A DNA stretch of 64,000 nucleotides from Dehalococcoidia bacterium (GTDB taxonomy: Bacteria > Chloroflexota > Dehalococcoidia > Bin125): positions 1,011,564 through 1,075,563 of the forward strand of contig OZ244908.1 of the NCBI GenBank assembly GCA_965221705.1. The letters run 5' to 3'. Shown here piece by piece: positions 1 to 64,000 of this stretch. The notes below the pieces were generated by a model that was not told where the DNA came from, did no database searches, and was given only the letters and a program-made list of their open reading frames with translations. Position numbers and translations under genes: made by a program. How positions within the stretch are numbered: the first letter of the stretch is position 1; every line of letters begins with the position of its first letter.

Positions 1-1077
1 GTCGCGCGCCAGCTGCTCAGCCTCAGCGGACAGCGCCTCGCCGTCGGCCGACGCTCGTTCGAGACGATCGGCCTCCTCACTCGCTGTTACGCCGTAGGCG
101 ATGACCTCGGCGACGGTGTCGCCCCAGCGTCGTTTCATCTCGCCGATCAGCGCGATTCTCGACTCAACATCTTCGAGTCTTGCCGGCTCGAGCTCGATCG
201 AGTCGACGTAGCCACGCAGATCGCGGACAGCCTCGGCGACCTGTTCAGCGGCCTGCTCGAGCAGGTCGGCGATCGACATCGCTGATCGATCAATCTCCGC
301 GACTCGGCGCATCGCCTCGAGCGCGGTGTCGAGCGCGTCGTCGTCGAGCGCCTCAAGCGCGTCATTGGCGCCTGAGGCGAGGGTCTGCGCGTTGACCAGT
401 CGACGGTGCTGCGACTGCAGCGTCGCTTCTTCATCGGGCTGGAGGCCTGCGGCCGCGATCTCCGAGGCTTCATGTCGCAGCAGCGCGATCCGACGGGTCC
501 GCTCGCGCTCATGGTCCGTCAGTTCCTCAAGCTGTCGATCGACCATGCGCAGCCGTCGCACCATGGCTGAGACGGCGTCCCGCAAGTGCTCGACTCCGGC
601 GTAGCGGTCAAGTAACGCCAGCTGCTCGGATGGGCGCAGCAACGAGAGGTGCTCGCGTTGCCCGTGAATGTCGGCCAGGATTGGCGCCAGATCTCGTAAT
701 GCGCCAACGGTCGCCGCGCGATCGTTCAGTCGCAGGCGGCCGCCGAGTCGATTCGAGCCATCTCGCGGTCGAGTCAGACTGCGCCTGATGATCAATTCGC
801 CGTCGAAGGGCACGTCGGCGTCGGAGAGCGACCGCGCGACCGGCCCGTAGGCCTCGCTGTCACGCAGGTCGTAGATGGCTTCCACTTCAGCGGTGTCGGC
901 GCCGGGTCGGATCAGTTCGACGTCAGCCGTTGAGCCGAGCGCGAACGTGAGGGCCTGAATCAGGACGCTCTTGCCTGCGCCGGTTTCGCCAGTGATGACG
1001 TTGAATCCGGTCTCCAGCTCCAGATCGACGCGTTCGGCGAGGGCGACATTGCGGAGATGCAGAGCGGTGAGCACCAT
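1..1077 (-). CDS. recN: DNA repair protein RecN, N-terminal part; the gene runs off the window start
   Basis: I translated the minus strand by hand from the ATG at 1077 and obtained MVLTALHLRNVALAERVDLELETGFNVITGETGAGKSVL..., a typical RecN N-terminus with the SMC-like Walker A motif. The conserved tlyA-nadK-recN order supports it. The supplied ORF track breaks this region into spurious fragments. Confidence 0.85.
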   Translation of the reverse strand, partial: MVLTALHLRNVALAERVDLELETGFNVITGETGAGKSVLIQALTFALGSTADVELIRPGADTAEVEAIYDLRDSEAYGPVARSLSDADVPFDGELIIRRSLTRPRDGSNRLGGRLRLNDRAATVGALRDLAPILADIHGQREHLSLLRPSEQLALLDRYAGVEHLRDAVSAMVRRLRMVDRQLEELTDHERERTRRIALLRHEASEIAAAGLQPDEEATLQSQHRRLVNAQTLASGANDALEALDDDALDTALEAMRRVAEIDRSAMSIADLLEQAAEQVAEAVRDLRGYVDSIELEPARLEDVESRIALIGEMKRRWGDTVAEVIAYGVTASEEADRLERASADGEALSAEAEQLARD

Positions 1078-1179
1078 TGGCGCCCTTCACAGGCGGGATC
1101 AGGATGCATGCAGTCAAATCATTGACCGTATGTTCACTATATCGGAACTGCCGCGACAATTGGCTGACTGAACATCCGG

Positions 1180-2088
1180 TTATGACGGCTCTGCCGTGTT
1201 GGCGTCAAACGCTTCAACGCCGGTGCGGGCGACCGCGTCGAGCCGGCGCTCGTCGATCCAGGCGAGGCGGTGTCCGAGTTGCGCGAAGAATGGCTGTTCG
1301 TTGAATCGGACCAGTCGCGCCAGAGAGTCGCTGCGCCTGACCTGCACGCCGCCGCCCGGCTGGAGCGGATACGGCCGCTGTCCGTCGACGGACAACGCGC
1401 CCGGGTGCTCACGTCCCAGCCGCAAAACGATCACGGCGTCGGAGGGCAGCACGATCGGCGACGCTTGCGCCAAGTGCGGCGCGACGGGCGTTAGCACGAC
1501 GCTGCGCGCTCGAGGATGCAGTATCGGTCCGCCGGCCGACAATGAGTAGCCGGTGCTGCCAGTCGCGGAGGCGACGACCACGGCGTCGGCGCGCACGACG
1601 CCGACCAGGTCGCCGCTGACCCAGACGGCGATGTACGCCGGTTGGCCGAGACTGCCGCGACCGATCATGACGTCGTTGAGCGCGGGCAGCACGTCGGGCA
1701 CGGCGCCGTCTACGCCGATCGCGCGAGCTTCCAGCATCGTGCGGTCCTCAACGAGGAACTCGCCGCGCAATAGCGGATCGATGTGTTCCTCGAGGTTGTC
1801 GGGCGTGAGCTCGGTCAGAAACGCCTGTCGTCCAAGGTCGACGCCCAGAATCAGGCTGCCGTATCCGACGCAGGCGCGCGCAGCGCGAAGGATCGTGCCG
1901 TCGCCGCCGAGGCAGATGAGCAGGTCGGTCTCAGGTAGACGATCGGTCGCTCGGTCGGGATCCCAGGGCATTGAGGTCCAAGTGTCGCGACCGAGACGGC
2001 GCAGCTGACCTGAGAGCGTGTCGGCCATCTCTCGCGCCTCGTCGAGTCGCGGGTGATAGTAAATGCCGACGCAGTTGATCTCGTTCAC
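1180..2088 (-). CDS. nadK: NAD(+) kinase
   Basis: Contains the GGDGT motif and the NAD kinase fold sequence. The likely start is the GTG at 2088, which overlaps the tlyA stop as GTGA and gives [13 protein letters not shown]...; the longer ORF to 2169 would overlap tlyA by 85 nt. Confidence 0.85.
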   Translation of the reverse strand: MNEINCVGIYYHPRLDEAREMADTLSGQLRRLGRDTWTSMPWDPDRATDRLPETDLLICLGGDGTILRAARACVGYGSLILGVDLGRQAFLTELTPDNLEEHIDPLLRGEFLVEDRTMLEARAIGVDGAVPDVLPALNDVMIGRGSLGQPAYIAVWVSGDLVGVVRADAVVVASATGSTGYSLSAGGPILHPRARSVVLTPVAPHLAQASPIVLPSDAVIVLRLGREHPGALSVDGQRPYPLQPGGGVQVRRSDSLARLVRFNEQPFFAQLGHRLAWIDERRLDAVARTGVEAFDANTAEPS

Positions 2089-2854
2089 GGCGTTCGCAAC
2101 CAGACGAACCACTCGCGATTGCCGGCCGGGCCGACCAGTGGTGATTTGAGCACACCGCCGACGCGCCAACCTTGTTCGAGCGCCCAGCCCAACACCTGGC
2201 TGACGGCGCGACCCTGCACGAGGCGATCTCGCGCGACGCCGCGTTCGTCGACATCCTCGCGCGGCGCTTCGAACTGCGGCTTGACCAGCGCGATCACGTC
2301 GCTCTGCGGCTGGACGACCGCGGCGACGCAGGGCAACGCCTGTCGCAAGCCGATGAATGAGACGTCGACAACCGTCAGGGTTGTTAGAGCGAGGCCGTCT
2401 TGCAGCTCACGTTGTGTGTCGAGGTCGCAGATGTGCGTTCGCTCGAGCGAGCTAACGCGGGGATCGCGACGCAGCTCTTCGGCGAGCTGTCCGTAGCCCA
2501 CATCGACCGCGTAGACGTGACTGGCGCCGCGCCGCAATAGGACATCTGAGAATCCTCCGGCGGCTGCGCCGACATCGAGGCAGGCGCGGTCCCGCGTTGG
2601 GATATCCCAGGCGTCAAGCGCCGCGACCAGTTTCTCCCCGCCGCGCGATGCGTACGGTCGCGTTTCGCGGACACTGAGCGCGGTGTCACTGGCGACCTGC
2701 TGACCGGCTTGGACGTAGCGTCGACCGTCGCCGTGGACTCGTCCCGCCAAGATCAATGCGCGCGCGGCGCCGAGATCGGGGGCGTCTCCGCGCTGCACCA
2801 GGAGGTCGTCGACTCGCACTCGGCGCGGCGTCTCGACGGCCGAAGCGCGAGACA

Positions 2855-2858
<4 letters not shown>
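2085..2858 (-). CDS. tlyA: TlyA-family rRNA 2'-O-methyltransferase (hemolysin A-like) with S4 RNA-binding and FtsJ domains
   Basis: S4-like N-terminus ([11 protein letters not shown]) followed by the [17 protein letters not shown]-binding motif. It lies in the conserved tlyA-ppnK-recN neighbourhood. Confidence 0.85.
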
Positions 2859-4177
<1,319 letters not shown>

Positions 4178-4256
4178 CAGCTCAGGCCTCTCTGCGGTGT
4201 CGGGCCACCGATGTGCGGACGCTGGTCAGCGCGGACATCGACTGTCCGCACTGATG

Positions 4257-4913
4257 TTAGGCTCCTGCGGCTGCGGCTGCATCACCGGCAGCGTCGCTCT
4301 CGAGGACGGAATCGACCAGGCCGTACTCCTGCGCCTGTTCGGCGTCGAGGTAGAAGTCACGGTCGGTGTCGGCGGCGATGCGGTCCAGCGGCTGGCCGGT
4401 GTGCTTGGCCAGGATGCCGCGAATGGTTTCGTTGTTGCGCAAGATCTCGCGCGCGGCGATCTCGATGTCGGACGCCTGTCCGCGCGCGCCGCCGAGCGCC
4501 TGATGCATGTGAATCGTCGCGTGCGGCAGAGCGAAGCGCTTGCCGGCGGCGCCAGCCGAGAGCAGCACCGTGCCCATGGAGGCCGACATGCCGACGCAGA
4601 TCGTGGAGACGTCTGCTTTGATCAGCTGCATGGTGTCGTAGATCGCGAGACCGGCCGTGATCACGCCGCCGGGCGAGTTGACGTAGAGCTGAATGTCGCG
4701 GTCTGGATCCTCGCGATCGAGGTAGAGCAGCTGCGCCACGATCACGTTGGCGATCTGGTCATCGATCGCCGTGCCGAGAAAGATGATGCGCTCGCGCAGC
4801 AGCAGCGAGTAGATGTCGTATGCGCGTTCGCCGCGGTTGGTCGTTTCGACCACCATCGGGATGATGTCGCTGGGACGAGTGAGCGTCGGGCTCACGGAGT
4901 TGCTCAGGGTCAT
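4257..4913 (-). CDS. clpP: ATP-dependent Clp protease proteolytic subunit ClpP
   Basis: Typical ClpP sequence ([37 protein letters not shown] catalytic serine). The exact start is uncertain. Confidence 0.95.
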
Positions 4914-5015
4914 GAAACCCTCCTTCGCGGATTAAGTGTAGACACGATTCCTGAACGCGCGATTGACCAGCGGACAGAGCCGCAGCGCGCCGTCGCGTCA
5001 GGTCGAAGATCGGGG

Positions 5016-6434
5016 CTAGTCATCGGAAACTGAGGACTCGTCGCCGGAGTCATCGCCGTCGTCGGCGTCGTCGGTGGCTTCTTCGTCAAGCTCGTCGACC
5101 GCGTCTTCGACGGTTCCATCGTCGTCGCCGTCTTCATCTTCGTCGGAGTCGCCGGCGGCGTGATTGGTCAGCGCAATCTGTTGCAGACGCTCCATCGTGC
5201 GTTCGCGAACGAGCCGCGCTTCGACGTTGGCGCGCAACGACTCGTCCTGGAGCAGGTCCTGGACGCGTTCGGGGTCTTGATCGGGCGACATCTGCAGCAT
5301 CTGTTGGATGTCGGCGGTGATTTCCTCATCGAGCACTTCGATGCTCTCGGCTTCGCCGATGTGCTGCAGGACGAGGGTGTTGATCACTCGCTCGTTGGCC
5401 TGAGTGCGGAAGTTGGCCAAGAGGCCCTGGGTCGACTCGTTGTCGTCGCGCAGGAAGGTGGCCGGATCCTGACCCATCTGGCGGGCGAAATCCTGACGCA
5501 TGTGCTCGATCTCGTGGTCGACCAGGGCCGGCGGATACTCGAGCGTGGCGCGTTCGATGGCGGCCTGCAGGACGGCAGTGCTGAAGGCGGCGTCGGCCTG
5601 ACGATCCATCTCGTCGCGCAGATTGGTCTCCAGCCGTTCGCGAAGCTCAGCGTAGGTCTCGAACTCTTCTGACACCTCCATCGCGAAGTCATCGTCAGGC
5701 TCGGGCAGCTCCTCGGCCTTGACGTCGTGGACCGTGACGGTGAAGGTGACCGTCTTGCCCGCGACCTCTTCGTCGTCCCAGTCCTCATCGACGTCGATGT
5801 CGATCTGGTGTTCCTCGCCGACGGCGACGCCGACGAGGCGCTCGCAGAGTCCGGGCACGCCGACGACGGCGCCCTCGCGCAGATGGAACTCGGCGCCGGG
5901 TTGGTCGAGGATCTCCTCGCCGTCGACTTCCGCCTTGACGTCGGCGGTGACGCGGTCGTCGAGCTCGGGCGCGCGCTCGACCGGCTCGAGCACGGCGTGC
6001 TGTCGACGCAGCTGCAGAATGCGTTCCTCAAGCAGCTCCTCGGAGTACTCGCTGTCGGGCTTGGCTACGGCGATCTCGCGGTACTCGCCCAGCTCGACCT
6101 CGGGCGGCAGCGGGATCGTGGCGGTGAAGGTGACCGGCTCGCGCTCGGTGACTTCGACGCTCGGTTGAGCGACCGGCTCCAGGCCTTCCTGTTCCAACGC
6201 TTCGGACAGCGCCTGCGGGATCAGTCGATCGGCCGCCTCCTCGAAGACGGCGTCGGCGCCGAGCGCGCTTTCGACGACGCGGCGGGGCGCTTTGCCCTGT
6301 CGGAAGCCGGGGATGCGGAATCGTTGCGAGAGGCGTCGCGCGGCCTGGTCGAGCGACTTCTTGACGCGCGCGTCGTCGAGCTCGACTTCGAGCCGCATCT
6401 GGGCCTCGGGGATGCGTTCAGCGGTAACTTTCAT
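5016..6434 (-). CDS. tig: Trigger factor (ribosome-associated chaperone / PPIase) with a roughly 40-aa hyper-acidic C-terminal tail
   Basis: The MKVTAERIPEAQMRLEVEL...FRIPGFRQGKAPRRVVE N-terminus is canonical trigger factor. The ORF extends to 6455 but the MKV start at 6434 is more likely. The C-terminus is DEDEDGDDDGTVEDAVDELDEEATDDADDGDDSGDESSVSDD. Confidence 0.9.
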   Translation of the reverse strand: MKVTAERIPEAQMRLEVELDDARVKKSLDQAARRLSQRFRIPGFRQGKAPRRVVESALGADAVFEEAADRLIPQALSEALEQEGLEPVAQPSVEVTEREPVTFTATIPLPPEVELGEYREIAVAKPDSEYSEELLEERILQLRRQHAVLEPVERAPELDDRVTADVKAEVDGEEILDQPGAEFHLREGAVVGVPGLCERLVGVAVGEEHQIDIDVDEDWDDEEVAGKTVTFTVTVHDVKAEELPEPDDDFAMEVSEEFETYAELRERLETNLRDEMDRQADAAFSTAVLQAAIERATLEYPPALVDHEIEHMRQDFARQMGQDPATFLRDDNESTQGLLANFRTQANERVINTLVLQHIGEAESIEVLDEEITADIQQMLQMSPDQDPERVQDLLQDESLRANVEARLVRERTMERLQQIALTNHAAGDSDEDEDGDDDGTVEDAVDELDEEATDDADDGDDSGDESSVSDD

Positions 6435-6496
6435 CAGTCCACCTTCATCGCCCACCTCGATGGCGTGGCTGCGCTCGAGGATATCAGCGGACGGCG

Positions 6497-7663
6497 TTAC
6501 CGCCCGCGCGGATTGAGGACGTCGTTGATCGCGTCTCCGAGGAGGTTAAACGCGAGCATGAGGACCAACAGGAAGAGCCAGGGGACCGTGAGCAGCCAGG
6601 GATAGAGGAGGAAGGTCGAGCGGCCGCCGGCATTTTCTACCAAGACGCCGAAGGACGGTGTTGGCGGCGTGATGCCAATGCCGAGCCAGGTAAGCACGAC
6701 CTCGGCGCCGGCGATCTCTCCCAATGACGCGCTGAACCCAACGACGAACCAGGGAAGGATGCCCGGAAACAGATGACGAATCAGCACGCGGGGCGTGCGC
6801 GCGCCGATCGTCTCAGCGGCGAGGATGTAGTCAGACTCGCGCAACGCCAGCACTTGCGCGCGATAGAATCGCGCCGATCCGGCCCAACCGACGAGAGAAG
6901 TGGCAAAGACGATCAGAATGTAGTCATCCACACCCTGTTCTATCAGCCAATCTTGTCCCGTGAAGGCCTCGATCGATCGAAACCATACCTCCCATGGTTC
7001 GCGAAATGCGGCGACCACCACAATCAGGAACAGCAAGCCGGGCATGGCCAACATGACATCCGCCAAGCGCATGATTAGTTGATCGACCAGTCCGCCTCGA
7101 TATCCAGCGAGGAGGCCAAATCCCAAGCCAAGAAACAGGTTGCCGAACACAACAGAGATCACGCTGATGATCAGGGTCGTGCGCAGCGAGTACATTGCGC
7201 GCGCGAACGAGTCGCGCCCATTGCGATCGGTGCCCAACCAGTGACGTGTCGAGGGCGGTTCAAGCGACTCATCGCCGCTAAGGACCAACTCGGTGCGGGC
7301 GGGCAACAGCGTGTCTGCCGTCAGCGGCCCGTATTCCTCAACAACTTCAGGGTTCAACTCTGTGAGCGTCGCGAGCCCTACATCCAGGCGCTGAGCAAAC
7401 GCGCCCAATGTCTCTGGTTGGCCATCTACGTCGCGGATCGATCGACGCTCGCTGAGATTGGTCTCAGTGGGATCCTGCAGCCCGATGTCGATGCCGAACG
7501 CGTCGAGCATGGTGTATGCGCCAGCGCCGTAGAGCACCACAATCACAGCAATACAGACCACTGCGACGCGCTTGCGCAGAATCGCGCGCGTGGCGCGCAG
7601 CCAGGGCGACTCGGAACGATCAGGGATCGCCCATAGCGGCTGATCCTGCGCGCGAGTCGTCAT
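6497..7663 (-). CDS. Peptide/nickel ABC transporter permease (DppC/OppC-like) with a long N-terminal extension
   Basis: Binding-protein-dependent transport inner-membrane component signature, multiple transmembrane helices, and adjacency to a DppB-like permease and a family-5 solute-binding protein. Confidence 0.8.
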   Translation of the reverse strand: MTTRAQDQPLWAIPDRSESPWLRATRAILRKRVAVVCIAVIVVLYGAGAYTMLDAFGIDIGLQDPTETNLSERRSIRDVDGQPETLGAFAQRLDVGLATLTELNPEVVEEYGPLTADTLLPARTELVLSGDESLEPPSTRHWLGTDRNGRDSFARAMYSLRTTLIISVISVVFGNLFLGLGFGLLAGYRGGLVDQLIMRLADVMLAMPGLLFLIVVVAAFREPWEVWFRSIEAFTGQDWLIEQGVDDYILIVFATSLVGWAGSARFYRAQVLALRESDYILAAETIGARTPRVLIRHLFPGILPWFVVGFSASLGEIAGAEVVLTWLGIGITPPTPSFGVLVENAGGRSTFLLYPWLLTVPWLFLLVLMLAFNLLGDAINDVLNPRGR

Positions 7664-8646
7664 GTGAATCGCGCCGTGTAGCGAATGCGAGGATCGATGA
7701 AGATGTACAACGCGTCGATTACGGCGTTGACGACGATGAACAACGTCGCCGTCAGTAGCGTGAAGCCGAGTATGACATTGAAGTCACGCTGCGTAATCGA
7801 CTGAAACACGAACTGTCCGACGCCCGGAACCCCGTATATTGTTTCAACGATGATCGATCCCGTGACAATGCCGACGATGGACAGTCCAAACACTGTTGAC
7901 AGTGGAAGCATTGCGTTGCGCAGGACATGACCGTAGAGAATGCGTCGTTCAGTCAGCCCTTTGGCTCGCGCGGTTCGCACGTAGTCGTCATCAATCGTTG
8001 AGAGGGCGCTCACGCGAACGAATCGGGCCATGCCGCCCAGCGAGGGCAACGTGAGGCACAAGACCGGCACAAGGAACGAGGCTGGGTCGCCGGGCGTCCA
8101 TACATTGGGGACGTTGAAGCCGAAGAATCTGAACACGTCATCAATGCCGTGAACCAACAGGACGATCATCAAGATGGTAAAGATCGGTGAGGGGATCGAA
8201 TCGAAGACTTTGAGGGACCCAATGAGTGTTGGATCTTGCCAGCGTCCGCGATGCACGGCGGCGAACACGCCCATAGGGATGCCGAGGCCGAAGACGATTG
8301 CCATCGCGATCAGATTGATCTGCGCCGATACCCAGATGCGCTCGCCGAGCAACTCCTGCACGGAGCGAACAGGCGACCGGTAGTAGTACGACGGTCCCAG
8401 GTCTCCGCGCGAGACGACGCCCCACACGTAGCGACTGAATCGCTCGATGTAGTTGCCCTCGAGTCCAAACTCTTCGCGAATCTCTTGCGCTCTCTGGGGA
8501 TCTATGTCGCGGGCGCCGGCGATGATCTTGACCGGATCGCCCGGCGCGGCGTGCGTCAGAGCGTATGTCAGCGCCATCACGGCGAAGACGAGCAGGGGGA
8601 CCAGCAGCAGTCGCCTCACCAAAAGCGGGATTGCGCCAGAGCCCAT
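7660..8646 (-). CDS. Peptide/nickel ABC transporter permease (DppB/OppB-like)
   Basis: OppB/DppB-like sequence with six predicted transmembrane segments. Overlaps the downstream permease by 4 nt. Confidence 0.8.
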   Translation of the reverse strand: MGSGAIPLLVRRLLLVPLLVFAVMALTYALTHAAPGDPVKIIAGARDIDPQRAQEIREEFGLEGNYIERFSRYVWGVVSRGDLGPSYYYRSPVRSVQELLGERIWVSAQINLIAMAIVFGLGIPMGVFAAVHRGRWQDPTLIGSLKVFDSIPSPIFTILMIVLLVHGIDDVFRFFGFNVPNVWTPGDPASFLVPVLCLTLPSLGGMARFVRVSALSTIDDDYVRTARAKGLTERRILYGHVLRNAMLPLSTVFGLSIVGIVTGSIIVETIYGVPGVGQFVFQSITQRDFNVILGFTLLTATLFIVVNAVIDALYIFIDPRIRYTARFT

Positions 8647-8682
8647 ATTCCGCCCTTTCGGGCGCCACCGCAGCGGTCGCGG

Positions 8683-10470
8683 CTACTCCTCGATGCTGAC
8701 GAAGCGGAGGTGCGGAATCACCATGCGGGTGGGCTCGTAGCCGCTCACGTATGGCTTGACCACCTCGTGCGCGACCGAGTAGTAGAGCGGAATCCAGACG
8801 GCGTCCTCGACCAAGGCGCGATCGACCTGTTGGTAGATGTTCGTGCGCAGTTCAGAGTCTTGCGAGTAGCGCGCCTGCTCGAGCAGTTCGTCAATCTCGT
8901 CGTCGGCCAACTGGACGTCGTTACCGAGTGAGGCGCTGTGGAACTTGTAGTCGAGCACGTTGTGCGGGTCGGGATAGTCGAGGCTCCAACCGAGCGAGAA
9001 GAATCCGTACAGTCCGCGGTCGATGTCAGAGATGAAGCTGGCGAACTCGACTTGTTGGATCTCGACCTCCAGGCCCAGATGCTGCCGCCACATGTCCTGG
9101 ATCGCCTCAATGCTGGGTCCCGGCGTCGCGCCGGCGCCGGAGATGGTCAAGCGGATTTCGTCCACCAACGTGGTGCCGGCGTACCGCGACGCGGCCAGGT
9201 AGTCCTGGGCCAGTTCGGGATCGAAGACGAGGCCGGGATAGTCAGCGTCGTGCGCGGCGAGACCCGGCGGAATGATCTGACGCGCCTGGACGAGCAGGTC
9301 GGCCTGCACTTCTTGCGTGATTGTGGTCTTGTCGATCGCGTGCGCCAGGGCGAGTCGCAGGTTGACATCGTCAAACGGCGGCGTCGCGACGTTGAAGGCG
9401 AGGTAGAAGATCGAGAGCTCGGAGCGGCTCACATATTGCGAGTTGAGATCGGACGCCGGGTCGCGCACGCGCTCGATCTCATTGATGCCAACGAACGCCT
9501 GATCCAGTTCGTCGTTTTCGAACTGTTCGATCGAACCGCCGGCGAAGCGGACTGAGACACGCTCGACCTTGGCCGGTTCGAGGTGGTAGTCGTCAAACCG
9601 CTCGAGTGTGAGGCCCTCGCCCAGCTGCCAATCGGTCAGACGGAATGGTCCGCTGCCGTTGGGCACGAGCGCCCAGCGCTCGGGATCGGCTTCGACCTGC
9701 TCGCGGTCGAGCACGTAGGCGGTGGGGTAGGTCAGCTTGTAGAGAAACACCTCTGTTGGGCGAGCGATGGTGAGGTCGAGCGTTTGCTCATCGATCACCT
9801 GGATGCCGACGACTTCGTCGGCGCGTCCGCGGACGAATTCCGCGGCGCCGACGATGTCGCCGAGGAAGTCAGGCGCAGTCGGCGAGAGCGTCTCCGGGTC
9901 GAGATTGCGCTCGAGGCTCCACTTGAAGTCCTCGGCGGTGATTCGCCTGCCATCATGGAAGGTGGCGTTGTCGCGAATCGTGAATCGATACGTGACGGTG
10001 CCGTCGTCATTGTTGGTCGGCGACGGAACTGCCTCCGCCAGGTCGGGCGCGATGCGCAGGTCACGATCAAGAACGAGCAGGCCGCCGAAGATCTCGACTG
10101 CGATCACAGCTGACGTGACGTCGGTGATCTGGGCCGGATCGAGGTTGATCGGCTCGCCGCGGGCGATGCGGAACTCGCCGCGGGCACGAGCAGCGGAGGA
10201 ACCGCCGGATGACGCCTGCTCAGTCGCCGCCTGGTTCTGTTGCTGGTCAACGGTTGACTGGCGATCTTGGCGCGACTGTCCGTCGTCCTGTTGAGGTTGC
10301 TCCGACGAGTCGCGATCGACCCTCGACGCGTTCTGCTGTGACTGGTCGTCTTGACTCTGCTGGGCGTCATCGCCGCTGCAGGCGGCGAGCGCCAGTGTGA
10401 GCGCCACGATCCCGCCGACCAACCAGATCCGCCCATACTTCGCCAGCCGCATCATGCGCATCGCACGCAT
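8683..10470 (-). CDS. ABC transporter substrate-binding lipoprotein (family 5, peptide/nickel) with a Q/D/S-rich low-complexity linker
   Basis: Family-5 solute-binding domain, a lipoprotein signal peptide with lipobox LALAAC, then about 80 aa of Q/D/S-rich linker. The ORF runs to 10587 but that would overlap aspS, so the internal start MRAMRMMRLAKYG at about 10470 is preferred. Confidence 0.8.
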   Translation of the reverse strand: MRAMRMMRLAKYGRIWLVGGIVALTLALAACSGDDAQQSQDDQSQQNASRVDRDSSEQPQQDDGQSRQDRQSTVDQQQNQAATEQASSGGSSAARARGEFRIARGEPINLDPAQITDVTSAVIAVEIFGGLLVLDRDLRIAPDLAEAVPSPTNNDDGTVTYRFTIRDNATFHDGRRITAEDFKWSLERNLDPETLSPTAPDFLGDIVGAAEFVRGRADEVVGIQVIDEQTLDLTIARPTEVFLYKLTYPTAYVLDREQVEADPERWALVPNGSGPFRLTDWQLGEGLTLERFDDYHLEPAKVERVSVRFAGGSIEQFENDELDQAFVGINEIERVRDPASDLNSQYVSRSELSIFYLAFNVATPPFDDVNLRLALAHAIDKTTITQEVQADLLVQARQIIPPGLAAHDADYPGLVFDPELAQDYLAASRYAGTTLVDEIRLTISGAGATPGPSIEAIQDMWRQHLGLEVEIQQVEFASFISDIDRGLYGFFSLGWSLDYPDPHNVLDYKFHSASLGNDVQLADDEIDELLEQARYSQDSELRTNIYQQVDRALVEDAVWIPLYYSVAHEVVKPYVSGYEPTRMVIPHLRFVSIEE

Positions 10471-10552
10471 CGGTTCAGCACGTCGCACGCCGGCGTCCCT
10501 CAACTTCCCAAACGCGGCCGACCGCCAGGGCCTCGCTTCTGAAGACAGATTA

Positions 10553-12358
10553 TCACTGACTTGGAGCGGGATCGGCCTCGCGGACAAGCAGATGCAGCTC
10601 GTCGAGCTGTTCCGCGGTGATCGGCATCGGCGCGCCCGTGAGCGGGTCGGAGGCGGACATTGTCTTAGGGAACGCGATCACTTCGCGGATGTTCTCGGTC
10701 CCGGCGAGCAGCATCGCGACGCGGTCGATGCCGAAGGCGAATCCACCGTGCGGCGGCGCGCCGTACTCGAACGCCTCGAGCATGTGGCCGAAGCGCTGTT
10801 GCGCCTCGGCCTCGTCGACGCCGAGCAGCTCGAACACCTTGAGCTGCAGATCGCGCTCGTGGATTCTGATCGAGCCGGAGCCGAGCTCGAAGCCGTTGCA
10901 GATCGTGTCATAGGCGCGGGCGCGAACGCGATCGGGCTCAGAGTCGAGCAGATGCGCGTCGGCGGTCTGCGGCGCGGTGAACGGATGGTGCAGCGCGTCC
11001 CATCGCTGACCGTCTTCGTCCCACTCTACGAGCGGGAAGTCGGTCACGAAAGCGAAGTTGAGTATGGAGTCGTCGATGAGGTCGAGTCGACGAGCCAGCT
11101 CGCGGCGGATGCCGTCGAGCACCGTCGAGACCATGCCGGCGTTGCCGGCGGCGAGCAGGACGAGGTCGCCGTTGCTCGCGCCGCAGCGCTCGCCGATGCG
11201 GCGAGCGTCGTCGATGCCGAGGTGTCGCAGCACTGGCGAGCGCACGTCGTCCTCGCTCGCGTCGGCGGGGTCGGCGCTGTACTGGAGCGAGACCAGTCCC
11301 GGCGCGCCCATGGTCTTGGCCAGATCGGTGAAGGCGTCGACTTCGCGTCGGGAGAGCGATGCGCCGCCGGGCATGACGATGCCGCGCACTCGGCCGCCAG
11401 AGGCGATCGTCGAGGAAAACACGCCGAAGCTTGAGTGCTCGGCGATGTCCGAGCAGTCGGAGAGCTCGAGGCCGTAGCGCAGATCAGGTTTGTCCGAGCC
11501 GAAGCGATCCATCGCTTCGTGCCAGGTGAGACGAGGGAACGGTCTCGACACGGTCAGATCCGGCCGCAGCGCGGCGGCGAGTCCGGAGAACAGCTCCTCC
11601 AGCAGGCCGAGGATGTCCTCTTCCTCGCAGAATGACCATTCGAGATCAAGCTGGACGAACTCGGGTTGGCGATCGGCGCGCAGGTCTTCGTCGCGGAAGC
11701 AGCGGGCGATCTGGAAGTACCGCTCGACGCCGGCGACCATCAGCAGCTGCTTGAACTGCTGCGGCGCCTGCGGCAGCGCGTAGAACGCGCCTGGAGTGAG
11801 TCGGCTGGGCACGACGTAGTCGCGCGCGCCCTCGGGCGTCGCCGCGACCAGGATGGGCGTCTCGACTTCGAGGAAGCCGCGTTCGGTCATGAAGTCGCGG
11901 ATGTACTGATTGAGACGATGCCGCAGTTCGAGCGCGGCGATCATCGTTGGTCGGCGCAGGTCGATGTATCGGTACTGCATGCGCACCAGCTCGTTGACGT
12001 CGTCGTCCTCGCTGACCGAGAACGGCGGCGTGTTGGCGGCGTTGAGCACCTCGACCGACGTCGCAACGACCTCGATGTCTCCGGTCGGCAGATTGGGGTT
12101 GCGCGTCGACTCTGAGCGCGCGACGACATCGCCGACGATGCGCAAGACGTACTCGCCGCGGACGTCGTTGGCGACGGCGTAGGCGTCGGGATGGTCGTCG
12201 GGACGGACTACGACCTGCACCACGCCATCGCGATCGCGCAGATCGATAAAGATCAGTTGTCCGTGATCTCGGCGTCGATGCACCCAGCCGGCCAACGTGA
12301 CCGACTGTCCAGCGTCCGACGCGCGCAATGTCCCGCAACCATGTGTCTTGAGCACCAA
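10553..12358 (-). CDS. aspS: Aspartate--tRNA ligase
   Basis: Class II aaRS with an N-terminal OB fold (VTLAGWVHRRRDHGQLIFIDLRDRDGVVQVV), about 600 aa, bacterial-type AspRS with a GAD insertion. Confidence 0.95.
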   Translation of the reverse strand: MVLKTHGCGTLRASDAGQSVTLAGWVHRRRDHGQLIFIDLRDRDGVVQVVVRPDDHPDAYAVANDVRGEYVLRIVGDVVARSESTRNPNLPTGDIEVVATSVEVLNAANTPPFSVSEDDDVNELVRMQYRYIDLRRPTMIAALELRHRLNQYIRDFMTERGFLEVETPILVAATPEGARDYVVPSRLTPGAFYALPQAPQQFKQLLMVAGVERYFQIARCFRDEDLRADRQPEFVQLDLEWSFCEEEDILGLLEELFSGLAAALRPDLTVSRPFPRLTWHEAMDRFGSDKPDLRYGLELSDCSDIAEHSSFGVFSSTIASGGRVRGIVMPGGASLSRREVDAFTDLAKTMGAPGLVSLQYSADPADASEDDVRSPVLRHLGIDDARRIGERCGASNGDLVLLAAGNAGMVSTVLDGIRRELARRLDLIDDSILNFAFVTDFPLVEWDEDGQRWDALHHPFTAPQTADAHLLDSEPDRVRARAYDTICNGFELGSGSIRIHERDLQLKVFELLGVDEAEAQQRFGHMLEAFEYGAPPHGGFAFGIDRVAMLLAGTENIREVIAFPKTMSASDPLTGAPMPITAEQLDELHLLVREADPAPSQ

Positions 12359-12451
12359 GGCCTCCCAGCATTGACAGGTTCGAGTGTGTCACTTCGCCCT
12401 GACGCTGGCAATCAAATCGTCACGGCTGCATAGCCTGCATAGACTGCACGC

Positions 12452-13669
12452 ATGTCGCTGAGGGCATCTGCCGGCCCGCTTGTCGGTCCGCTCGGACTAT
12501 ATGTGCACGTGCCATTTTGCACGGTTAAGTGTTCCTACTGCGACTTCAACTCGTTCGCAGGCATTGAGGACTTGCAAGACGCCTTTACCTCAGCCGCCGC
12601 GACCGAGCTGTCGTTGTGGAACTCGCGGCTGAGTGAGCGCGACGTGTCAACGGTGTTCATCGGCGGCGGCACGCCGAGTCTGCTCGAAGCGGATCAGATC
12701 GAGCGACTGCTGGGCGCGATCCATGACAACGTGCGACTCGCTGAGGACGCCGAAATCACGCTTGAGGCGAATCCAGAGAGCGTCGATCCCGCGCGATTGA
12801 CGCTGTATCGCGAGCTCGGCGTGAATCGCATCTCGATGGGCGTGCAATCGCTCGACCGTCGCGAGCTTGAGTTTCTCGACCGCATCCACAGCGCCGAGCG
12901 CGCGGAGCGCGCGTTCGCCGAGATTCGCGCAGCCGGTTTCGACAATGTCAATCTCGATCTGATCTATGGATTGCCAGGGCAGTCGCTCGAGACTTGGCAG
13001 TCAACGCTTGACGGCGCGCTCTCGTGGCAGGGATCCGGGCCTGACCACATCTCCTGTTACGCGCTGACCGTTGAAGCAGGCACGCCGCTGGCGGCGCGAG
13101 TCCGATCGGGACGCGTAGCCCAAGCCGATCCTGACGACGTCGCCGAGTTGGCTGACTGGACGGCGCAGCGTCTGAGTCACGCTGGCTACGAACAGTATGA
13201 GACCAGCAACTATGCGCGCCATGGACGTCAGTGTCGACACAATCTGATCTACTGGCGTAACCAGGAGTACGCCGCCGTTGGTCCAGGAGCGCACGGCTTC
13301 ATCGACGGCATCCGCTTCAGCGTCGTCCGCAGTCCAACTGCGTACAACAAACGACTGAAAGACTGCAAAGGCAACGGGCATGGGCTGGAAGGATTGCCGT
13401 CGCCCGCGATTGTCGACGCTGAGCGCGTCTCGGAGCTGGACTACGTGATCGACACGCTGACTTCAGGATTGCGGCTGATGGAAGGCGTTGACGAAGCTGC
13501 GCTCCAGCGGAGCTATCAGAACGCCTACGCGCAGCTGCGGCTGACGCTCGATTGGGCGGTTGCGCATGCGCTGGCTGAGCGTCGCCTGGGACGACTCAGG
13601 CTGACGGCTCGAGGTCACGCGGTCGCGAATGAGGTGTTTGTGCGACTGCTCGATCCGCTCGCAACCTAG
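12452..13669 (+). CDS. hemW: Radical SAM heme chaperone HemW (HemN-like, oxygen-independent coproporphyrinogen oxidase-like)
   Basis: CxxxCxxC motif in PFCTVKCSYCDF, HemN/HemW family length and C-terminal domain. Confidence 0.85.
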   Translation: MSLRASAGPLVGPLGLYVHVPFCTVKCSYCDFNSFAGIEDLQDAFTSAAATELSLWNSRLSERDVSTVFIGGGTPSLLEADQIERLLGAIHDNVRLAEDAEITLEANPESVDPARLTLYRELGVNRISMGVQSLDRRELEFLDRIHSAERAERAFAEIRAAGFDNVNLDLIYGLPGQSLETWQSTLDGALSWQGSGPDHISCYALTVEAGTPLAARVRSGRVAQADPDDVAELADWTAQRLSHAGYEQYETSNYARHGRQCRHNLIYWRNQEYAAVGPGAHGFIDGIRFSVVRSPTAYNKRLKDCKGNGHGLEGLPSPAIVDAERVSELDYVIDTLTSGLRLMEGVDEAALQRSYQNAYAQLRLTLDWAVAHALAERRLGRLRLTARGHAVANEVFVRLLDPLAT

Positions 13670-14673
13670 TCCTCGCTGAGCTCGTCGACGTCGATGCAGT
13701 CGAGCAGGATCTTGCCGAAGTTGCGATTCTCGGCCATGTACTGATGCGCCGCAGCGGCCTGGCTGAGCGGAAAGACGGTGTCGATGATCGGCTTCATGTC
13801 GCCGTTGACGATCGCCGGCTCGAGATGTCGCTGGAAGTCGCGAGTGATTTCGGCCCGATCGATCAGCGGCCGCGAGCGCATCACGGTGCCGTAGACGCAC
13901 AGACGTTTCTGCATCAGCATGCCGAGATTGGTCTCAGCGACGGCGCCGCCCATTAGTCCGACGAGAACGAGTCGACCGGCGGTCGCGAGCGACTCCAGGT
14001 TGGCTTGCCAGTAGGACTGGCCGACCACGTCGAGGATGACGTCGACGCCCTGGCCCCCGGTCTGGTCGGCGATCACGTCGGCGAAGTTCTGCTCGCGGTA
14101 GTTGATCGTCATGTCCGCTCCGAGTTCGCGGGCGCGTTCGCACTTCTCCTCGGAGCCGGCGGTGATCCAGACCTCGGCGCCGATTAGTCGTCCGATCTGG
14201 ATCGCGGCGATGCCGACGCCGCTGCCGCCGGCGTGGATCAGGAGACGTTCGCCGGGGAGCGTCTGACCGAGCGTCCGTACGGCGGTGTTGGCGGTGAAAA
14301 AGACTTCGGGGATGGAGGCGGCCTCGCGATAGGTGAGCGCGTCGGGGATCGGCATCGCGAGCGATTGGTGCAGCGTCGCCAGTTCGGCATAGCCACCGCC
14401 GCCCGAGAGTCCGTAGACGCGGTCGCCGACCGACAGTCCGCGAACGCGAGAGCCTGTTTCGACGACCTCGCCGGCCAGCTCGAGACCGAGGATCTCGGAT
14501 GCGCCGTGTTGGGCGGGATAGTTGCCCATGCGTTGCATCATGTCGGCGCGATTGAGCGCCGTCGCGTGCACGCGGATGAGCACTTCTTCGTCGCTTGGAA
14601 GTGGATCGGGTACGTCACTCAAGCGCAGCGAATCGGCGGTTCGGCCAGGCGGGTCAACGACGATGGCTCTCAT
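13666..14673 (-). CDS. NADPH:quinone oxidoreductase (zeta-crystallin / MDR family)
   Basis: MRAIVVDPPG...LIRVHATALNRADMMQRMGNYP matches quinone oxidoreductases of the medium-chain reductase family; Rossmann GxGxxG motif (HAGGSGVG). Confidence 0.85.
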   Translation of the reverse strand: MRAIVVDPPGRTADSLRLSDVPDPLPSDEEVLIRVHATALNRADMMQRMGNYPAQHGASEILGLELAGEVVETGSRVRGLSVGDRVYGLSGGGGYAELATLHQSLAMPIPDALTYREAASIPEVFFTANTAVRTLGQTLPGERLLIHAGGSGVGIAAIQIGRLIGAEVWITAGSEEKCERARELGADMTINYREQNFADVIADQTGGQGVDVILDVVGQSYWQANLESLATAGRLVLVGLMGGAVAETNLGMLMQKRLCVYGTVMRSRPLIDRAEITRDFQRHLEPAIVNGDMKPIIDTVFPLSQAAAAHQYMAENRNFGKILLDCIDVDELSED

Positions 14674-14743
14674 CGGACATATCCTCAGTTGGGAGCTCTC
14701 GCTCGATGCAGTTGGGGGCGCCAGTCAGCGTCAGGGTAGTCGC

Positions 14744-16612
14744 GTGTATGTCATTGGCACGGCCGGACACGTTGATCATGGCAAGAGCGCGCTGGTTCAG
14801 GCGCTGTCAGGGATTGATCCCGACCGTTGGGCGGAGGAGAAAGCGCGCGGACTGACGATCGATCTCGGGTTCGCCTGGTGCGAACTGCCCTCTGGTCGGG
14901 CGGTCAGCATCGTCGACGTGCCTGGGCACGAACGGTTCATCAAGAACATGCTCGCCGGCGTCGGCGGCGTCGATCTGGCGCTGCTCGTCATCGCCGCTGA
15001 CGAGGGCGTGATGCCGCAGACGCGTGAACATCTGGACATCCTCGACCTGCTCGATATCGATCGCGGCATCGTCGCCTTGACCAAAGTGGACCTCGTTGAT
15101 GAGGAGTGGGTCGCGCTGGTTGAGGAGGAGATCGAGGAGCTGCTCGCCGACACGACGCTGGCAGGATCGCGGATCGCGCCCGTGTCAGCGTTGACGGGCG
15201 AAGGGATGGACGATCTGCGCCGACTGATCGATGCGCAGTTGAGCGACCTGCCGCCGATTTCGAATCAGGGTCGGCCGAGGATGCCGATCGATCGATCGTT
15301 TTCGATCTCTGGCTTCGGCGCGGTCGTGACCGGCACCCTGATCGACGGTGAACTCTCGATTGGCGACGCCGCGGTGATCGAGCCGGGGAGGATTGCGTGT
15401 CGGGTACGGGGGCTGCAGTCGCACGAGCAGTCACTCGAGCGCGCCGCGCCAGGAGCGCGCACGGCCGTCAATCTGGGCGGCGTCTCGGCCAACGACATCG
15501 AGCGCGGGATGGTCTTGACCACGCCTGGCTGGCTCGAGCCGACCGCGGCGGTCGACATCCGTTTGCGCGCGGTGGCGTCGGCGGCTCGCGCGTTGCCGCA
15601 CAACGCGACCCGCACGATGCACGTCGGCGCTGACGAAGTACAGGCGCGCGTGCGATTGCTCGAGGGCGACTCGCTCGCGGCGGGGGAGTCGACCTGGGCG
15701 CAGCTTCGGCTCGAGCGCCCAGTCGCAGTTGCGCGGGGCGATCACTTCGTGTTGCGCTCGGCCGAGGCCACGGTCGCGGGCGGGCGCATCGTCGACACGC
15801 GACCGAGACGGCATCATCGCAACGACGCCTCGACGCTCAACGCGCTGCAGCGGCTGCTCGACGGCGCCCCGGATGACACACTGCTGACCGTGTTGCAACG
15901 GCTGGAGCCAGTGCGTTGGAGCGAGTTACTCGCGCGCAGCGAACTCGCCGCCGATGACGCGCTGTCGGCGATCACGCGGCAGATCGAGGGTGGGACGGCA
16001 GTCGTGCTGGATGAGTCGGGACTGTCCGACTCGGCGACGCTGGCGACTGACGCCGGGCTGGATGCGCTGCTCGCGCGAGCGACGCAGTTGGTATCAGATT
16101 ATGTCAACGAGTTTCCGCTTCGGGCCGGACTCCCGCGCGAAGATCTGCGCAGTCGACTCAATCTCGCGCAGCGGGCCTTCGCCGTGGTGCAACGTGAGCT
16201 GGTCGATCGCGGCGTCGTGATTGAGAACAACGGCGCGCTCGACCTACCCGATCGCGTTGTGCAACTGAACGGATCGCAACAGTCTGATGTCGACGGGCTG
16301 ATTGATCGACTGAAGGAGCAGGGCGTGCGACCGGAGGTCGAGGCGCGGGTCGACGCCGACCTACTCGAGTACCTCGAGGCCCAGCGACTGATCGTGCAGC
16401 TCAAGGGCGGCGTATTGCTTGATCGAGGCGTCTATGACGACATGGTCGAGCGCACGACCGCGCTGCTGCGCGAGCGAGAGCGGGCGACGTTGGCAGACGT
16501 CCGCGATGCGTTGGGCACGAGCCGCAAGGTCGCGCAAGCGTTCCTGGAGCATCTGGATACGAATCGCATCACGCGCCGCGTTGGAGATGCGAGAGTCTTA
16601 CGCGTCGGCTGA
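14744..16612 (+). CDS. selB: Selenocysteine-specific translation elongation factor SelB
   Basis: GTPase domain [41 protein letters not shown]...[40 protein letters not shown] is a near-canonical SelB N-terminus, and the length fits the C-terminal winged-helix domains. The preferred start is the in-frame GTG at 14744; the ORF track starts at 14522. Confidence 0.9.
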
Positions 16613-16632
16613 CCTGGAACCTGGGAGTGGGT

Positions 16633-17835
16633 TCAGGCGCGGCGTTCGACTCGACGCATGACTCGCCGCTCGCCGCCCATGCGCAGGAATCGGGGCAGCG
16701 TGCCATCTTGCCAGAGATAGACGATTTGACTCGCCACTGCGATGGACGAGTATGTGCCAGCGACCGTGCCGATGAAGAGCACGACGACGAACGGTCGAAT
16801 TGTCACGCCGCCGATCAGCAGCAGCGCAAGCAGCGCCAACACGACCGTGATCGACGTGTTGAGCGATCGACCGAGCGACTGAGTGATCGCCGCGTTGACG
16901 ACGCGGCGGAAGTCTTCGCGCGGGTCGAGCAGCAAATTCTCTCGAATGCGATCGAACACGACGATCGTGTCGTTGACGCTGTAGCCGATGATCGCGAGCA
17001 GCGCGGTGACGAACATCGCATTGACCTCGAGTCCGGCGATGCGTCCGCCGATGGCGAACGCGCCGGCGACGATCGTGACGTCGTGTAGCAGCGCCACGAT
17101 CGCGGCGGCGCCGTACAGGGTCGGATTGGGCAAGCGACGGAACGCGAGCGAGATGTAGATCAGAATCGCGACCGCCGCGACGGCGAGGGCGATGCCGGCG
17201 TCGCGGGCGATTTCGACGGACAGCGTGCCCGAGACGGACGAACTCTGCAGCACGACGATCGGACCGATCTCGCCGCGCAAGGCCTCGTTGATGCGCTGTC
17301 GCAGCCGCTCGAGATCTCCGTCGGCTGGTTGCTCGACTCGGAGACGGAAGGCCGAGTCAGCAGTCGCCTGGATTCTGGCGCTGCCGAGTCCGATCGTCTC
17401 GAGCGCCGCGCGCACATCGTCCTGCGCGACCTCGCCGGGGAACCAGAAGTCGCTGCGGACCGCATCATCTTCGATGACCAGGTCCAGACTGACGCTGGCG
17501 GGCAGCGTCTCGCCGATGGCGTCGCCGATGCGTTCGGCGGCGGCGATTGCATCGTCGAGCGAGGCCGGATCGACGGTCGCCGTGACGGCGTACGCGCCGT
17601 CTTCGGCCTCGCTGGATGACAGCGACACGCTCGCCGGCAGGTCGTCGATTGCGCTGATGGCCGCGTCGACATCTTCGAGGTCGGTCTCGCCGAGGAATCG
17701 CACCTCGGTCTCGAGGCCGCCGGCGAAGTCGAGTCCCGCCTCGAACTGCCAGAGCGCCAGTCCGATCAGCGACGGCACGATCATGAGCAGCGAGATCACG
17801 GCATAGAAGCGTCGGCCGCCGACAAAGTCAATCAT
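16633..17835 (-). CDS. secF: Protein translocase subunit SecF
   Basis: SecF membrane-protein signature; the gene overlaps secD by 4 nt. Confidence 0.9.
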   Translation of the reverse strand: MIDFVGGRRFYAVISLLMIVPSLIGLALWQFEAGLDFAGGLETEVRFLGETDLEDVDAAISAIDDLPASVSLSSSEAEDGAYAVTATVDPASLDDAIAAAERIGDAIGETLPASVSLDLVIEDDAVRSDFWFPGEVAQDDVRAALETIGLGSARIQATADSAFRLRVEQPADGDLERLRQRINEALRGEIGPIVVLQSSSVSGTLSVEIARDAGIALAVAAVAILIYISLAFRRLPNPTLYGAAAIVALLHDVTIVAGAFAIGGRIAGLEVNAMFVTALLAIIGYSVNDTIVVFDRIRENLLLDPREDFRRVVNAAITQSLGRSLNTSITVVLALLALLLIGGVTIRPFVVVLFIGTVAGTYSSIAVASQIVYLWQDGTLPRFLRMGGERRVMRRVERRA

Positions 17836-19577
17836 GCGCCGCCGCCCTCGCCGCTCGACCCACTGCTAGCGCCGCTGGCTCGCGGCTGCACGGTCATCTG
17901 TCGGACGCCGAATGGTCTCAGGCCGCGCACCCAGCCGGTGCTGACCGCCATGTTCATGAACGTCCGGGTGACGAAGATCACAGTGACGAAGCTGAAGCCC
18001 GTCCCCACCAACAATGCGAGCGCGAAGGACTTGATCAGATTCTGATTCAGCGCGTCGGCGAAGAGCCAGAGGATGATGACGGTAATGATCGTCGAAACGT
18101 TGCCGTCGCGAATCGCGGGCCAGGCGCGGGCCCAGGCGGTGTCGACCGCGCCAGAGAGGCTGCGTCCGAGCCGCAGCTCCTCTTTGAGTCGCTCGAAGAT
18201 GAGTACATTGCCGTCGACGGCGAAGCCGATTGACAGCACCAATCCAGCGACGCCGGCGAGCGTCAGCGTGATCGGCACGAGCTTGAAGGTCGCCATCACG
18301 CCGGCGGCGTAGACGACCAGCGCCAGCGCGGCGACCAGACCAGGGACGCGGTAGTAGATGATCATGAACACGACGATCGCCAGAAACGCGACGACGCCTG
18401 CCTGGACCGTGTCGATCACGGAGTCTTCACCGAGCGTCGCCGCGACTTCGGTGCTCTGCAACACGCGCAGATTGATCGGCAGCGCGCCAGCGCGCAGCTG
18501 ACGACGCAGCGTGACGGCGTCTTCTTCGCTGAGTCCGTTGATGATCCCGCTGTCGGAAATGACCGCGTTGACCGAGGGACTCGAAATCAGTTGGCGATCG
18601 ACGAAGATGCCGAGCAATCCGCGGCTCTCGAAGAGTCGACGGGTGATCTGCTCCATCAGTCGCGCGCCTTCGTCGTCGAACTCGAACGTCAGCGCCGGAC
18701 CGCCGCCGTCGTCGAGCGTGCGCGAGATCGAGTCGGCGATCAGATGCCGACCAGTCAGTTGCACTGTCGAGCCCTGCGCGTTGATGCCGTTGGCGGGCAA
18801 CCAGCGCAGCCCTTCAGCGACGATCACGTCCTCGTCGGGCGGGGCGAGAAAGTAAGGCGCGGCGCGGCGGACGAAGCGGTCGTCGTTGCGCGGCAGGGTG
18901 GAGTCCCAGACGTCATCGATTGCCGCGCCGATCTGCAGTCGGTCGAGCGGCGCGGGCGGCTGCGGCTGAGCGGGATCGATGGACCGGAACTCCAACAGCG
19001 CTGTCGAACCGACGAGACTTGAGGCCTCGTCCGCATCGACGCCCGGAATCTGGGCGTTGATGCGATCGGCGCCGACGACGGTTACCTCCGCCTCTGAGAT
19101 GCCGAATCCGTTGACACGTTCCTCGATCACACGTCGCGACTCGACGACTGCTTCCTCAAGCGCGGCATCGTCTACATCGAGCGGCAGGACGATCTCCTGT
19201 ATGGCATCCGGCAGGGGCAGGTCGTAGGTCTCTGGTTCCAGTTCGGCGAGCTCGGGATTCAGTTCGAAGACCTCGTCGAGTGAAACGGCTTCGCGCTCCA
19301 GGAACTGATTGAGCGACTCGCCGCGCCGTACGGGCGCGGACTCGCCCGCGACCTCAAGCGTGATCGAGACGCCCCCGGCGAGGTCGAGGCCGAGTCGGAA
19401 CTCGTCACGCGACCAGTCGCCGACGTTGACGCCGCTGCCCGAAGGCCAGGGAATGAAGTTGGGCAGGTACTTGTCGGGGTTGCCTGGCCAGGCGGCGACG
19501 ATCGCGAAGCCGCTCAGGATCAGGATCAATGAGAAGAGGTACGCGTCACGGAATTTGAACCGTCGGATGAAGTCCAT
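17832..19577 (-). CDS. secD: Protein translocase subunit SecD
   Basis: SecD N-terminal transmembrane segment, periplasmic domain and C-terminal 6-TM sequence; secDF arrangement. Confidence 0.9.
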   Translation of the reverse strand: MDFIRRFKFRDAYLFSLILILSGFAIVAAWPGNPDKYLPNFIPWPSGSGVNVGDWSRDEFRLGLDLAGGVSITLEVAGESAPVRRGESLNQFLEREAVSLDEVFELNPELAELEPETYDLPLPDAIQEIVLPLDVDDAALEEAVVESRRVIEERVNGFGISEAEVTVVGADRINAQIPGVDADEASSLVGSTALLEFRSIDPAQPQPPAPLDRLQIGAAIDDVWDSTLPRNDDRFVRRAAPYFLAPPDEDVIVAEGLRWLPANGINAQGSTVQLTGRHLIADSISRTLDDGGGPALTFEFDDEGARLMEQITRRLFESRGLLGIFVDRQLISSPSVNAVISDSGIINGLSEEDAVTLRRQLRAGALPINLRVLQSTEVAATLGEDSVIDTVQAGVVAFLAIVVFMIIYYRVPGLVAALALVVYAAGVMATFKLVPITLTLAGVAGLVLSIGFAVDGNVLIFERLKEELRLGRSLSGAVDTAWARAWPAIRDGNVSTIITVIILWLFADALNQNLIKSFALALLVGTGFSFVTVIFVTRTFMNMAVSTGWVRGLRPFGVRQMTVQPRASGASSGSSGEGGGA

Positions 19578-19695
19578 TGCCGGACAATCCGCCCATCAAC
19601 CGCCGCGCGACTCAGGAGACCATCGACGCGTCGGGCACGCTCTGCGCACTCTATCCCGCTTATGTCTGTTCAGCATAGGTTTCGAGACTCATGCG

Positions 19696-19998
19696 TCAGG
19701 AATCTGCGTCGGGATCTGACTCTGCTTCCGCTTCGGCGATTCGTTCCTCGACGGCGCCGGTGCGGGCGCGAACGACGACGTCGTCGTTGAGGCGCAACAG
19801 GACGATCATCGGTCCGTCTTCGGGCGTCTCGACGCCGTCGACTTCGGCGATCAGGCCTCCGCGAGTGAGGACAGTGTCGCCGACGCGGAGTTCGTTGAGG
19901 TCGCGCTGGCGCCGCCGCTCTTCAGATCGGGTGGGTCGAATGAAGAAGAGGTAGAAGAGCGCGACGACGAGCAGGGTGATCAGAATCACTTCGGTCAT
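19696..19998 (-). CDS. yajC: Preprotein translocase subunit YajC
   Basis: MTEVILITLLVVALFYLFFIRP...LNELRVGDTVLTRGGLIAEV is the canonical YajC sequence. The ORF track extends further upstream but would overlap the CCA-enzyme gene; the start at 19998 is preferred. Confidence 0.85.
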   Translation of the reverse strand: MTEVILITLLVVALFYLFFIRPTRSEERRRQRDLNELRVGDTVLTRGGLIAEVDGVETPEDGPMIVLLRLNDDVVVRARTGAVEERIAEAEAESDPDADS

Positions 19999-21494
19999 TG
20001 AGCAGCGCTCCGTTCTGACTCTGGTTGCGTCATCACCGCGGCCAGCTGAATCGCCAGGGCGCGAGCATCCGCCGCGCCAACGACCTCGCCAAGCGCCGCG
20101 GCTTCGTAAATCTTCGCACGGATTGCGCCGACCATCGGGCCGGGAGTCAAGCCAGTCACAGCCATGATCTGGCGTCCGTCGAGCAATGGCTTCGACTGTT
20201 GCGGCACGTTGGGGCGCCACTGCACGATTCGCGCGACGTGCGAGATGTAGCCCGGCCATCGGGGCAAGAGCGCCTCAGCGCCGACGGTCGCGAGCGAGTC
20301 AGCGAGGAACAGCAAACACAGCGGCGTGGCTGCGCCGCCGAGCGCTTGGTGAAATCGATACAAGGCGCGATCCGTCGGCGGGCGGCCCGGCGAGTGCACC
20401 CGTCCCGGCCGCAAGTGCTGTTCAATCAGCAGACAGACCTGATCGATCGTCTCGCCTGGCGCGCGCAAGGCCCGCAGTCGCTCGCGAGCGAGGTCTGCGC
20501 CGAGCTCCGAGTGTCCATAGAAGTGCGTCGCGCCGCGCGCGTCGACCGTTCGCGTCTCAGGCTTGCCAATGTCGTGCAACAGCGTCGCCAGTCGCAACGG
20601 CAGACGCCACTCGTCCAGCGAGGCGCGCACGTCAGGCGCGACTGTCAGCGGCCGCAGCGGCCGCCACGTGTTTGCGGCGCGACCAGATCGAGGAGGCTCA
20701 CGGCTCGTGAGTCTCACTAGCCAGCTCACGGCGTCGAGCTGATGACGGAAGACGTCGCGGCGATGCGCCGGACGTTGGTCGACCTCGCGACTGCGCGCAA
20801 GCTCGGGGAGAACTACGTCCAGCAAGCCGCTGCAGTCCAGGCGCCTGAGCGCCCAGGGAAGACTCGGACTCGTCAGGATGCGTTGCAGCTCGGCCCACTG
20901 ACGCTCGCGCGCAGTTCGTTCGATCAGCTGCGCTTGGCGGCGAATGGCGGAGCGAAGCTCGGCGTCGGGGCGGCCGACGCCCTGACTCTCAAGCCGCACC
21001 GCGCGGAGCAGGCGGATCGGATCGTCTTGCAGCGCATCGGCGCTGACGAGTCGCAAACGCCGCCGCTGCAGGTCGTCTAGTCCGCCGAAGGGGTCGATCA
21101 GGGTCTCGCCGATCGCGCCGCGTCGGAAGTCGTCGAGCGGGACGGCCATCGCGTTGACCGTGAAGTCACGTCGACCCAGGTCTCGCTCGAGGTCGCCATC
21201 GGCCAGGCCCCAGACGTCAATCTGACCCCAGGGGCAGGCGACTCGCCAGTCGTCGAACTCGGCGCTCAGCCGAGTCGCTGTCGTTCCGAGTCGCTCGGCG
21301 GCGCTGCGGGACCATGCTGCGGCGTCGCTGGTGACGATGTCGATGTCTATATCAACTGCGGCGCTGCTGCGTTGACCGTCAGCGAGGGCGTCACGGACAG
21401 CGCCGCCGACAACCCACGCGCCCTCGGCGTCGAGACGCGACAGGTTGCGCGCCACCTCACTCGACGTCGGACTCGGCTTCAGACTCGTCGTCAT
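19995..21494 (-). CDS. cca: CCA-adding tRNA nucleotidyltransferase (poly(A) polymerase family) with a C-terminal HD domain
   Basis: VVGGAVRDAL...DIDI nucleotidyltransferase head, RDFTVNAMA motif and the HD motif LLHDIGK. The ORF overlaps def by 38 nt, so the start may lie further downstream. Confidence 0.8.
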   Translation of the reverse strand: MTTSLKPSPTSSEVARNLSRLDAEGAWVVGGAVRDALADGQRSSAAVDIDIDIVTSDAAAWSRSAAERLGTTATRLSAEFDDWRVACPWGQIDVWGLADGDLERDLGRRDFTVNAMAVPLDDFRRGAIGETLIDPFGGLDDLQRRRLRLVSADALQDDPIRLLRAVRLESQGVGRPDAELRSAIRRQAQLIERTARERQWAELQRILTSPSLPWALRRLDCSGLLDVVLPELARSREVDQRPAHRRDVFRHQLDAVSWLVRLTSREPPRSGRAANTWRPLRPLTVAPDVRASLDEWRLPLRLATLLHDIGKPETRTVDARGATHFYGHSELGADLARERLRALRAPGETIDQVCLLIEQHLRPGRVHSPGRPPTDRALYRFHQALGGAATPLCLLFLADSLATVGAEALLPRWPGYISHVARIVQWRPNVPQQSKPLLDGRQIMAVTGLTPGPMVGAIRAKIYEAAALGEVVGAADARALAIQLAAVMTQPESERSAAQ

Positions 21495-21981
21495 CGGCGA
21501 TCATCTCATCGATCGTCCAGAGCTGGTCGATCTCGGGCACGTGGTCGATGTAGACGCGACCGTTGATGTGATCGATCTCGTGCTCGAGGCACTGCGCTAG
21601 CAGGTCGTCTTCGGCGCGGACGCGGATCTCGCGCCCGGAGAGGTCTTGCGCCTTGGCGAGCACTCGCGAGGATCGGACGACGCGACCGCGATATCCGGGC
21701 ACGCTGAGGCAGCCCTCGATCAGCTCGCGCTCGCCGCTGCGTTTGACGACTTCGGGATTGACCATCACGAACGGTCGCTCGCCGGGCATGCCGATCACGA
21801 CGACGCGCAATCCTACGCCGATCTGCGGAGCGGCGATGCCGACGCCGCGGGCGGCGTTCATGGAATCGATCATGTCGGCGACGAGGCGCCGCAGGGACGC
21901 GTCGAAGCGCCGCACGCGCTTGGCGGGCGCGCGCAACACGGCGGCGTCGCGGGGCAGGGTCGTGATCGGGTGAACGGCCAT
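21457..21981 (-). CDS. def: Peptide deformylase
   Basis: GVGIAAPQIG, EGCLSVPG and HEIDHING motifs; acidic C-terminal tail. Confidence 0.95.
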   Translation of the reverse strand: MAVHPITTLPRDAAVLRAPAKRVRRFDASLRRLVADMIDSMNAARGVGIAAPQIGVGLRVVVIGMPGERPFVMVNPEVVKRSGERELIEGCLSVPGYRGRVVRSSRVLAKAQDLSGREIRVRAEDDLLAQCLEHEIDHINGRVYIDHVPEIDQLWTIDEMIADDDESEAESDVE

Positions 21982-22006
21982 CTCGCCGTGACCGAGTTCC
22001 GGACGC

Positions 22007-22504
22007 CTATTCCAACGTCGGATGCGGTTGGTTGAGGGCTTCCTCGGCGCGACGCTGACGGTCTTCGTCGAGGCGTTGCGCGACCTCCGGATTCGAGAGG
22101 CCCAGGATGCGTCCGGCGAGGAGGGCGGCGTTGACGGCGCCGGTGCGCCCGATCGCGACCGTGGCGACGGGCACGCCGCGCGGCATCTGCGCCATCGAGA
22201 GCAGTGAGTCGAGACCGTCAGTCGCCCAACCCTTGACCGGCACGCCGATCACGGGGAGCGGCGTTTTGGCGGCCACCGCCCCTGGCAACGCCGCCGCGCC
22301 GCCGGCTGCGGCGATGATCACCTGGATCCCACGGCCTTGCGCGTCGGCGGCGTACTGCGCGGTCTCGTCGGGCGTGCGGTGCGCGGACAGCACGCGCGCC
22401 TCCCAGGTGATGCCCAGGGACTCGAGTGTCGAGGCTGTGTTCTTGATCGTCTCCCAGTCGGAGTGGGATCCCATCATCACGCCCACCATTGGTCCGTCTG
22501 TCAT
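22007..22504 (-). CDS. purE: N5-carboxyaminoimidazole ribonucleotide mutase
   Basis: [14 protein letters not shown]...[10 protein letters not shown] is canonical PurE. The ORF extends to 22582, but the MTDGPMVG start at about 22504 is more plausible. Confidence 0.9.
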
Positions 22505-22625
22505 CGGCCGGTGCGTCCTCTCACAGTTCATCACACTTGTCGACGCGCTGTTTCGCCCAGCGCTCGAGGGCGCTTGGCGCACGCTGCGCGCTCCAGGACA
22601 AGATACCCCCGTGTACGCTGCGGCT

Positions 22626-25097
22626 ATGACTACGACGACGCAGCTGCCTGTCTACGATCCGGCAGAGTTGGAGCCTCGTTGGCGGCGGCGCTGGGAGGTT
22701 GACGGCCTCTATCACGTCGATGACGACGATCCGCGTCCGCCCTACTACTTCCTGACGATGCTGCCCTACACGAGCGGCGACTTGCACATCGGCCATTGGT
22801 ACGCGATGGCGCCGGCGGATGTCGCGGCGCGTTGGCGACGGATGCAGGGCAACAATGTGCTCTTCCCGCTCGGGTTCGATGCATTCGGACTGCCCGCCGA
22901 GAACGCCGCGATCAACAACAACACGCATCCCAAACAGTGGACCTACGCCAACATCGAGAACATGCGTCGCCAGCTGCAGACGATGGGCGCATCGTTCGAC
23001 TGGCGGCGGGAGTTCGCGACATCTGACCCTGAGTACTACCGCTGGACGCAGTGGTGGTTCTTGAAGCTGTACGAGCACGACCTCGCGTATCGCGCGCCGG
23101 CCGACTGCAACTACTGTCCCGGCTGCGGCACGGTGCTCGCCAATGAACAGGTGCAGCGCACCGACGACGGCGTCGGAGTGTGCGAGCGCTGCGAGTCGGT
23201 CGTCGAGGCGAAGCGCATGGAACAGTGGATGTTCCGGACGACGGCCTACGCCGACGAGCTGCTCAACTTCGACGGGCTCGACTATCCCGAGCCGATCAAA
23301 CTCATGCAGCGCAACTGGATTGGCCGATCGGAAGGGGCGGAGATTTCATTTCCGCTTGGTCGAGCGGTCGGCGGCGAGCACCGCATCACGGTGTTCACGA
23401 CTCGAGCGGACACGCTCTTCGGTTGCACGTTCATGGTGCTCGCGCCCGAGCATCCGCTGGTCGGCGAACTAACCACGGACGACCGGCGAGCGGAGGTTGA
23501 GGCCTACATCGACCAGGCGCGCCGACAGAACGAGATCGAACGACAATCGACCAGCCGTGAAAAGACCGGCGTCTTTACCGGCGCGTACGCGAGGCATCCG
23601 TTTACGGACGAGGCGGTCGCCATCTGGATCGCCGACTACGTGCTGCTCAGCTACGGCACGGGCGCGGTGATGGGCGTGCCCGCTCACGACGAGCGCGACT
23701 TCGCCTTCGCCGCGCAACGAGGGATTCCGATTCCTACTGTGATCGCCGGGCCGGACTGGAATGGCGAGGATTCAAGCGAGGCGTACACCGGCCCGGGTCG
23801 GCTGGTCAACTCGGGACAGTTTGACGGACTGGACTGGCAGGAAGCCAAGCTGGCGATCGCCGATGCGCTCGACGAGCGTGGTCTGGGTGGACGCACCGTC
23901 TCGTATCGTCTGCGCGACTGGCTGATCTCGCGTCAGCGTTACTGGGGCGCGCCGATCCCGATGGTCTACTGCGAGTCGTGCGGCACGGTTCCGGTGCCAG
24001 AGGATCAACTGCCCGTGCTGTTGCCCGACGACGCCGAGTTCCTGCCCACCGGCGCGTCGCCGCTTGAGCGGCATGAAGGGTTCGTCAACACTCCGTGTCC
24101 GCAGTGCGGCGAGTCGGCGCGGCGCGAGACTGACACGATGGACACATTCATGTGCTCCAACTGGTACCCGTATCGCTACGTCGATCCGCACAATCACCAT
24201 GCGCCGATCGATCCTGAGTTGGCTCGCAAGTGGCTGCCGATCGATCACTACACCGGCGGCGCAGAGCATGCGGTGATGCACCTGTTCTACGCGCGCTTCT
24301 TCACCAAGGCGGCGCGCGACATGGGCATTCTCGAGATCGATGAGCCCTGGCTTCGGTTGTTCAATCAAGGCACGATTGTCAAGGGCGGCTTCAAGATGTC
24401 GAAGTCGCGCGGCAACGTCGTCAACCCGGACGAGTGGGTGGAGAAGTACGGCGCCGACACCGTTCGTTTGTACCTGATGTTCCTCGGACCCTGGGAGTCG
24501 GGCGGCGACTGGGACGACAGCGGCATCGCCGGTCAATGGCGGTGGCTGAACCGGGTCTGGAATCTGGCGCTTGAGTCGGTCGAGACTGGCAAGGCTGGCG
24601 ATGGCCAGGTCGACGAGATTCGCCGCGCGACGCATGTGATGATCGGCAAGGTGAGCCAGGACATCGAGCGTTTTCGCTTCAACACGATGATCGCGGCGAT
24701 GATGGAGTTCACCAACGAGCTGCAGGACATTCGCGATCGCGGCCCGGTCGAGGAGTCGGCTTGGCGAGAGGCGATTGCGTCGCTGATCCTCTGTCTGGCG
24801 CCATCGGCGCCGCACATTTGCGATGAGCTGTGGCGACAACTCGGCGGCGAAGGATCGGTGCATGAACAGCTCTGGCCGCAGTATGACGAGTCGTTGGCGC
24901 AGGCTCAGACGGTGACGGTCGTGGTGCAGGTCAACGGCAAGTTGCGCGAAAAACTCAGTCTCCCTCCGGGCGCCTCGCAGGATGACGCGGAGTCGGCTGC
25001 GCGGGCTTCGTCGCGCGTGTCTGACCAGCTCGAGGGCAAGACCTTGCGTCGCGTGGTCTGGGTGCCGGACAAGTTGCTCAACTTCGTCGCCAACTGA
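22626..25097 (+). CDS. leuS: Leucine--tRNA ligase
   Basis: [11 protein letters not shown]...[17 protein letters not shown] (HIGH motif), KMSKS motif and about 824 aa. The ORF track begins at 22107, but the ATG at 22626 gives a canonical N-terminus and avoids overlap with purE. Confidence 0.95.
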
Positions 25098-25143
25098 CCG
25101 CGCCGCTCGCCGTTGAGAGACGCGCCGCACGACTGTCAGAAAC

Positions 25144-25959
25144 ATGGTCCAGCTGCATCTGCCGTCGTATGAGGGACCGCTCGATCTCCTGCTCGAGTTG
25201 ATCGAGGCGCGACAGCTCGACATCTCCGAGTTGTCGTTGGCGCAAGTCGCCGATCAGTATCTCGCTCAGGTCGCGGCGATGTCCTCCTCAAACGAGTCAA
25301 CGGCCGATGTACTGACTGGCGAACAGGCTGACGCGCTGGCGGCGTTCATCAACATCGGCGGTCGACTGGTGCTGATCAAGGCTCGGCAGCTCCTGCCGGC
25401 CGTCGAGTCTGAGGATGACGACGGTGCGGCGAGCGACGCCGAGGAGCTGGTCGAGATGGCCCGCGCGTACCAACGCTATCGCGACGGCATCACAAGACTC
25501 GGCGATCGCGATCGCGGACAGTTGCGCTCGTATGCGCCCGTGGGCGCGCCGCCGATTGACCAGACGTTGCCGCTGGGCATGCCTGAGCAGGTCACGGTCG
25601 AGGCGCTGGCGCGGATCGCGCAGGAGGTGCTGGCTCGGGCTGCCGAGCGAGCGGCGCAGGAGGAAGTCGCCCACGACGCAGCCATCGAAACCCAACGCGT
25701 CACCGTCCGCGACCGAGCCGTCGATCTGCGAGCTCGGCTGGCCAGCGGACACGTGGTTTCGTTTCGCGCCTGGATCGAATCGGCTGAGTCGCGTCTCGAG
25801 CTGATCGTGTCGTTCATGGCTGTGCTCGAGCTGCACAAATCGTTGGCGATTGAGATCGCGCAAGACAACGACTTCGCCGACATTCTGATCACCGCTCTGC
25901 CCGACGCGCCCGACAGCGCCTGGTCGCCGGCGGGCGATGGTTCTTCGTTGGACGACTGA
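25144..25959 (+). CDS. scpA: Segregation and condensation protein A
   Basis: YEGPLDLLLELIEARQLDISELSLAQVADQYL is the canonical ScpA N-terminus. No scpB follows. Confidence 0.85.
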   Translation: MVQLHLPSYEGPLDLLLELIEARQLDISELSLAQVADQYLAQVAAMSSSNESTADVLTGEQADALAAFINIGGRLVLIKARQLLPAVESEDDDGAASDAEELVEMARAYQRYRDGITRLGDRDRGQLRSYAPVGAPPIDQTLPLGMPEQVTVEALARIAQEVLARAAERAAQEEVAHDAAIETQRVTVRDRAVDLRARLASGHVVSFRAWIESAESRLELIVSFMAVLELHKSLAIEIAQDNDFADILITALPDAPDSAWSPAGDGSSLDD

Positions 25960-26057
25960 ATCACGTAGCGGGCTGCTGATAGTCTGAGACTCGGCTGCGG
26001 CGCCTTCCGATCGATCTGATTGAAGCGCGCCGCCATAGTCCTGAAGGGCCGACTCTG

Positions 26058-27020
26058 GTGGTTACCGCGCTCGCCCGCGAGGAACTGCGTCGCGCAGCGC
26101 TGGGTCGACCGACGGCGCTTACGATCGGCGTCTTCGACGGCGTCCATCGCGGACATCAGACCGTCTTGCGACACGTGGTGGAACAGGCGCAGGCGCACGG
26201 ACTGGCCTCGGCCGCGATCACGTTTCATCCGCATCCGCGACAGGTAGTCCGACCCGACCTGGCGATGCAGTACGTCACCTCGCTCGAGGACCGACTCGCG
26301 CTGATCAAACAGACCGGGATCGACAGCGTCGCTACGGTGTCGTTCACTTCCGACTTCTCGCTGACCGATGCGGGCGACTTTGTGCGCATGTTGGTCGAGG
26401 AGCTGCAACTGGCGCGACTGATCATCGGCGAGGACTTCGCCCTCGGACGTCAGCGCGGCGGAGATCCGGAGGCCCTGCAGGCGCTTGGCCGCGAACTCGG
26501 CTTCGACGTCGAGGTGATCGAACTGTTGACCCAGGACTCGGCGGACAAGGTCTCCTCGACCGAGATTCGTCGCGCGTTGTCAGAGGGCGACGTAGAGCTG
26601 GTCAGCGGACTGTTGGGGCGACGATTCTCGCTGCACGGACCGGTCGTCGTGGGCTTCAAGCGCGGAGCGACGATCGGCTTTGCGACCGCCAACGTCGCGG
26701 TCGCCAACGACCGCGCCATCCCCGCGCCTGGCGTCTACGCGACGATCGCGCACTTGGATTCGGGACCAGTAGCGTCGGTGACGAATATTGGCATGCGACC
26801 GACGTTCGACGACGGCGGCGGTCTGTCGATCGAGTGTCACATCATCGACTTTGCGGACGACATCTACGGGACGGATCTACGGGTCGAGTTTGTGCAACGA
26901 TTGCGCGGCGAGCGCAAGTTTGACGGCGTGGAGGCGTTGGTGAAGCAGATCGGCAGCGACCGCGACGCAGCTCGCGAGTTGTTGTCGGCGATGGATTTGA
27001 GTACAGCGACATGGCCGTGA
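26058..27020 (+). CDS. ribF: Bifunctional riboflavin kinase / FAD synthetase
   Basis: GVFDGVHRGHQ FAD-synthetase motif and a C-terminal riboflavin kinase domain (GFATANV...IGMRPTF); GTG start. Confidence 0.9.
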   Translation: MVTALAREELRRAALGRPTALTIGVFDGVHRGHQTVLRHVVEQAQAHGLASAAITFHPHPRQVVRPDLAMQYVTSLEDRLALIKQTGIDSVATVSFTSDFSLTDAGDFVRMLVEELQLARLIIGEDFALGRQRGGDPEALQALGRELGFDVEVIELLTQDSADKVSSTEIRRALSEGDVELVSGLLGRRFSLHGPVVVGFKRGATIGFATANVAVANDRAIPAPGVYATIAHLDSGPVASVTNIGMRPTFDDGGGLSIECHIIDFADDIYGTDLRVEFVQRLRGERKFDGVEALVKQIGSDRDAARELLSAMDLSTATWP

Positions 27021-28282
27021 CTCACGATCAGGTCCCGCCCGATATCGCCGCCGAGGTCGAACGCCAGCACGCGCTGATCATGCGCGGAACCGCTTACGGC
27101 GACGAGGCCACGCGCAAGACGATGGCGCGCGAGTTGCGCGTTCGGCTGACCGAGTCGTTGCTCGAGAATCGACCGCTGCGCGTGTATCTCGGCGTCGACC
27201 CGACCTCGCCCGATCTGCACATTGGACACTGCGTCACGCTGCGCAAGTTGGCGCTGTTTCAGGAGCTGGGACATCAGTCGATTCTGCTGATCGGCGATTT
27301 CACGGGACTGGTGGGAGATCCGTCGGACAAGGACTCGTTGCGTCCGATGCAGGCGGCCGAGATTCTCGAGCGCAACGCGGCGACGTATCGCGAGCAGGCG
27401 TTCAAGCTGCTCGATGCCGAGCGGACGGAAGTCCGCCGCAACAGTGAGTGGTTGGGAGAGATGTCGTTCGGCGACGTGGTCCATCTGGCGTCGAACTTTA
27501 CGGTCCAACAGTTCACCGGCCGCGACACGTTCAAGCGGCGGATTGACGCTGAGCAACCCGTCTACGTTCATGAGTTCATGTATGGATTGATGCAGGGATA
27601 CGACGCGGTCGCGCTGGAGGCGGATGTGCAACTGGGCGGCACGGACCAGACCTTCAACATCATGTGCGGTCGCACACTGCAAGAGCGACGCGAGCAGTCG
27701 CCGCAGATCGCGGTGCTGACGCCGATTCTGGTCGGTACCGACGGCAAGCAGCGAATGTCGAAGAGTACGGGCAACTACATCGGCATCGATGAACCGGCGC
27801 CAGACCAGTACGGCAAGGCGATGTCGATTCCTGACGACGCGATCGTGCGCTTCTTCGACTACGGAACGAACTTCGCCGACGAGGATGTCGACCGGATTGC
27901 GTCGGAACTCGAGGCGGGCGCGCTCAAACCGATGGACGCCAAGCGACGGCTGGCGCGTGCGATTGTCTCGGAGTGGCACGGCGAGTCGGCGGCGGCGGCG
28001 GCCGAGGCGCAGTGGACGCGCACGTTCTCGCAGCGTGGCGTCCCGGACGACATTCCCGAGGCGGCAATCGACTTCGGCGGGGCTGAAGCGATCGACGTTT
28101 CGCTGCCGCAGTTGCTGCACGAGATCGGCGCCGCGCCGAGTCGGGCTGAGGCGAGACGACTGATTACGCAGGGCGGCGTCCGCATCGATGATGTCGTCGC
28201 CACGGAGTTGGGCGTCTCGATCGCGCGCGGCGCGGTGATCCGAGTCGGTCGTCGACGCTGGTATCGGATCGTCTCCGAGTAG
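27011..28282 (+). CDS. tyrS: Tyrosine--tRNA ligase
   Basis: HIGH motif in SPDLHIGHCV, KMSKS motif, C-terminal S4 domain; overlaps ribF by 10 nt. Confidence 0.95.
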   Translation: MAVTHDQVPPDIAAEVERQHALIMRGTAYGDEATRKTMARELRVRLTESLLENRPLRVYLGVDPTSPDLHIGHCVTLRKLALFQELGHQSILLIGDFTGLVGDPSDKDSLRPMQAAEILERNAATYREQAFKLLDAERTEVRRNSEWLGEMSFGDVVHLASNFTVQQFTGRDTFKRRIDAEQPVYVHEFMYGLMQGYDAVALEADVQLGGTDQTFNIMCGRTLQERREQSPQIAVLTPILVGTDGKQRMSKSTGNYIGIDEPAPDQYGKAMSIPDDAIVRFFDYGTNFADEDVDRIASELEAGALKPMDAKRRLARAIVSEWHGESAAAAAEAQWTRTFSQRGVPDDIPEAAIDFGGAEAIDVSLPQLLHEIGAAPSRAEARRLITQGGVRIDDVVATELGVSIARGAVIRVGRRRWYRIVSE

Positions 28283-28327
28283 TTGTTGAGTCGTTAGCCT
28301 CCACCCACAGACAACGGAGGCGTCCAT

Positions 28328-29248
28328 ATGACCGTCACGCTCGATTGGCTCGGCTGCGCAACGTTTCGACTTCAGGTCGACGAGACCGTGATCATGCTCG
28401 ACGCCTACATTGACCGCGTTCCGTCGGCGCCCGACGTCGGGCTGACGGCGGCCGACATCTCCCGCGCTGACGCGGTGCTGGTTGGACACTCGCACTTTGA
28501 TCACATCGCTGGCGCCGAGGTGATCGCGGCGAACACGGGCGCGCCGGTGATCGGCTCCAATGAGTCAGCGCGGGTGCTGCTTGAGGCTGGAATCAGCGAG
28601 GATCTGCTGCTGCGCTCTCAAGGAGGAGAGCGGCATCGCATCGCCTCCAACGTGACGGTGGAGGTGTTTCCCAGTCTGCACTCCTGCATCTGGACGCAGG
28701 GGTCGTGGGATCCGGGCAAGGTCGTCTTGGGTCAGTACGGTTTGACCGAAGAGGAGCGTTGGGGCGGACGCAACGCCATCGACATCGGCGGCACGCTCGG
28801 CGAGCGATCTCAGCAGTCGGATCCCACCGTGCAATCTCAGATGATGGATCACGTCGCGAGTTGCCTCGGATCGTCGGACACGGGCGGCGCCTTGGCCTAC
28901 CTGATCGACACGCCATACGGTTCGATCTTCTATCACGACACTTCGGGCTGTTGGACCGGCGTCGTGCGGAACATGCGGCCCGACGTGGCAATCGTCGCGA
29001 TGGCTGGTCGGCCGAACCTTGACGGCGAGCCGATTCAGGGGTCGCTGGCGCAGTTCGTGGGTCGCATGTCGGACATGCTGCGCGCCCCGCGGATCGTGTT
29101 GGGGCATCACGACGACTGGATGCCGCCGATGACTCAGGACATGACCGGTCCCGATTCGCTGGCGCCGGTCAAGAACGAGCTCAATCATGTCGCGCCGCGC
29201 TCGGAGCTGCTCGACATTCCGCTCGGCGGACGAATCGGACTGTACTGA
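28328..29248 (+). CDS. Metallo-beta-lactamase-fold metal-dependent hydrolase
   Basis: The VGHSHFDHIAG motif (HxHxDH) and overall fold. A GGAGG Shine-Dalgarno sequence lies 6 nt upstream of the ATG. Confidence 0.8.
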   Translation: MTVTLDWLGCATFRLQVDETVIMLDAYIDRVPSAPDVGLTAADISRADAVLVGHSHFDHIAGAEVIAANTGAPVIGSNESARVLLEAGISEDLLLRSQGGERHRIASNVTVEVFPSLHSCIWTQGSWDPGKVVLGQYGLTEEERWGGRNAIDIGGTLGERSQQSDPTVQSQMMDHVASCLGSSDTGGALAYLIDTPYGSIFYHDTSGCWTGVVRNMRPDVAIVAMAGRPNLDGEPIQGSLAQFVGRMSDMLRAPRIVLGHHDDWMPPMTQDMTGPDSLAPVKNELNHVAPRSELLDIPLGGRIGLY

Positions 29249-30270
29249 TGTCACAGAAGTCTCGGCCCAAGTTCGGTCTGATCTACGACTTCCGCAATCC
29301 GCCGCAGTGGCGCAAACCCTGGGCGCAGTTTTACGACGAGCTGCTGGACGAGATCGTCTACGCGGAGGAGCTCGGCTACGACCACGTTTGGATCACTGAG
29401 CACCATTTCATCGACGACGGCTACACGCCGTCGGTGCTGCCGATTGCGGCGGCGATCGCACGTTTGACGTCGCGGATCCGGATCGGCACCTGGGTGTTGC
29501 TGCTGCCCTTGCACAACGCGATCCGCGTGGCCGAGGACGCGGCGACGGTTGACATTCTCTCGAACGGACGCTTCGACCTTGGCGTCGGACTGGGCTATCG
29601 GATCGAGGAGTTCGAGGGCTTTGGCATCAGCCGACGGCATCGGGCGAGCATCATGGATGAGTCGCTTGAGATCATCACGCGCACGCTCGCGGGTGAATCG
29701 GTGACGCTCGAGGGACGGCACTATCAGGTCAAGAACGTTGCGGTGACGCCGCAGCCGATTCAGCAGCCGTTTCCGCTCTGGGTCGGGGCGCGCTCGGAGG
29801 CGGCGGCGCGGCGAGCGGCGCGATTTCGCGCCAATCTGATGATCGTCGCCGACCGACCGGTCTACGACGCCTGGGCAGACGCGTTGCGCGAACAGGGCGA
29901 CGATCCGTCGGACTTCGAAGTGTTGCTCTCGGCGGGCGGCTACGTCAGTGACGATCCCGATGCGCTCTGGGAGCAGCTGAAGCCGCATCAGCGCTATCTG
30001 CGCGACACGTACGGCCAGTGGTATCACGACGCCTCCGACCTGGGCGAGGATGACCCGCTGGGTCAGTTGCTCGAGCAGACGGACGAGGACTTGCGGGCGC
30101 GGTTTGTGGCGGGATCGCCCGACGATGTGGCGGCGGCGCTTGAGCGCACGTTGGAGTGGATTCCAGCGGACCACATCATTACGTCGCCGGTCCCGCCAGG
30201 AGCTTCGCGCGAGCTGGCGCGGCGCAGCATCGAGCTGTTCGCGCGTGAGGTGATGCCGAGGTTTCGGTAG
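29248..30270 (+). CDS. LLM-class (luciferase-like) flavin/F420-dependent oxidoreductase
   Basis: Luciferase-like monooxygenase TIM-barrel signature (GYDHVWITEHHF...GRFDLGVGLGY); start overlaps the upstream gene's stop. Confidence 0.8.
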   Translation: MSQKSRPKFGLIYDFRNPPQWRKPWAQFYDELLDEIVYAEELGYDHVWITEHHFIDDGYTPSVLPIAAAIARLTSRIRIGTWVLLLPLHNAIRVAEDAATVDILSNGRFDLGVGLGYRIEEFEGFGISRRHRASIMDESLEIITRTLAGESVTLEGRHYQVKNVAVTPQPIQQPFPLWVGARSEAAARRAARFRANLMIVADRPVYDAWADALREQGDDPSDFEVLLSAGGYVSDDPDALWEQLKPHQRYLRDTYGQWYHDASDLGEDDPLGQLLEQTDEDLRARFVAGSPDDVAAALERTLEWIPADHIITSPVPPGASRELARRSIELFAREVMPRFR

Positions 30271-30331
30271 ACTGCACGACACGCGGAACGCGACACACGG
30301 CGCTCGCAGCGCTGAGCCTGGAGGCGGACAG

Positions 30332-30523
30332 ATGAAGGTCAAGATCGACACGAGCCTCTGCGAGGGTCACGCGAAGTGCATGGAGGCGACCGAGGTGGTG
30401 TTCGAGGTCCGCGACGACGACCTCTCGCACGTCTTGGTCGACGAGGTGCCGTCGGAGGAGGAGGCGAACGTCGTCCGCGCGGTGCGGACATGTCCGAGGG
30501 CGGCAATCTCGGTGGAGGACTAG
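30332..30523 (+). CDS. Small single-cluster ferredoxin of the type that partners cytochrome P450s
   Basis: 63 aa, MKVKIDTSLCEGHAKCMEATEVVFEVRDDDLSHVL...CPRAAISV. The CxxHxxC...CP pattern is typical of actinobacterial P450 redox partners. A GGAGG Shine-Dalgarno precedes the start. Confidence 0.8.
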   Translation: MKVKIDTSLCEGHAKCMEATEVVFEVRDDDLSHVLVDEVPSEEEANVVRAVRTCPRAAISVED

Positions 30524-33500
30524 TCGTCAATCGTGACGACGACTTTGGCAACCTCCCGATTGCCGTCGGCGTTCACTCGCCATCCGATCCAGCCCTCCTG
30601 GTAACTCACAATCCGGAGCGTGCGAACCCTGATGTAGCGCCCGTGGTCATCCAAGAAACTGACCCTCACATCATCCATATCGACCGACTCAGCCACTCGC
30701 ACCTTGACAAAATAATCCGAGGGCCAGTTATCCAATCGCTCTTGACCGCCACCACGTGTCCCACACGCATCCCGGCGGAACGTTGCAGCCTGCAGGAGTT
30801 CAACTCCCTCTTGCGCAACAAACTCAATGGTCAAATCTGAAATCCCCGACTCCGGACTAGACGGCTCAGCGCACACTCGATCCGGCGCCTCATCAGACTG
30901 GTATTCGACGAAAAACAGCCTACCAACCGGCGAACACACGCCATCCCTCTTTCTCTGACCCTCTATCACCACCTGCACATCCGGGTCGGCGGCATTTGCC
31001 GCATATAGCGCATAAGTCATCCCTCGATTCTCGGCATCTTCAATGTGGCACCGCAGTTCACTCCCACTCGGCGGCACTGTAGTGATGTGCACCGGTCGGC
31101 TAGACAGCGCCGCCGTTCCTACAAGTTGCGGCCCTCGTTGAAACTCGCCCACCATGTCCTTGCCGTCACGCAGATCGGCCAAGACAGAATTCAGTTCACC
31201 GGACTTCAAGGCGCGACCGTCGCCATACAACATGCCCAATAGCTCTTGGCTGCATGGATCAACGATTGGCGCACCATCACCGAATGCGATTAGCCAAGAT
31301 CCAAAACGAAACGAACGCGACTTGATCTCCGTAACCGTGTCGAAAAGCAACATGTAGCGATCAGACCCGCTTCTCGGATAACTGACCAGTACCGCCCACT
31401 CGCCTAGCATTTCATCGACGCCATCGCCAAATCTAACTGGATGGCCAATCCTCATTTCATTACGCTGCCCTACAACCTCCATCAGCGCAAATCCATATCG
31501 GTGATCCTCCGCCACTCGCTGCACAACCATCGAAGACTCACCTCGGGACACAACGCCCCACGGAAGGTCCTCGGGGACACTCGACGCGCGAACAAGAAAC
31601 TCGTTCTTTCCAACGTAGATTGCCGTGCTTGAATCTTCCATTGAGCTGAACTGCCAAGCGGCGCTCGCCAGCTCCGGCGAGACTTGACAGCCAAGCTGCA
31701 TGGTGTCTTCCACATTCATTACTGCCCTTATCTCTGTTGGGGTCAGGTCAGCTTTCCAGCTGACACTGGAAAAAGCCTTCCATCCCCCATTTGCCGGCTC
31801 CTCTTGCTCACTCTCACCCACCCGCGGACAGAGTCGTTCACGATCTGGGACGACGAGACAAACACTCATTACACCCGAGTCACCTTCGATGCGCACCTGA
31901 ATGTGAGAAGTGACGTCGATGCCAGGCTCCACGCCACTGCTTGCACCACGCCGATCTTCGGCCGTACCGGGGCCGAGAAACGATAACCGGTAGGTGTCGA
32001 ATCGCGTCCGGACTTGAATTCCAGTCGGCTCCAGAGCACCGATGCTGGACCATGATCCTGTGAACTTCCGTTCGACGAGTCCGTCGTCCATTGTTCTCGA
32101 GATTATGGAGGTTCCATCTGCCGGTACAGATGCGACTCCTTCGCTCCCGAATAGTGTGAACTGCGGCCAGAACACATTCTCACCGATCTCATCACTTGGA
32201 GGGATCGGAAACTCCAAGTTGACCCGATGCGAAATGTCAGGAGTCGGACATCCTGGCAGCGTCAGATACTCCCATAGCTTAATCGTGCCGAAGTGTTCTT
32301 CAGACGAGTGCACTAGGTTAGCAATCCGCACTGAACCAACGGACTCGCCTTCGAAGCCATTGTAATGGACCCTAGGGCAAAACAATGGCTCGGCGTTAGC
32401 ATCTACGCGCGGCGCCCGATCATAGCCAACAATCCTCACATCGCCCCACTCGCAAGTGTCGGCGTATCTGTACGTCCGCAGATCAAATGGGAAGTCCCTG
32501 ACATTTCCTGCAAAACCCATCCAAAGATCAACATCGTAATGGATGCAATCTGAACCAGCTGGAGGATCTTCAGCATAGTGCCAGATTAGGATGTCAGACA
32601 ACAACTGAGTACTAAGTGGCAGCTGATTGGGCAACTCCGGATAGCTGATCGGCAAGCCCTCTAAGGCTGTTGCTAATGCTCGAGCAGAAGTCGCGATTGT
32701 GCTGTTCGAGTTCACAACGGCGGCCACGCCAATCACGTCAGCGCAGGCGTCGAAGACTGGGTCAGTACTCCTACCGGGTCCAAAGTCACCAGACGTCTCC
32801 AACTCGTCACTATTGACCCGCATCACCACATCTCCGAATGCGACCTTCTGCGCGCCAGGGTGCGTGTATCCGACCATATAGATCGGCTCGCCGATGTCAT
32901 CTTGCGTGGGGGTGCGCAGGGCGAGAGTTGGGATGTCAGCGACCTTCTCGTGGTCGTAGACCTCGAGCAGTGCGACATCGGCCGCTTTGTCGGCGCCGAG
33001 CACTGCTGCGGCGATGTATCGCTCACCTTGACTCAGTGTGACAAACGGCGGCTGGTCCTCGATCACGTGATGGGCGGTCAGGAAGCGACCGTCGCCGATG
33101 TAAAATGCGCTGCCCGAAAATCTTACGGTTGACACTTTCCACGTGCCGGCCATCATGCGCTCAATGTTTGGCTCGCAACTCGGTTCTCCGACCTCGACGA
33201 TGTCAACCTCTGGGTAGATGATCTGCTCTGGGTCGATCGGTGTCGTCCAACTGATCTCACTACTTCGCAGCCAACGATCCCTGGGAGCGCGATCGAGTCG
33301 AATGAAGCGCTTCTCGGGACACTGCAGGTCGCCGTCGGTGGGCTCAAAGCACACCTCGATCCGTCCATCGTCGAGTTGGCGCGTCAGTAACCTACCGCCG
33401 AGCTCGTACTGCGGCTCAGTGGAGTCGGTCGTCGCTTCTTCGGCGGCGGCAAACTGCAGAGCCGCGAGGCCGAACAGGGTGACGACAAGCGTCAACACTA

Positions 33501-33528
33501 CGAGCGCCCCTGCGCTGGCGCGGCGCAT
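30520..33528 (-). CDS. Large secreted protein (1002 aa) with two trypsin-like (S1) peptidase-fold repeats, the second apparently non-catalytic; no other recognisable domains
   Basis: Signal peptide MRRASAGALVVLTLVVTLFGLAALQFAAAEEA. Domain 1 carries candidate His (FLTAHHV), Asp (ADVALLEV) and Ser (PGRSTDPVF) residues. Domain 2 has GDGAPIVD in place of the GDSGGP serine motif. The gene is visibly AT-richer than all of its neighbours. Confidence 0.6.
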   Translation of the reverse strand: MRRASAGALVVLTLVVTLFGLAALQFAAAEEATTDSTEPQYELGGRLLTRQLDDGRIEVCFEPTDGDLQCPEKRFIRLDRAPRDRWLRSSEISWTTPIDPEQIIYPEVDIVEVGEPSCEPNIERMMAGTWKVSTVRFSGSAFYIGDGRFLTAHHVIEDQPPFVTLSQGERYIAAAVLGADKAADVALLEVYDHEKVADIPTLALRTPTQDDIGEPIYMVGYTHPGAQKVAFGDVVMRVNSDELETSGDFGPGRSTDPVFDACADVIGVAAVVNSNSTIATSARALATALEGLPISYPELPNQLPLSTQLLSDILIWHYAEDPPAGSDCIHYDVDLWMGFAGNVRDFPFDLRTYRYADTCEWGDVRIVGYDRAPRVDANAEPLFCPRVHYNGFEGESVGSVRIANLVHSSEEHFGTIKLWEYLTLPGCPTPDISHRVNLEFPIPPSDEIGENVFWPQFTLFGSEGVASVPADGTSIISRTMDDGLVERKFTGSWSSIGALEPTGIQVRTRFDTYRLSFLGPGTAEDRRGASSGVEPGIDVTSHIQVRIEGDSGVMSVCLVVPDRERLCPRVGESEQEEPANGGWKAFSSVSWKADLTPTEIRAVMNVEDTMQLGCQVSPELASAAWQFSSMEDSSTAIYVGKNEFLVRASSVPEDLPWGVVSRGESSMVVQRVAEDHRYGFALMEVVGQRNEMRIGHPVRFGDGVDEMLGEWAVLVSYPRSGSDRYMLLFDTVTEIKSRSFRFGSWLIAFGDGAPIVDPCSQELLGMLYGDGRALKSGELNSVLADLRDGKDMVGEFQRGPQLVGTAALSSRPVHITTVPPSGSELRCHIEDAENRGMTYALYAANAADPDVQVVIEGQRKRDGVCSPVGRLFFVEYQSDEAPDRVCAEPSSPESGISDLTIEFVAQEGVELLQAATFRRDACGTRGGGQERLDNWPSDYFVKVRVAESVDMDDVRVSFLDDHGRYIRVRTLRIVSYQEGWIGWRVNADGNREVAKVVVTIDD

Positions 33529-33561
33529 GATTCGTCACTGCCAAGGATCCGCGGTCCCGAG

Positions 33562-34890
33562 CTATTGCGCGCGGTAGCGGACTAGCTGGCGCTTGATGCC
33601 TCCGACGTGGAGCGAGTTGGGCACCATCTGCGGCTCGCCGGCGAGCTCGAGGTTGGGCAGAATCGGCAGCAGCGAGTGGAAGATGGCGCGCATCTCCCAG
33701 CGGGCCAGGTTGGCGCCGAGGCAGAAGTGCTCGCCGTAGCCGCCGAAGGCGAAATGGTCGTTGGGATCGCGGCGGATGTCGAACTTGTACGGGTCGGGGA
33801 AGACCTCTTCGTCGCGGTTGGCCGACGGGTACCACATGACGATCGAGTCGCCTTTGCGGATCGTCTTGCCGCGCAGTTCGATGTCCTGGGTGGCGGTGCG
33901 CTGGAACTGGATCACGATCGAGGTCCAGCGCAGGATCTCTTCGACGGCGGACGGGATCAACTCGGGGTTGGCGACGAGGTCGTCGAGCTGGTCGCGGTGA
34001 TCGAGCAGCGCCTTGACGCCGCCGGTGATCGAGTTGCGGGTGGTCTCGTTGCCGGCGCCGAGCAGGAGTCGGAAGTAGGACGAGATTTCGCGCGGAGTGA
34101 GCTTGTGTCCGTCGATATCGGCGCGCAGCAGGTCGCTGAGCAGGTCGTCGCCGAGACCGTTGCTCTGACGGTCACGGACGAGTCCTTCGTTGTAGAGGTT
34201 GAACTCGAGGTTGACGCGTCGGATGGTCTGCTCACGGTCTTCGCCGGGCAGGCGGAACTCAGGGTCGGCTGCGCCGATGCCGGCCTCGGTCCAGTGGAAG
34301 ATCTTGTCCCAGTCTTCCTCGGGCACGCCGCCCATGTCGCAGATAGCGGCGACGGGCAGCTTGGCGGTGAGTTCGTGCACGATGTCGACGGCGGAGGTCG
34401 CGCCGCGGTCGGCGAAGTCGGCGATGATTGAGTCGGCGAAGGTCGAGACGTAGTTTTCGGCCATCTCGCCGAAGTGGTCTTCGAGCGTCTTCATCATCCG
34501 AGGGGTGAAGTGGTGAGCGACGAGGCTGCGGTGCTGTCGATGCTCGGGCGGGTCCATGAAGATGAAGTCGGGCGGATCGGAGGGGTGTCCGCCGTAGCGG
34601 TTGGCGTTGATCTCGCGGCCGCGCTCGCCGATGCCGATTGACTCGGTGTCGTTCATGCGCAGGAGCTGGGTGTTGGAGAAGAGGTCGGGGTTGGAGGAGA
34701 TGTAGCGGATGTCAGCGTGTTTGGTGATCGCCCAGAAGGGTTCGAAGTTGGGGCGCTGGTACCAGTAGACGGGCGCCTCGCGGCGGAGGATGTCCCAGGC
34801 TTCCCAGGGATAGCCGTGTTCGACGTAGAGGTCGGTATCGGTGATGTTGAGGTTGTCGAGGGTGAGTGCGGGTCGTTCAGCGGTGACCAT
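33562..34890 (-). CDS. Cytochrome P450, CYP125/CYP124-like (steroid or terpenoid side-chain hydroxylase family)
   Basis: Heme-binding loop FGGYGEHFCLGANLA, the AGNETTRNSI I-helix, an EILRW K-helix and extended similarity to mycobacterial CYP125 by eye; 442 aa. Confidence 0.85.
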   Translation of the reverse strand: MVTAERPALTLDNLNITDTDLYVEHGYPWEAWDILRREAPVYWYQRPNFEPFWAITKHADIRYISSNPDLFSNTQLLRMNDTESIGIGERGREINANRYGGHPSDPPDFIFMDPPEHRQHRSLVAHHFTPRMMKTLEDHFGEMAENYVSTFADSIIADFADRGATSAVDIVHELTAKLPVAAICDMGGVPEEDWDKIFHWTEAGIGAADPEFRLPGEDREQTIRRVNLEFNLYNEGLVRDRQSNGLGDDLLSDLLRADIDGHKLTPREISSYFRLLLGAGNETTRNSITGGVKALLDHRDQLDDLVANPELIPSAVEEILRWTSIVIQFQRTATQDIELRGKTIRKGDSIVMWYPSANRDEEVFPDPYKFDIRRDPNDHFAFGGYGEHFCLGANLARWEMRAIFHSLLPILPNLELAGEPQMVPNSLHVGGIKRQLVRYRAQ

Positions 34891-35028
34891 TTGGCGTCTC
34901 CTGACAATTTCACTCGGATGGGCTACAGCCGCAGAGTAACGGTTCGGGAGACAGGCTGTTGGGTTGATTCGGCTTGGCGTGACTCCGTGCCGACAACAAG
35001 ACTCTCTCGACCGTGATTTGGTCAGACT

Positions 35029-35307
35029 TCAAGGGGTTGGCGTGACAAAGTCGAGGGTAATCACGCGTCTCCCTTCATCGACGTCAAAAAACACATAGAA
35101 CGGCGGCGGCCCGATCAGCACCACGAACCAGAACGAGCCCACCACTTGCTTTCTGACCGGGCCCGACGTCCAGTCAATCCTCAGTCCCCAGACGAAACCC
35201 TCGATGAGATCCTCAAGCAGCTCATCTCCAGCAATATGCTCCTCGTAAGAGTCGAAGAACTGCTCGGACTCTGCGATTTCCCATCCAGATCCAAGTGCCA
35301 TTGACAC
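35029..35307 (-). CDS. Small (about 92 aa) putative toxin partner of the Panacea-domain protein, with faint RelE/ParE-like features
   Basis: Start is coupled to the upstream stop (TAGTG or an ATG 5 nt later). Low-GC composition is shared with its partner. The sequence WEIAESEQFF...GFVWGL...GPPPFYVFFDVDEGRRVITLDFV only weakly recalls RelE/ParE toxins. Confidence 0.45.
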   Translation of the reverse strand: MSMALGSGWEIAESEQFFDSYEEHIAGDELLEDLIEGFVWGLRIDWTSGPVRKQVVGSFWFVVLIGPPPFYVFFDVDEGRRVITLDFVTPTP

Positions 35308-35885
35308 TAGGCCAATTCGCGCAGGGCCAAGAGTTCTTTTCCGATCCGCACTCCAACCTCCTCTATCTCTTGTTCGAAGGGGTCGGCGCTAAGAAAGGCG
35401 CTCTGATATGGGATGTCTCCACCCTGGCTGGCCAAGATCCATCCCGGTTCCCTGTGGGAATAGTCCGACGCTTGCCGGGCCGACATTGGCTTGAAGAACC
35501 CTATCACTGCATCGATTATGTCCTTTTCGGCGGGTTCGAAACACTCTCCGTTGGATTCCTCTCCCTCAATGAGGATCAGTCTCTTCTGAACGCGATTAAA
35601 GAAGGGTCGTGATTCGAGCTTCAAACGCTCCTCGTCGATCAGCTCATCCCGAGCCTGCAGCAACTCCTTGGGCGCGGGGCCGGCTTGCAGCTTGCGATAG
35701 GTGGCGCCGCTGATCGGCTGCCCGAGAAGTCGATAGGCGTCGAAGTCGGAGTAGTAGAGAATCTTGTTGAGTTTGACTGCGCCGAACGACGGATCGTCCG
35801 AACACTGGTCGGCGATATAGACAATCAGTTCCTTGAACTTGTCAAGGTTGAAGTCAAATGTGCGCAGCCTGGGCTCTCTGGACAC
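35307..35885 (-). CDS. Panacea-domain (DUF4065, SocA-like) protein, putative type II antitoxin
   Basis: AVKLNKILYYSDFDAYRLLGQPISGATYRKLQAGPAPKE matches the KLxKLLYYxD...GxPIxGxxY...GPVP Panacea/DUF4065 hallmark. GTG start with a GGAGGTGG Shine-Dalgarno 5 nt upstream; low GC. Confidence 0.7.
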   Translation of the reverse strand: MSREPRLRTFDFNLDKFKELIVYIADQCSDDPSFGAVKLNKILYYSDFDAYRLLGQPISGATYRKLQAGPAPKELLQARDELIDEERLKLESRPFFNRVQKRLILIEGEESNGECFEPAEKDIIDAVIGFFKPMSARQASDYSHREPGWILASQGGDIPYQSAFLSADPFEQEIEEVGVRIGKELLALRELA

Positions 35886-35949
35886 GCTCCACCTCCGTCT
35901 CGTCGAGCGATCACGACAATCCTGTGTACTGACGATAGCCTGACGTGTC

Positions 35950-37278
35950 TCAGGCAGGGCGGTAGCGGACCAGTTGCCGCTTGATACCGCCGACGTGGAG
36001 GAAGGCGATCACGTTCTCAGGAGGGGCGACCAGCTCGAGATTGGGCAGCACTGGTCGCAAGGCGTGGAAGATAGAGCGCATTTCCCAACGCGCCAGATTC
36101 GCTCCGAGACAGAAGTGCTCGCCGTAGCCGCCGAAGGCGAAGTGGTCGTTGGGGTCGCGGCGGATATCGAATCGGTACGGGTCGTCGAAGACGTCCTCGT
36201 CGCGATTGGCCGAGGGATACCAGAGCACGACGGACTCGCCCTTGCGAATCGTCTTGCCGCGCAGTTCGACGTCTTCGACGGCGGTGCGTTGGAACTGGAT
36301 CACGATCGAGGTCCAGCGCAGGATCTCCTCGACGGCCGAGGGAACGAGCGAGGCGTCGTCAACCAGCAGCTGCATCTGGTCGGGATGGTCAAGCAGGGCT
36401 TTGACGCCGCCGCTGATCGAGTTGCGCGTGGTCTCGTTGCCGGCTGCCAGCAAGAGGACGAAGTAGCCGTGGATCTCGCCCGGGGTGAGCGGCCGACCGT
36501 CAACTTCGGCCCTGAGCAGATCGCTGAGCAGGTCGTCGCCGAGGCCGTTGCGTCGGCGTTGTTCAATCAGTTCGGCGTTGTAACGGAACCACTCGACGCC
36601 GATCCGCTCGGTCGCCTGGCTGGGAGACTCGCCGGGCAGGCGAAACTCGGGGTCGTCGGCCCCGACGAGGACTTCCGTCCATTTGAAGATCTGATCCCAG
36701 TCCTCTTCCGGCACGCCGCCCATGGCGCAGATGGCGGCGACGGGCAGTTTGGCCGAGAGTTCGTGCACCAGGTCGACGGCTGATGTCGAGCCGCGCGCGG
36801 TGAAGTCGGCGACGACCTTGTCGGCGAAGTCTGAGACGTAGTTCTCGGCCATTTCGGCGAAGTGGTCTTCGAGCATCTTCATCATGCGCGGCGTGAAGTG
36901 TCGAGCGACGAGGCCGCGGTGCTGTCGATGCTCGGGCGGATCGAGGTAGATGAAGTCAGGCGGATCGTCGGGGTGGCCGCCGGTGCGGTTGGTTCCGGCC
37001 TCGCGTTGTCGAGCGGCCGTGCCCAGCTTGGAGGCCCTATTGAGGCGCAGCATCTGCGAGTTGGAGAAGAGCTCGGGATGCGAGGAGATGTAGCGAATAT
37101 CGGCGTGCTTGGTGATCGCCCAGAAGGGCTCGAAGCCGGGTCGCTGATACCAGTAGACCGGCGCTTCTTGGCGCAGCAGGTCCCATTCCGCCCAAGGATA
37201 ACCGTGGTCTCGATAGCGGTTCGAGTCGGTGATGTCGAGGGTGTCGAGCGTGATGGCTGGGGCGTCGGCGATGACCAT
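35950..37278 (-). CDS. Cytochrome P450, tandem paralogue of 33562..34890 (CYP125/CYP124-like)
   Basis: Identical length (442 aa) and a high-identity alignment to the other P450 along the whole protein (MVIADAPAITLDTLDITDSNRY... versus MVTAERPALTLDNLNITDTDLY...), plus the same FGGYGEHFCLGANLA heme loop. Confidence 0.85.
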   Translation of the reverse strand: MVIADAPAITLDTLDITDSNRYRDHGYPWAEWDLLRQEAPVYWYQRPGFEPFWAITKHADIRYISSHPELFSNSQMLRLNRASKLGTAARQREAGTNRTGGHPDDPPDFIYLDPPEHRQHRGLVARHFTPRMMKMLEDHFAEMAENYVSDFADKVVADFTARGSTSAVDLVHELSAKLPVAAICAMGGVPEEDWDQIFKWTEVLVGADDPEFRLPGESPSQATERIGVEWFRYNAELIEQRRRNGLGDDLLSDLLRAEVDGRPLTPGEIHGYFVLLLAAGNETTRNSISGGVKALLDHPDQMQLLVDDASLVPSAVEEILRWTSIVIQFQRTAVEDVELRGKTIRKGESVVLWYPSANRDEDVFDDPYRFDIRRDPNDHFAFGGYGEHFCLGANLARWEMRSIFHALRPVLPNLELVAPPENVIAFLHVGGIKRQLVRYRPA

Positions 37279-37477
37279 GTTGGTGCTCCGTCAGTACTTC
37301 CACGATGCTTGGACGATGCGTGGGGGGCAGGGTGCTCTGGAGACAGGGTAGCGTCGCCGCCTTAGACTCTGCCCGAGATACCTCAACCACAATGGTGACC
37401 CGACCACGCGGAAGCTCGATCACATGGGAGATGGCGCCGCTCAATCATCGGGCGGCTAGCGCGGCAGGAGAGACACG

Positions 37478-38338
37478 ATGGCCGAAGTCATGCGACCCGA
37501 CGGCACGATCATCCACTACGAGGTCTTCGGCGAAGGGAACAGCGAGATTCCGCTCTTGTTGTTCGCGCCGGGCGGCGTCAACTCGGAGATCGGCTTCTGG
37601 AAGCGATCGATCATCAATCCGATCGAGGCGTTTGCCGATGAGTTCACGGTGATTGGCATGGATCAGCGCCATTGCGGCGCGTCGAAGGCCGGACTGACGG
37701 CGTTCAGCTATGACGAAGCGATGAAGGATCAGATCGCTGTGCTGAACGACCTCGGCGTACCGCGAGCGCACGTCATGGGCGGCTGCATCGGTTGCGCGTA
37801 CGCGCTGCGAATCGCCGATCAAGCGCCGGCGCGAATCGCTGGCGTGGTCATGCAGGACCCGGTCGGACTCGACGAGACCAACTCGCCGGAGACGTTTTAC
37901 GAGATGTTCAACCCGACCATTCGGCTCTGTCGGGCGGAGGGTCTGGAGGCGGTGATTGAGGCGGCGCAGCGCGATCCGGTGTTCATGCAGAACAACGAGG
38001 CGGGTCCGTTCGCTCAGCGCATCCACGACGAGCCGCTGTTCGCGGACGCCACGCGCAGCATCCGTCGCGAGGGGTACATCGCGCTCGTGGTCGAGTTCCG
38101 CGATGGAATGTGGCCGCAGAATCCGCCCTACTTCGCGGTCAACGAGGTCGCTGTGCAACGCACGCTGGCGCCGATGCTAGTGCTGCCGGGCGCTGACCCG
38201 TTCCACCCGACGGGGATTGGCGAGCGGATCTGCAATGAGGCGCCGAACGCGCGCTGCCTGGACGTTGACGCGCGATCGCCCGAGAAGTTGCCGGCGACGC
38301 TCGACGCGATTCGGCAGTTTCTGCGCGACTGCAGCTAG
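37478..38338 (+). CDS. Alpha/beta-fold hydrolase with a GxCxG nucleophile elbow (Cys in place of Ser)
   Basis: Alpha/beta hydrolase topology (LLLFAPGG..., HVMGGCIGCAYAL), about 286 aa. Confidence 0.7.
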   Translation: MAEVMRPDGTIIHYEVFGEGNSEIPLLLFAPGGVNSEIGFWKRSIINPIEAFADEFTVIGMDQRHCGASKAGLTAFSYDEAMKDQIAVLNDLGVPRAHVMGGCIGCAYALRIADQAPARIAGVVMQDPVGLDETNSPETFYEMFNPTIRLCRAEGLEAVIEAAQRDPVFMQNNEAGPFAQRIHDEPLFADATRSIRREGYIALVVEFRDGMWPQNPPYFAVNEVAVQRTLAPMLVLPGADPFHPTGIGERICNEAPNARCLDVDARSPEKLPATLDAIRQFLRDCS

Positions 38339-38394
38339 GTGAGCGGTCTGCAGATATCGGCAGTCTGGTACATCCGCCGTCGTAGCCTGCATGG

Positions 38395-39207
38395 ATGGAC
38401 TGGCTTGAGTTTGTCGCGCTGATCGGCATCGGCATGGGCGTCGGCGTGTACGCGACCGCCGTCGGCGCCGGCGGTGGCTTTCTCTTCGCCCCGGTGCTGT
38501 TGACTCGACACGCCGAGTCCAGCCCGGCCGAAGTCGCGATGGCCTCGATGTGTTTGGTGTTGGCGACGTCGGGGCTGGCGGCGGCCCGACTCGCGCGGGA
38601 CAAGCGGGTCGACTATCGCGCGGTCGGCATGGCGGCCGCGATCGCCGTGCCTGCGGGACTGTTCGGCGCAACGGGGACGGCCCAGCTGCCGCGCGATGTC
38701 TTTGCCGGCGGATTCGCCGTGCTCCTGGCAGCGCTAGGCGGATATCTGATTTGGCGTCCCACCGGCGACGCAGGCGCGTTGGGACAACGCGGTTGGCGTC
38801 GGATGATTCAGGACAAACGCGGAGACCGGTATCTGTACTGGATTCCGGTGCGGCGATCGCTTGCCGTGATCGGGGTGACGTCGGCATTGACGTCGCTGGC
38901 GGGCATTGGCGGCGGACTGTTCTTCTCGATGATCACCGTGCGAGTGATGCGCATGCCCGCCTGGTTGGGGGTGCCCGCCTCGCACGCGATCGTAACGAGC
39001 ATCGCCGTTGTGGTGGTCATCTTTCACACGGCGACGCAGCACTTCGGAGATCCGCTCAACGATGTGCCGCCGCTGCTGATTGGCGCAATGATCGCCAACC
39101 CGATCGGATTGCGGGTAGCGGCGCGAATACGCGAGTCGGCGTTGTCGCGATTACTGGCCGCGGGCATGCTGTTGGTGGCGCTGCGCGTGGCGTTCGAGGC
39201 CTTCTAG
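38395..39207 (+). CDS. TauE/SafE-family (DUF81) sulfite/anion exporter membrane protein
   Basis: Multiple transmembrane helices and glycine-rich GxGGG motifs (AVGAGGGFLFAPVLL...AGIGGGLFF) typical of TauE/SafE. Confidence 0.75.
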   Translation: MDWLEFVALIGIGMGVGVYATAVGAGGGFLFAPVLLTRHAESSPAEVAMASMCLVLATSGLAAARLARDKRVDYRAVGMAAAIAVPAGLFGATGTAQLPRDVFAGGFAVLLAALGGYLIWRPTGDAGALGQRGWRRMIQDKRGDRYLYWIPVRRSLAVIGVTSALTSLAGIGGGLFFSMITVRVMRMPAWLGVPASHAIVTSIAVVVVIFHTATQHFGDPLNDVPPLLIGAMIANPIGLRVAARIRESALSRLLAAGMLLVALRVAFEAF

Positions 39208-39225
39208 CTTGCGCCAGCGCTCTCT

Positions 39226-41700
39226 CTAGCCGAGTGGATCGATGTCGACGGACCAGCCGCGGCCGAGATCGATCCGTCTGAGCAACGCTGTCGGTTCGGC
39301 GCTCTTGAGGAGGATGTGGCGTCTCCAATGTCCGCGCTGCCGGGCCGGCGTCGCCGGCGCAGAGCCGATCACTTCAACATGGGAGTCCGCGAGTCGGGAA
39401 CTCAGGCGGCGCAGTTCGCTGACGACGCGCTCAGCTTCGGCTTCCGCCTCGGCTGCGGTCGACCTCGAAACGGTGATGCGAGCGAGACGCCCGTACGGGG
39501 GAAGGTCAAGCGCTGCGCGAGCGCGCCGCTCAGGCTCGTAGAAGGCGTCGTAGTCGTGCGCCGCGGCGGCCACCACGGCAACGTGATCGGGCGCGTAGGT
39601 CTGGATAATGACGCGTCCCCCGCGCGCGCCTCGACCAGCGCGACCAGCAACTTGGGAGAGCAACTGGTACGTGCGTTCCGCGGCGAGCCAGTCCGACTCG
39701 CGCAGCGACAGGTCGGCGTTGATCACGCCGGCCACAGTGACGCGCGGCAGGTCGAGTCCCTTGGCGATCATTTGCGTGCCGATCAGTACTTGCGAGCGGC
39801 CTTGGCCGAACTCGCGCAAGAGGCGCTCATGCGATCCACTGGCGCGGCTGGTGTCGCGGTCCCAACGCGTGATTGGCAAGTCTCCCCAGCGTCGGCGGAC
39901 TTCCGCCTCCAGCTGTGCGGTGCCGAAGCTCATTGAGCCGACACGCGAGTCGTCGCAAGCGGGACAACGTGTCGGCACGGCTTGGCGGACGCCGCATTCG
40001 TGACATTGCAGATATGGCCCTGGCCGATGCAGAGTCAGCGTGATCGAGCAGCGATTGCAGGCGACGGCCTCGCCGCAGGCGCGGCAAACCAATCCGGACA
40101 TGCCGCGACGATTGAGAAAGAGCAAAACCTGTTCATCTGCCTGCAGCGCCTGAGAGACGGCGTCATCGAGCTCGCGGCTGAAGACGGAGCGCACGCCAGC
40201 GGCCAACTCATCGCGCAAGTCGACGACGTCTACAAGAGGCAGCGGGATCACGACCGGCTCGCGTTCGCCTGACTGCACGCGTTGCGTCAAATGCCGCAAC
40301 TGTCCGTTTCCGGATCGAGCCTGGGCCATCGCGACGACGCTCGGCGTCGCGGAGCCGAGCACGGTGACGACATTCCAGGAGCGAACGAGTTCTTGGACGA
40401 CGGTGACTGCGTGATATCGCGGCTGCGGGTCTTGTTGTTTGTACGTCCACTCGTGTTCTTCATCGACGATCACGAGCTTGAGGTCGGCCATTGGCGCGAA
40501 CAACGCCGAGCGCGCGCCGATCAGGATTCGCTTCTCGCCGGCCGCGACCTGTCGCCACTGTTCGCGAGCTTCGGCTTGTTTGAGTTGCGAGTGGCGAACC
40601 GCGACCTGTCCGGGGAATCGGGCCTCGAAGCGCGCGACCGTCTGCGGCGCGAGCGCGATTTCGGGTACAAGCACAATCACGCCGCCGGCCATCGACAGCG
40701 CGTGGTCCGTCGCGGCGAGGTAGACCTCGGTCTTACCGCTGCCGGTGACGCCGTGGAGCAGCACGGATTCGCCCGTGCCGGCGTCGAGCGCATCAGTGAT
40801 TGCGGTGGTCGCCGTGGCTTGCTCCGCGGTCAAGCGCGGCGCGGACACTGGCACGGCAGTCTCGCTGGAGTCGTGAGCGGCCTCGAGGCGCAGCAGTCCT
40901 TCGTCGATCAGGGCGGTGACGTCGTCCCTGGTCGCGCCGCTCTCACGCTTGGCGATGGATTCGTCGAGCAAACCATCGAGCAGCGATCGCACAAGCGCCT
41001 GCCGTCGGCGCTCGGATGCAGTGAGGCGCAGGGCGGCGGCGGCCTGAGCCGCTTCGTCACGGTCGATGGCGAGCTGCACGGTCTGGCTGTCGTTCGCCGC
41101 CACTTCCGTCGCCATTGACGTCGAGGCGAGCCAGCGCTTGAGGGCGTCTGCGCCGCCGACGAGTCGGGCGGCGTCAGCGACAGCGAGCGACTGTTGGCAG
41201 AGCGCATCGAGCAGATCGGCAACTCGCGAGCGCTTGCTGCGCGGCCAGCGTGTGAGGGCATCGCGCGCTTGATCAGTCGTTATGTCGAGTGTCAAGCGCT
41301 TCGGGCGCGTTGGCGCGTTTGGAATCAGCGATTTGAGGTTGGCGCTCGAGGCTCGCGCGCGGGTTGGAGTTCCGGGAGGCAGAAAGAGCGACACGCAGGA
41401 CGCAATCGGGGCGAGATAGTAGTCGGAGATCCACTGCGCGAGCTCGAGTTGTCGGGCATTGAGGACGGGCGTCGGGTCGAGAACTCGCTCGATCGATCGG
41501 GGATCGGCGATGTCTGACTGAGCTGAAATCTCGAGCGCGATCCCAACGGCGCACTGTGTCCGCCAGGGCACGACGACCGACATACCTCGACGCAATGGCA
41601 GATCTCCAGGAACCCGATAGGTGAATGGTCCCGGTTGCGGACTGCCGCTGAGGACGGCGATTTCGGCATAGCGCTCGCGAGCATCGGTCATGTCCGACAT
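39226..41700 (-). CDS. priA: Primosomal protein N' (replication restart helicase PriA)
   Basis: N-terminal 3'-DNA-binding region, Walker A LLHGVTGSGKTEVYL, DEEHE box and a Cys-rich zinc-binding insertion (CRACGEAVACNRC...CHECG...CPACD); 824 aa. Confidence 0.9.
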   Translation of the reverse strand: MSDMTDARERYAEIAVLSGSPQPGPFTYRVPGDLPLRRGMSVVVPWRTQCAVGIALEISAQSDIADPRSIERVLDPTPVLNARQLELAQWISDYYLAPIASCVSLFLPPGTPTRARASSANLKSLIPNAPTRPKRLTLDITTDQARDALTRWPRSKRSRVADLLDALCQQSLAVADAARLVGGADALKRWLASTSMATEVAANDSQTVQLAIDRDEAAQAAAALRLTASERRRQALVRSLLDGLLDESIAKRESGATRDDVTALIDEGLLRLEAAHDSSETAVPVSAPRLTAEQATATTAITDALDAGTGESVLLHGVTGSGKTEVYLAATDHALSMAGGVIVLVPEIALAPQTVARFEARFPGQVAVRHSQLKQAEAREQWRQVAAGEKRILIGARSALFAPMADLKLVIVDEEHEWTYKQQDPQPRYHAVTVVQELVRSWNVVTVLGSATPSVVAMAQARSGNGQLRHLTQRVQSGEREPVVIPLPLVDVVDLRDELAAGVRSVFSRELDDAVSQALQADEQVLLFLNRRGMSGLVCRACGEAVACNRCSITLTLHRPGPYLQCHECGVRQAVPTRCPACDDSRVGSMSFGTAQLEAEVRRRWGDLPITRWDRDTSRASGSHERLLREFGQGRSQVLIGTQMIAKGLDLPRVTVAGVINADLSLRESDWLAAERTYQLLSQVAGRAGRGARGGRVIIQTYAPDHVAVVAAAAHDYDAFYEPERRARAALDLPPYGRLARITVSRSTAAEAEAEAERVVSELRRLSSRLADSHVEVIGSAPATPARQRGHWRRHILLKSAEPTALLRRIDLGRGWSVDIDPLG

Positions 41701-41772
41701 GATCGCACGGTATGGATTCGCTCAGCGGCGGTGCGTTTCAGCGGACAGCTGGTAGCGTCGCAGTCGTAGCCT

Positions 41773-43077
41773 GTGCAGGAGGAGCGCGAGATGCCCACTG
41801 ATGCTGATCGGACGGTCGACGAGCAGCCTTTTGATGGTATTCGGGTGGTTGAGTTTGGACAGTTTGTGGCTGTGCCGTTCGCCGCGCAGCTGCTCGCCGA
41901 GGGCGGCGCTGAAGTGATCAAGATCGAGTCGCTGGAAGGCGATCCGACTCGTCGCCTGGGCCAGTTGTCGCCGATGGAGTCGCGGATCTATCTGTCTCGA
42001 AACCGTGGCAAGCGATCGCTGCCGTTGCATCTGAGACACGAGCGAGCGTCGGAGGTGATCGACGCCCTGCTCGAGCGGGCGGATGTGGCGTTGATGAACT
42101 TCCGACCCGGTCTCGCCGAGCGGATCGGCTTGGACGCGAAGACGCTGATGGCGCGGTTCCCGCGCCTCGTCGTCGCCAGTGTGACGCCGTTTGGTCGCTA
42201 TGGGCCGGACGCGGGGCTTGCGGGAATGGACATCGTCGTCCAGGCGCGCAGCGGCCTGATGGTCGCCAACGGCCGCGAGCAGGACGGTCGACCATTGAGC
42301 GGCGATCCGGTCAGCGCCGACTACATGGCGGCGATGTCGTTGGCGTTCGGCATCGCTTCGGCGCTGCTCCGCCGCATGGTCACGGGGAAGGGCGGCGAGG
42401 TGCATGCCTCGCTGATGCAGGCGTCGATGACGTTGAACAACAATCAAATGCTGCGAGTGGCGTCCGCTGACGGACCAGCGCACGAAGAATCGAGGGCGCG
42501 ACTCGCCGAGATGCGGGCCGCAGGCGCGAGTTACGCAGAGCAGCGCGGCGCGCAGCCATCGGCGCGGGCGCGGACGATGGCTGACATCTACTTTCGCACG
42601 TACACGACGGCCGACGGCTGGATCGCGATTGCGTGCGGCAGTCGCAAGTTGCGCGCCGCGTTCATTGAGGCGATCGGACTCGACGATCCGCACGCTGGCG
42701 ACGAAGTCCCGGACGCGGACTACTATCCCGCCTTGCAGGCGGCGGCCGAACGACGCATGCAGGAGCGCGAGACATCGGAGTGGGAGGCGACGCTCGCCGA
42801 GGCCGGCGTGCCCGCGTCTCGCGTGTTGCTGCCGTTCGAGCTGCTTGATGATCCTCAGGTCGCCGCCAACGACATGCTCTACGACCTTGAGCATCCCGAG
42901 ATTGGTCCGATTCGTTTGCTCGCGCCGCCGGTGGCGCTTGATCGGGACGGGTTTCGGCAGCTCGAGGCGACCAAGCCGTTCGCGAGTGAGACGCGTGAGA
43001 TTCTCAGTGAGCTCGGATTCGACGCCGCGCAGATCGGCGAGCTCGTCGAGTCGGGCGCGACGCGGGACGCGATCTGA
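41773..43077 (+). CDS. Family III CoA-transferase (CaiB/BaiF family; alpha-methylacyl-CoA racemase / formyl-CoA transferase-like)
   Basis: GIRVVEFGQFVAVPFAAQLLAEGGAEVIKIE is the CaiB/BaiF N-terminal signature. The true start may be the downstream MPTDAD. Confidence 0.8.
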   Translation: MQEEREMPTDADRTVDEQPFDGIRVVEFGQFVAVPFAAQLLAEGGAEVIKIESLEGDPTRRLGQLSPMESRIYLSRNRGKRSLPLHLRHERASEVIDALLERADVALMNFRPGLAERIGLDAKTLMARFPRLVVASVTPFGRYGPDAGLAGMDIVVQARSGLMVANGREQDGRPLSGDPVSADYMAAMSLAFGIASALLRRMVTGKGGEVHASLMQASMTLNNNQMLRVASADGPAHEESRARLAEMRAAGASYAEQRGAQPSARARTMADIYFRTYTTADGWIAIACGSRKLRAAFIEAIGLDDPHAGDEVPDADYYPALQAAAERRMQERETSEWEATLAEAGVPASRVLLPFELLDDPQVAANDMLYDLEHPEIGPIRLLAPPVALDRDGFRQLEATKPFASETREILSELGFDAAQIGELVESGATRDAI

Positions 43078-43098
43078 GCCGCGCACTGGGCTGTTTGA

Positions 43099-44685
43099 TC
43101 AGCCGGAGAGCTTGCGCATCTGCGGGAAGAGGATCACGTCGCGGATCGACTGCGAGTTGGTCAGCAGCATCGCCAGGCGGTCCATGCCCATGCCCAGCCC
43201 GCCGGTGGGCGGCATGCCGTGTTCGAGGGCGGTGATGAAGTCCTCATCCATCTGCTCAGCCTCGTCGTCGCCGGCGGCTTTGAGCACGAGCTGTTCCTCG
43301 AATCGGCGTCGCTGGTCGACCGGGTCATTGAGCTCGGTGTAGGCGTTTGCGAGCTCCCATCCACCGACGAAGAGCTCAAAGCGCTCGACCAGCGTGTCGT
43401 CGTACTCGGTGCGTTTGGCCAACGGCGAAATGGCGAGCGGATAGTCGAGCAGAAAGGTCGGCTGATGCAGGTGCGGTTCGACTCGTTCCGAGACGAGTTC
43501 GTCGAACAGTTTGCCCCAGCCGGCATCGGTAGGCACGGGTATGCCTTGCTCGCGCAACAGATCGGTCATGGCGTCGACGGTGTCGAACTCGCGGAAGTCG
43601 ACGCCGACGTGCTCGTGTACGGCGTCGACCATGGTGACTCGTTGGAAGGGCGGCGAGAAGTCGATCTCGCCGTCGCGCCAGGGAACGGTCGTCGAGCCGA
43701 CGACCTCGCGCGCCACCGTTGAGAGCGCTGACTCGACCATTTCGGCGACGCCGTGGTAGTCGGTGTAGGCCTCGTAACTCTCGAGCATGGTGAACTCGGG
43801 ATTCCAACGATTGCCGACGCCCTCGTTGCGGAACACGCGGCCGATCTCGTAGACCTTGTCGAATCCGCCGACGATTAGGCGTTTGAGATGCAGTTCGAGG
43901 GCGATGCGCAGCTGGCGCGGCTCGTCCAGCGCGTTGAGATGGGTCAGGAACGGTCGCGCGGCGGCGCCGCCGGCCTCGGACTGCAGGACTGGCGTTTCGA
44001 CCTCGATGAACCCGCGGTCGTCCATGAATCGACGCATCGCCGCGATGATTTGTGAACGCGTCCGCAGTACGGCTTTGGCGTCGTCGTTGGCGATCAGATC
44101 CAGATAGCGCTGGCGATAGCGCGTTTCGACGTCCTGCAGTCCGTGGTACTTCTCGGGAGGCGGACGCAGGGATTTGCCGAGCATCGACAACGTCTCGACT
44201 TGAAGCGAGATTTCGCCGCGGCGCGAACGGATCAGCGCGCCCGAGGCTTCCGCGAAGTCGCCCAGGTCGAACGCTTCGAGCAGACTCCAGCTGTCGCCGA
44301 GCGCCCGTTTGCTGGCCATGAGCTGGATCTGCCCGGAGTCATCGACGAGGTCGACGAAGGCGATCCGACCCATGTGCCGAATCGCGTCGACGCGACCGGC
44401 CAGGGTGACCTGAGGCGCGTCTCGTTCTGACGTATCGGCGTGCTGCGCTTCGTCCGACTCAAATGTCTCAAACAGGACTCGCGCGGCGCCGATCGTGTGT
44501 GTGCGCGTTGTGCGCGGCGGATAGGGATTGACGCCATCCTGGCGAAGCGAGTCGGCCTTGGCTTGGCGCTCGGCGATGATTGATCGCAACCGTCGGCTGT
44601 CGCCCGACGGGTCGACCGATTCTGCCTGGTGTTCGACGGTGGCTGGTTCGCTGTCGCTCATGAATGCATGCCTCGGATTGGACAC
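43099..44685 (-). CDS. lysS: Lysine--tRNA ligase (class II)
   Basis: N-terminal OB fold, class II motifs and a canonical LysRS C-terminus ([30 protein letters not shown]). Confidence 0.95.
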
Positions 44686-44757
44686 AGCGTAGGCGCGTGT
44701 CCGCCTGTGGCGGCCTCCCGGCCGCCTCGAAGGGCTGCAGCGGGGGTCCGCGGCTGA

Positions 44758-45237
44758 CTAGGAGATCGCCTTGACCTTGAACTTGCGCACGCCGGTGGGC
44801 GTGGCGACCTCGACGGTGTCGCCGACCTTGGCGCCCAATAGCGCCTTGCCGACTGGCGATTCGTCGGAGAGCAGGCCGTTCTTCGGGTCGACTTCGGCCG
44901 GGCCGACGATGCGGTAGTCGACATCGGTGCGTTTGGGCATGGGGCGGACCGTGACGGTGGAGCCAAGGCGGACCGTGTCCGAACCCTGGATCTCCTGCTC
45001 ATCGATCACTTCAGCGGCCGAGATGACCGCTTCGATTTCGAGGATTCGGCCCTCGATGAAGGCCTGTTCGTTCTTCGTCTCGGTGCCTTCGCCCTCGTCG
45101 CGCGCGCCGGGCGAGTCCTCGCGCGACTGCTGGATCAGCTCGGCCGCCTCGCGGCGGCGTTCTTTGAGCTGCACGAGCTCGTCGCGCAGCCGCTGCAGGC
45201 CATCTGCCGTGATTGGGACGGAACGTCGAAGTACCAC
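44758..45237 (-). CDS. greA: Transcription elongation factor GreA
   Basis: Coiled-coil N-terminal domain and FKBP-like C-terminal domain (ISDESPVGKALLGAKVGDTVEV); 159 aa. Confidence 0.95.
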   Translation of the reverse strand: MVLRRSVPITADGLQRLRDELVQLKERRREAAELIQQSREDSPGARDEGEGTETKNEQAFIEGRILEIEAVISAAEVIDEQEIQGSDTVRLGSTVTVRPMPKRTDVDYRIVGPAEVDPKNGLLSDESPVGKALLGAKVGDTVEVATPTGVRKFKVKAIS

Positions 45238-45314
45238 GAATGTCGCCTGACCGCTGGATGCTCGCCAACGCCCAACAGCGTTATGGCAGGCTACGATAGC
45301 ACCTACTTGCGAAC

Positions 45315-46532
45315 GTGCTGATACGCGCGTTGAAACACTTATGTAGCGTGCGTCACACTGCTCTCGTCGTTGTGCTCTCGGCCTTGATAGGGGCCGTCGT
45401 TGGCGCCGCAGTTGCGCTGATTATCGACTCAGACGGCGGTCGCTCAGCAGAGGAGACAAACGCCGTCATCACGGCGGCGGTCGAGTCTGAAGTTGAGCGA
45501 GCGCTGATCGAGTCTGATGCGCGCGGCTCGGCCGAGCTGGCGAGTTTGCTCAATGAATCGCTATCGAGCCAAGAGCGACGCATCGCCGAAGTGTTCGCGC
45601 AGGTCGAGCCGTCGGTCGTGGTCATCGACGCCGAGAGCCCAGAGCGTCGAAACGAGGAGGGCGTGCTCATTGTCCCAGCGGCGCTGGCGACCGGATTTGC
45701 GCTCGACGGCGACGGACACATCGTCACTGCGGCGCACGTGATCGAGGGGATGACGAGTTTCACGATCATCCTGGCGTCGGGCGATCGTTGGCCGGCGGAG
45801 CGCGTTGGCGACGATCGTCCGTTTTCCGACGTCGCAGTCTTACGGATCAGGTCCGACGAGGCGCTCGCTGACCTGGTCGTGCCCAGCTTCGGCCAGACAG
45901 TCGGGATCGAGACGGGTGAGCCCGTGCTCGCGATTGGCAATACGCTGTTGGGAGCGGAGATCGCGGTCACCGCGGGCATCGTCAGCGATCCGGACACAAC
46001 GTTTTTTCGCGAACGCTACGAGCAAGATCACCTGATTCAAACCGATGCGGCGCTCAATCACGGCAACTCGGGCGGCGTGCTCGTTGATCTCGATGGAGAC
46101 ATCATCGGCATGACCGCTGTGATCGCTCGAGAGACGCAGGACGGCAACTTCGTCGATGGCGTCGGTTTCGCGATTCAGATCGATGCCGTGCTCGAAGTCG
46201 CGCGCGGCATCGCCGCCGACGGCTTCTATCCGCGGCCGACGTTCGGGGTCGTGGATGAGCGTCTGCTGACGCCGACGGCGGCGGCGCAGCTGGACCTGGA
46301 AGTGACGCAGGGGTCGTTTCTAATCGAACTCGAGCGCGGCGGCGCGTTCGCGCGCGCCGGGATTCGGCCCGGAGACGTGTTGCGCGGTCTGAACGACATC
46401 GTGATCAACGCCGACATGCCGTACCTCAACGCGCTCGCGACGCTGCGCCCTGAAGAGCCGGTGATCGTTCATATCCACCGCGGCGGCGAGGAGTATCGCC
46501 TCAGCATCGCGCCAGATTTGCGCGCCCCGTGA
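45315..46532 (+). CDS. HtrA/DegP-family trypsin-like serine protease with a C-terminal PDZ domain, membrane-anchored
   Basis: N-terminal transmembrane helix, catalytic triad motifs (HIVTAAHV, SDVAVL, GNSGGVLVDLDGDIIGM) and a PDZ region (FLIELERGGAFARAGIRPGDVL). Confidence 0.85.
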   Translation: MLIRALKHLCSVRHTALVVVLSALIGAVVGAAVALIIDSDGGRSAEETNAVITAAVESEVERALIESDARGSAELASLLNESLSSQERRIAEVFAQVEPSVVVIDAESPERRNEEGVLIVPAALATGFALDGDGHIVTAAHVIEGMTSFTIILASGDRWPAERVGDDRPFSDVAVLRIRSDEALADLVVPSFGQTVGIETGEPVLAIGNTLLGAEIAVTAGIVSDPDTTFFRERYEQDHLIQTDAALNHGNSGGVLVDLDGDIIGMTAVIARETQDGNFVDGVGFAIQIDAVLEVARGIAADGFYPRPTFGVVDERLLTPTAAAQLDLEVTQGSFLIELERGGAFARAGIRPGDVLRGLNDIVINADMPYLNALATLRPEEPVIVHIHRGGEEYRLSIAPDLRAP

Positions 46533-48346
46533 GCAGTCGAGACGGCGGCGAGTGGCAACCTCGACCGGCGCGTCGGATTGGCGATCCGCCGCCGGCGCCT
46601 TCGCGGCAGAGTCCGCAGTCGCGGCCGAGTTCGCAGTCGATAGAGCAGGCGCCGTTCGAGCCGGAACTGCAATCGAGGCCGATTCAGCAACCATCCGGCG
46701 TCGGCTCTCGCGGCGGCGATGCGGGCGCTCGAGGTGTCGGCGGCTTGCTGGCGCTGCTCATCGTCGCGCTCGTGGTCGCAGTGGTGATCGTGGTCTTCTT
46801 CGAGCCGGGGCTGGTCGATACCAGCGTCTCAGGCTCTGAGACCGGCGGCGGCGACGCCCAGGCGTCCGGATTGTCAGTCACTGGACCTGTCGTCCGTTTG
46901 ATGCAGCCGGCGCCGCCGATTCCGGATGTGCTTGGCGCGGCGTCGCCGATCTATGAGATCGCCATGCCTGATCAGCGGCTGGGGCCGTACGACTTCACCT
47001 TGCGGCTCACGAGTCCGACGACCGATCCGCGAAATCTCGGCGCCTTTACGTGGAATGGACAGGATTGGGTTCGCCTGGGCGAGGTCACGCTGAGCAGCGA
47101 CGGCGTCTCGGCGCGAGTCACGCTGAACGACGCGCCTGAGAATCTGGCGATCATGCGCCGCCTCAGATTCCGCGACGTGATCGCGGGACGCGTGCCGCGC
47201 GGCGATGAACCGCAGTCGGCATTGGCGGGCTCGTTGACGATTGTGCATCCCGACGGCTGGCAGCCGGGAGAGGACGCCTCGTTGCTTGGTTCGGTCGACT
47301 TGCCGTCGTCCGTTGTCTCACCGACTGTGTGGCCGACGGTCTCGGCCGATCCTGCGGATGCTGATCTGGTCAACGACATCCTCGCATCGGACAACATGCG
47401 TCGCCAGCACATCGCCAACATCCAGCACGCGATCCAGAGCGGTCAGCACGACGGCGTCGACATTCACTATCTCGACGTCTCACCGGCGCTGCGTCCGCAG
47501 TTCACGTCGTTCATCAGCGAGCTCGCCGAGCGGCTGCATCGCGACGATCGCGGGCTCTCGGTGCACGTGCCGATCACGGCGTCAGGCGGCGTCGGCGAGG
47601 GCGCCTACGACCTCTCGCAGTTGGGCGCCCTCGCGGACTTCATCGTGATCGAGCCGCCGCTCGATCCGACGTTGTTTCAGGCCGCGATTGACGCTTCGTT
47701 GCCGACGCTCCTGGAGCGGGTCGACAGAGACAAACTGCTGCTGGCGCTGCCCAGCAACGCAGTCGTGCACAGCGCCGGCGGGTATCGGGAGATCTCGCAG
47801 CGCGAGGCCTTGAGGATCGCTTCGACGCTGAGCATTCGAGAGCCTGGGCCGTATCGCCCTGGTGTCCGCGTGACGTTGCAGGGCAACTCGATCATGCTCG
47901 ACAACCTCTCGGGCGGGTTGCGCTGGGACAACGTCAACCGAGTCGTGAGTTTCACCTATCCCGACCAAGCCGGCACGCCGGTGACGATCTGGATTCACAA
48001 TCGATTCAGCGCGGCCTTTCGCCTGCTCGTGGTTTCGCAGTCGGAGCTGGGCGGCGTGTATGTGAGCAATGCATCGGCCGATCCGGGCAACGCCAATCTG
48101 TGGCCGGCGATCGCGGCGTTCTTCGAGTCGGGCGCGCCTGACTTGCGCCTGCCCAATGCGATTCTGTTCGCTCCCGTCTTCAGCGTCGATGCGGGCGAGC
48201 TTTCGGGCGCGAGCGGCAACGGTTGGCAGTTCTGGGATGTGCCCAACGTGCCGGGCGACTACCAGGCGCAGCTGGTCATCTCGGATGGCGATGTGCGAGT
48301 CGGCAACGTGATTACGGCGCCGATCCGCGCGGAAGGCCAGGAGTGA
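46529..48346 (+). CDS. Membrane-anchored protein with a Pro-rich N-terminus and a GH18-like (chitinase-fold) domain that appears to lack the catalytic Glu
   Basis: Pro/Ser/Gln-rich N-terminus, a transmembrane helix (GLLALLIVALVVAVVIVVFF), and a DGVDIHYLD motif aligning with the GH18 DGxDxDWE box in which Trp-Glu is replaced by Leu-Asp. Overlaps the upstream HtrA-like gene by 4 nt. Confidence 0.5.
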   Translation: MSSRDGGEWQPRPARRIGDPPPAPSRQSPQSRPSSQSIEQAPFEPELQSRPIQQPSGVGSRGGDAGARGVGGLLALLIVALVVAVVIVVFFEPGLVDTSVSGSETGGGDAQASGLSVTGPVVRLMQPAPPIPDVLGAASPIYEIAMPDQRLGPYDFTLRLTSPTTDPRNLGAFTWNGQDWVRLGEVTLSSDGVSARVTLNDAPENLAIMRRLRFRDVIAGRVPRGDEPQSALAGSLTIVHPDGWQPGEDASLLGSVDLPSSVVSPTVWPTVSADPADADLVNDILASDNMRRQHIANIQHAIQSGQHDGVDIHYLDVSPALRPQFTSFISELAERLHRDDRGLSVHVPITASGGVGEGAYDLSQLGALADFIVIEPPLDPTLFQAAIDASLPTLLERVDRDKLLLALPSNAVVHSAGGYREISQREALRIASTLSIREPGPYRPGVRVTLQGNSIMLDNLSGGLRWDNVNRVVSFTYPDQAGTPVTIWIHNRFSAAFRLLVVSQSELGGVYVSNASADPGNANLWPAIAAFFESGAPDLRLPNAILFAPVFSVDAGELSGASGNGWQFWDVPNVPGDYQAQLVISDGDVRVGNVITAPIRAEGQE

Positions 48347-48358
48347 CGAGCATCAACC

Positions 48359-48940
48359 ATGGCGTCGTCACATCCGCGCGTCGTTGGAGGATCGCTGGCC
48401 GGGCGTCGTCTGCGATCGCCCGCGAACGGCACTCGGCCGGCGACGGCGATCGTTCGATCGGCGATCTTTGATCGAGCTGAGATTCGCGACAGGGTCGAGG
48501 GCGCGCGCGTGCTGGATCTCTATGCGGGCGCGGGATATCTGGGCATCGAAGCATTGAGCCGCGGCGCGGAGTTCGTCGACTTCGTCGAGCGCAACGGACC
48601 CGCCTGCGCCGTGATTCGTCGCAATCTCGAGGCGTTGGGTTTGAGCGATCGCGCGCGGGTGCATCGATTGCCGGTTGAGCGTTGCGCGACCCGCGTACCG
48701 CTCGATCCTGACCTGATCTTCATCGATCCTCCGTATCGCGTTGACGCGTTGGCGGCGGTCGAGGCGTATCTTGGGCGCGCTGAGTTGCCGTCGGGCGCGA
48801 TCGCGGTCTGGCGTCGGTTGCGGCGCGCCTCAGGCGGCGTCAATCCGCCGCCGAGTCGCATCGGTGGACTAGTCCGAGTTGACCAACGGCGCTATGGTGA
48901 CGGCGCTATCGATACGTACCGCACGGAGGCGCCGACATGA
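48359..48940 (+). CDS. rsmD: 16S rRNA (guanine966-N2)-methyltransferase RsmD
   Basis: RVVGGSLAGRRL, VLDLYAGAGYLGIEALSRGA and DPPY motifs; conserved rsmD-coaD pairing. Confidence 0.85.
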   Translation: MASSHPRVVGGSLAGRRLRSPANGTRPATAIVRSAIFDRAEIRDRVEGARVLDLYAGAGYLGIEALSRGAEFVDFVERNGPACAVIRRNLEALGLSDRARVHRLPVERCATRVPLDPDLIFIDPPYRVDALAAVEAYLGRAELPSGAIAVWRRLRRASGGVNPPPSRIGGLVRVDQRRYGDGAIDTYRTEAPT

Positions 48941-49428
48941 CGATTGCGCTCTACCCGGGGGGCTTCGATCCGATTACGAATGGTCATCTCGACATCGTGC
49001 AGCGAGCCGCGGGGATGTTCGATGAGGTGGTGATGGCCATTTACCCGCGATCGAGCGAGACGTTCAGCGTCGACGAACGTCTGGCGATGATCGAAGGCGC
49101 GACCAGGCACTGTCCGAATGTCCGCGCGGCCAAGTTCACTGGACTGGTAGTCAACTTCGCCGACGAGGTCGGCGCGAGCGTGTTGGTGCGCGGGATCCGC
49201 GCCGTGACCGGCTTTGAGGCCGAGTTCGACATGGCGCTGATGAACAAGAAGATGGCGCCGCACATTGAGTCGGTGTTTCTGATGTCGGGCCACGAGCACC
49301 TGTTCATCTCAGCGAGTCGGATACGGGAGCTGGCGTCGCTCAAGCATCCAGTGGATGATTTGGTGCCGCCCAATGTCGCGAAGGCGTTGATCGAACGGTA
49401 CGGTCCGCCGCTGCGGCGCGAATCCTGA
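48937..49428 (+). CDS. coaD: Phosphopantetheine adenylyltransferase
   Basis: ALYPGGFDPITNGHLDIV is the canonical CoaD N-terminus; 163 aa. Confidence 0.95.
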   Translation: MTIALYPGGFDPITNGHLDIVQRAAGMFDEVVMAIYPRSSETFSVDERLAMIEGATRHCPNVRAAKFTGLVVNFADEVGASVLVRGIRAVTGFEAEFDMALMNKKMAPHIESVFLMSGHEHLFISASRIRELASLKHPVDDLVPPNVAKALIERYGPPLRRES

Positions 49429-49573
49429 GCCTCCCGCGCTTCCGACAGCGCGACGAGCGTTCTGCGCTGCGCATTCTCCGCGGCGAATCCTGCGCTAGAG
49501 TCAAACACGGCGAGGCTCAGGGCAGGAGCGCACCATCGACCTCCTCGAACTGATCGATCAGATCGAAGCTGCG

Positions 49574-50131
49574 GTGATCGCGGGTCGACGCAGCCGCTTC
49601 GGTTCTGGCTGGACCGTTGACCGAGAGGAACTGCTTGACCTGATCGACCGCCTGCGCCTGGCGGCCCCGGCCTCGGCGGATCAGGCGCAACGACTTTTGG
49701 AAGAGCGTGAGCAGCTGCTCCAGCAGACGCAGGAGGAGGCGGCGATTCTCGCCGCCCAGGCTCGGCGGGACGCCGAGCAGCAAGTGTCCTTGCACGAGTT
49801 GGTGACCAATGCCGAGGCGCGCGCGGAGAGCATCCTCGCGCAGGCGCACGAGACGGCGACAGACACGTTGAGACGAGCCAATGACGAGGCGGCCGCCGTT
49901 CGCGGGCAGGCGACGACCGAAGCGGTCTCGCAGGCGCTTGAGGCCGACCGGTACTCGCTTGAGATGCTGCGCCGACTGGGCGATCAGCTGCGTTCGATGC
50001 AGACCTCAGTCAGCGGCGCGATCGACCAGCTCGAGCTCAAGGTGACGCAGGGCGAGGAGTCGCAGGAGATCGACCGCCGCGATGAAACAGCGCGGCGCGC
50101 GCTGGCTCACCGCGAGCTGGACGATGTCTAA
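49574..50131 (+). CDS. Hypothetical coiled-coil protein (Ala/Glu/Arg/Gln-rich)
   Basis: 185-aa ORF with an unambiguous in-frame GTG start and strongly helical, repetitive composition. No recognisable catalytic motif; function unknown. Confidence 0.5.
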   Translation: MIAGRRSRFGSGWTVDREELLDLIDRLRLAAPASADQAQRLLEEREQLLQQTQEEAAILAAQARRDAEQQVSLHELVTNAEARAESILAQAHETATDTLRRANDEAAAVRGQATTEAVSQALEADRYSLEMLRRLGDQLRSMQTSVSGAIDQLELKVTQGEESQEIDRRDETARRALAHRELDDV

Positions 50132-50149
50132 TCGAGAGCTCGTTGGCGG

Positions 50150-51229
50150 CTAGCTCACGGCCTCCGCGACTCGCGGTCGCGGCGCCAGCGGATGCCCGAC
50201 GGCCTCACCGACGCGCTCGAGCGAGCGCATGAGCCCGTCGAAGTTGTCGAACGTCAGCGACTGCGGCCCATCAGAGAGCGCATGGTCGGGGCTGTCGTGG
50301 ACTTCGACCATGAGGCCGTCGGCGCCCACCGCCATCGACGCGCGCGCCATCGGCTCGACGAGGTACCAGTGACCGGTGCCGTGCGCCGGATCGCTGACGA
50401 TCGGCAGGTGGCTGAGTCGCTTGACGACCGGGATCGCTGAGAGGTCGAGCGTGTTGCGGGTCGAGGTTTCGAAGGTGCGGATGCCGCGTTCGCAGAGGAT
50501 GACGTCGCGGTTGCCCTTGGACATGATGTACTCAGCGGCGAGCAGCCATTCGTCGATCGTGGCCGAAAGGCCGCGCTTGAGCATGACCGGCTTGCGCGCC
50601 AGACCGACTTCGTCGAGCAACATGAAGTTCTGCATGTTGCGCGTTCCGATCTGCAGGATGTCGGCGTAGCGAGCCACGAGTTCGACATCGCGCGCGTCCA
50701 TGACTTCGGTGATCACCGGCAGCCCGGTCTCTTCGCGCGCCGTCGCCAGGTGCTGGAGACCTTCTTCGCCGAGGCCTCGGAACGCATAGGGAGAGGTGCG
50801 CGGCTTGAACGCGCCTCCGCGCAGGATCTGCGCTCCCGAGGCGGCCACGGCCTTGGCCGTCGTGACCATGTGCTCTTCGTTCTCAATCGAACAGGGGCCA
50901 GCCATGACGACCATCGAGCCGTCGCCAATCTTGACGCCGCCGACATCGATCACGGTGTCGTCCTTTTGGAACTCGCGTCCCGTCAGCTTGTACGGACGTG
51001 AGATGGCGATGACCTCTTCGACGCCGGCCATGCGGCTCATGGCGGTGCGAATGTCGGGATCGCCGATGACGCCGACGGCGCCGATCACGACTCGTTCCTC
51101 ACCGGGGGAGAGGTGTCCTTCGAGGTTGACTTCCTTGAGTCGGGCGAGCACACCGCGAACCTCTTCATCGGTGGCGCCTATTTTCATCACAATCAGCATG
51201 GTTCGATCCTTCTCGCTCATCTGGTCCAC
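50150..51229 (-). CDS. aroG: 3-deoxy-7-phosphoheptulonate (DAHP) synthase, class I-beta (KDO8P-synthase-like) with an N-terminal regulatory domain
   Basis: Core sequence (VMAGPCSIE..., [24 protein letters not shown]..., SDPAHG) matches AroA(I-beta)-type DAHP synthases with an about 80-aa N-terminal ferredoxin-like/ACT-like extension. Confidence 0.85.
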
Positions 51230-51274
51230 CTACCAGTGTTACTGGCATCGTGGCGCTGGTTCTGGGTAGAAGCG

Positions 51275-51679
51275 TTAATCCTCTGAATCCGCTGTCAGAT
51301 CGGGACGAAGGATTTTCGCCCCTCGCAGGTAGACGTGTTCCATCTCTCTCTGCCGCAATGGCGTGTTGACATGCAAGAGAATGCGCAGGCACGAGTCCAA
51401 CGCTCCTGGCACTTGCATCTCATGCGCGCACATCAGCGCGGCGTGATCGAGTTTGAACTGCTGTCGTGCAACGACGGCGGGGAATTCCGCGTTGACGTCG
51501 GGCGTCGTCGTGAACCAGGCCGAGGCGACCTCATCGATGTCGAAGTGGTTGCGGGCGATCATTTCACCGAGCAACTCTTCGGTGGCTTCACGAATGTCGG
51601 CCGGCGAGTTGCTGGTCACGGTCGTTGCGCCGCGAATGCCTCTTAGTCGCCAGGCTGATTCGGAGTCACGGTTCGACAT
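51275..51679 (-). CDS. aroH: Chorismate mutase, AroH class (monofunctional)
   Basis: LRGIRGATTV..., ...TPDVNAEFPA..., ...HVYLRGAKILRPDL align well with Bacillus AroH-type chorismate mutase. Confidence 0.85.
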   Translation of the reverse strand: MSNRDSESAWRLRGIRGATTVTSNSPADIREATEELLGEMIARNHFDIDEVASAWFTTTPDVNAEFPAVVARQQFKLDHAALMCAHEMQVPGALDSCLRILLHVNTPLRQREMEHVYLRGAKILRPDLTADSED

Positions 51680-51861
51680 CGTCAGGTGGTTCGCTGGTTC
51701 GGTTGGTTGACACGCGCAGTGTCGAGGGTTGAAGCGGGGCGATCAGCGGAGCGACGTAGGGCGTCGCGCAGCGATCTAGCGGCCAGCCACAAAGTCGCCG
51801 GCCGCGGAGATATAGACGCAATCGTTGAACAGCAGCTGAACGGTGATGCTGCGAATGCTCA

Positions 51862-52743
51862 TCAGGCTGTCTCTTCACTCCGGCGGCCGGTTACCACCTC
51901 GAGAAAGCGCTCGACGGCCTGCGGGCGGCCCTCGGCGGGCGTCGACGCGATAGTCGCAGTCAACGCTGAGCCGATGATAGCAGCATGCGCGACATCGCCG
52001 ACGGCTTCGACATGCTCACGTCGGCTGATGCCGAATCCGACCGCCAACGGCGTGTCAGTTTGCGTTCGCACGCGCTGTACGAACGACGCCATGTCGTCGG
52101 GCAGTTGGTTTCGTTCCCCGGTGACGCCGGTCAAGGACAAGACATAGATAAATCCTGACGCGCGCTCGACGGTGGACGCGATGCGCTCCTCGGTCGAGGT
52201 CGGCGCGAGGAAGTAGATCAGCGAGATGCCATGTTGGGCGAAGACCTCGCGCGTCGCCTCTGATTCGTCGGCGGGCAGGTCGACGACGATGATCCCATCG
52301 GCCCCGGCCTCGGCCGCGCGGCGGGCGAGCGGTTCGAGCGGTCGAGCGACCGCCTGGCCTGGTCTGTCGTCAGTCTCGGTCGAGTCGCGTTGCGCCTCTG
52401 ACCAGGCGAGGAAGGGATTGAGATAGCCCATCAGCGTGAGCGCTGTGTCGGGGCCTGCTTCGCGCGCGATTCGGACGGCGTCGAGCGCCGTGTCGACGGT
52501 GGCGCCGGCATCGAGCGCGACGTTGTAGGCCTCTTGATGCGTCGGCCCGTCAGCGATCGGGTCGGAGAAGGGCACGCCGATCTCGAATCCCGCCGCGCCG
52601 CCGCGCAGCGCCGCGCGGACCAAGTCCGGCGTTTCTGCGGGTGTGGGAAAACCGGCGATGAGGAAGGGGAAGACCAACGGTCCATCGCCGCGAGCCTCCG
52701 CCGCCGCGAAGGCCTCTCGGTAGCGCTTGCCTGGTTCGGACAT
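51862..52743 (-). CDS. trpA: Tryptophan synthase alpha chain
   Basis: FPFLIAGFPT, GFEIGVPFSDPIADGP and GFGIS motifs. Confidence 0.9.
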   Translation of the reverse strand: MSEPGKRYREAFAAAEARGDGPLVFPFLIAGFPTPAETPDLVRAALRGGAAGFEIGVPFSDPIADGPTHQEAYNVALDAGATVDTALDAVRIAREAGPDTALTLMGYLNPFLAWSEAQRDSTETDDRPGQAVARPLEPLARRAAEAGADGIIVVDLPADESEATREVFAQHGISLIYFLAPTSTEERIASTVERASGFIYVLSLTGVTGERNQLPDDMASFVQRVRTQTDTPLAVGFGISRREHVEAVGDVAHAAIIGSALTATIASTPAEGRPQAVERFLEVVTGRRSEETA

Positions 52744-52752
52744 CCTGCCTCC

Positions 52753-53508
52753 TCAACCGAGCTGTTGGGCCACGGTCGTTGAAAACCCGATCACATTGAA
52801 GCCCATGTGCGCCATCGACGCAGCGGTGAGCGATCCTGTGCGCATGTACACGATGCCGAGCGCCACGCCCGCCACCGCGAATGGAATCAAACTACCGAGA
52901 TCGGCGTGCAGCGCCGAGAATATCGAGGCTGAGATTGCGACAGCCGGGATTGCGCCCCAGTGCGGTCGCAGTCCGCCGAGAACGAATCCTCGCGCGAACG
53001 CTTCCTCGTAGATCGGCGCGCAGATGATGACGAGGAAGCCCAGCGCGACAATCACCGATGTGTGTTCGAACAGTCGAGGATCGCTAATCGTCGACTCGGG
53101 CTCGAGCGCCTCTACGCCTATGGCCTGGACGATCAACCCATACACCGTGAGTACCACCACGATGGTGAGCACTGCGCCGACCGCCCAGGCGACGTCGTTG
53201 GGCGTCGGACGACGCCAAGAGATAGCGTTCGAGCCGCGTCGTCGGCGCAGGATCAGTCTTGGCAGGATGAACCAGCCCAGCATGCCGGCGATCAGTTGAC
53301 CGAAGACGACGATCAGCAGTCCCGCCTCGCTGGTCGCCTCTGACGCGCCGTCGACCTCGCTAACGACGGCGAGCGTGACTGCGGTGACGAGCACCCAGAC
53401 CAGGGTGCAGAGCAGTCCCCAGCCAACGAGTTGCAGACCGGCCAGGCCGTGGTCGACGGACTGTTCGTCCTGGACGGATTCAGTGAGCTCGAGATCGGGC
53501 TGTGTCAT
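52753..53508 (-). CDS. CPBP-family intramembrane metalloprotease (CAAX protease / Abi-like), copy 2
   Basis: Multi-transmembrane protein with CPBP motifs (EExxxR-like EEAFARGFVLG, FxxxH-like IFSALHADLG, and HMGFN). Confidence 0.75.
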   Translation of the reverse strand: MTQPDLELTESVQDEQSVDHGLAGLQLVGWGLLCTLVWVLVTAVTLAVVSEVDGASEATSEAGLLIVVFGQLIAGMLGWFILPRLILRRRRGSNAISWRRPTPNDVAWAVGAVLTIVVVLTVYGLIVQAIGVEALEPESTISDPRLFEHTSVIVALGFLVIICAPIYEEAFARGFVLGGLRPHWGAIPAVAISASIFSALHADLGSLIPFAVAGVALGIVYMRTGSLTAASMAHMGFNVIGFSTTVAQQLG

Positions 53509-54377
53509 CCGACGCCGTATTCAATCAGTAGGACGGTCGTGACGCCGAGATTCCATGATGCATGCGTCAGCGCCGGCGCGATCAAGTGCTTGGTGCGGAT
53601 GTACATGACGCCGAGTATGAGTCCGAAGACGGCGAAGGGAATGATGACTTGCAGGTTGAAGTGCACGGCCGAGAACAGCAGCGCGCTCAGCGCGAGCGAG
53701 GGAATCAGCCACCAGACGCGATTCAGCCCGCCCAGCATGAATCCGCGGAAGAACGTCTCCTCGACGATTGGCGCCACGATGACAGCGCTCGCGGCGAACA
53801 ACGCTGCGTGCCACCAGGTGAAGAAGACGGTGACCTGAGCATCGTCTGGCCAAGGGAGCGGCAGCGCCCACTCCCAGCCGGTCCAGGGAATGACAGCCCA
53901 GTAGGCGAACCAGAAGGCGACCATGAGCGCCAGCGCGGCGGCTATCCACTTGGCGTCCTGACGGGTGGGTCGACGCCAGGCGACGAGGTAGTTCGCGCGA
54001 TGTCGCTTCAGGATCCAGCGTGGAATCGCCACCCAACAGATGACGGACGCTACCACCCCGCCTGCGACGGTGACGACAAACCACCAATCCCAACCAAGGG
54101 ACTCATGGGCCGACGTTTCAATGAGCAGAACGTACAATCCGCCGAGCAGAACGAATGAGAGCACCGTCAGAAACAGGACGCGCACGAGCATCCGCACTCG
54201 GCCGAGGGTCCGTTCGGGCATCGGTTCGGCCGAAACGGGACGTGTCGCGACGGGTTGGTCATCTGACGGCGGCGAGTACGGAAGTGACGCCGGCGGCGCC
54301 GGTCGGGCGACGAGCGCCAGGGCGGCCTGTTGGTGGGCGGGCCGCGCCACGAGCTCCATGTCGCCGTCGGGCGTCAT
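53505..54377 (-). CDS. CPBP-family intramembrane metalloprotease (CAAX protease / Abi-like), copy 1
   Basis: [20 protein letters not shown] and HASWN motifs. Tandem paralogue of the downstream gene, with 4-nt overlaps to both neighbours. Confidence 0.75.
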
Positions 54378-55555
54378 GTCGCTCGCGATTCGAGGGCGTC
54401 GCGGACGATCTCGACATCTTTGTCGCCGCGGCCTGAGAGACCGATCAGGATGACCTGGTGGGGACTCATCGTCGGCGCGAGCTTGGCCGCGTACGCGATC
54501 GCGTGCGCGGTCTCTAAAGCGGGGATGATGCCTTCCGTCTCCGAGAGCAGCTGGAGTCCGTCGAGCGCTTCGTCATCGGTGACGGAGACGTATTCGGCGC
54601 GTTCGGTCAGCATCAGGAAGGCGTGCTCGGGACCGACGCCGGGATAGTCGAGACCGGCCGAGATCGAGTGCGCCTCGGTGATCTGTCCGTGAGCGTCCTG
54701 CAGGACGTAGGTCCGCGTGCCATGCAGCACGCCTGGCGAGCCGGCTGAGAGGGTTGCCGCGTGTCGAGCCTGGAGTCCCTCGCCGGCGGCCTCGACGCCG
54801 ATCAGACGTACGGGGTCGTCAACGAAGGGGTGAAACAGACCGATCGCGTTGCTGCCGCCGCCGACGCAGGCGATGGCGACGTCGGGCAGCGCGCCGAGGC
54901 GCTCGTGCAGCTGCTGTTTCGCTTCACGGCCGATACACGACTGCAGCTCGCGGACGATCAACGGATAGGGATGCGGGCCGATCGCGCTGCCGATCAGGTA
55001 GTGCGTCGTTCGGACATTGGTGACCCAATCGCGGATCGCCTCGTTGATGGCGTCCTTGAGCGTCTGCGAGCCCGATTCGACGGGGACAACCTCCGCGCCC
55101 AACAACTGCATGCGAAAGACGTTGAGCGCCTGTCGACGGATGTCCTCCGCGCCCATGTAGACAATGCACTCGATGCCGTATCGGGCGCAAGCGGTCGCGG
55201 TGGCGACGCCGTGTTGACCGGCGCCGGTTTCGGCGATGATGCGAGGCTTGCCCATGCGTCGAGCGAGCAGCACCTGACCAACCGCGTTGTTGATCTTGTG
55301 CGCTCCCGTGTGGGCCAGATCCTCGCGCTTGAACCAGATCTGGGCGCCGCCCAGTTGTTCCGTCAGTCGAGGAGCGAACGTCAGCGGCGTCTCGCGTCCG
55401 ACGTATTCGCGCAGCATCTCATCGAGCTCGAGCCGAAAGGCGGGATCGTCCTGCGCCTCGGCCCAGGCCGCCTCGAGTTCGTCCAGCGCCGGCATCAACG
55501 TTTCGGGCGCAAACTGTCCGCCGAATGGGCCGAAGGCTCCTGATGTATCGCTCAC
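54374..55555 (-). CDS. trpB: Tryptophan synthase beta chain
   Basis: Canonical TrpB sequence with the PLP-lysine region ([13 protein letters not shown]) and GGGSNAIG motif. Confidence 0.95.
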
Positions 55556-56235
55556 GAGTCGTCCTCGCTCTTGGCCGCGGCGACGAACGCGCGGATCTTG
55601 GTCTGGTCTTTGACGCCGTCCGTCTCGACTCCTGAAGAGACATCGACGGCCCAGGGTCGCACGGCGCGCACCGCTTCACGGACGTTGTCAGGGGTGAGTC
55701 CGCCCGACAGCACCAGACGCCGTTGGGCGGCGACGTCGGCGGCGACTGACCAATCGATCGTCTTACCGCTGCCGCCGCCCTGTTTGGATCGAGCGTCGAG
55801 CAAGGCGATCGCGGAGGGCGCGCGGTCGATCTCGCACAATACCGCTGGCGCGTCCATGCTCTCGTCGACATGGACGGCGCGGACAACGGCCCGTTTGATT
55901 CGAGTGGTCAACGCCGGATGCTCTCCGCCGCTGAGCTGCACGATGTCAAGGTCGACTTGGTCGAGCACGCGCTCGATCTCATCTACTGACTGCCGCGCGA
56001 AGACGCCCACGAGCAGCGGACGGCCAGCCGCGCGACGTTCGCGCTCGACGGTGTCGGGCGTTGCTTCGAGGACTTGAATGCGCGGACCGAGCTCTCGCCG
56101 CACGGCTCGGGCGACGGGCATGTCGATCCGCCGCGGCGCGTCGGCGAAGATCATGCCGACGGCGTCGGCGCCGGCTTCACGAGCCCAGACGGCGTGCTCG
56201 ACTGCGCGAACGGAGCAGATTTTGACGAACGTCAT
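55552..56235 (-). CDS. trpF: N-(5'-phosphoribosyl)anthranilate isomerase
   Basis: KICSVR..., GADAVGMIF and [10 protein letters not shown]...VDVSSGVE motifs. Confidence 0.85.
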
Positions 56236-57017
56236 CGTCCCAACAACTCTCGCGCCGCGGCTCGCGGATCGGCCGCGGTCGATAGCGCCTCGCCGATCAG
56301 GACGGCATTGACGCCGCAGGCTTCCATGCGCTGCATGTCAGCTCTCGTGCGCACGCCGCTGGCGGCGACGACCGGGATGTGCGATGGAATCTCGTCACGC
56401 AGACGTTCGGTCGTGCCCAGGTCTTCTGTGAAGGTGTGCAGGTCGCGGTTGTTGATGCCGATCGCCGCAGCGCCCGCTTCGAGCGCCATCGAGGTTTCGC
56501 GCGCGTCGGTGACTTCGACGAATGGCGTCAGATCGAACTCCTCGCCCGCCTCAATCAGCGATCGGAGCGCGGTGGCGTCAAGCGTCTTTGCGATCAGCAG
56601 ATAGGCGTCCGCGCCGAGCGCCGCCGCCTCAGCGACTTGGTAGCGATCGACATGAAACTCCTTGCGCAGGATCGGCAGACCGCTGCCTGAGAGCGTCTCG
56701 ACGACGTCACAGAGATCGTCGTCGGAGGCGAAGAACGCCGGCGACGTGAGCACGGAGACGGCGATCGCGCCGATCTCGCGGTAGGTCGCGGCCAACTCGC
56801 GAGGCGACAAGTCCGGCGCGAAGAGACCCTTCGAGGGCGAGCCGCGTTTGACCTCGGCCATCAGTCCGACGCCGGGCTGTTTGAGCGCGGCGATGAAGTC
56901 GGTTCGCGACGACCGAGCGAGCGCTCGTTGGCGCAGGGCTTCGATTGGCAACGTCGCCTGACGTTCCGCGACGGCGGCGCGGGTGTCGTCGACGATTTGC
57001 TCCAACACCGATGGCAT
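56232..57017 (-). CDS. trpC: Indole-3-glycerol phosphate synthase
   Basis: ALKQ...GLMAEVKRGSPSKG, ...IGINNRDLHTF... IGPS motifs. Confidence 0.9.
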   Translation of the reverse strand: MPSVLEQIVDDTRAAVAERQATLPIEALRQRALARSSRTDFIAALKQPGVGLMAEVKRGSPSKGLFAPDLSPRELAATYREIGAIAVSVLTSPAFFASDDDLCDVVETLSGSGLPILRKEFHVDRYQVAEAAALGADAYLLIAKTLDATALRSLIEAGEEFDLTPFVEVTDARETSMALEAGAAAIGINNRDLHTFTEDLGTTERLRDEIPSHIPVVAASGVRTRADMQRMEACGVNAVLIGEALSTAADPRAAARELLGR

Positions 57018-57026
57018 GCGTGCGTC

Positions 57027-58109
57027 CTATGCCCCTGAGTCGGCGCCCGAGTCAGCGCCTGCGGCGATCGCCTGCGAACGCTCGACGAACAGTTCCAGCT
57101 TACGCAGGGCGCGTTGATCGTCGATGCATTCGGCCGCGCGACTGACGCCTTCGGCGAATGTGGGCACTTCTTCAGCGGCGAGCAGTCCGGCGGCGGCGTT
57201 GAGGGTGACGAAGCCTGTCAGCGCCGAAGTCTGACCACCGAGGACGGCGCGCATCATTGCAGCCGACTCGTCGGCGGTTGCGCCGCCCCGAACCTCGGAA
57301 AGCGCGACGGGTCTGATCTGCACGTCTTGCGGCGAGACGGTGAACTCGGACAGCTCGTCGCCGTCGATCTGCCAACAGGTGGTTGGACCCTCTGGCGAGA
57401 CCTCGTCCAGTCCTTCGTGTCCGTGCACGACGAGTCCGCGCCGCAGTCCGAGCCGACCCAGCGCCGCAGCCATGAGCGGTCCCAGCTCGGGTCGCGCAAC
57501 GCCGATCAGCTGATGCGTCGCTCGGGCGGGGTTGGTCAGCGGACCGAGGATGTTGAAGACGGTGCGGACGCCGATCCGACGCCTGATCGGCGCGACGTGC
57601 CGCATAGCGGGATGAAACCCCTGCGCGAACAGGAAGCCAAAGCCCACTTCACGGAGCAACTCGGCGGCCTGCGCTGGTTGGAGCGTGATCTGCCCGCCGA
57701 GCGCCTCAAGCACGTCGGCGCTGCCAACGCTCGATGACATGGCTCGATTGCCGTGCTTGGCGACGGGCACGCCGCAACCGGCCATGACGAACGCGGCTGC
57801 GGTCGAGGCGTTGAACGCGTGCGTCCCGGAGCCGCCCGTACCGGCGGTGTCGGCGATGCGGGGCAGGTCGGAGAGGTCGACTTCGAGCGCATGCGCGCGC
57901 ATCGCGCGCGCGAGGCCGACGACCTCATCGACGGACTCGCCCTTCATGCGCAAACCCGTGAGCAGCGCCGCCGCTTGCACTTCGTCGGCCTCGCCGGACA
58001 TCAGAGCGTCCATTGCCGACGACGCCTCGGCGTCGGACAAACTGCGCCGTTCGTCGACGATGGCGTTCAGCGCGGCCGCGAGGTCGGCCGTCGGAGCGGC
58101 TGAACTCAT
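57027..58109 (-). CDS. trpD: Anthranilate phosphoribosyltransferase
   Basis: DTAGTGGSG, HGNRAMSSSVGSADVLEALG and surrounding TrpD sequence. Confidence 0.9.
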   Translation of the reverse strand: MSSAAPTADLAAALNAIVDERRSLSDAEASSAMDALMSGEADEVQAAALLTGLRMKGESVDEVVGLARAMRAHALEVDLSDLPRIADTAGTGGSGTHAFNASTAAAFVMAGCGVPVAKHGNRAMSSSVGSADVLEALGGQITLQPAQAAELLREVGFGFLFAQGFHPAMRHVAPIRRRIGVRTVFNILGPLTNPARATHQLIGVARPELGPLMAAALGRLGLRRGLVVHGHEGLDEVSPEGPTTCWQIDGDELSEFTVSPQDVQIRPVALSEVRGGATADESAAMMRAVLGGQTSALTGFVTLNAAAGLLAAEEVPTFAEGVSRAAECIDDQRALRKLELFVERSQAIAAGADSGADSGA

Positions 58110-58747
58110 CGCGCCGCCTCAGAAGTCGCGGCGTCGGGGCGCTCGTTGTGCCAGGCCTCAGATTGGTCGAGGAAGTTGCGCAGCAGCGCGTGACCGACTT
58201 TGGTGCGGATCGACTCGGGGTGGAACTGGACGCCCTCGATCGGATAGTCGGTGTGTCGCAGACCCATCAGCACGCGACCGTCGCCGTTGTGACGCTCACA
58301 CCAGGCGGTCGGCGTGAGCTCGGGCGGGAGCGTATCGGGGTCGACGGCTAACGAGTGATAGCGTACCGCCTCGACGGGATTGGGCAACCCGACGAAGACG
58401 CCGCCGCCGTCGTGCTCGATCGGCGATGTCTTGCCGTGTCGAATCTCGCCGGCGGGTCCGATGGTTGCGCCGAACGCGGCGCCGATCGATTGATGTCCGA
58501 GGCAGACGCCCAAGGTTGGAGTTGTCGGACCGAACCGCTGCAACACGGGCACGCTGACGCCGGCTTCGCGCGGCGTTTTGGGGCCAGGCGAGATCACGAT
58601 CCGACGCGGCGCCAGTTCCTCGATCTCGTCGAGCGAGATCTGGTCGTTGCGATGCACGACGACCTCAGCGCCGAGCTCGCAAAGGTACTGATAGAGGTTG
58701 TACGTAAACGAGTCGTAGTTGTCGATCAGTAACGTATCAATCGCCAT
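58106..58747 (-). CDS. trpG: Anthranilate synthase component II (glutamine amidotransferase TrpG/PabA)
   Basis: LLIDNYDSFTYNL, GVCLGHQ (catalytic Cys) and the HPES motif. Confidence 0.9.
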   Translation of the reverse strand: MAIDTLLIDNYDSFTYNLYQYLCELGAEVVVHRNDQISLDEIEELAPRRIVISPGPKTPREAGVSVPVLQRFGPTTPTLGVCLGHQSIGAAFGATIGPAGEIRHGKTSPIEHDGGGVFVGLPNPVEAVRYHSLAVDPDTLPPELTPTAWCERHNGDGRVLMGLRHTDYPIEGVQFHPESIRTKVGHALLRNFLDQSEAWHNERPDAATSEAAR

Positions 58748-59543
58748 CGTTGGAGGCCTCGCGTTCTCTGAGGATGCGTCGCAGCGTGCGGTAGCCCTCG
58801 ACTGCGCGGGGGAATCCGCAGTAGGGCGCGGCGGTCGCCATGACGCCCTCGAGCTCCCGCTCAGTGACGCCGTGGTTGAGCGCGCCGGGGATGTGGAACT
58901 GCAGCTCGTCGGGCTTGGTCAGCGCGACAAGGATTGAAACGACCACGAGCGAGCGGTCGCGTCTGGAGAGTTGCGTCCTGGGCCAGAGGTCGCCGAAGGC
59001 GAATTCGAAGGCCAGCTTGCCGACCGCTCCGATGCGCTCCATGCCGGCCAACGCCTCGGCTGGATCTTGCGCTTCGTCTTGACCGTTGAGCGTGCGCATC
59101 ACTTCGACGGCGTCGCGGTGGCGCTGGTCGTCGTCTTTGTGATCGGCGGGCGGGATGCGATAGGGCTCGCCGTCCGCTTCCGACCACATTTCGACCAGCA
59201 CGTTGACCATCTCGTTGCCGGCCGGGAATCCAGAGTAGCCCGCGATCTGCAGGGCGATTTCGATCATCTCCTCGCGCGAGACGCCATTGGCTGGTCCGAA
59301 GCTGGCATGGAATCTCACCGCCTGCAGTCGCTCGAGCGCGCCGAGCATGGCGAGGGCGACGATGGTTCGGTCGCGTCGCGACAGCTCGTCGCCTTGCCAC
59401 ACCTGGCCAAAGACGTAGTCGACGACGAATGAGCCGAACGCGCCGTTCTGTTGCTCAATGGCGTCACCGATGGCGTCGGGTCGGCCGGTCATTTCGGACA
59501 GCAACGAGCTGCCCGCTGCGCGTCGTTCTGCATGTGTCGGCAT
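58737..59543 (-). CDS. Carboxymuconolactone decarboxylase (CMD/AhpD-like) family protein with two tandem CMD domains
   Basis: Two repeats of the CMD-family pattern (FGQVWQGDELSRRDRTIVALAMLGAL...IAGYSGFPAG and FGDLWPRTQLSRRDRSLVVVSILVAL...APYCGFPRA). The ORF extends to 59738; the preferred start is MPTHAERRAAG at about 59543. Confidence 0.7.
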   Translation of the reverse strand: MPTHAERRAAGSSLLSEMTGRPDAIGDAIEQQNGAFGSFVVDYVFGQVWQGDELSRRDRTIVALAMLGALERLQAVRFHASFGPANGVSREEMIEIALQIAGYSGFPAGNEMVNVLVEMWSEADGEPYRIPPADHKDDDQRHRDAVEVMRTLNGQDEAQDPAEALAGMERIGAVGKLAFEFAFGDLWPRTQLSRRDRSLVVVSILVALTKPDELQFHIPGALNHGVTERELEGVMATAAPYCGFPRAVEGYRTLRRILREREASNDGD

Positions 59544-59599
59544 AGTGATCCTCGTCTCAATGCGACCTGCGCGCCTGAAGCGCGAGCTTGGCGCGCATT

Positions 59600-60898
59600 C
59601 TACGGAGCCTCTTGCTGTGAGGTTGCGGACGGGTCGGAACGCAGTCGCTGCAGCACGCGCGCCGCGTCGGATGATCGGGGCAGGCCGCAGAAGGCTGAGA
59701 CGATGGCGATCACGCCATCGAGCTCGTCCCAGTTGCAACCAAGCCGATGCGCCGTGTGGAGGTCTTGTTCGAGCTCACGCGTGCGGCCGATCGCCGTGTG
59801 CATCGCCAGGACGGCGATCGCGCGATCTCGCTGCGAGAGCTGAGTTCGGTTCCAGACATCGCCCCAGGCCCAGTCGACGGTGAGCCGACCGACCGAGCCG
59901 AGCTGTCGTTGCGCGTCTTGCGCAATGGCGTCGGGACTGTTGGTTCGACCGGTCAGCATCTCTGACACGGCAGCGGCGTCTCGTCGCCGCGCGTCGTCGT
60001 CCTTGCCGATAGCCGGACTTGGCCGATACGGCTCGCTGGTTCGGCTCCAATCGGAAAGCATTCTGGTCAGGCAGGCGTTGGCGAAGGGGAAGCCGCACTC
60101 GACTGACAGCTGGACACAGATCTCGACGATTTCGTCGCGGCCGAGGCCGTTGCGTTCGCCGATCGATGCGTTGAATGCGAATGCGTCGACCTGCATCAGC
60201 GCGCCCGCGGCGGACATCGCGGCCAGACTGCGGTCGCGTCCATTCAGCTGATCGTCCTGCCAGATGTCTCCCCAGATGTGGTCAATGAGGTAGGAGCCGA
60301 ACGCTCCCATTCGCGACTCGATGGCGTTGGCGAAGTCGTCTTGCCGAGTGAGCTGCGAGAGCAGCGCGGCGCCGGCCTCGCGCCGCTCGTCGTGTGTGCG
60401 GGTCGGGATCGGCTCAGACGCGGGCGACGGCTCGTCCGCGAAGAGCGCGTCGAGGCTGGAGTCCGTCTCGAAGTCCCAACCCTGCTCGATTCTTTGGATC
60501 ACCGTCGAGAGCAACTCCGCTTGGGCCAGTGGCAGTTCGGCGATCGCTGAGCTGACGTCCCACCATTCCATCGCGTCGAAGGGGTTGTTCTCATCGGATG
60601 GCGCGCCGTCGAGCGCGGCCTCGACGGAAACGACGTATGCGTTGTGCACCGTGTGTCTGCCGCTCTGCGGTTCGTCGCCGAAGACCGTGTGCGCGTACGC
60701 GGCGCTGACTCGTTGACGCAGGAGGCGCGCGAAGAATCTCGGCACGGTCTGGTCGGGATCTTCGCTGAGCGGCGTGACATCGCCGGGCAGCCACCAGGAG
60801 TCGGGCCAGAGCGACTCGCGCTCGCGCCGCCGAAGCAGCATCACGCGTCCGGCATCGTCGAAGACGACGCCGTAGCCGATGATCAGCGACTCTGGCAT
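59600..60898 (-). CDS. Fusion protein: degenerate Nudix-fold domain plus two CMD (carboxymuconolactone decarboxylase-family) domains
   Basis: Nudix-fold N-terminus (GYGVVFDDAGRVMLLRRRERES...WWLPGD) in which the Nudix box lacks the REx2EE glutamates, followed by two CMD repeats paralogous to the downstream gene (WGDIWQDDQLNGRDRSLAAMSAAGAL...; WGDVWNRTQLSQRDRAIAVLAMHTAI...FCGLPRS). The start overlaps the trpE stop as TGATG. Confidence 0.7.
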   Translation of the reverse strand: MPESLIIGYGVVFDDAGRVMLLRRRERESLWPDSWWLPGDVTPLSEDPDQTVPRFFARLLRQRVSAAYAHTVFGDEPQSGRHTVHNAYVVSVEAALDGAPSDENNPFDAMEWWDVSSAIAELPLAQAELLSTVIQRIEQGWDFETDSSLDALFADEPSPASEPIPTRTHDERREAGAALLSQLTRQDDFANAIESRMGAFGSYLIDHIWGDIWQDDQLNGRDRSLAAMSAAGALMQVDAFAFNASIGERNGLGRDEIVEICVQLSVECGFPFANACLTRMLSDWSRTSEPYRPSPAIGKDDDARRRDAAAVSEMLTGRTNSPDAIAQDAQRQLGSVGRLTVDWAWGDVWNRTQLSQRDRAIAVLAMHTAIGRTRELEQDLHTAHRLGCNWDELDGVIAIVSAFCGLPRSSDAARVLQRLRSDPSATSQQEAP

Positions 60899-62406
60899 CA
60901 GTAGCCCTTGGATCCCTGCGTGGCGCGAGCGCTGCTCGAGCGCTGCTCGGCGAGATCGAGCGCGGTGAACATACCCATCGCCTTGTTGACGGTCTCCTCG
61001 AACTCCGCTGTCGGCTTGGAGTCGAAGACGATGCCGCCGCCGGCCTGGACTGAGGCGACCCCGTCCTGCATCACGATGGTGCGAATCGTGATCGCAGTCT
61101 CCATGCTGCCGCTGAATCCGAAGTAGCCGAGCGCGCCCGCATAGGGTCCGCGTTGATCTTCCTCGAGCTCGGAGATGATCTCCATGGCGCGAATCTTCGG
61201 CGCGCCTGAGACCGTGCCGGCAGGGAAGGTCGCGCGGACGGCGTCGAATGCGGTCGCGCCCTCGGCCAACTCCGCCTCGACGTGCGAGACCAGGTGCATC
61301 ACGTGGCTGTAGCGCTCGACATCGAGCTCCTGGGTGACGCGGACGGTTCCCGGTTTGGCGACGCGGCCGATGTCGTTGCGACCCAAATCGAGCAGCATGA
61401 CGTGTTCGGCGATCTCTTTCTCGTCAGAGCGCAGCTCGGCCTCGAGCTCCTGATCTTCTTCCTCTGTGAGACCTCGACGTCGCGTGCCGGCGATGGGATG
61501 GGTCGAGACTTTACCGTCTTCGACGATGACCAGCAGCTCGGGCGAGGTGCCGACGATCTGATGGTCTTCCATCTCGAGGTAGTACGTGTACGGCGACGGA
61601 TTCACGGTGCGCAGCGTGCGATAGACGTTGAACGGATGGACGAACGTCTCGCGGGAGAATCGCTGCGAATAGACGCACTGAATGATGTCCCCGGCGACGA
61701 CCAGGTCGATGATCTGTTTGACATCGGAGAAGTACGCCTCACGCTCCATGTTGGAGCGAATCGAGGTCGAGTGACCAGCGGGCATGGGCGCGTCGGCGGG
61801 CGGGATCGGCGTGTTGGACTGCAATCGGTCGACGATCTCGTCGATACGGAACTCAGCGGCGCGATAGGCGGCGTCCGGGTCGCCGTCGAGGCGCGCGTGC
61901 GTGACGACCTTGATCACGTGCTTGAGGTGGTCGAAGAGCAGCACCGTGTCGACGAACTGAAACAGCGCCTCGGGCAGTCCGTGCGGATCGTGTTCGGCCG
62001 GCTGCACTCGAGGCTCGAAGTGGCGGATCGACTCGTAGCTGAGATAGCCGACTGCGCCGCCGAGGAACGGTGGCAGGTCTGGATTGGGCAACGGATTGAA
62101 GCGCTTGAGTTCCGCTTCGATCTCATCCAGTGGATCGACGTCGCCGCCCGCGGGCGCGCGAAAGACTCGATACGGCTCGGTGCCGATAAACGAGTAGCGG
62201 CTCGGGCGTTCGCCTCCCTCGACCGACTCGAGCAGGAACGAGTAGGCGCCGCGTTTGACCTTGAGGAAGGCCGAAACGGGCGTCTCGAGGTCGGCGAGCA
62301 CCTCTCGATAGACGGTCGCGTAGTTTGCGTTGCCCGACGCCTGGGCGTCAGCGGCGAGCTGCTTGAATGTGTCGAGACTGGGTGTGGTGAGTCCGGGCGA
62401 GGACAT
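60898..62406 (-). CDS. trpE: Anthranilate synthase component I
   Basis: Canonical TrpE sequence (LLESVEGGERPSRYSFIG..., ...GAVGYLSYE..., ...SPELLV..., ...GTLSGAPKIRAMEII...GPYAGALGYF) starting MSSPGLTT. Confidence 0.95.
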   Translation of the reverse strand: MSSPGLTTPSLDTFKQLAADAQASGNANYATVYREVLADLETPVSAFLKVKRGAYSFLLESVEGGERPSRYSFIGTEPYRVFRAPAGGDVDPLDEIEAELKRFNPLPNPDLPPFLGGAVGYLSYESIRHFEPRVQPAEHDPHGLPEALFQFVDTVLLFDHLKHVIKVVTHARLDGDPDAAYRAAEFRIDEIVDRLQSNTPIPPADAPMPAGHSTSIRSNMEREAYFSDVKQIIDLVVAGDIIQCVYSQRFSRETFVHPFNVYRTLRTVNPSPYTYYLEMEDHQIVGTSPELLVIVEDGKVSTHPIAGTRRRGLTEEEDQELEAELRSDEKEIAEHVMLLDLGRNDIGRVAKPGTVRVTQELDVERYSHVMHLVSHVEAELAEGATAFDAVRATFPAGTVSGAPKIRAMEIISELEEDQRGPYAGALGYFGFSGSMETAITIRTIVMQDGVASVQAGGGIVFDSKPTAEFEETVNKAMGMFTALDLAEQRSSSARATQGSKGY

Positions 62407-62427
62407 ATGCGGTCACTCCGGGTGTCA

Positions 62428-62459
62428 GTGTCGATAGCGCGCAGAGACGCTGTCGACAC
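62428..62459 (-). promoter_or_regulatory. Strong near-perfect hairpin (12-bp stem, 8-nt loop) in the trpE 5' leader, about 20 nt upstream of the start codon; possible attenuator or terminator
   Basis: The minus-strand sequence gtgtcgaCagcg-tctctgcg-cgctAtcgacac forms 11 of 12 base pairs. It lies in a 233-nt untranslated leader between gmk and trpE. Confidence 0.3.
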
Positions 62460-62639
62460 TCGGCGAATGGGCTGATGATCAGCCTCGCCAGACCCCTTGG
62501 CCGCCGGAGGTGTGACATTGAGCGGAGGGACGCAGCGGCGCCACGAGTTCAGTGGTTCTGTCTCGCCGGTGAATCGGCATGGTCGACTCCGCGCCTCACC
62601 TTCGTACCGCCAGCTTAGGCTAACTGACCCGTCCAGCGC

Positions 62640-63257
62640 TCAGCAACGTAGCGTAGATGACTGGTTGGCGGTCGACCGGAGTTCGCGTTCCCGTTGAATC
62701 AGCTCGAGCAGCTCGGCGGCGGCATCGTGATGCGCGTCGTCGTCGTTGATGATCACGGCGTCGAACCAGCCGGACTCGGACATCTCGGCGGATGCCGCGG
62801 CGAGGCGGCGGGCGATCTCAACTTCGCTCTCCGCGCCTCGCTCTCGCATGCGTCGTTCGAGCGCGTCTGCGTTGGGCGCCGTGATGAACACGAGCAGCGG
62901 GTCGGCCAGATTCCGCTTCAGCGACCGCGCGCCCTGGACATCGGTGCGCAGGATTACGGTCCGTCCCTGCTCGAGCAGCGCCTCGACAGCGGCTCGAGGC
63001 ACGCCGCTGCGGTGTCCGTAGACCTCGGCGTGTTCGAGGAAGGCGTCGGCGCTGAGCCAGCGATCGAATTCCGCTTCGCTGAGGAAGACGTGATGCACGC
63101 CTGCGATCTCGCCGGAGCGCGGAGCGCGCGTCTTGACGGTTGCGACCTTCGCCAGCGAGGCGTCACTCGCCATGGCTGCTTCGATCACGGTGTCTTTGCC
63201 CGCTCCGGACGGACCGGAGACCACGACCACCAGCGGCGGCGGCTCAGTCGGCGACAT
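62640..63257 (-). CDS. gmk: Guanylate kinase
   Basis: P-loop VVVSGPSGAGKDT and the following GMP-binding region (KTRAPRSGEIAGVHHVF...FLEHAEVYG). Confidence 0.85.
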   Translation of the reverse strand: MSPTEPPPLVVVVSGPSGAGKDTVIEAAMASDASLAKVATVKTRAPRSGEIAGVHHVFLSEAEFDRWLSADAFLEHAEVYGHRSGVPRAAVEALLEQGRTVILRTDVQGARSLKRNLADPLLVFITAPNADALERRMRERGAESEVEIARRLAAASAEMSESGWFDAVIINDDDAHHDAAAELLELIQRERELRSTANQSSTLRC

Positions 63258-64000
63258 GACTGAGCCGTTCGAGGTCGCGCCAGAATGATGGATAGGAGAT
63301 CCTGACCGCCTCGGCGCCGGCGATGGTCGTGGGGCCCGATTCGGGGTCGGAGGCCAGTGCGGAGACCGCCGCGGCCATGGCGAGTCGGTGATCGGCGTGC
63401 GATTCGACAGCCGCGCCGCGCAAGGCGCCGCCCACGATGCGCATGCCGTCGGGCCAGGTTTCGACTTGGACGCCCATTGCGCGCAGCATGGCCGAAGTCG
63501 CCTCGATCCGGTCGGACTCTTTTACGCGCAGCTCGGCGGCGTCGTGGATTTCGGTCACGCCATCGGCCAACGCGGCGGCGACGGCGAGGACGGGCAGCTC
63601 GTCTACAGCGCGAACGACTGTATCGCCGTCGATCTGAGTGCCGCGCAAGTGTGAGCCGCGCACAACCAGGTCGGCGACTGGCTCGCCCGACACGTTGCGC
63701 TCGTTGTGCTGTTCAATACGCGCGCCCATGCCGCGCAGGACGTCGATCACGCCGGTTCGCCGAGGGTTGACGCCAACGTGAGGCAATCGCACCTCCGAGC
63801 CGGGCAGCATCGCCGCCGCGACCATCCAGAACGCCGCTGCGCTGATGTCGCCTGGCACGTTGACATCCAGTGAGCGCAGGGGCGCGCCGGGTCGGATGCG
63901 CAGGGTCAGGCCGTCGACGTCAATGTCAGCGCCCATGGCGATCAGCATGCGTTCGGTGTGATCGCGGGATGGTCCTGGTTCGACGATGCGGCTGGATCCG
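63244..64000 (-). CDS. aroA: 3-phosphoshikimate 1-carboxyvinyltransferase (EPSP synthase), C-terminal part; the gene runs off the window end
   Basis: The C-terminal EPSP synthase sequence (LRVKESDRIEATSAMLRAMGVQVE..., ...DHRLAMAAAV) is recognisable, and the reading frame remains open to the window edge. Confidence 0.85.
   Translation of the reverse strand, partial: GSSRIVEPGPSRDHTERMLIAMGADIDVDGLTLRIRPGAPLRSLDVNVPGDISAAAFWMVAAAMLPGSEVRLPHVGVNPRRTGVIDVLRGMGARIEQHNERNVSGEPVADLVVRGSHLRGTQIDGDTVVRAVDELPVLAVAAALADGVTEIHDAAELRVKESDRIEATSAMLRAMGVQVETWPDGMRIVGGALRGAAVESHADHRLAMAAAVSALASDPESGPTTIAGAEAVRISYPSFWRDLERLSHVAD

Follow-up and report, generated by a model that had tools for sequence, protein, structure and literature searches.

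Genes at the locus and composition of the 1002-aa gene

The window, the whole 64,000-nt stretch of Dehalococcoidia DNA analysed here, contains a reverse-strand gene for a 1002-aa protein whose direct neighbours are a P450 gene (P450b) and a ferredoxin gene. The features of the locus are as follows (window positions, strand in brackets).

30332..30523 (+): single-cluster ferredoxin, 63 aa, with precomputed Pfam matches to Fer4_15 and Fer4_13; right-hand border of the variable slot
30520..33528 (-): whole gene ('BIG'), 1002 aa plus stop, ATG start; singleton allele class of a Dehalococcoidia-restricted family
33562..34890 (-): P450b, Pfam p450; left-hand border of the slot, 33 nt upstream of the 1002-aa gene
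35029..35885 (-): SocA/Panacea antitoxin-like gene (35307-35885) and a 92-aa ORF (35029-35307), between P450a and P450b
35950..37278 (-): P450a, a paralogue of P450b (~73% amino acid identity between the paralogue types across genomes)

The ferredoxin, of the P450 type, is convergent with the 1002-aa gene and overlaps it by 4 nt, as had been described in a first reading of the DNA made without database searches (the sequence-only reading). The 33-nt gap separating the gene from P450b contains no promoter-like or terminator-like site, and the two are probably co-transcribed. A 154-aa ORF on the forward strand that overlaps the gene (30376-30840) has no Pfam match and was taken as spurious. Between the two P450 genes, the SocA/Panacea cassette (Pfam SocA_Panacea, 3.7e-18; GC3 0.69) is found in only some relatives and constitutes a second low-GC, variably present cassette of the region. 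Hallmarks of mobility were not found in the window, which has no tRNA, no integrase and only short repeats at chance level.

The 1002-aa gene had also been described as AT-richer than its flanking genes, and the codon statistics agree: its GC content is 0.567 and its GC3 0.613, against a mean GC3 of 0.792 (sd 0.042, minimum 0.694) for the 49 other ORFs of the window (z = -4.3), and its CAI-like index, computed with the other genes of the window as reference set, is the lowest in the window (0.452 versus 0.674±0.056, z = -4.0). This GC3 (~0.61) is also below that of every sampled family member. The dip in GC spans ~30550-33400 and stops at the borders of the gene. Within it, the first 300 codons have a GC3 of 0.67-0.73 and the later ones 0.51-0.63. 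A mosaic origin, which this shift could indicate, was rejected, each domain lying equally far from the usual class of relatives (class 0, see below) and from the other classes. A pseudogene was likewise rejected, as the chance probability of an intact 1002-aa ORF at this composition is ~5e-17, the cysteines are conserved, and the only other assembly of the region that was found carries the same allele intact between fragmented neighbours. With 104 of 132 universally conserved positions and all conserved cysteines kept, the gene appears still to be functional.

Domain architecture of the predicted protein

The leader, domains and catalytic codons of the protein are listed below from its N-terminus.

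33442..33528 (-): leader, aa 1-29, with a positively charged start, a hydrophobic core and an AAA-EE junction; presumed Sec signal peptide
33214..33411 (-): N-domain 1, aa 40-105, small domain of beta structure carrying Cys60, Cys70 and an RW..SSE..W motif
32653..33171 (-): module 1, aa 120-292, HtrA/S1C-like trypsin-fold domain
33067-33069, 32977-32979 and 32767-32769 (-): verified codons of the module 1 triad, His154, Asp184 and Ser254
31924..32643 (-): middle region, aa 296-535, a WHY..PP..C linker plus all-beta domains that share homology with the C-terminal region
31729..31923 (-): N-domain 2, aa 536-600, which repeats N-domain 1 by hhalign, with Cys557 and Cys567
31144..31695 (-): module 2, aa 612-795, predicted trypsin-fold pseudoprotease (His to Ser, Asp to Gly, nucleophile to Asp751)
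30523..31143 (-): C-terminal region, aa 796-1002, two Ig-like or filamin-like beta-sandwiches

The protein is an internal duplication of a ~480-aa unit composed of a Cys-pair domain, an HtrA-like S1 domain and Ig-like beta-sandwiches, its two halves aligning in hhalign with a probability of 99.7% (E 1.3e-26, 399 columns). The sequence-only reading had recognised two trypsin-like modules, the second of them likely dead, amid large intervening regions that matched nothing known to it. The two modules are borne out by the alignment of the halves, by matches to Pfam Trypsin_2 and by the lost triad of module 2, while the intervening regions turn out to be the remainder of the duplicated unit with its Ig-like beta-sandwiches. 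For example, the middle region aligns with aa ~800-970 (hhalign) and forms beta strands in the AF2 model (pLDDT 40-80), and a profile search of PDB sequences returned no match to it.

The leader covers the sole hydrophobic segment of the protein (aa 3-30), modelled by AF2 as a helix at residues 7-29 with low pLDDT, and is presumed to be a signal peptide, in line with the sequence-only reading. All 16 cysteines lie downstream of it, and the protein would be exported and rich in disulfides. In N-domain 1 (pLDDT ~82 in AF2), C60, C70 and W86 are invariant across the family alignment; neither Pfam nor a profile search of PDB sequences gave a match to this domain, but its type recurs in other proteins, including four copies within one RCC1-repeat protein, and a local HMM built from it matches aa 539-600, that is, N-domain 2 (E 6.7e-5).

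Module 1 matches Trypsin_2 (PF13365, PA-clan S1 fold) over aa 139-268 with an E-value of 2.7e-21, above the gathering score, and His154, Asp184 and Ser254, already proposed as candidate catalytic residues, are invariant in the family alignment and stand in canonical order. The surroundings of the serine are another matter. The motif at Ser254 reads G-R-S-T-D-P in the window protein and G-N/G-S-G-G-P in all other classes, G255T and G256D being unique to the window protein while the Gly two residues before Ser254 is retained. More broadly, the window protein has lost 28 of the 132 positions (21%) that are conserved in all other classes, compared with 3-10% for any other class, and these losses are concentrated around Ser254 (11 of 28 within aa 216-272). 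GNSGGP has degenerated to GRSTDP in the window protein alone, and proteolytic activity of module 1 cannot be assumed for this allele.

Module 2 appears to be a pseudoprotease throughout the family. Taken alone, it matches Trypsin_2 only below the cut-off in the window protein (E 2.8e-4, 22.1 bits versus 27.6), but 15 of the 18 members of the family give a match (best E 5.2e-11), and its strand order mirrors that of module 1 in the AF2 model; protease matches of the module 2 profile among PDB sequences are sub-significant (E 0.18-0.5). Across the 18 sequences of the alignment (A4), the catalytic His is absent from all, the Asp is retained in class 0 only, and the nucleophile position holds D, T, H, A or R, with Ser in a single sequence. 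The earlier assignment of Gly to this position in the window protein has to be corrected, since the profile alignment places Asp751 of G-D-G-A-P there, the His and Asp being gone as well.

Inactive trypsin-fold domains occur in UmbA of the Streptomyces umbrella toxin particles and in the SMIPP-S proteins of the scabies mite. A further non-catalytic example, the S1C-like sensor domain of Clostridium thermocellum RsgI9, binds cellulose (PMC12203970). In contrast to all three, the dead domain of the window protein shares one polypeptide with a paralogous domain that is probably active, and its sequence relationship to them is no closer than superfamily. By analogy with such domains, the role of module 2 is most likely one of binding or presentation. 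The better-known S1C proteases of the PA clan, HtrA/DegP/DegS and MarP (Rv3671c), differ from the window protein, which has no PDZ domain and scores far below the cut-offs of their models (degP_htrA_DO TIGR02037, 26.5 versus 416.2; HhoA/HtrA, 25.9 versus 450; DegS, 21.1 versus 423; MarP NCBIfam NF033740, 18.8 bits versus 250); it adds to their plan a dead protease domain, two novel Cys-pair N-domains and Ig-like domains, and carries the GRSTDP serine motif.

Distribution of the family and its slot beside P450b

Family representatives at E<=1e-30 are rare, with only 43 among 1.84 billion proteins, and the 33 genome loci at which a full-length relative occurs (L007-L039) all come from Chloroflexota or Dehalococcoidia MAGs. 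The family is thus restricted to one Dehalococcoidia clade (Chloroflexota), with many members from sponge metagenomes; many of the related genomes with a family member are sponge MAGs, this origin being documented for the relatives and not for the window genome itself. A second word-indexed protein search, run with the family alignment, yielded the 11 proteins already known and no additions, and the literature on sponge Dehalococcoidia and serine proteases yielded no description of the family.

In ~30 related Dehalococcoidia genomes, a homologue occupies the same position, with P450b on one side and the ferredoxin on the other, and the gene order is shared by L002, L003, L005, L006 and 20-odd further loci. 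Outside this group, in more distant relatives, P450 and ferredoxin lie side by side on the same strand, without a family gene, while the ferredoxin is already inverted in all ~30 genomes that carry one. The interruption of a P450-ferredoxin arrangement, as put forward in the sequence-only reading, is therefore real with respect to the outgroup, but it is shared by ~30 genomes and predates the clade. The accompanying proposal, that a lineage-foreign gene was recently acquired horizontally and split the operon, draws on the atypical composition of the gene, on its standing as a singleton cluster without close homologue, and on these outgroup loci. It is largely refuted by the synteny, the family being found only in this clade and at the same position, and neither integrase, tRNA nor flanking repeats accompany the gene; a scan of viral contigs found no family member and only generic protease domains of 27-38% identity. 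We consider such an acquisition very improbable.

The interval between P450b and the ferredoxin is a variable hotspot. Among its other occupants in relatives are MmeI-like, BglII with MTase, XcyI, PLD and HNH genes, and extra second-slot copies of the family, divergent and with GC3 of 0.67-0.70, are present in L003, L007, L012, L013, L015 and L039. Nucleotide homology between the window and its relatives ends at 33558-33562, at the P450b stop, and resumes at 30521-30529, at the ferredoxin stop. A role in anti-phage defence could be read from this setting, given restriction-modification systems in the same interval of relatives, the Panacea-type cassette of the window, and PADLOC matches of the protein to the RT-Protease_XI, LmuA and HamA models. 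However, these matches are limited to the generic protease domain (aa 123-273), with no full-length system-specific match, and a leader with 16 conserved cysteines is typical of extracellular proteins; the family also occurs with or without restriction-modification genes, and its copies elsewhere in genomes adjoin unrelated genes. There is little to recommend the defence reading on balance, and we give it scant credence.

The constant position of the gene, always 0-42 nt downstream of P450b and on the same strand, could alternatively reflect a functional partnership with the P450/ferredoxin system, for example in an operon that processes a shared substrate; the P450-BIG pair occurs twice in L005, and the lack of a promoter-like or terminator-like site in the gap agrees with such a unit. 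Yet outgroups keep P450 and ferredoxin without the family gene, and four family copies elsewhere in genomes have no P450 nearby. In addition, P450b is conserved (86-93% amino acid identity in relatives) and presumably cytoplasmic, whereas the 1002-aa protein is hypervariable and would be exported, all of which makes a partnership of this kind highly unlikely.

Origin and possible role of the window allele

What is unusual at this locus is the allele and not the presence of a family gene. The window protein is 30-36% identical to all homologues, while the flanking genes are 70-93% identical to those of relatives (90-97% for the ferredoxin in close relatives), and searches covering ~15 billion proteins returned no full-length homologue above 36% identity. 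The only match at 44% (P0011) was set aside as a truncated class-0 copy that matches just the conserved N-terminal third. The family comprises at least nine deep classes, ~30-45% identical to each other, among which the window protein is a singleton, and the family evolves several-fold faster than its neighbour genes (dN/dS of 0.09-0.33 versus mostly 0.01-0.10 in the flanking genes, at similar dS). Class 0, the usual orthologue, is absent from the window genome.

One route to such an allele is runaway divergence in situ, in which the resident class-0 orthologue evolved fast, under relaxed or positive selection, and drifted AT-ward without transfer or replacement. In a distance-based neighbour-joining tree, the window protein forms the longest branch of the family, and its Kimura distances are marginally smallest to class 0 (1.28-1.32, versus 1.33 or more to the others); the excess loss of conserved positions around Ser254, the raised dN/dS of the family as a whole and the absence of mobility signatures also fit this route. 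However, the drop in GC3 of ~0.18 is confined to one ORF and begins and ends abruptly at the neighbouring stop codons, and a genome-wide mutation bias would not hit a single intact, constrained gene alone. Identity to class 0 (32-36%) equals that to every other class in every domain, while 275 pairs of class-0 orthologues stay at 58% or above even though their flanks are as divergent as those of the window or more so. Furthermore, relatives carry other low-GC3, deeply divergent classes alongside class 0, which means that there is a reservoir of alternative cassettes. Divergence in place consequently seems to us an unlikely, if serious, contender.

The account we favour, and consider reasonably probable, is that the window gene is a divergent cassette of a clade-specific, fast-evolving family of secreted proteases at a variable hotspot. 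The family holds an old, fixed address just downstream of P450b within the Dehalococcoidia clade. The cassette now there may stem from a lower-GC member of this clade that has yet to be sampled, having moved in through recombination or transfer and either displaced the resident copy or survived it. The 1002-aa protein, a candidate effector, adhesin or toxin in the sequence-only reading, may then act extracellularly, with host, phage or competitor as its target, and the changed surroundings of the active site may have weakened or retuned catalysis in this allele.

Replacement-type flexible genomic islands, such as O-antigen and surface-protein loci, hold deeply divergent cassettes of one function between conserved flanks. 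The P450b-ferredoxin slot resembles them in its conserved flanks (70-97% amino acid identity), in the divergent classes of one family that occupy it (31-45% identity between classes, with breakpoints at gene borders), and in its low-GC cassettes, copy-number changes and co-resident restriction-modification systems. It differs in that the collection has one genome per species, so that the deep classes are compared across species and we infer the recombination. A bolder proposal, advanced tentatively, is that the family forms a hypervariable, exported protease-pseudoprotease interface protein of sponge-associated Dehalococcoidia. Its deep classes would be kept under balancing or diversifying selection by host or phage, and recombination within the conserved flanks, P450b and the ferredoxin, would exchange one class for another; the window allele would be a newly sampled class in which the catalytic module is becoming a second binding module.

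The building blocks of the protein, an S1C-type protease and an inactive trypsin-fold domain, are of kinds already known. New relative to the libraries searched are the fused, duplicated architecture with two unclassified domains, the restriction to one symbiont-rich Dehalococcoidia clade, and the occupation of a single fixed address, next to restriction-modification systems, by classes that share 30-45% identity. For studies of horizontal transfer, the locus carries a caution, as atypical composition at a conserved address may signal a new allele rather than a new gene. The family also offers a natural series for studying the conversion of a protease domain into a binder and, should the exported product prove to act in contacts with the sponge host, with phages or with neighbouring cells, would be a concrete candidate for a fast-evolving interface factor of uncultured sponge symbionts.

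Composition and immediate setting of the gene

The window gene is a real ORF encoding a 1002-aa product and the compositional outlier of the window, with a GC content of 0.567 and a GC3 of 0.613 against a mean of 0.792 for the 49 other ORFs (sd 0.042, minimum 0.694; z = -4.3). With the other window genes as reference, its codon-adaptation index was similarly low (0.452 versus 0.674±0.056 elsewhere in the window, z = -4.0), and the low-GC trough spans the same extent as the gene. The AT-richness first noticed by eye is thus confirmed, as is the 4-nt overlap with the ferredoxin.

30332-30523, plus strand: single-cluster ferredoxin (63 aa), convergent with the window gene and overlapping it by 4 nt
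30520-33528, minus strand: window gene
Ending 33 nt upstream of the window gene, minus strand: P450b, a P450 gene

No promoter-like or terminator-like site was found in the 33-nt gap, and the gene may be transcribed from the P450b promoter. By 100-codon block, GC3 was 0.73, 0.71 and 0.67 in blocks 1-3 (leader, N-domain and module 1, the first trypsin-fold domain) and 0.51-0.63 thereafter; a mosaic gene, considered from this unevenness, found no sign in domain-wise identities. A milder GC dip (0.59-0.61) over two ABC-transporter permease genes (6497-8646, minus strand), adjoined by a family-5 solute-binding protein gene (8683-10587), is probably a membrane-protein composition effect, not foreign DNA.

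Domain architecture and relation to known proteases

The protein has a single hydrophobic segment (aa 3-30, followed by AAA|EE). As this segment is N-terminal and all 16 cysteines follow it, 15 of them invariant in the family alignment, the pattern is compatible with an exported, disulfide-bonded protein. Profile-profile alignment of residues 36-535 with 536-1002 (probability 99.7%, E 1.3e-26, 399 columns) shows duplication of a whole unit, comprising in order a ~65-aa Cys-pair domain (the N-domain), a trypsin-fold domain, a linker and beta domains. The AF2 model (pLDDT 72.9) repeats the strand order of module 1 in module 2, the second trypsin-fold domain, which by itself matched Trypsin_2 in 15 of 18 family members (best E 5.2e-11); the window protein's own match, at E 2.8e-4, is under the gathering score. 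Module 1 retains His154, Asp184 and Ser254, all invariant across the family. The module 2 catalytic His is missing from every member, and its Asp is retained only in class 0, the usual orthologue group at this locus in relatives. The sequence-only reading of two trypsin-like repeats, the first with its triad and the second a pseudo-protease, therefore holds; it was also right that module 2 has lost its serine, but the nucleophile position, which varies in the family, is Asp751 rather than the glycine proposed.

Neither Pfam nor the PDB sequences gave a match to the N-domain or to the middle region. The intervening regions first described as matching nothing recognisable fall within a duplicated unit that includes beta domains. 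The N-domain (motif RW..SSE..W; window copies at 33214-33411 and 31729-31923) is a mobile module: P0052, an RCC1-repeat protein, has four copies, another protein (P0079) also has four, and in many 420-790-aa proteins it precedes a Trypsin_2 domain.

In its mode of working the protein may be likened to an extracytoplasmic S1C protease, but it belongs neither to HtrA/Do, having no PDZ domain and NCBIfam scores far under the cut-offs, nor to MarP, whose NCBIfam cut-off was likewise far from reached. Structural matches include non-catalytic trypsin-fold precedents for module 2 as a binder, namely RsgI9, UmbA and SMIPP-S, the latter two of which we take to be catalytically inactive. RsgI9 has been reported as a cellulose binder (PMC12203970). 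The window protein would act extracellularly, where module 1 would cut and module 2, together with the Ig-like domains, would bind.

Distribution of the family and of the locus

Of 1.84 billion representative proteins scanned in full with HMMER, only 43 matched at E<=1e-30, about a dozen of them over the full length; the next tier had only the N-domain and protease domain in common. No family member was found in viral contigs, and no source searched gives the protein a name. Among bacterial and archaeal genomes surveyed at one per species, full-length relatives occurred at 33 loci, 33/33 in MAGs labelled Chloroflexota or Dehalococcoidia. Several have isolate names with the prefixes IRC, COS, RHO or SB06, or the name bin125, which we take to mark sponge-derived MAG sets. 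The prefixes probably correspond to a study of seven sponges, among them Ircinia ramosa, Coscinoderma matthewsi and Rhopaloeides odorabile, in which 242 Chloroflexota MAGs and an enrichment of restriction-modification systems were reported (PMC8163846).

The window's gene order is repeated at over 20 loci in addition to L002, L003, L005 and L006 (L numbers denote loci in other assemblies or metagenomes), with the homologue starting invariably 0-42 nt past P450b:

First strand: PriA, TauE, hydrolase, P450a (a P450b paralogue), SocA cassette (not always present), P450b, window-gene homologue
Opposite strand: ferredoxin, LLM oxidoreductase, MBL-fold protein, TyrS, RibF, ScpA, LeuS

In distant relatives (metagenome loci L047-L057 and L063; P450 71-78% identical), hydrolase, P450 and ferredoxin are directly adjacent without a protease gene or second P450; P450 and ferredoxin share a strand there, whereas the ferredoxin is inverted in the clade carrying the protease gene. 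Because homologues hold the same position clade-wide and distant relatives have gene-less pairs, the gene entered the P450-ferredoxin pair in the clade ancestor. It does interrupt such a pair, as had been proposed, but not newly in this genome, since relatives carry a homologue at this locus. Both this synteny and the restriction of the family to one clade contradict a recent foreign insertion, to which the atypical composition had pointed. Signatures of a tRNA, an integrase or repeats were absent too, and we consider such an insertion very improbable.

The homologue-ferredoxin interval is a variable slot across relatives and looks like a defence-gene hotspot. In L003, L007, L012, L013, L015 and L039 it is filled by a second copy of the family; its occupants in other genomes are MmeI-like enzymes, BglII with a methylase (N6/N4 type), XcyI, a PLD-like nuclease or an HNH gene. 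Slots with restriction-modification or nuclease genes are:

L006, 5992-9265
L008, 13371-16292
L010, 13493-16087
L016, 13099-14702
L019, 13073-14533
L032, 13332-15673
L035, 13014-14126

Beyond this neighbourhood and generic PADLOC domain matches nothing points to a defence role for the protein itself, which would be at odds with export and is scarcely credible. Just as hard to credit is a functional link with the P450, since outgroups have no homologue and family copies elsewhere have no P450.

L005 is arranged P450a-copy-P450b-copy, and four family copies are sited elsewhere in genomes. One of these four, a non-syntenic copy in the genome of L016 (L034, 5928-15005), has a 922-aa animal-type haem peroxidase on one side and an RCC1-repeat protein on the other; these two neighbours are eukaryote-like and of the sort discussed for sponge symbionts. 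Two genes separate the window's P450 paralogues (35029-35885, minus strand; GC about 0.55, GC3 0.69): one, of 192 aa, is SocA/Panacea antitoxin-like, and the adjoining 92-aa ORF has no family match. Since not all relatives have the pair (it occurs in L003, L008-L010, L016, L019, L028 and L031), it is a second variable cassette of the locus.

Divergence of the window copy

Identity of the window protein to its homologues is 30-36% throughout, against 70-93% between neighbouring proteins and their orthologues. The 44 homologues form at least nine classes (31-45% identical between classes), of which class 0 (25 genes) is the standard occupant where flanks most resemble the window's; all 275 class-0 pairs are at least 58% identical, even with P450b only 84-88% identical. 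The window protein forms a class by itself, equally distant from all classes in every domain, with the longest branch of the neighbour-joining tree and a 90%-identity cluster of one member, on two contigs. Nucleotide similarity to relatives ends at the P450b stop codon (33558-33562) and restarts at the ferredoxin stop codon (30521-30529). Second-slot copies are also divergent and GC3-poor (0.67-0.70 in genomes at about 0.80), and those of L007, L015 and L039 share the 4-nt ferredoxin overlap. The window genome probably carries an alternative cassette, drawn from a clade member of lower GC that has not been sampled; this cassette would have replaced the class-0 gene or be a second-slot copy surviving class-0 loss.

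Of the 132 positions that every other class conserves, 28 are lost in the window protein (21%; any other class 3-10%), 11 of them at aa 216-272 round the serine (including W239N, G255T, G256D, G263A, W270A and G272V), and catalysis may be altered or weakened in this allele. Runaway divergence of a resident gene in situ would agree with these losses and with the long branch but leaves unexplained both the equal distance to all classes and a sharply bordered GC3 drop confined to one intact gene; we judge it unlikely. A pseudogene is excluded by the 1002-codon open frame (chance probability about 5e-17), the 104 of 132 conserved positions and all conserved cysteines retained, and an intact, identical gene in a second, independent assembly (L001, ENA contig_43, equivalent to window 22000-42000). 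TyrS, LeuS, RibF and the MBL-fold gene are fragmented in L001, probably through long-read indel errors.

Close class-0 pairs have dN/dS of 0.09-0.33 versus mostly 0.01-0.10 in flanks, with similar dS; the family evolves fast yet under constraint. P450b and protease-gene divergence are loosely coupled within class 0 (between L035 and L037, for instance, identity is 99.3% for P450b, 67% for the protease gene and 80% for TyrS), a pattern suggestive of recombination or gene conversion along the locus.

The first observation is therefore confirmed and its interpretation partly supported: the comparisons show a protease-pseudoprotease built by internal duplication, whose clade-restricted, fast-evolving family has an old fixed position within a variable hotspot, and leader and cysteines fit its export. 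Atypical composition would here mark an allele swap rather than gene gain, and the chief interest lies in a protein family of sponge-associated Dehalococcoidia that appears to be exported and hypervariable.

What the first reader, a model, noticed from the sequence alone, without database searches (positions are those of the whole stretch)
52753..54377. Tandem CPBP (CAAX/Abi-like) intramembrane protease genes wedged between trpB and trpA with 4-nt overlaps
Tryptophan synthase beta and alpha genes are almost universally adjacent, and often translationally coupled, to ensure 1:1 stoichiometry. Here two paralogous multi-TM CPBP-family proteins sit between them, each coupled to its neighbour by overlapping start and stop codons.

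CPBP proteins are frequently immunity or self-protection factors, for example bacteriocin immunity or abortive infection. Finding them embedded in a core biosynthetic operon is unusual.

They may hitch-hike on a strongly expressed operon, or be linked to export of, or resistance to, a Trp- or indole-derived compound.
Basis: partly seen in the sequence, partly recalled or inferred. Interest (0 to 1): 0.5.

Follow-up and report, generated by a model that had tools for sequence, protein, structure and literature searches.

The report
Membrane protease genes inside tryptophan operon
Two real membrane-protease genes sit between the two tryptophan synthase genes; one such gene has held this position across the bacterial class Dehalococcoidia, it was duplicated in this lineage, and its job is unknown.

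Summary
On the minus strand, trpB (54374-55555) is followed by two CPBP/Rce1-like genes: CPBP1 (53505-54377, 290 aa) and CPBP2 (52753-53508, 251 aa). trpA follows at 51862-52743. Two junctions are ATGA overlaps. The CPBP2/trpA junction is a 9-nt spacer with a GGAGG ribosome-binding site.

Both proteins pass the Pfam threshold, keep all catalytic motifs, model as the Rce1/SpdC fold, and evolve under purifying selection.

The arrangement is not a local oddity. A CPBP gene lay directly upstream of trpA or aroH in 30 of 30 determinable Dehalococcoidia/Chloroflexota-labelled species genomes, and in most metagenome relatives. It did so in 0 of 10 relatives from other phyla. The usual state is a single CPBP; the tandem pair marks one subclade.

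CPBP2 is the conservative copy. CPBP1 is divergent: it has an N-terminal extension, 6.2% Trp, and a variable half that was swapped between near-identical operons.

My best reading is that these are active intramembrane proteases whose expression is tied to the aromatic supraoperon. The substrate is unknown. An immunity role is weakly supported. Inserts at this junction have precedent, so I rate this a new variant of a known kind, of moderate interest.

The parts
54374..55555 (-). trpB (tryptophan synthase beta, 393 aa). Its stop codon overlaps the CPBP1 start.
   Evidence: Pfam PALP 2.9e-47. It is 86-89% identical to TrpB at the same position in most related loci.
54374..54377 (-). ATGA overlap of the trpB stop and the CPBP1 start. 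There is no GGAGG-type ribosome-binding site within 15 nt upstream.
   Evidence: Sequence read. The junction is -1 or -4 nt in the 18 tandem-clade loci tabulated, and +2 in the outlying tandem locus L049.
53505..54377 (-). CPBP1: a 290-aa Rce1-like intramembrane protease, the divergent paralogue. It contains 18 Trp (6.2%).
54204..54377 (-). CPBP1 N-terminal extension (residues 1-58). It is Pro/Ala/Gln-rich and predicted disordered. I infer it is cytoplasmic from the Arg cluster just before the first transmembrane helix.
   Evidence: pLDDT is below 50 over residues 1-45. Conserved positions L9, A14, Q16, P26, P36. CPBP2 and the single-copy orthologues lack it.
53745..53762 (-). CPBP1 catalytic motif EETFFR (E206, E207, R211).
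   Evidence: E207 and R211 are invariant; E206 is kept in 17 of 18 orthologues.
53661..53675 (-). CPBP1 motif FSAVH (H239).
   Evidence: F235 and H239 are invariant.
53550..53564 (-). CPBP1 motif HASWN (H272, N276).
   Evidence: H272, W275 and N276 are invariant.
53505..53508 (-). ATGA overlap of the CPBP1 stop and the CPBP2 start.
   Evidence: The spacing is -4 nt in every tandem locus examined.
52753..53508 (-). CPBP2: a 251-aa Rce1-like intramembrane protease. This is the conservative copy, orthologous to the single CPBP of other Dehalococcoidia.
52990..53007 (-). CPBP2 catalytic motif EEAFAR (E168, E169, R173).
   Evidence: Invariant in a 34-sequence alignment that spans 19-68% identity.
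52906..52920 (-). CPBP2 motif FSALH (H201).
   Evidence: F197 and H201 are invariant.
52795..52809 (-). CPBP2 motif HMGFN (H234, N238).
   Evidence: Nearly invariant, at 90% or more. Invariant in the 10-sequence cross-group alignment.
52744..52752 (-). 9-nt spacer ggaggcagg between the CPBP2 stop and the trpA start. It carries a GGAGG Shine-Dalgarno site.
   Evidence: The spacer is +9/+10 nt in most tandem-clade loci, +28/+34 in two lineages, and -4 in L008, L010 and L011.
51862..52743 (-). trpA (tryptophan synthase alpha, 293 aa). It has a lineage-specific insertion of about 20 aa after residue 114.
   Evidence: Pfam Trp_syntA 3.4e-69. The insertion shows against PDB TrpA chains and against group B TrpA.
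51714..51829 (-). Conserved hairpin element in the trpA-aroH spacer. It is a candidate leader or operator for aroH-DAHPS.
   Evidence: 19 predicted pairs, 8 of them with changes on both sides. Covariance model R1 scores 106.5 bits here. No Rfam family matches.
51275..51679 (-). aroH-type chorismate mutase.
   Evidence: Pfam CM_1 6e-43.
50150..51229 (-). DAHP synthase with an N-terminal ferredoxin-like regulatory domain.
   Evidence: Pfam DAHP_synth_1 1.5e-80 and DAHP_snth_FXD 6e-15.
55552..62406 (-). Upstream part of the same gene string: trpE (60898-62406), NUDIX-like+CMD gene (59600-60898), CMD gene (58737-59492), trpG (58106-58747), trpD (57027-58109), trpC (56232-57017), trpF (55552-56235).

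Best explanation
**What it is.** Both ORFs are genuine CPBP/Rce1-like glutamic-type intramembrane endopeptidases, and they look catalytically competent. They are resident cistrons of an aromatic-amino-acid supraoperon: aroA-gmk-trpE-CMD-CMD-trpG-D-C-F-B-CPBP1-CPBP2-trpA | aroH-DAHPS.

**History.** A single CPBP gene has sat immediately upstream of trpA (or of aroH-DAHPS) across the class Dehalococcoidia. In the window's subclade it was duplicated in tandem.
- CPBP2 is the conservative descendant of the ancestral copy.
- CPBP1 is the derived copy. It has a disordered N-terminal extension, a Trp-rich variable N-terminal membrane half, and allele classes that are exchanged by recombination.

**Expression (inferred).** The two CPBP genes lack ribosome-binding sites of their own. 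I infer they are translated by ribosomes that terminate on trpB and then on CPBP1 and restart at the ATGA overlaps, probably at a fraction of the TrpB level. trpA then starts from its own GGAGG site, so TrpA supply does not depend on adjacency to trpB.

**Function (inferred).** Most likely this is a housekeeping membrane protease, here a pair, acting on a protein or peptide substrate at the membrane. Its dosage is tied to a steadily expressed essential operon. It is not a step of tryptophan synthesis and not a bacteriocin-immunity module. Within this reading I put roughly one chance in three on the substrate or partner being a component of the aromatic pathway.

**Shown:** identity, fold, motifs, purifying selection, conserved position and junctions, the duplication, and the mosaic CPBP1.
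**Inferred:** reinitiation, activity, substrate class, and the reason for the linkage.
For: **Family membership**
- Pfam PF02517 for both proteins.
- All three motifs are present and conserved in the orthologues.

**Real genes under constraint**
- dN/dS is 0.12-0.41, against 0.02-0.22 for trpB and trpA in the same pairs.

**Conserved position**
- All 15 related species genomes of the tandem clade have the identical order trpB-CPBP1-CPBP2-trpA-aroH-DAHPS.
- More distant lineages have a single CPBP between trpB and trpA (L050, L051, L109 and 19 others). Others have CPBP-trpA-DAHPS without trpB upstream (group B), or CPBP-aroH-DAHPS (group C).
- Tally over 131 loci: 75 are CPBP-trpA, 13 are CPBP-aroH, 29 are unlinked and 11 are undetermined.
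- 30 of 30 determinable Dehalococcoidia/Chloroflexota-labelled genomes are linked, against 0 of 10 from other phyla.
- All taxon-labelled cluster members carry a Dehalococcoidia label.

**Junctions**
- Junction spacing is conserved across the tandem clade.
- GGAGG precedes trpA only.
- No promoter-like or convincing terminator site lies inside the trpB-to-trpA string.

**Duplication polarity**
- CPBP2 retrieves the single-copy genes and CPBP1 does not.
- The NJ tree agrees.

**A generic rather than pathway role**
- The same conserved blocks also carry unrelated housekeeping genes: rph, ribF, tyrS, scpA, gmk.
- The bacterial CPBPs described in PMC7387801 act on peptides or on the cell envelope.
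Against: - No expression, activity or substrate data exist.
- CPBP stayed next to trpA or aroH/DAHPS through at least three different upstream rearrangements. That is more than simple hitch-hiking predicts, and it favours a pathway-specific role.
- The N-terminal cytoplasmic modules of the orthologues vary: a Pro/Ala/Gln-rich tail, a zinc ribbon, a J-domain. This suggests substrates or partners delivered from the cytoplasm, which the envelope-protease prior does not predict.
- All loci were found by searching with the CPBP. How often Dehalococcoidia have trpA/aroH without a CPBP was therefore not measured.
- Reinitiation is inferred only from sequence.
Confidence: 0.5

Rival explanations
1. 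Pathway-specific membrane partner. The CPBP (pair) tethers, matures or degrades an enzyme of the aromatic pathway (TrpA, chorismate mutase or DAHP synthase). It thereby controls flux after translation, much as the plant CAAX-protease-like BCM proteins organise chlorophyll enzymes at the membrane.
For: - CPBP remains directly upstream of trpA or aroH-DAHPS in 88 of 117 determinable loci. This holds through loss of upstream trpB (19 loci) and loss of trpA (13 loci).
- 4-nt overlaps with trpA (L051, L109, L008) or with aroH (L035).
- Cytoplasmic N-terminal adaptor-like modules, including a J-domain fusion that is still followed by aroH-DAHPS.
- TrpA carries a variable acidic insertion in every sampled lineage where CPBP lies between trpB and trpA, and lacks it in group B and L029.
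- Precedent for CPBP-fold proteins regulating a biosynthetic pathway: PMC7083845.
Against: - No known bacterial CPBP acts on a metabolic enzyme.
- All the linkage lies inside one class, so it may be inherited rather than selected.
- Unrelated genes are equally syntenic.
- The TrpA insertion may simply be a marker of the clade.
Confidence: 0.22
2. Immunity or self-protection module (Abi-like). The CPBPs protect against a bacteriocin, a phage or a toxic Trp/indole-derived product.
For: - CPBP1 evolves fastest (46-67% identity while TrpB is 86-89%).
- L009 and L014 are 88-100% identical per 100 nt across the flanking operon genes (trpC to aroH), but only 44-71% identical over the membrane body of CPBP1. 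Cassette-like replacement of this kind is typical of genes under diversifying pressure.
- The variable part is the N-terminal membrane half with its Trp-rich loops.
- Tandem Abi/CPBP genes occur in lactic-acid-bacterial bacteriocin loci (my own knowledge).
Against: - The gene tables inspected for eleven places list no bacteriocin, RiPP, dedicated ABC exporter or phage gene next to the CPBPs.
- The ancestral copy and CPBP2 are core, single-copy, vertically inherited and conservative. They are not accessory genes.
- Whole-gene dN/dS stays below 0.45.
- No CPBP is known to export or detoxify small molecules.
Confidence: 0.1
3. Pure frozen synteny. A membrane protease unrelated to the operon landed once next to trpA in an ancestor. 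It persists only because the overlapping junctions make excision deleterious, and co-expression has no adaptive meaning.
For: - Compact genomes with long co-directional arrays of unrelated genes.
- The junctions overlap, so deleting the insert would damage translation of its neighbours.
- Genes of unknown function between trpB and trpA have been reported elsewhere and have been suggested to be 'morons' (PMC2395257).
Against: - The upstream junction was broken repeatedly: an intergenic gap of about 790 nt in L048, an acyl-CoA dehydrogenase in L061, and other genes in 19 loci. The CPBP was not lost in any of these.
- The gene was duplicated and both copies were kept under purifying selection.
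Confidence: 0.13
4. Non-catalytic scaffold (SpdC/LyrA, LnsB or APH-1 type) that has lost protease activity.
For: - CPBP folds are repeatedly co-opted as scaffolds (PMC7387801 and PMC7083845).
Against: - The defining trait of those scaffolds, loss of catalytic residues, is absent. The motif-1 glutamates and arginine, the motif-2 histidine, and the histidine and asparagine of the last motif are invariant or nearly so in both paralogues and across groups.
Confidence: 0.05

Closest known systems
Rce1 (type II CAAX prenyl endopeptidase; Methanococcus maripaludis structure 4CAD) and the CPBP superfamily, Pfam PF02517
   Same: - Pfam match above threshold.
- EExxxR, FxxxH and HxxxN motifs.
   Different: - About 14-15% sequence identity.
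- No evidence for prenylated CAAX substrates in bacteria.
- No curated NCBIfam CPBP subfamily reaches its cut-off.
- They are encoded inside a trp operon.
Abi / CPBP bacteriocin-immunity proteins of lactic acid bacteria (for example PlnI, SkkI and the plnTUVW tandem genes; my own knowledge)
   Same: - The same superfamily and motifs.
- Tandem paralogues.
- One copy (CPBP1) diverges quickly and is exchanged as a cassette.
   Different: - No bacteriocin structural, modification or export gene in the gene tables inspected for eleven places.
- The gene is core and vertically inherited in all the Dehalococcoidia lineages sampled.
SpdC/LyrA of Staphylococcus aureus (6U0O)
   Different: SpdC lacks key catalytic residues (PMC7387801). 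The proteins here keep them.
BCM1/BCM2, plant CAAX-protease-like scaffold proteins of chlorophyll metabolism (PMC7083845)
   Same: A membrane protein annotated as a CAAX-type endopeptidase that is functionally tied to a biosynthetic pathway. This is the best analogy for a pathway-specific reading.
   Different: BCMs show no CAAX protease activity and were found through genetics, not operon context. No interaction evidence exists here.
Non-trp genes inserted in trp operons: genes of unknown function between trpB and trpA in some Burkholderia and Flavobacterium species and in a Sargasso Sea contig (PMC2395257, citing Xie et al. 2003); and the actinobacterial Trp-operon-associated membrane protein family (Pfam PF09534 / TIGR02234, my own knowledge)
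   Same: A conserved, uncharacterised gene (a membrane protein in the actinobacterial case) embedded among trp genes, including at the B/A junction.
   Different: - A different protein family: no PF09534 or TIGR02234 match.
- Here the insert is a recognisable protease family, it is conserved across the Dehalococcoidia sampled, it is also linked to aroH-DAHPS, and it is duplicated.
Bacillus subtilis aromatic supraoperon (aroF-aroB-aroH-trpEDCFBA-hisC-tyrA-aroE; my own knowledge)
   Same: trp genes are co-arranged with aroH and other shikimate-pathway genes in one co-directional string.
   Different: It has no membrane-protease cistron. The order and the regulation (TRAP) differ.

Membership tests
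CPBP / Rce1-like intramembrane proteases (Pfam PF02517) | Profile match above the curated threshold | tested here: met
   CPBP1 71.1 bits and CPBP2 65.5 bits, against a cut-off of 22.4.
CPBP / Rce1-like intramembrane proteases (Pfam PF02517) | Motif EExxxR (catalytic glutamates) | tested here: met
   EETFFR in CPBP1 and EEAFAR in CPBP2. Invariant or nearly invariant in the orthologues.
CPBP / Rce1-like intramembrane proteases (Pfam PF02517) | Motif FxxxH | tested here: met
   FSAVH and FSALH. The F and the H are invariant.
CPBP / Rce1-like intramembrane proteases (Pfam PF02517) | Motif HxxxN/D | tested here: met
   HASWN and HMGFN. Invariant in CPBP1 orthologues and at 90% or more in the wide CPBP2 alignment. 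The one broken case, CPBP2 of L049, lies in a locus where aroH is also split into two frames.
CPBP / Rce1-like intramembrane proteases (Pfam PF02517) | Rce1-type helical membrane fold | tested here: met
CPBP / Rce1-like intramembrane proteases (Pfam PF02517) | Endopeptidase activity | not testable with these tools
   Needs biochemistry. Only the conservation of catalytic residues is shown.
Curated CPBP subfamilies (MroQ, myxosortases MrtX, PEP-CTERM CAAX, LnsB, ABC-permease/CPBP and others; NCBIfam) | Score above the subfamily cut-off | tested here: not met
   Best match is NF041647 at 54.6 and 72.2 bits, against a cut-off of 435. All others are also far below their cut-offs.
Abi-type bacteriocin immunity CPBPs | Located in or next to a bacteriocin or peptide-toxin biosynthesis and export locus | tested here: not met
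   The neighbours in the inspected gene tables are trp and aro genes, CMD, rph, ribF, tyrS and the like.
Abi-type bacteriocin immunity CPBPs | Accessory, strain-variable distribution | tested here: inconclusive
   CPBP2 and the single copy are core: 30 of 30 determinable Dehalococcoidia/Chloroflexota-labelled genomes. CPBP1 is lineage-specific, absent in L048, and allelically replaced between L009 and L014.
Non-catalytic CPBP-fold scaffolds (SpdC/LyrA, LnsB, APH-1, BCM) | Loss or degeneration of the catalytic motifs | tested here: not met
   The motifs are intact and conserved.
Canonical trp operon with translationally coupled trpB-trpA | Gene order trpE-G-D-C-F-B-A on one strand | tested here: met
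   The order is kept, with two CMD-family genes between trpE and trpG and two CPBP genes between trpB and trpA.
Canonical trp operon with translationally coupled trpB-trpA | trpB stop adjacent to or overlapping the trpA start | tested here: not met
   1,630 nt (52744-54373) separate them. trpA has its own GGAGG site.
Actinobacterial Trp-operon-associated membrane protein (PF09534 / TIGR02234) | Sequence match to the family profile | tested here: not met
   PF09534 does not appear in the Pfam scan and TIGR02234 does not appear in the NCBIfam scan.

The most novel reading that the evidence does not exclude
In Dehalococcoidia, a dedicated CPBP intramembrane protease is a working component of aromatic amino-acid biosynthesis. 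It docks or degrades TrpA, chorismate mutase or DAHP synthase at the membrane through interchangeable cytoplasmic N-terminal adaptors: a Pro/Ala/Gln-rich tail, a zinc ribbon or a J-domain. That would give post-translational control of the pathway in a class where I found no trp leader, and where no Rfam family matched anywhere in this 64-kb window.

In the tandem clade, the Trp-rich CPBP1 (18 UGG codons, placed between the Trp-poor trpB and trpA and dependent on reinitiation) would also make production of the protease pair sensitive to the supply of charged tRNA-Trp.
Probability: 0.15. Interest if true: 0.75.

Novelty: new variant of a known kind. Interest (0 to 1): 0.45.

Why it matters
If the linkage is functional, it would be the first bacterial case of a CPBP/Rce1-family membrane protease tied to a core biosynthetic pathway. 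It would also give a concrete handle on the largely unknown substrates of bacterial CPBPs.

It would explain one of the 'genes of unknown function inside trp operons' noted in comparative studies since the early 2000s.

Even if the linkage concerns expression only, the locus is useful in three ways:
- It is a clean taxonomic synteny marker for Dehalococcoidia.
- It is a natural example of trpA being re-equipped with its own ribosome-binding site after translational coupling to trpB was broken.
- It shows a duplicated membrane protease in which one copy turned into an exchangeable, fast-diverging cassette.

Tried and rejected
- **Rfam.** No family matched at gathering threshold anywhere in the window. 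The E-value scan of the trpA-aroH spacer gave only chance-level hits.
- **NCBIfam.** No curated CPBP subfamily reached its cut-off.
- **Literature.** Searches combining CPBP or CAAX with tryptophan synthase or trpB/trpA, and Dehalococcoidia with tryptophan synthase, returned nothing on this arrangement.
- **Leader upstream of trpE.** I looked for a Trp-codon-rich leader peptide or attenuator. There is only a 33-aa ORF with a single Trp, and nothing convincing.
- **Promoter and terminator scan of 51200-55700.** No promoter-like sites. Three weak terminator-like sites lie inside CPBP1, which is no more than the shuffled expectation.
- **The 192-aa ORF between trpB and the CPBP in L048** is not a degraded CPBP1. 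The stretch looks like low-GC repeat-bearing non-coding DNA.
- **Trp-richness as a family trait.** Single-copy and CPBP2 proteins have 2-4% Trp, and some unlinked CPBPs reach 5.7%. Only CPBP1 (4.8-6.9%) stands out, and not uniquely.
- **Covariance model of the spacer element.** It found nothing outside the tandem clade and its nearest relatives. The element is therefore not a class-wide riboswitch.
- **Interaction tests.** Multimer modelling of CPBP1 with CPBP2, or of a CPBP with TrpA, was not possible with the single-chain tool.
Full report
**1. What is in the window**

The ORF list and the sequence show one co-directional gene string on the minus strand. Pfam and the gene calls on the identical public contig identify its members:
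- aroA (from 63244)
- gmk (62640-63257)
- trpE (60898-62406)
- a weak-NUDIX plus CMD-family gene (59600-60898)
- a CMD-family gene (58737-59492)
- trpG (58106-58747)
- trpD (57027-58109)
- trpC (56232-57017)
- trpF (55552-56235)
- trpB (54374-55555)
- a 290-aa ORF (53505-54377; CPBP1)
- a 251-aa ORF (52753-53508; CPBP2)
- trpA (51862-52743)
- after a 182-nt spacer, an AroH-type chorismate mutase (51275-51679)
- a DAHP synthase with a ferredoxin-like N-terminal domain (50150-51229)

Both inserted ORFs match PF02517 (Rce1-like), at 71.1 and 65.5 bits against a cut-off of 22.4. They are 36% identical to each other over 193 residues.

The trpB/CPBP1 and CPBP1/CPBP2 junctions are ATGA overlaps. The CPBP2/trpA junction is not. 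It reads TGA-ggaggcagg-ATG, a 9-nt spacer that contains the only canonical GGAGG site of the three junctions.

**2. Are they real, functional CPBP proteases?**

The three signature motifs are present in both proteins. In CPBP1 they are EETFFR, FSAVH and HASWN. In CPBP2 they are EEAFAR, FSALH and HMGFN.
- In 18 CPBP1 orthologues, E207, R211, H239, H272 and N276 are invariant. E206 is kept in 17 of 18.
- In a 34-sequence alignment around CPBP2 that reaches down to 19% identity, E168, E169, R173, F197 and H201 are invariant. H234 and N238 are conserved at 90% or more.
- A 63-sequence alignment across all groups shows the same pattern.

The structural models agree.

Pairwise dN/dS is 0.15-0.41 for CPBP1 and 0.12-0.25 for CPBP2. 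In the same genome pairs it is 0.06-0.22 for trpA and 0.02-0.22 for trpB. Both genes are under purifying selection, somewhat more relaxed than their neighbours.

No curated NCBIfam subfamily reaches its cut-off. That includes MroQ, the myxosortases, PEP-CTERM-associated CAAX proteases and LnsB.

**3. How widespread is the arrangement?**

CPBP1 has only 28 close homologues, and CPBP2 has 88 homologues. Every source name that gives a taxon says Chloroflexi or Chloroflexota.

*Species-representative genome scan.* It returned 15 Dehalococcoidia/Chloroflexota MAGs, several of them closed chromosomes of 2.7-3.7 Mb. All have exactly the order trpE-CMD-CMD-trpG-D-C-F-B-CPBP1-CPBP2-trpA-aroH-DAHPS.

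*Junction spacing in the tandem clade.*
- trpB/CPBP1 is -1 or -4 nt.
- CPBP1/CPBP2 is always -4 nt.
- CPBP2/trpA is +9/+10 nt in most loci, +28/+34 in two lineages, and -4 in three genomes.

*More distant relatives show three other states.*
- A: a single CPBP between trpB and trpA. Examples are L050, L051, the 37%-GC locus L109 (whose protein cluster includes Tara Oceans records) and 19 further metagenome loci.
- B: CPBP-trpA-DAHPS with unrelated genes upstream (L021 and 18 others).
- C: rph-CPBP-aroH-DAHPS-ribF-tyrS with no trpA (L035, L052-L057 and others).

*Tally.* Over 131 non-duplicate loci, the CPBP is directly followed by trpA in 75 and by aroH in 13. It is unlinked in 29 and undetermined at a contig end in 11.

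Among the genome-scan loci labelled Dehalococcoidia, Dehalococcoidales or Chloroflexota, 30 of 30 with enough flank are linked. None of the 10 from other phyla is. Those ten are labelled cyanobacteria, Actinomycetes, Firmicutes, Pirellulales, Myxococcota, Sulfurifustaceae or uncultured bacteria.

That test fails to refute. The insert is old and is present in every determinable Dehalococcoidia-labelled genome sampled.

**4. The duplication and the two fates**

CPBP2 retrieves the single-copy genes (P0122 at 43%, P0124 at 39%). CPBP1 does not. In an NJ tree of the catalytic core, CPBP2 groups with the single-copy genes of L048, L050 and L051, and CPBP1 is their sister. CPBP2 is therefore the conservative descendant of the ancestral gene.

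CPBP1 is the derived copy.
- It carries a 58-residue disordered N-terminal extension, rich in Pro, Ala and Gln, with a few invariant positions.
- It has 18 Trp in 290 residues (6.2%; orthologues have 14-20; 11 Trp are invariant). The trp enzymes have 0-1.3% and CPBP2 has 2.4%.
- Its catalytic half is conserved (pairwise identity 0.65-0.93 per 10-residue block). Its N-terminal membrane half is not (0.32-0.57).

L048 lacks CPBP1 altogether. About 790 nt of repeat-bearing sequence with no CPBP similarity sits there instead. The second copy is therefore dispensable, or was never gained in that lineage.

**5. An unexpected feature: CPBP1 is a mosaic cassette**

L009 and L014 are representatives of two species. 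They are 88-100% identical per 100-nt window across trpC, trpF, trpB, most of CPBP2, trpA and aroH. Identity falls to 44-71% over the membrane body of CPBP1, and stays slightly depressed (87-92%) over the first third of CPBP2.
- At protein level, TrpB and TrpA are 98% identical, CPBP2 is 89% and CPBP1 is 56%.
- The CPBP1 N-terminal extension is nearly identical in the two genomes. Divergence starts at the first transmembrane helix.
- The CPBP2 differences are confined to its first ~110 residues. The last ~150 are identical.

The CPBP1 tree has two allele classes: the window and L004-L012 in one, L013-L018 in the other. These classes do not follow the flanking genes.

This is best explained by recombinational replacement of a segment that spans the CPBP1 body and the CPBP2 N-terminal third. 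It suggests two things. Those parts are under a different selective regime. They may also form a shared, co-evolving surface. A similar excess divergence of a CPBP gene relative to its flanks was noted at the staphylococcal lnsB locus (PMC7387801).

**6. How it most likely works**

*Shown:* the family, fold, motifs and constraint; the operon position and junction architecture; the age of the linkage; the polarity of the duplication; the mosaicism.

*Inferred:* CPBP1 and CPBP2 lack their own GGAGG sites and start inside ATGA overlaps. They are probably made by termination-reinitiation from trpB, at lower yield than TrpB. trpA's own GGAGG site then restores its translation. No promoter-like site or convincing terminator interrupts the string.

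For function, the prior comes from known bacterial CPBPs. These include peptide maturation (MroQ), cell-envelope integrity and surface-protein display (PMC7387801), together with bacteriocin immunity and C-terminal sorting-signal cleavage by myxosortases (my own knowledge). That prior favours a housekeeping membrane protease. Its dosage would be tied to a steadily expressed operon. I put this at about 0.5.

The pathway-specific alternative gets about 0.22. Evidence for it:
- The CPBP stayed glued to trpA or aroH-DAHPS through several different rearrangements.
- The cytoplasmic N-terminal modules vary: a zinc ribbon in group B and a J-domain fusion in L056/L057, both still upstream of the aromatic genes.
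- There is a plant precedent of CAAX-like BCM scaffolds that control chlorophyll enzymes (PMC7083845).

Evidence against it:
- Unrelated genes (rph, ribF, scpA, gmk) are equally syntenic in these compact genomes.
- All the evidence lies inside one class.

The remaining rivals:
- Immunity or self-protection (about 0.1) has only CPBP1's cassette behaviour in its favour. The gene tables inspected for eleven places show no toxin or export genes.
- A non-catalytic scaffold (about 0.05) is contradicted by the intact catalytic residues.
- Pure frozen synteny gets about 0.13.

**7. Comparison with what is known**

Non-trp genes of unknown function inside trp operons have been recorded. These include genes between trpB and trpA in some Burkholderia and Flavobacterium species and in a Sargasso Sea contig. 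The suggestion made there was that they are either 'morons' or helpers of the pathway (PMC2395257). Actinobacteria have their own Trp-operon-associated membrane protein family (my own knowledge), and that family does not match here.

My literature searches found no description of any of the following:
- a CPBP protease at this junction;
- its conservation across Dehalococcoidia;
- its link to aroH-DAHPS;
- the tandem duplication with a cassette-like copy.

I therefore file the proteins as new members of the CPBP superfamily. I file the locus as a new variant of 'trp operon with an embedded non-trp gene'.

**8. Verdict**

The function is unresolved. Interest is moderate (0.45).
- A trp-operon or CPBP specialist would find the class-wide conservation and the mosaic CPBP1 noteworthy.
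- However, inserts at this junction have precedent, and nothing yet shows a new mechanism.

The most novel reading I cannot exclude is a membrane protease that is a working regulator of aromatic amino-acid synthesis, with a Trp-rich, translation-sensitive partner. I give it about 0.15. It would be of high interest if true.

Noticed in passing
window 51714-51829 (minus strand), in the trpA-aroH spacer 51680-51861: This block of about 100 nt is more conserved than the flanking coding DNA. It is present in all tandem-clade loci and in L048-L051, L058 and L060. It is predicted to form a long hairpin (GCGGCCGGC...GCCGGUCGC, enclosed by AUCU/AGAU and GCGU/GCGC). A second, variable hairpin follows; by eye it shows compensatory changes. 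No Rfam family matches. A covariance model finds the element only in this clade. It is a candidate leader RNA or palindromic operator for aroH-DAHPS.
   Followed up: partly
window 58737-60898 (minus strand): Two CMD (carboxymuconolactone decarboxylase / AhpD-like) family genes lie between trpE and trpG. The first has a weak NUDIX-like N-terminal part. This second 'foreign' insert in the trp operon is conserved throughout the tandem clade, and in reduced form in L048-L051. Both proteins are fairly Trp-rich (3.0% and 2.8%) compared with the trp enzymes.
   Followed up: partly
L009 10004-11200 compared with L014 10004-11210 (orthologous to window ~53200-54377): Two species representatives are 88-100% identical per 100 nt across the flanking operon genes. 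They are only 44-71% identical over the CPBP1 membrane body and 87-92% over the first third of CPBP2. This is recombinational replacement of a CPBP1 cassette. The CPBP1 allele classes do not follow the flanking-gene phylogeny.
   Followed up: yes
window 53505-54377 (CPBP1): CPBP1 has 18 Trp in 290 residues (6.2%), the highest Trp content among the operon proteins; 11 of them are invariant among orthologues. It sits between the Trp-poor trpB (0.8%) and trpA (0.3%). It might make CPBP translation sensitive to Trp supply, but nothing tests this.
   Followed up: partly
window 52330-52400 (TrpA residues ~114-136): TrpA carries an acidic insertion of 10-30 residues, variable in sequence. It is present in every sampled lineage where the CPBP lies between trpB and trpA. 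It is absent from group B and L029 TrpA, and from the solved TrpA structures matched. It could be a marker of the clade or a docking loop.
   Followed up: partly
L056 215-1240 and L057 256-1281; L021 9686-10450, L025, L039: Orthologous aromatic-operon CPBPs carry different N-terminal modules, presumably cytoplasmic. In L056/L057 it is a DnaJ J-domain (PF00226) fusion, still followed by aroH-DAHPS. In group B it is a CxxC...CxxC zinc-ribbon-like segment.
   Followed up: no
L048 7218-8000: In this relative, the place of CPBP1 is taken by about 790 nt of lower-GC sequence with short direct repeats (cccttccgtcattcccgcgc) and no CPBP similarity. The operon here has only the CPBP2-type gene.
   Followed up: partly
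L061 3756-5024: An acyl-CoA dehydrogenase gene lies between trpB and the single CPBP in this metagenome locus. The trpB/CPBP junction is therefore breakable while the CPBP-trpA junction persists.
   Followed up: no
window 62407-62639 (minus strand, upstream of trpE): The 233-nt gmk-trpE spacer holds a 33-aa ORF (62479-62580) with a single Trp near its end. A 33-aa ORF was also called at this position in L003. There is no obvious Trp-codon attenuator and no Rfam match.
   Followed up: no

Follow-up and report, generated by a model that had tools for sequence, protein, structure and literature searches.

Two extra genes between trpE and trpG

The window, that is, the whole 64,000-nt stretch of DNA analysed, contains two genes between trpE and trpG that are best explained as an accessory module of the tryptophan operon, inherited vertically within one lineage of Dehalococcoidia. 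The first (gene 1) encodes a Nudix-fold domain fused to two carboxymuconolactone decarboxylase (CMD) domains, and the second (CMD2) a stand-alone double-CMD protein. Since this pair is wedged between the anthranilate synthase genes and shows roughly the degree of conservation seen in the pathway enzymes, it probably represents an undescribed accessory function attached to the tryptophan pathway in this mostly sponge-associated lineage. Tryptophan biosynthesis is among the best-understood pathways and is generally regarded as complete. The coordinates of all features are listed in Table 1.

Table 1. Features of the tryptophan operon and of the inserted gene pair in the window.
Feature	Position	Strand	Basis
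leader ORF, MPIHRRDRTTELVAPLRPSAQCHTSGGQGVWRG*, single conserved Trp codon	62479..62580	-	found in relatives
trpE, anthranilate synthase component I, 502 aa	60898..62406	-	Pfam Chorismate_bind 302 bits, Anth_synt_I_N 102 bits
gene 1, Nudix-CMD-CMD fusion, 432 aa	59600-60898	-	ATG 60898-60896; TAG 59602-59600
Nudix-fold domain of gene 1, aa 1-147	60458..60898	-	AF2, Foldseek and alignment
acidic/proline linker of gene 1, aa 148-166, low confidence	60401..60457	-	pLDDT <50 (residues 148-165)
fused double-CMD part of gene 1, aa 167-432 and stop	59600..60400	-	Pfam CMD, 2 stretches
spacer between gene 1 and CMD2, 56 nt, with GAGGA ribosome-binding site	59544..59599	-	sequence
CMD2 (gene 2), stand-alone double-CMD protein, 268 aa	58737..59543	-	Pfam CMD, 2 stretches
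trpG, glutamine amidotransferase subunit, 213 aa	58106..58747	-	Pfam GATase 187.8 bits
trpD	57027-58109	-	ORFs; Pfam labels on identical locus L001
trpC	56232-57017	-	ORFs; Pfam labels on identical locus L001
trpF	55552-56235	-	ORFs; Pfam labels on identical locus L001
trpB	54374-55555	-	ORFs; Pfam labels on identical locus L001

The original prediction of two paralogous double-CMD genes at this position, the first fused to a Nudix domain, was borne out by Pfam, by pairwise comparison, and by AlphaFold (AF2) and Foldseek analysis. The Pfam CMD profile (PF02627) matches two stretches in each protein, with scores of 63.8 bits for gene 1 and 105.6 bits for CMD2 against a cut-off of 23, and the HMM searches assigned neither protein to another family. 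The fused CMD part and CMD2 are 41% identical over 263 aa (E 6e-69). The flanking trpE and trpG are bona fide according to Pfam, and trpD, trpC, trpF and trpB run contiguously downstream (54374..58109, minus strand) with short overlaps. The cluster around the module also includes genes for prephenate dehydrogenase, EPSP synthase, chorismate mutase and DAHP synthase (tyrA-aroA-...-trp-aroH-DAHP synthase); only trp and aro genes were found as neighbours, and no pca genes near the module.

Both predicted gene overlaps are seen in the sequence. At the trpE/gene 1 junction the motif TGATG is formed by a stop codon (TGA, 60900-60898) sharing its A with the start codon of gene 1, and the stop codon of CMD2 (TGA, 58739-58737) falls 11 nt inside trpG (ATG, 58747-58745). 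The longest ORF for CMD2 spans 58737-59738 with a TTG start; the true start is most likely the ATG at 59543, preceded by GAGGA (59553-59549), because residues 1-17 are kept in every relative and tblastn matches begin at query residue 1. The checkable statements of the original prediction all held; translational coupling, which it had claimed for both genes, stands for the trpE/gene 1 and CMD2/trpG overlaps but not for gene 1 and CMD2, which with this start are separated by a 56-nt spacer and thus not coupled to each other in this window.

No promoter-like site was found by a promoter scan of 53000-64000, and a terminator scan detected no minus-strand terminator-like site in the trpE-trpB stretch (54400-62400), the scan total of such sites not exceeding the shuffle expectation. 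With a common strand, no internal terminator, overlapping or close start and stop codons and conserved synteny, gene 1 and CMD2 are presumably co-transcribed with the trp genes. Operon position by itself does not prove a role in tryptophan synthesis. The PADLOC defence models gave no match for either protein.

Conservation and selection

The original prediction had proposed a comparative genomics check of the gene order, and the order trpE, Nudix-like gene, CMD gene, trpG proved to be present in 53/53 related loci with enough flanking sequence, including 47 species-level Dehalococcoidia MAGs (GTDB order Bin125), many of them from sponges. This recurrence is far beyond chance, and the order is held even where the identity of gene 1 falls to 40-49%. 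The 1-nt overlap of trpE with the Nudix-like gene occurs in 35 of the 53 loci and the CMD2/trpG overlap in 47, while the distance between gene 1 and CMD2 ranges from -4 to 126 nt, with a 4-nt overlap in 5/53. Searches of relatives met the Nudix-like family solely in this trp context. A seemingly distant Nudix homologue (P0249) was rejected as a frameshifted copy in a long-read assembly.

Across species CMD2 is 75-88% identical, compared with 81-89% for TrpE and 56-81% for TrpC and TrpF; CPBP genes are fast-evolving, at 28-67%. CMD2 has a median dN/dS of 0.087, the Nudix domain one of 0.116 and the fused CMD part one of 0.111, all within the 0.056-0.119 of the trp genes and in the same range as trpC and trpF. 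The GC content of gene 1 and CMD2 equals that of their neighbours; this uniformity, together with the clade-wide synteny, rules out a recent horizontal insertion.

Family-invariant residues have disappeared from the fused CMD part, and 19/53 loci carry a truncated form of it, as would be expected if the two genes were decaying or mis-annotated ORFs with no function. This is almost certainly not the case, and is effectively refuted by dN/dS values of about 0.1 in all three parts, which rule out pseudogene status; moreover, 47 species have intact reading frames, AF2 gives confident models and the start/stop overlaps are conserved. The arrangement is thus neither unique to this genome nor pseudogenised, a combination that the original prediction had named as grounds for refutation.

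Leader ORF upstream of trpE

The short ORF upstream of trpE was found in 51/52 related loci, where it is conserved at the amino-acid level with synonymously varying codons, and is probably a regulatory leader of the module-bearing operon. RNAalifold of the leader RNA gave a GGGGU/CCC pairing, for which covariation is scant. In 43/49 loci a hairpin begins within the leader Trp codon, but its energy is no better than that of shuffles. Scanning 50000-64000 against Rfam with E as high as 1 returned no match.

The Nudix-like domain

The NUDIX profile (PF00293) remains below threshold for gene 1 (17.0 bits against a gathering cut-off of 21.1, E 0.006), and assignment of the domain relies on structure prediction. 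The AF2 model of residues 1-165 has a pLDDT of 86, and the top 50 Foldseek matches to it are all Nudix-fold proteins, nearly all of them Nudix hydrolases (E 6e-9 to 3e-7), with TM-scores of up to 0.76 relative to target length and about 0.6 relative to query length. MutT1, RppH and the NrtR Nudix domain are among the matches (E 6e-9 to 1e-7). The modelling confirmed an alpha/beta/alpha Nudix fold for the N-terminal domain. The following linker varies among orthologues.

The Nudix box has the consensus GX5EX7REUXEEXGU, in which the glutamates bind metal. Mapped against 4dyw, the box of gene 1 reads D40 x5 E46 x7 R54 F55 F56 A57 R58 L59 L60 R61 Q62, so that REUxEE has become R54-F55-F56-A57-R58-L59 and three of the four acidic box residues are gone. 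Every member has Leu at position 59, and neither position 55 nor position 58 holds a conserved Glu. The alignment of 23 orthologues revealed about 50 invariant columns, five of them Arg, and an invariant surface comprising R24, R25, W35, W36, E46, D49, R54, R61, R81, H85, N86, Y88, D102, E103, N105, F107, D108 and W112. The original prediction was therefore right that the catalytic glutamates are lost, but the domain is not merely degenerate, since it carries a strongly conserved new surface. Because acidic residues are conserved in the domain (E46, E47, D49, D102, E103 and D108), it may have a non-canonical catalytic activity.

In a profile search for remote relatives, in which CMD matches were dominant, only two Nudix relatives from outside were obtained, P0292 and P0294. 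Both are nearer to the canonical Nudix box, keeping R-E-L-x-E, and one of them, to judge from its sequence, is joined to a region resembling a methyltransferase. A weak profile match was obtained to the Bacteroides AraR regulator (E 0.61, no stretch passing alone).

The two double-CMD proteins

CMD2 belongs to the CMD family both by its Pfam gathering score and by its all-helical CMD fold. It keeps H79, Y103, H217, N223, H224 and Y241, six positions at which 86 generic double-CMD proteins show little or no variation, and of which H217, N223 and Y241 are common to the gamma-CMD structure 2af7; the gamma-CMD-type residue set is intact in both halves of the protein. In the fused copy the structural Gly, Trp, Arg-Asp-Arg and Pro residues are retained and the presumed catalytic His, Tyr and Asn are replaced: H79N in 54/55, Y103E/D in 53/55, H217D/Q in 46/55 and Y241F in 53/55 sequences, along with H224L/F. 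With these family-invariant polar residues replaced, the fused CMD part is probably a pseudo-enzyme or scaffold.

Neither protein is a PcaC equivalog (TIGR02425), with scores of 125.5 bits for CMD2 and 90.1 bits for the fusion, two repeats summed, against 155.7. The gamma-carboxymuconolactone decarboxylase (PcaC) family (structures 2af7 and the double-domain 4g9q) is among the closest known systems; CMD2 differs from it in scoring below this cut-off and in being set in a biosynthetic trp operon, and the usual PcaC context of pcaB, pcaD and pcaHG (protocatechuate branch of the beta-ketoadipate pathway) is absent around it. The generic relatives of CMD2 (40-50% identity) are uncharacterised and occur in unrelated, inconsistent gene contexts, so that the chemistry of CMD2 is inferred from family resemblance only; three distant homologues from other phyla (40-44% identity) are encoded in contexts unrelated to trp and to each other and offer no clue to function.

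The CxxC motif of AhpD is absent from the protein sequences of both gene 1 and CMD2, and the alignment of CMD2 orthologues contains no conserved Cys, which rules out AhpD- or Bmp8-like thiol chemistry. This bears on the view that the two genes are hitch-hikers with a non-tryptophan role, such as detoxifying lactones or aromatic or halogenated compounds in the sponge, which exploit the strong, amino-acid-responsive expression of the operon. Such a role is unlikely: apart from the exclusion of thiol chemistry, the exact position between trpE and trpG, overlapping codons included, has persisted through deep divergence, whereas the CPBP genes evolve fast, and the Nudix-like family has never been found away from it.

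Proposed role at the anthranilate step

The roles suggested in the original prediction, either an accessory activity acting on chorismate or anthranilate or a ligand-binding function, are plausible as hypotheses. Our leading proposal, put forward tentatively and at a little under even chances, is that a dead-Nudix ligand sensor is tethered by a pseudo-CMD scaffold to an intact gamma-CMD-like enzyme serving the anthranilate step. Gene 1 and CMD2 would be made together with the anthranilate synthase subunits. CMD2 would be the working part, a gamma-carboxymuconolactone-decarboxylase-like enzyme that needs no cofactor and has two intact active-site halves, and gene 1 an adaptor whose Nudix domain no longer hydrolyses diphosphates and may have evolved an Arg/His/Trp-rich pocket for an anionic ligand. 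The disabled CMD2 duplicate would dock this domain on the CMD2 oligomer via CMD-CMD contacts, giving a putative hetero-oligomer. The complex is envisaged to act at the anthranilate synthase step without constituting a core step of the pathway, most likely converting or removing a carboxyl-bearing by-product or analogue of chorismate or anthranilate, a substrate class suggested here for its candidate enzymatic role, and ligand binding to the Nudix-like domain would control its activity. The gene structure, the coupling, the conservation and purifying selection, the folds and the pattern of catalytic-residue loss and retention are observed.

The broader claim is rather doubtful: that these proteins are a new component of the tryptophan pathway, a ligand-gated gamma-CMD-like complex of a dead-Nudix sensor and a CMD enzyme partnering anthranilate synthase physically or functionally, accompanied by a new Trp leader dependent on peptide sequence. 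Such a component might proofread a side product or analogue derived from chorismate or anthranilate, or serve as a regulatory subunit of a new type.

Two other roles were considered. The proteins could be non-enzymatic regulatory subunits that bind tryptophan or an intermediate and modulate TrpE-TrpG assembly or activity, in the manner of Sestrin2, a eukaryotic leucine sensor built of two AhpD/CMD-like halves, to which the module proteins have no detectable sequence relationship. We consider this improbable. The full His/Tyr/Asn/Glu set of CMD2, common to family members outside trp operons, argues for retained catalysis. TrpE, furthermore, keeps the LLES and NPSPY motifs, known from anthranilate synthase structures as the intrinsic tryptophan feedback site, and the conserved Trp-codon leader would already give regulation at the operon level.

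The second is non-orthologous replacement of a missing aromatic-pathway enzyme, for example by a prephenate decarboxylase/dehydratase that needs no cofactor or by an aminodeoxychorismate-related lyase. Gamma-CMD decarboxylates an unsaturated carboxylate without the help of a cofactor, and no prephenate dehydratase was seen near a cluster that has other aromatic-pathway genes; however, the trpE/trpG position does not point to phenylalanine or folate synthesis and the generic CMD2 relatives have no link to aromatic biosynthesis, which makes replacement very unlikely.

The retention of two extra proteins in at least 47 species, with conservation equal to that of the enzymes, implies that these bacteria have some further need where chorismate is turned into anthranilate. 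This need could lie in repairing metabolites, in protection from analogues made in the chemically rich sponge host, or in a novel way of regulating the enzyme. A role at this step would give the widespread, uncharacterised double-CMD family a first functional foothold.

Comparison with known systems

Several phyla are known to have foreign genes within or between their trp genes. To our knowledge, no Nudix-like or CMD gene occurs between trpE and trpG elsewhere, and full-text literature searches retrieved no report of CMD or Nudix genes with trpE-trpG, and nothing relevant on tryptophan biosynthesis in sponge Dehalococcoidia or on a Chloroflexi trp leader peptide. In contrast to known insertions, the one described here shows translational coupling and equals the pathway enzymes in conservation. 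Surveys of trp operons with inserted or split genes are reportedly those of Xie et al. 2003 and Merino et al. 2008.

The module adds a case of the Nudix fold being repurposed as a non-catalytic module. Catalytically inactive Nudix domains serve as ligand sensors in NrtR and in Bacteroides AraR. Gene 1 resembles these regulators in its Nudix fold, its degenerate box and, presumably, small-molecule binding, but they carry a winged-helix DNA-binding domain, whereas Pfam and NCBIfam detected no HTH in gene 1. Its partner domain has a (pseudo-)CMD fold, so regulation would act on a protein or enzyme and not on DNA.

As in other pairs of a pseudo-enzyme and an active paralogue, the fused copy has lost residues that the neighbouring CMD2 keeps; unlike in those pairs, the heteromer is a predicted one, and the fused copy has been cut repeatedly. 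The truncations represent at least 9 independent events and have repeatedly left a remnant of 60-80 aa, while the Nudix domain and CMD2 always remain. What stays constant in the module is the Nudix-like domain together with one intact double-CMD protein, and the repeated loss of the fused CMD part indicates that tethering via a full pseudo-CMD is not essential. Together, the active/pseudo-enzyme pair and its repeated truncations amount to a clean natural experiment on subfunctionalisation. Lineage L059 has its Nudix domain joined to a CMD copy whose residues are intact, and its stand-alone copy has H217Y and H224Q; L059 thus offers a natural fusion of the Nudix domain with an active-type CMD.

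Organisation and conservation of the trp operon

The region holds a trp operon and, inserted in it, a conserved accessory module of two genes: gene 1, which encodes a Nudix-fold domain fused to a double-CMD (carboxymuconolactone decarboxylase family) part, and CMD2, a stand-alone double-CMD gene. The trpE stop and the gene 1 start have one base in common in the TGATG at 60900-60896, and the CMD2 stop (58739-58737) falls 11 nt within trpG, whose ATG is at 58747, both as originally predicted. The longest CMD2 ORF, with a TTG start at 59738, would overlap gene 1 by 139 nt; the more likely start is the ATG at 59543, because it is preceded by GAGGA and the resulting protein aligns with all relatives from residue 1. 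With this start a 56-nt spacer would separate gene 1 from CMD2 in the window, and the translational coupling proposed for the inserted genes would hold at the trpE and trpG overlaps but not between the two genes themselves. Their GC content is uniform with that of the neighbours, and a site scan detected neither a promoter-like site nor a minus-strand terminator-like site within the trp gene string.

Features of the trp region in the window
Feature	Coordinates	Strand	Position
trpE	60898-62406	-	first of the string
Gene 1 (432-aa ORF)	59600-60898	-	directly after trpE
CMD2	ends 58737; likely start ATG 59543	-	between gene 1 and trpG
trpG	58106-58747	-	then trpD, trpC, trpF, trpB
CPBP/Rce1-like intramembrane protease genes (two)	53505-54377 and 52753-53508	-	between trpB and trpA
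Leader ORF, MPIHRRDRTTELVAPLRPSAQCHTSGGQGVWRG*	62580-62479	-	upstream of trpE
Guanylate-kinase-like gene	62640-63257	-	directly upstream of the trp leader
aroA (EPSP synthase)	63244-64000	-	3' end overlapped 14 nt by the guanylate-kinase-like gene

A protein search with gene 1 revealed about 57 full-length relatives (40-74% identity) and about 25 shorter proteins matching its N-terminal part only. Neighbourhoods at 49% and 40% identity to gene 1 have the gene order of the window, namely trpE, Nudix-CMD, CMD, trpG-D-C-F-B, one or two CPBP genes, trpA, chorismate mutase and DAHP synthase, and the short proteins are encoded in the identical slot, followed by the same CMD gene. Conservation of the trpE-CMD-CMD-trpG order, which the original prediction had left to comparative genomics, was borne out in a scan of one genome per species: CMD2 occurs in 47 Dehalococcoidia/Chloroflexota MAGs, and the arrangement is alike in all of them. 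One of these, bin125, is a MAG from the sponge Aplysina aerophoba (PMC5649159), after which the order-level lineage Bin125 within Dehalococcoidia is named (PMC10608941); the names of several others also indicate sponge hosts.

The trpE/gene 1 junction is a 1-nt overlap in 35 of 53 loci, with gaps of at most 68 nt in the others, and CMD2 overlaps trpG by 4, 8 or 11 nt in 47 of the 53. Of these loci, 34 have a long gene 1 (387-453 aa) and 19 a short one (222-254 aa). The constant core is the Nudix-like domain and one intact double-CMD protein, presumably co-produced with TrpE and TrpG. In some long-read metagenome assemblies the Nudix-CMD gene and trpC are broken up or scrambled by frameshifts (proteins P0249, P0241, which is related to L002, and P0083; positions 9001-10264 of locus L060); these copies look like assembly errors, not real pseudogenes.

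Identity to the window proteins was 81-89% for TrpE, 75-88% for CMD2, 73-84% for TrpG, 74-89% for TrpD, 64-80% for TrpC, 56-81% for TrpF and 52-77% for the Nudix-like domain. Median dN/dS over 86 genome pairs was 0.087 for CMD2, 0.116 for the Nudix-like domain, 0.111 for the fused CMD part and 0.056-0.119 for the trp genes; purifying selection on each of the three parts of the module is thus similar in magnitude to that on the pathway enzymes. That the inserted ORFs are non-functional is extremely improbable.

The Nudix-like domain

The Pfam NUDIX family matched gene 1 only below threshold. Residues 1-165 were modelled with AlphaFold from 50 homologues (mean pLDDT 86); in a Foldseek comparison with the PDB the model matched Nudix hydrolases, among them MutT1, RppH and DR1025, and the Nudix domain of NrtR (E 6e-9 to 1e-7). 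Profile alignment to the MutT/NUDIX structure 4dyw showed that the Nudix box retains its first Glu (E46) and its Arg (R54), with D40 and R61 in place of the Gly and the last Gly. The three glutamates of REUxEE have given way to F55, at a position that is hydrophobic throughout the family, to the variable R58 and to L59, an invariant Leu. This pattern was found in 23 of 23 aligned orthologues, confirming the predicted loss of the catalytic glutamates. Far from decaying, the domain has about 50 columns invariant among the 23 orthologues, including R24, R25, R54, R61, R81, H85, N86, Y88, D102, E103, N105, F107, D108 and four Trp. Judged from residue conservation, this surface looks like a new site binding an anionic, partly aromatic ligand, or conceivably a new catalytic site.

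No relatives of the domain outside the clade were found in a word-indexed search of a 5.8-billion-protein collection, and a scan of 1.84 billion representatives gave none beyond the clade at comparable strength. The best matches of that scan outside the clade, at E ~1e-15, are a pair of proteins nearer to the canonical Nudix box, with R-E-L-x-E retained.

Intact and fused CMD proteins

Gene 1 and CMD2 each have two matches to Pfam CMD (PF02627), well over threshold, and the CMD part of gene 1 is 41% identical to CMD2 over 263 residues. The structures listed for the CMD protein, with values in brackets, are the double-domain CMD 4g9q (24.9), the putative gamma-CMD subunit 2q0t (14.3), AhpD 1gu9 (12.3), gamma-CMD 2af7 (12.0), debrominase Bmp8 6ohi (10.7) and Sestrin2 5cuf (7.7). 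CMD2 does not qualify as a PcaC equivalog, and AhpD- or Bmp8-type thiol chemistry is excluded because the CxxC motif is absent.

In an alignment of 31 CMD2 orthologues, 55 fused CMD parts and 86 generic double-CMD proteins from other phyla, CMD2 keeps all invariants of the generic family (H79, Y103, H217, N223, H224, Y241 and the Arg-Asp-Arg motifs). In contrast, the 55 fused copies carry H79N (54), Y103E/D (53), H217D/Q (46), N223R (47), H224L/F (43) and Y241F (53). The invariants are thus systematically replaced in the fused copy, yet its Gly, Trp, Pro and Arg-Asp-Arg residues of structural importance remain, which gives it the look of a pseudo-enzyme paralogue. Short forms of gene 1 retain only 60-80 aa of the CMD part, which align with the latter half of a CMD repeat and vary in length from clade to clade. 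A neighbour-joining tree was built from five concatenated Trp proteins and carries no bootstrap support; by parsimony on this tree, the long form came first and was truncated independently at least nine times. One lineage (locus L059, 1303-3607) has a fused copy 72-74% identical to CMD2 with its His residues kept, and a stand-alone copy with H217Y and H224Q, so that the roles of the two copies appear to be swapped. At this locus the Nudix-like domain is naturally fused to a CMD of the active type, an argument that both work together.

Generic relatives of CMD2 (40-44% identity) in other phyla lie in unrelated gene contexts, and the trp association of CMD2 is therefore a clade-specific recruitment. 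An unrelated detoxification function, hitch-hiking on the operon, is an unlikely explanation. The gene for one generic double-CMD protein of an unrelated bacterium (P0211, 40% identical to CMD2; locus L056, 4997-6819) has a 4-nt overlap with the stop of a zinc-type alcohol dehydrogenase gene, a context hinting that the wider family works with oxidoreductases; two other contexts differed.

Leader ORF and possible regulation

Of 52 related loci, 51 carry a leader ORF of 25-40 codons, which lies about 260 nt upstream of trpE in L002-L054. Its peptide ends in R-P-S-A-x-C-(H/R)-T-(S/T)-G-G-(Q/E)-G-x-W-R, in which a single Trp codon is invariant, 2-8 codons ahead of the stop. The Thr, Ser and Gly codons show synonymous third-position variation, so selection acts on the leader peptide itself, a candidate Trp-sensing leader or arrest peptide. 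Rfam had no match at the leader, and the peptide was likewise absent from the literature searched. Two possible RNA elements were noted in the leader-trpE spacer (62407-62527, minus strand) and the equivalent region of related loci. In the first, GGGGU from the leader's Gly-Val codons is able to base-pair with C-rich sequence immediately 5' of the trpE Shine-Dalgarno. The second is a hairpin seen in 43 of 49 loci, its 5' arm beginning in the Trp codon and the leader stop often in or near the loop; its inner-stem sequences vary among loci. Structural evidence for the leader RNA is weak, with little covariation and folding energies no better than those of shuffles. Most relatives (L002-L054) have a well-formed sigma-70-like promoter before the leader ORF, about 130-230 nt upstream of trpE, with TTGACA, a 17-nt spacer and TAGGCT, TAGGAT or TAGCAT; a promoter-like TTGACA-N17-TAGGMT occurs in nearly all related loci. 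The corresponding site of the window (TTGCTG-18-TAGCCT, ~62650-62620) is weaker and was not called by the consensus scan.

TrpE keeps the LLES and NPSPY motifs, which anthranilate synthase structures assign to the intrinsic tryptophan feedback site. Together with the operon's own leader they lower the need for an extra regulator, and a purely regulatory, Sestrin-like role of the module on anthranilate synthase seems doubtful.

Proposed role of the module

The most likely reading, though a tentative one, is that CMD2 is a gamma-CMD-like enzyme acting near the anthranilate step and the Nudix-like domain a ligand-binding module on the CMD2 oligomer. The enzyme would be cofactor-independent, its substrate a carboxylated compound connected with the anthranilate step. 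This compound may be a side product or an analogue, which would give the enzyme a part in metabolite proofreading or in protection. A CMD-derived tail would fix the Nudix-like domain to the oligomer. Replacement of a missing aromatic-pathway enzyme by the module has a low probability.

The Nudix and CMD folds are known families, and there are precedents for inactive sensor Nudix domains (NrtR, AraR) and for pseudo-enzyme/enzyme pairs. Unlike in NrtR and AraR, the dead Nudix domain of the window is fused to a CMD fold; this fusion appears to be new, as do the fixed and, from the gene junctions, apparently translationally coupled place of the module between trpE and trpG and its conservation at the level of pathway enzymes. 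Full-text literature searches found no description of such a module in a trp operon.

Other genes of the region

Relatives keep the tyrA-aroA-gmk order upstream of trpE; the entire region is therefore an aromatic supra-operon, closed by genes for an AroH-type chorismate mutase and for a DAHP synthase with an FXD domain. The CPBP/Rce1-like genes represent a second unexplained insertion in the same operon. They have 4-nt start/stop overlaps, are present in one or two copies in all related loci examined, and are fast-evolving (28-67% identity).
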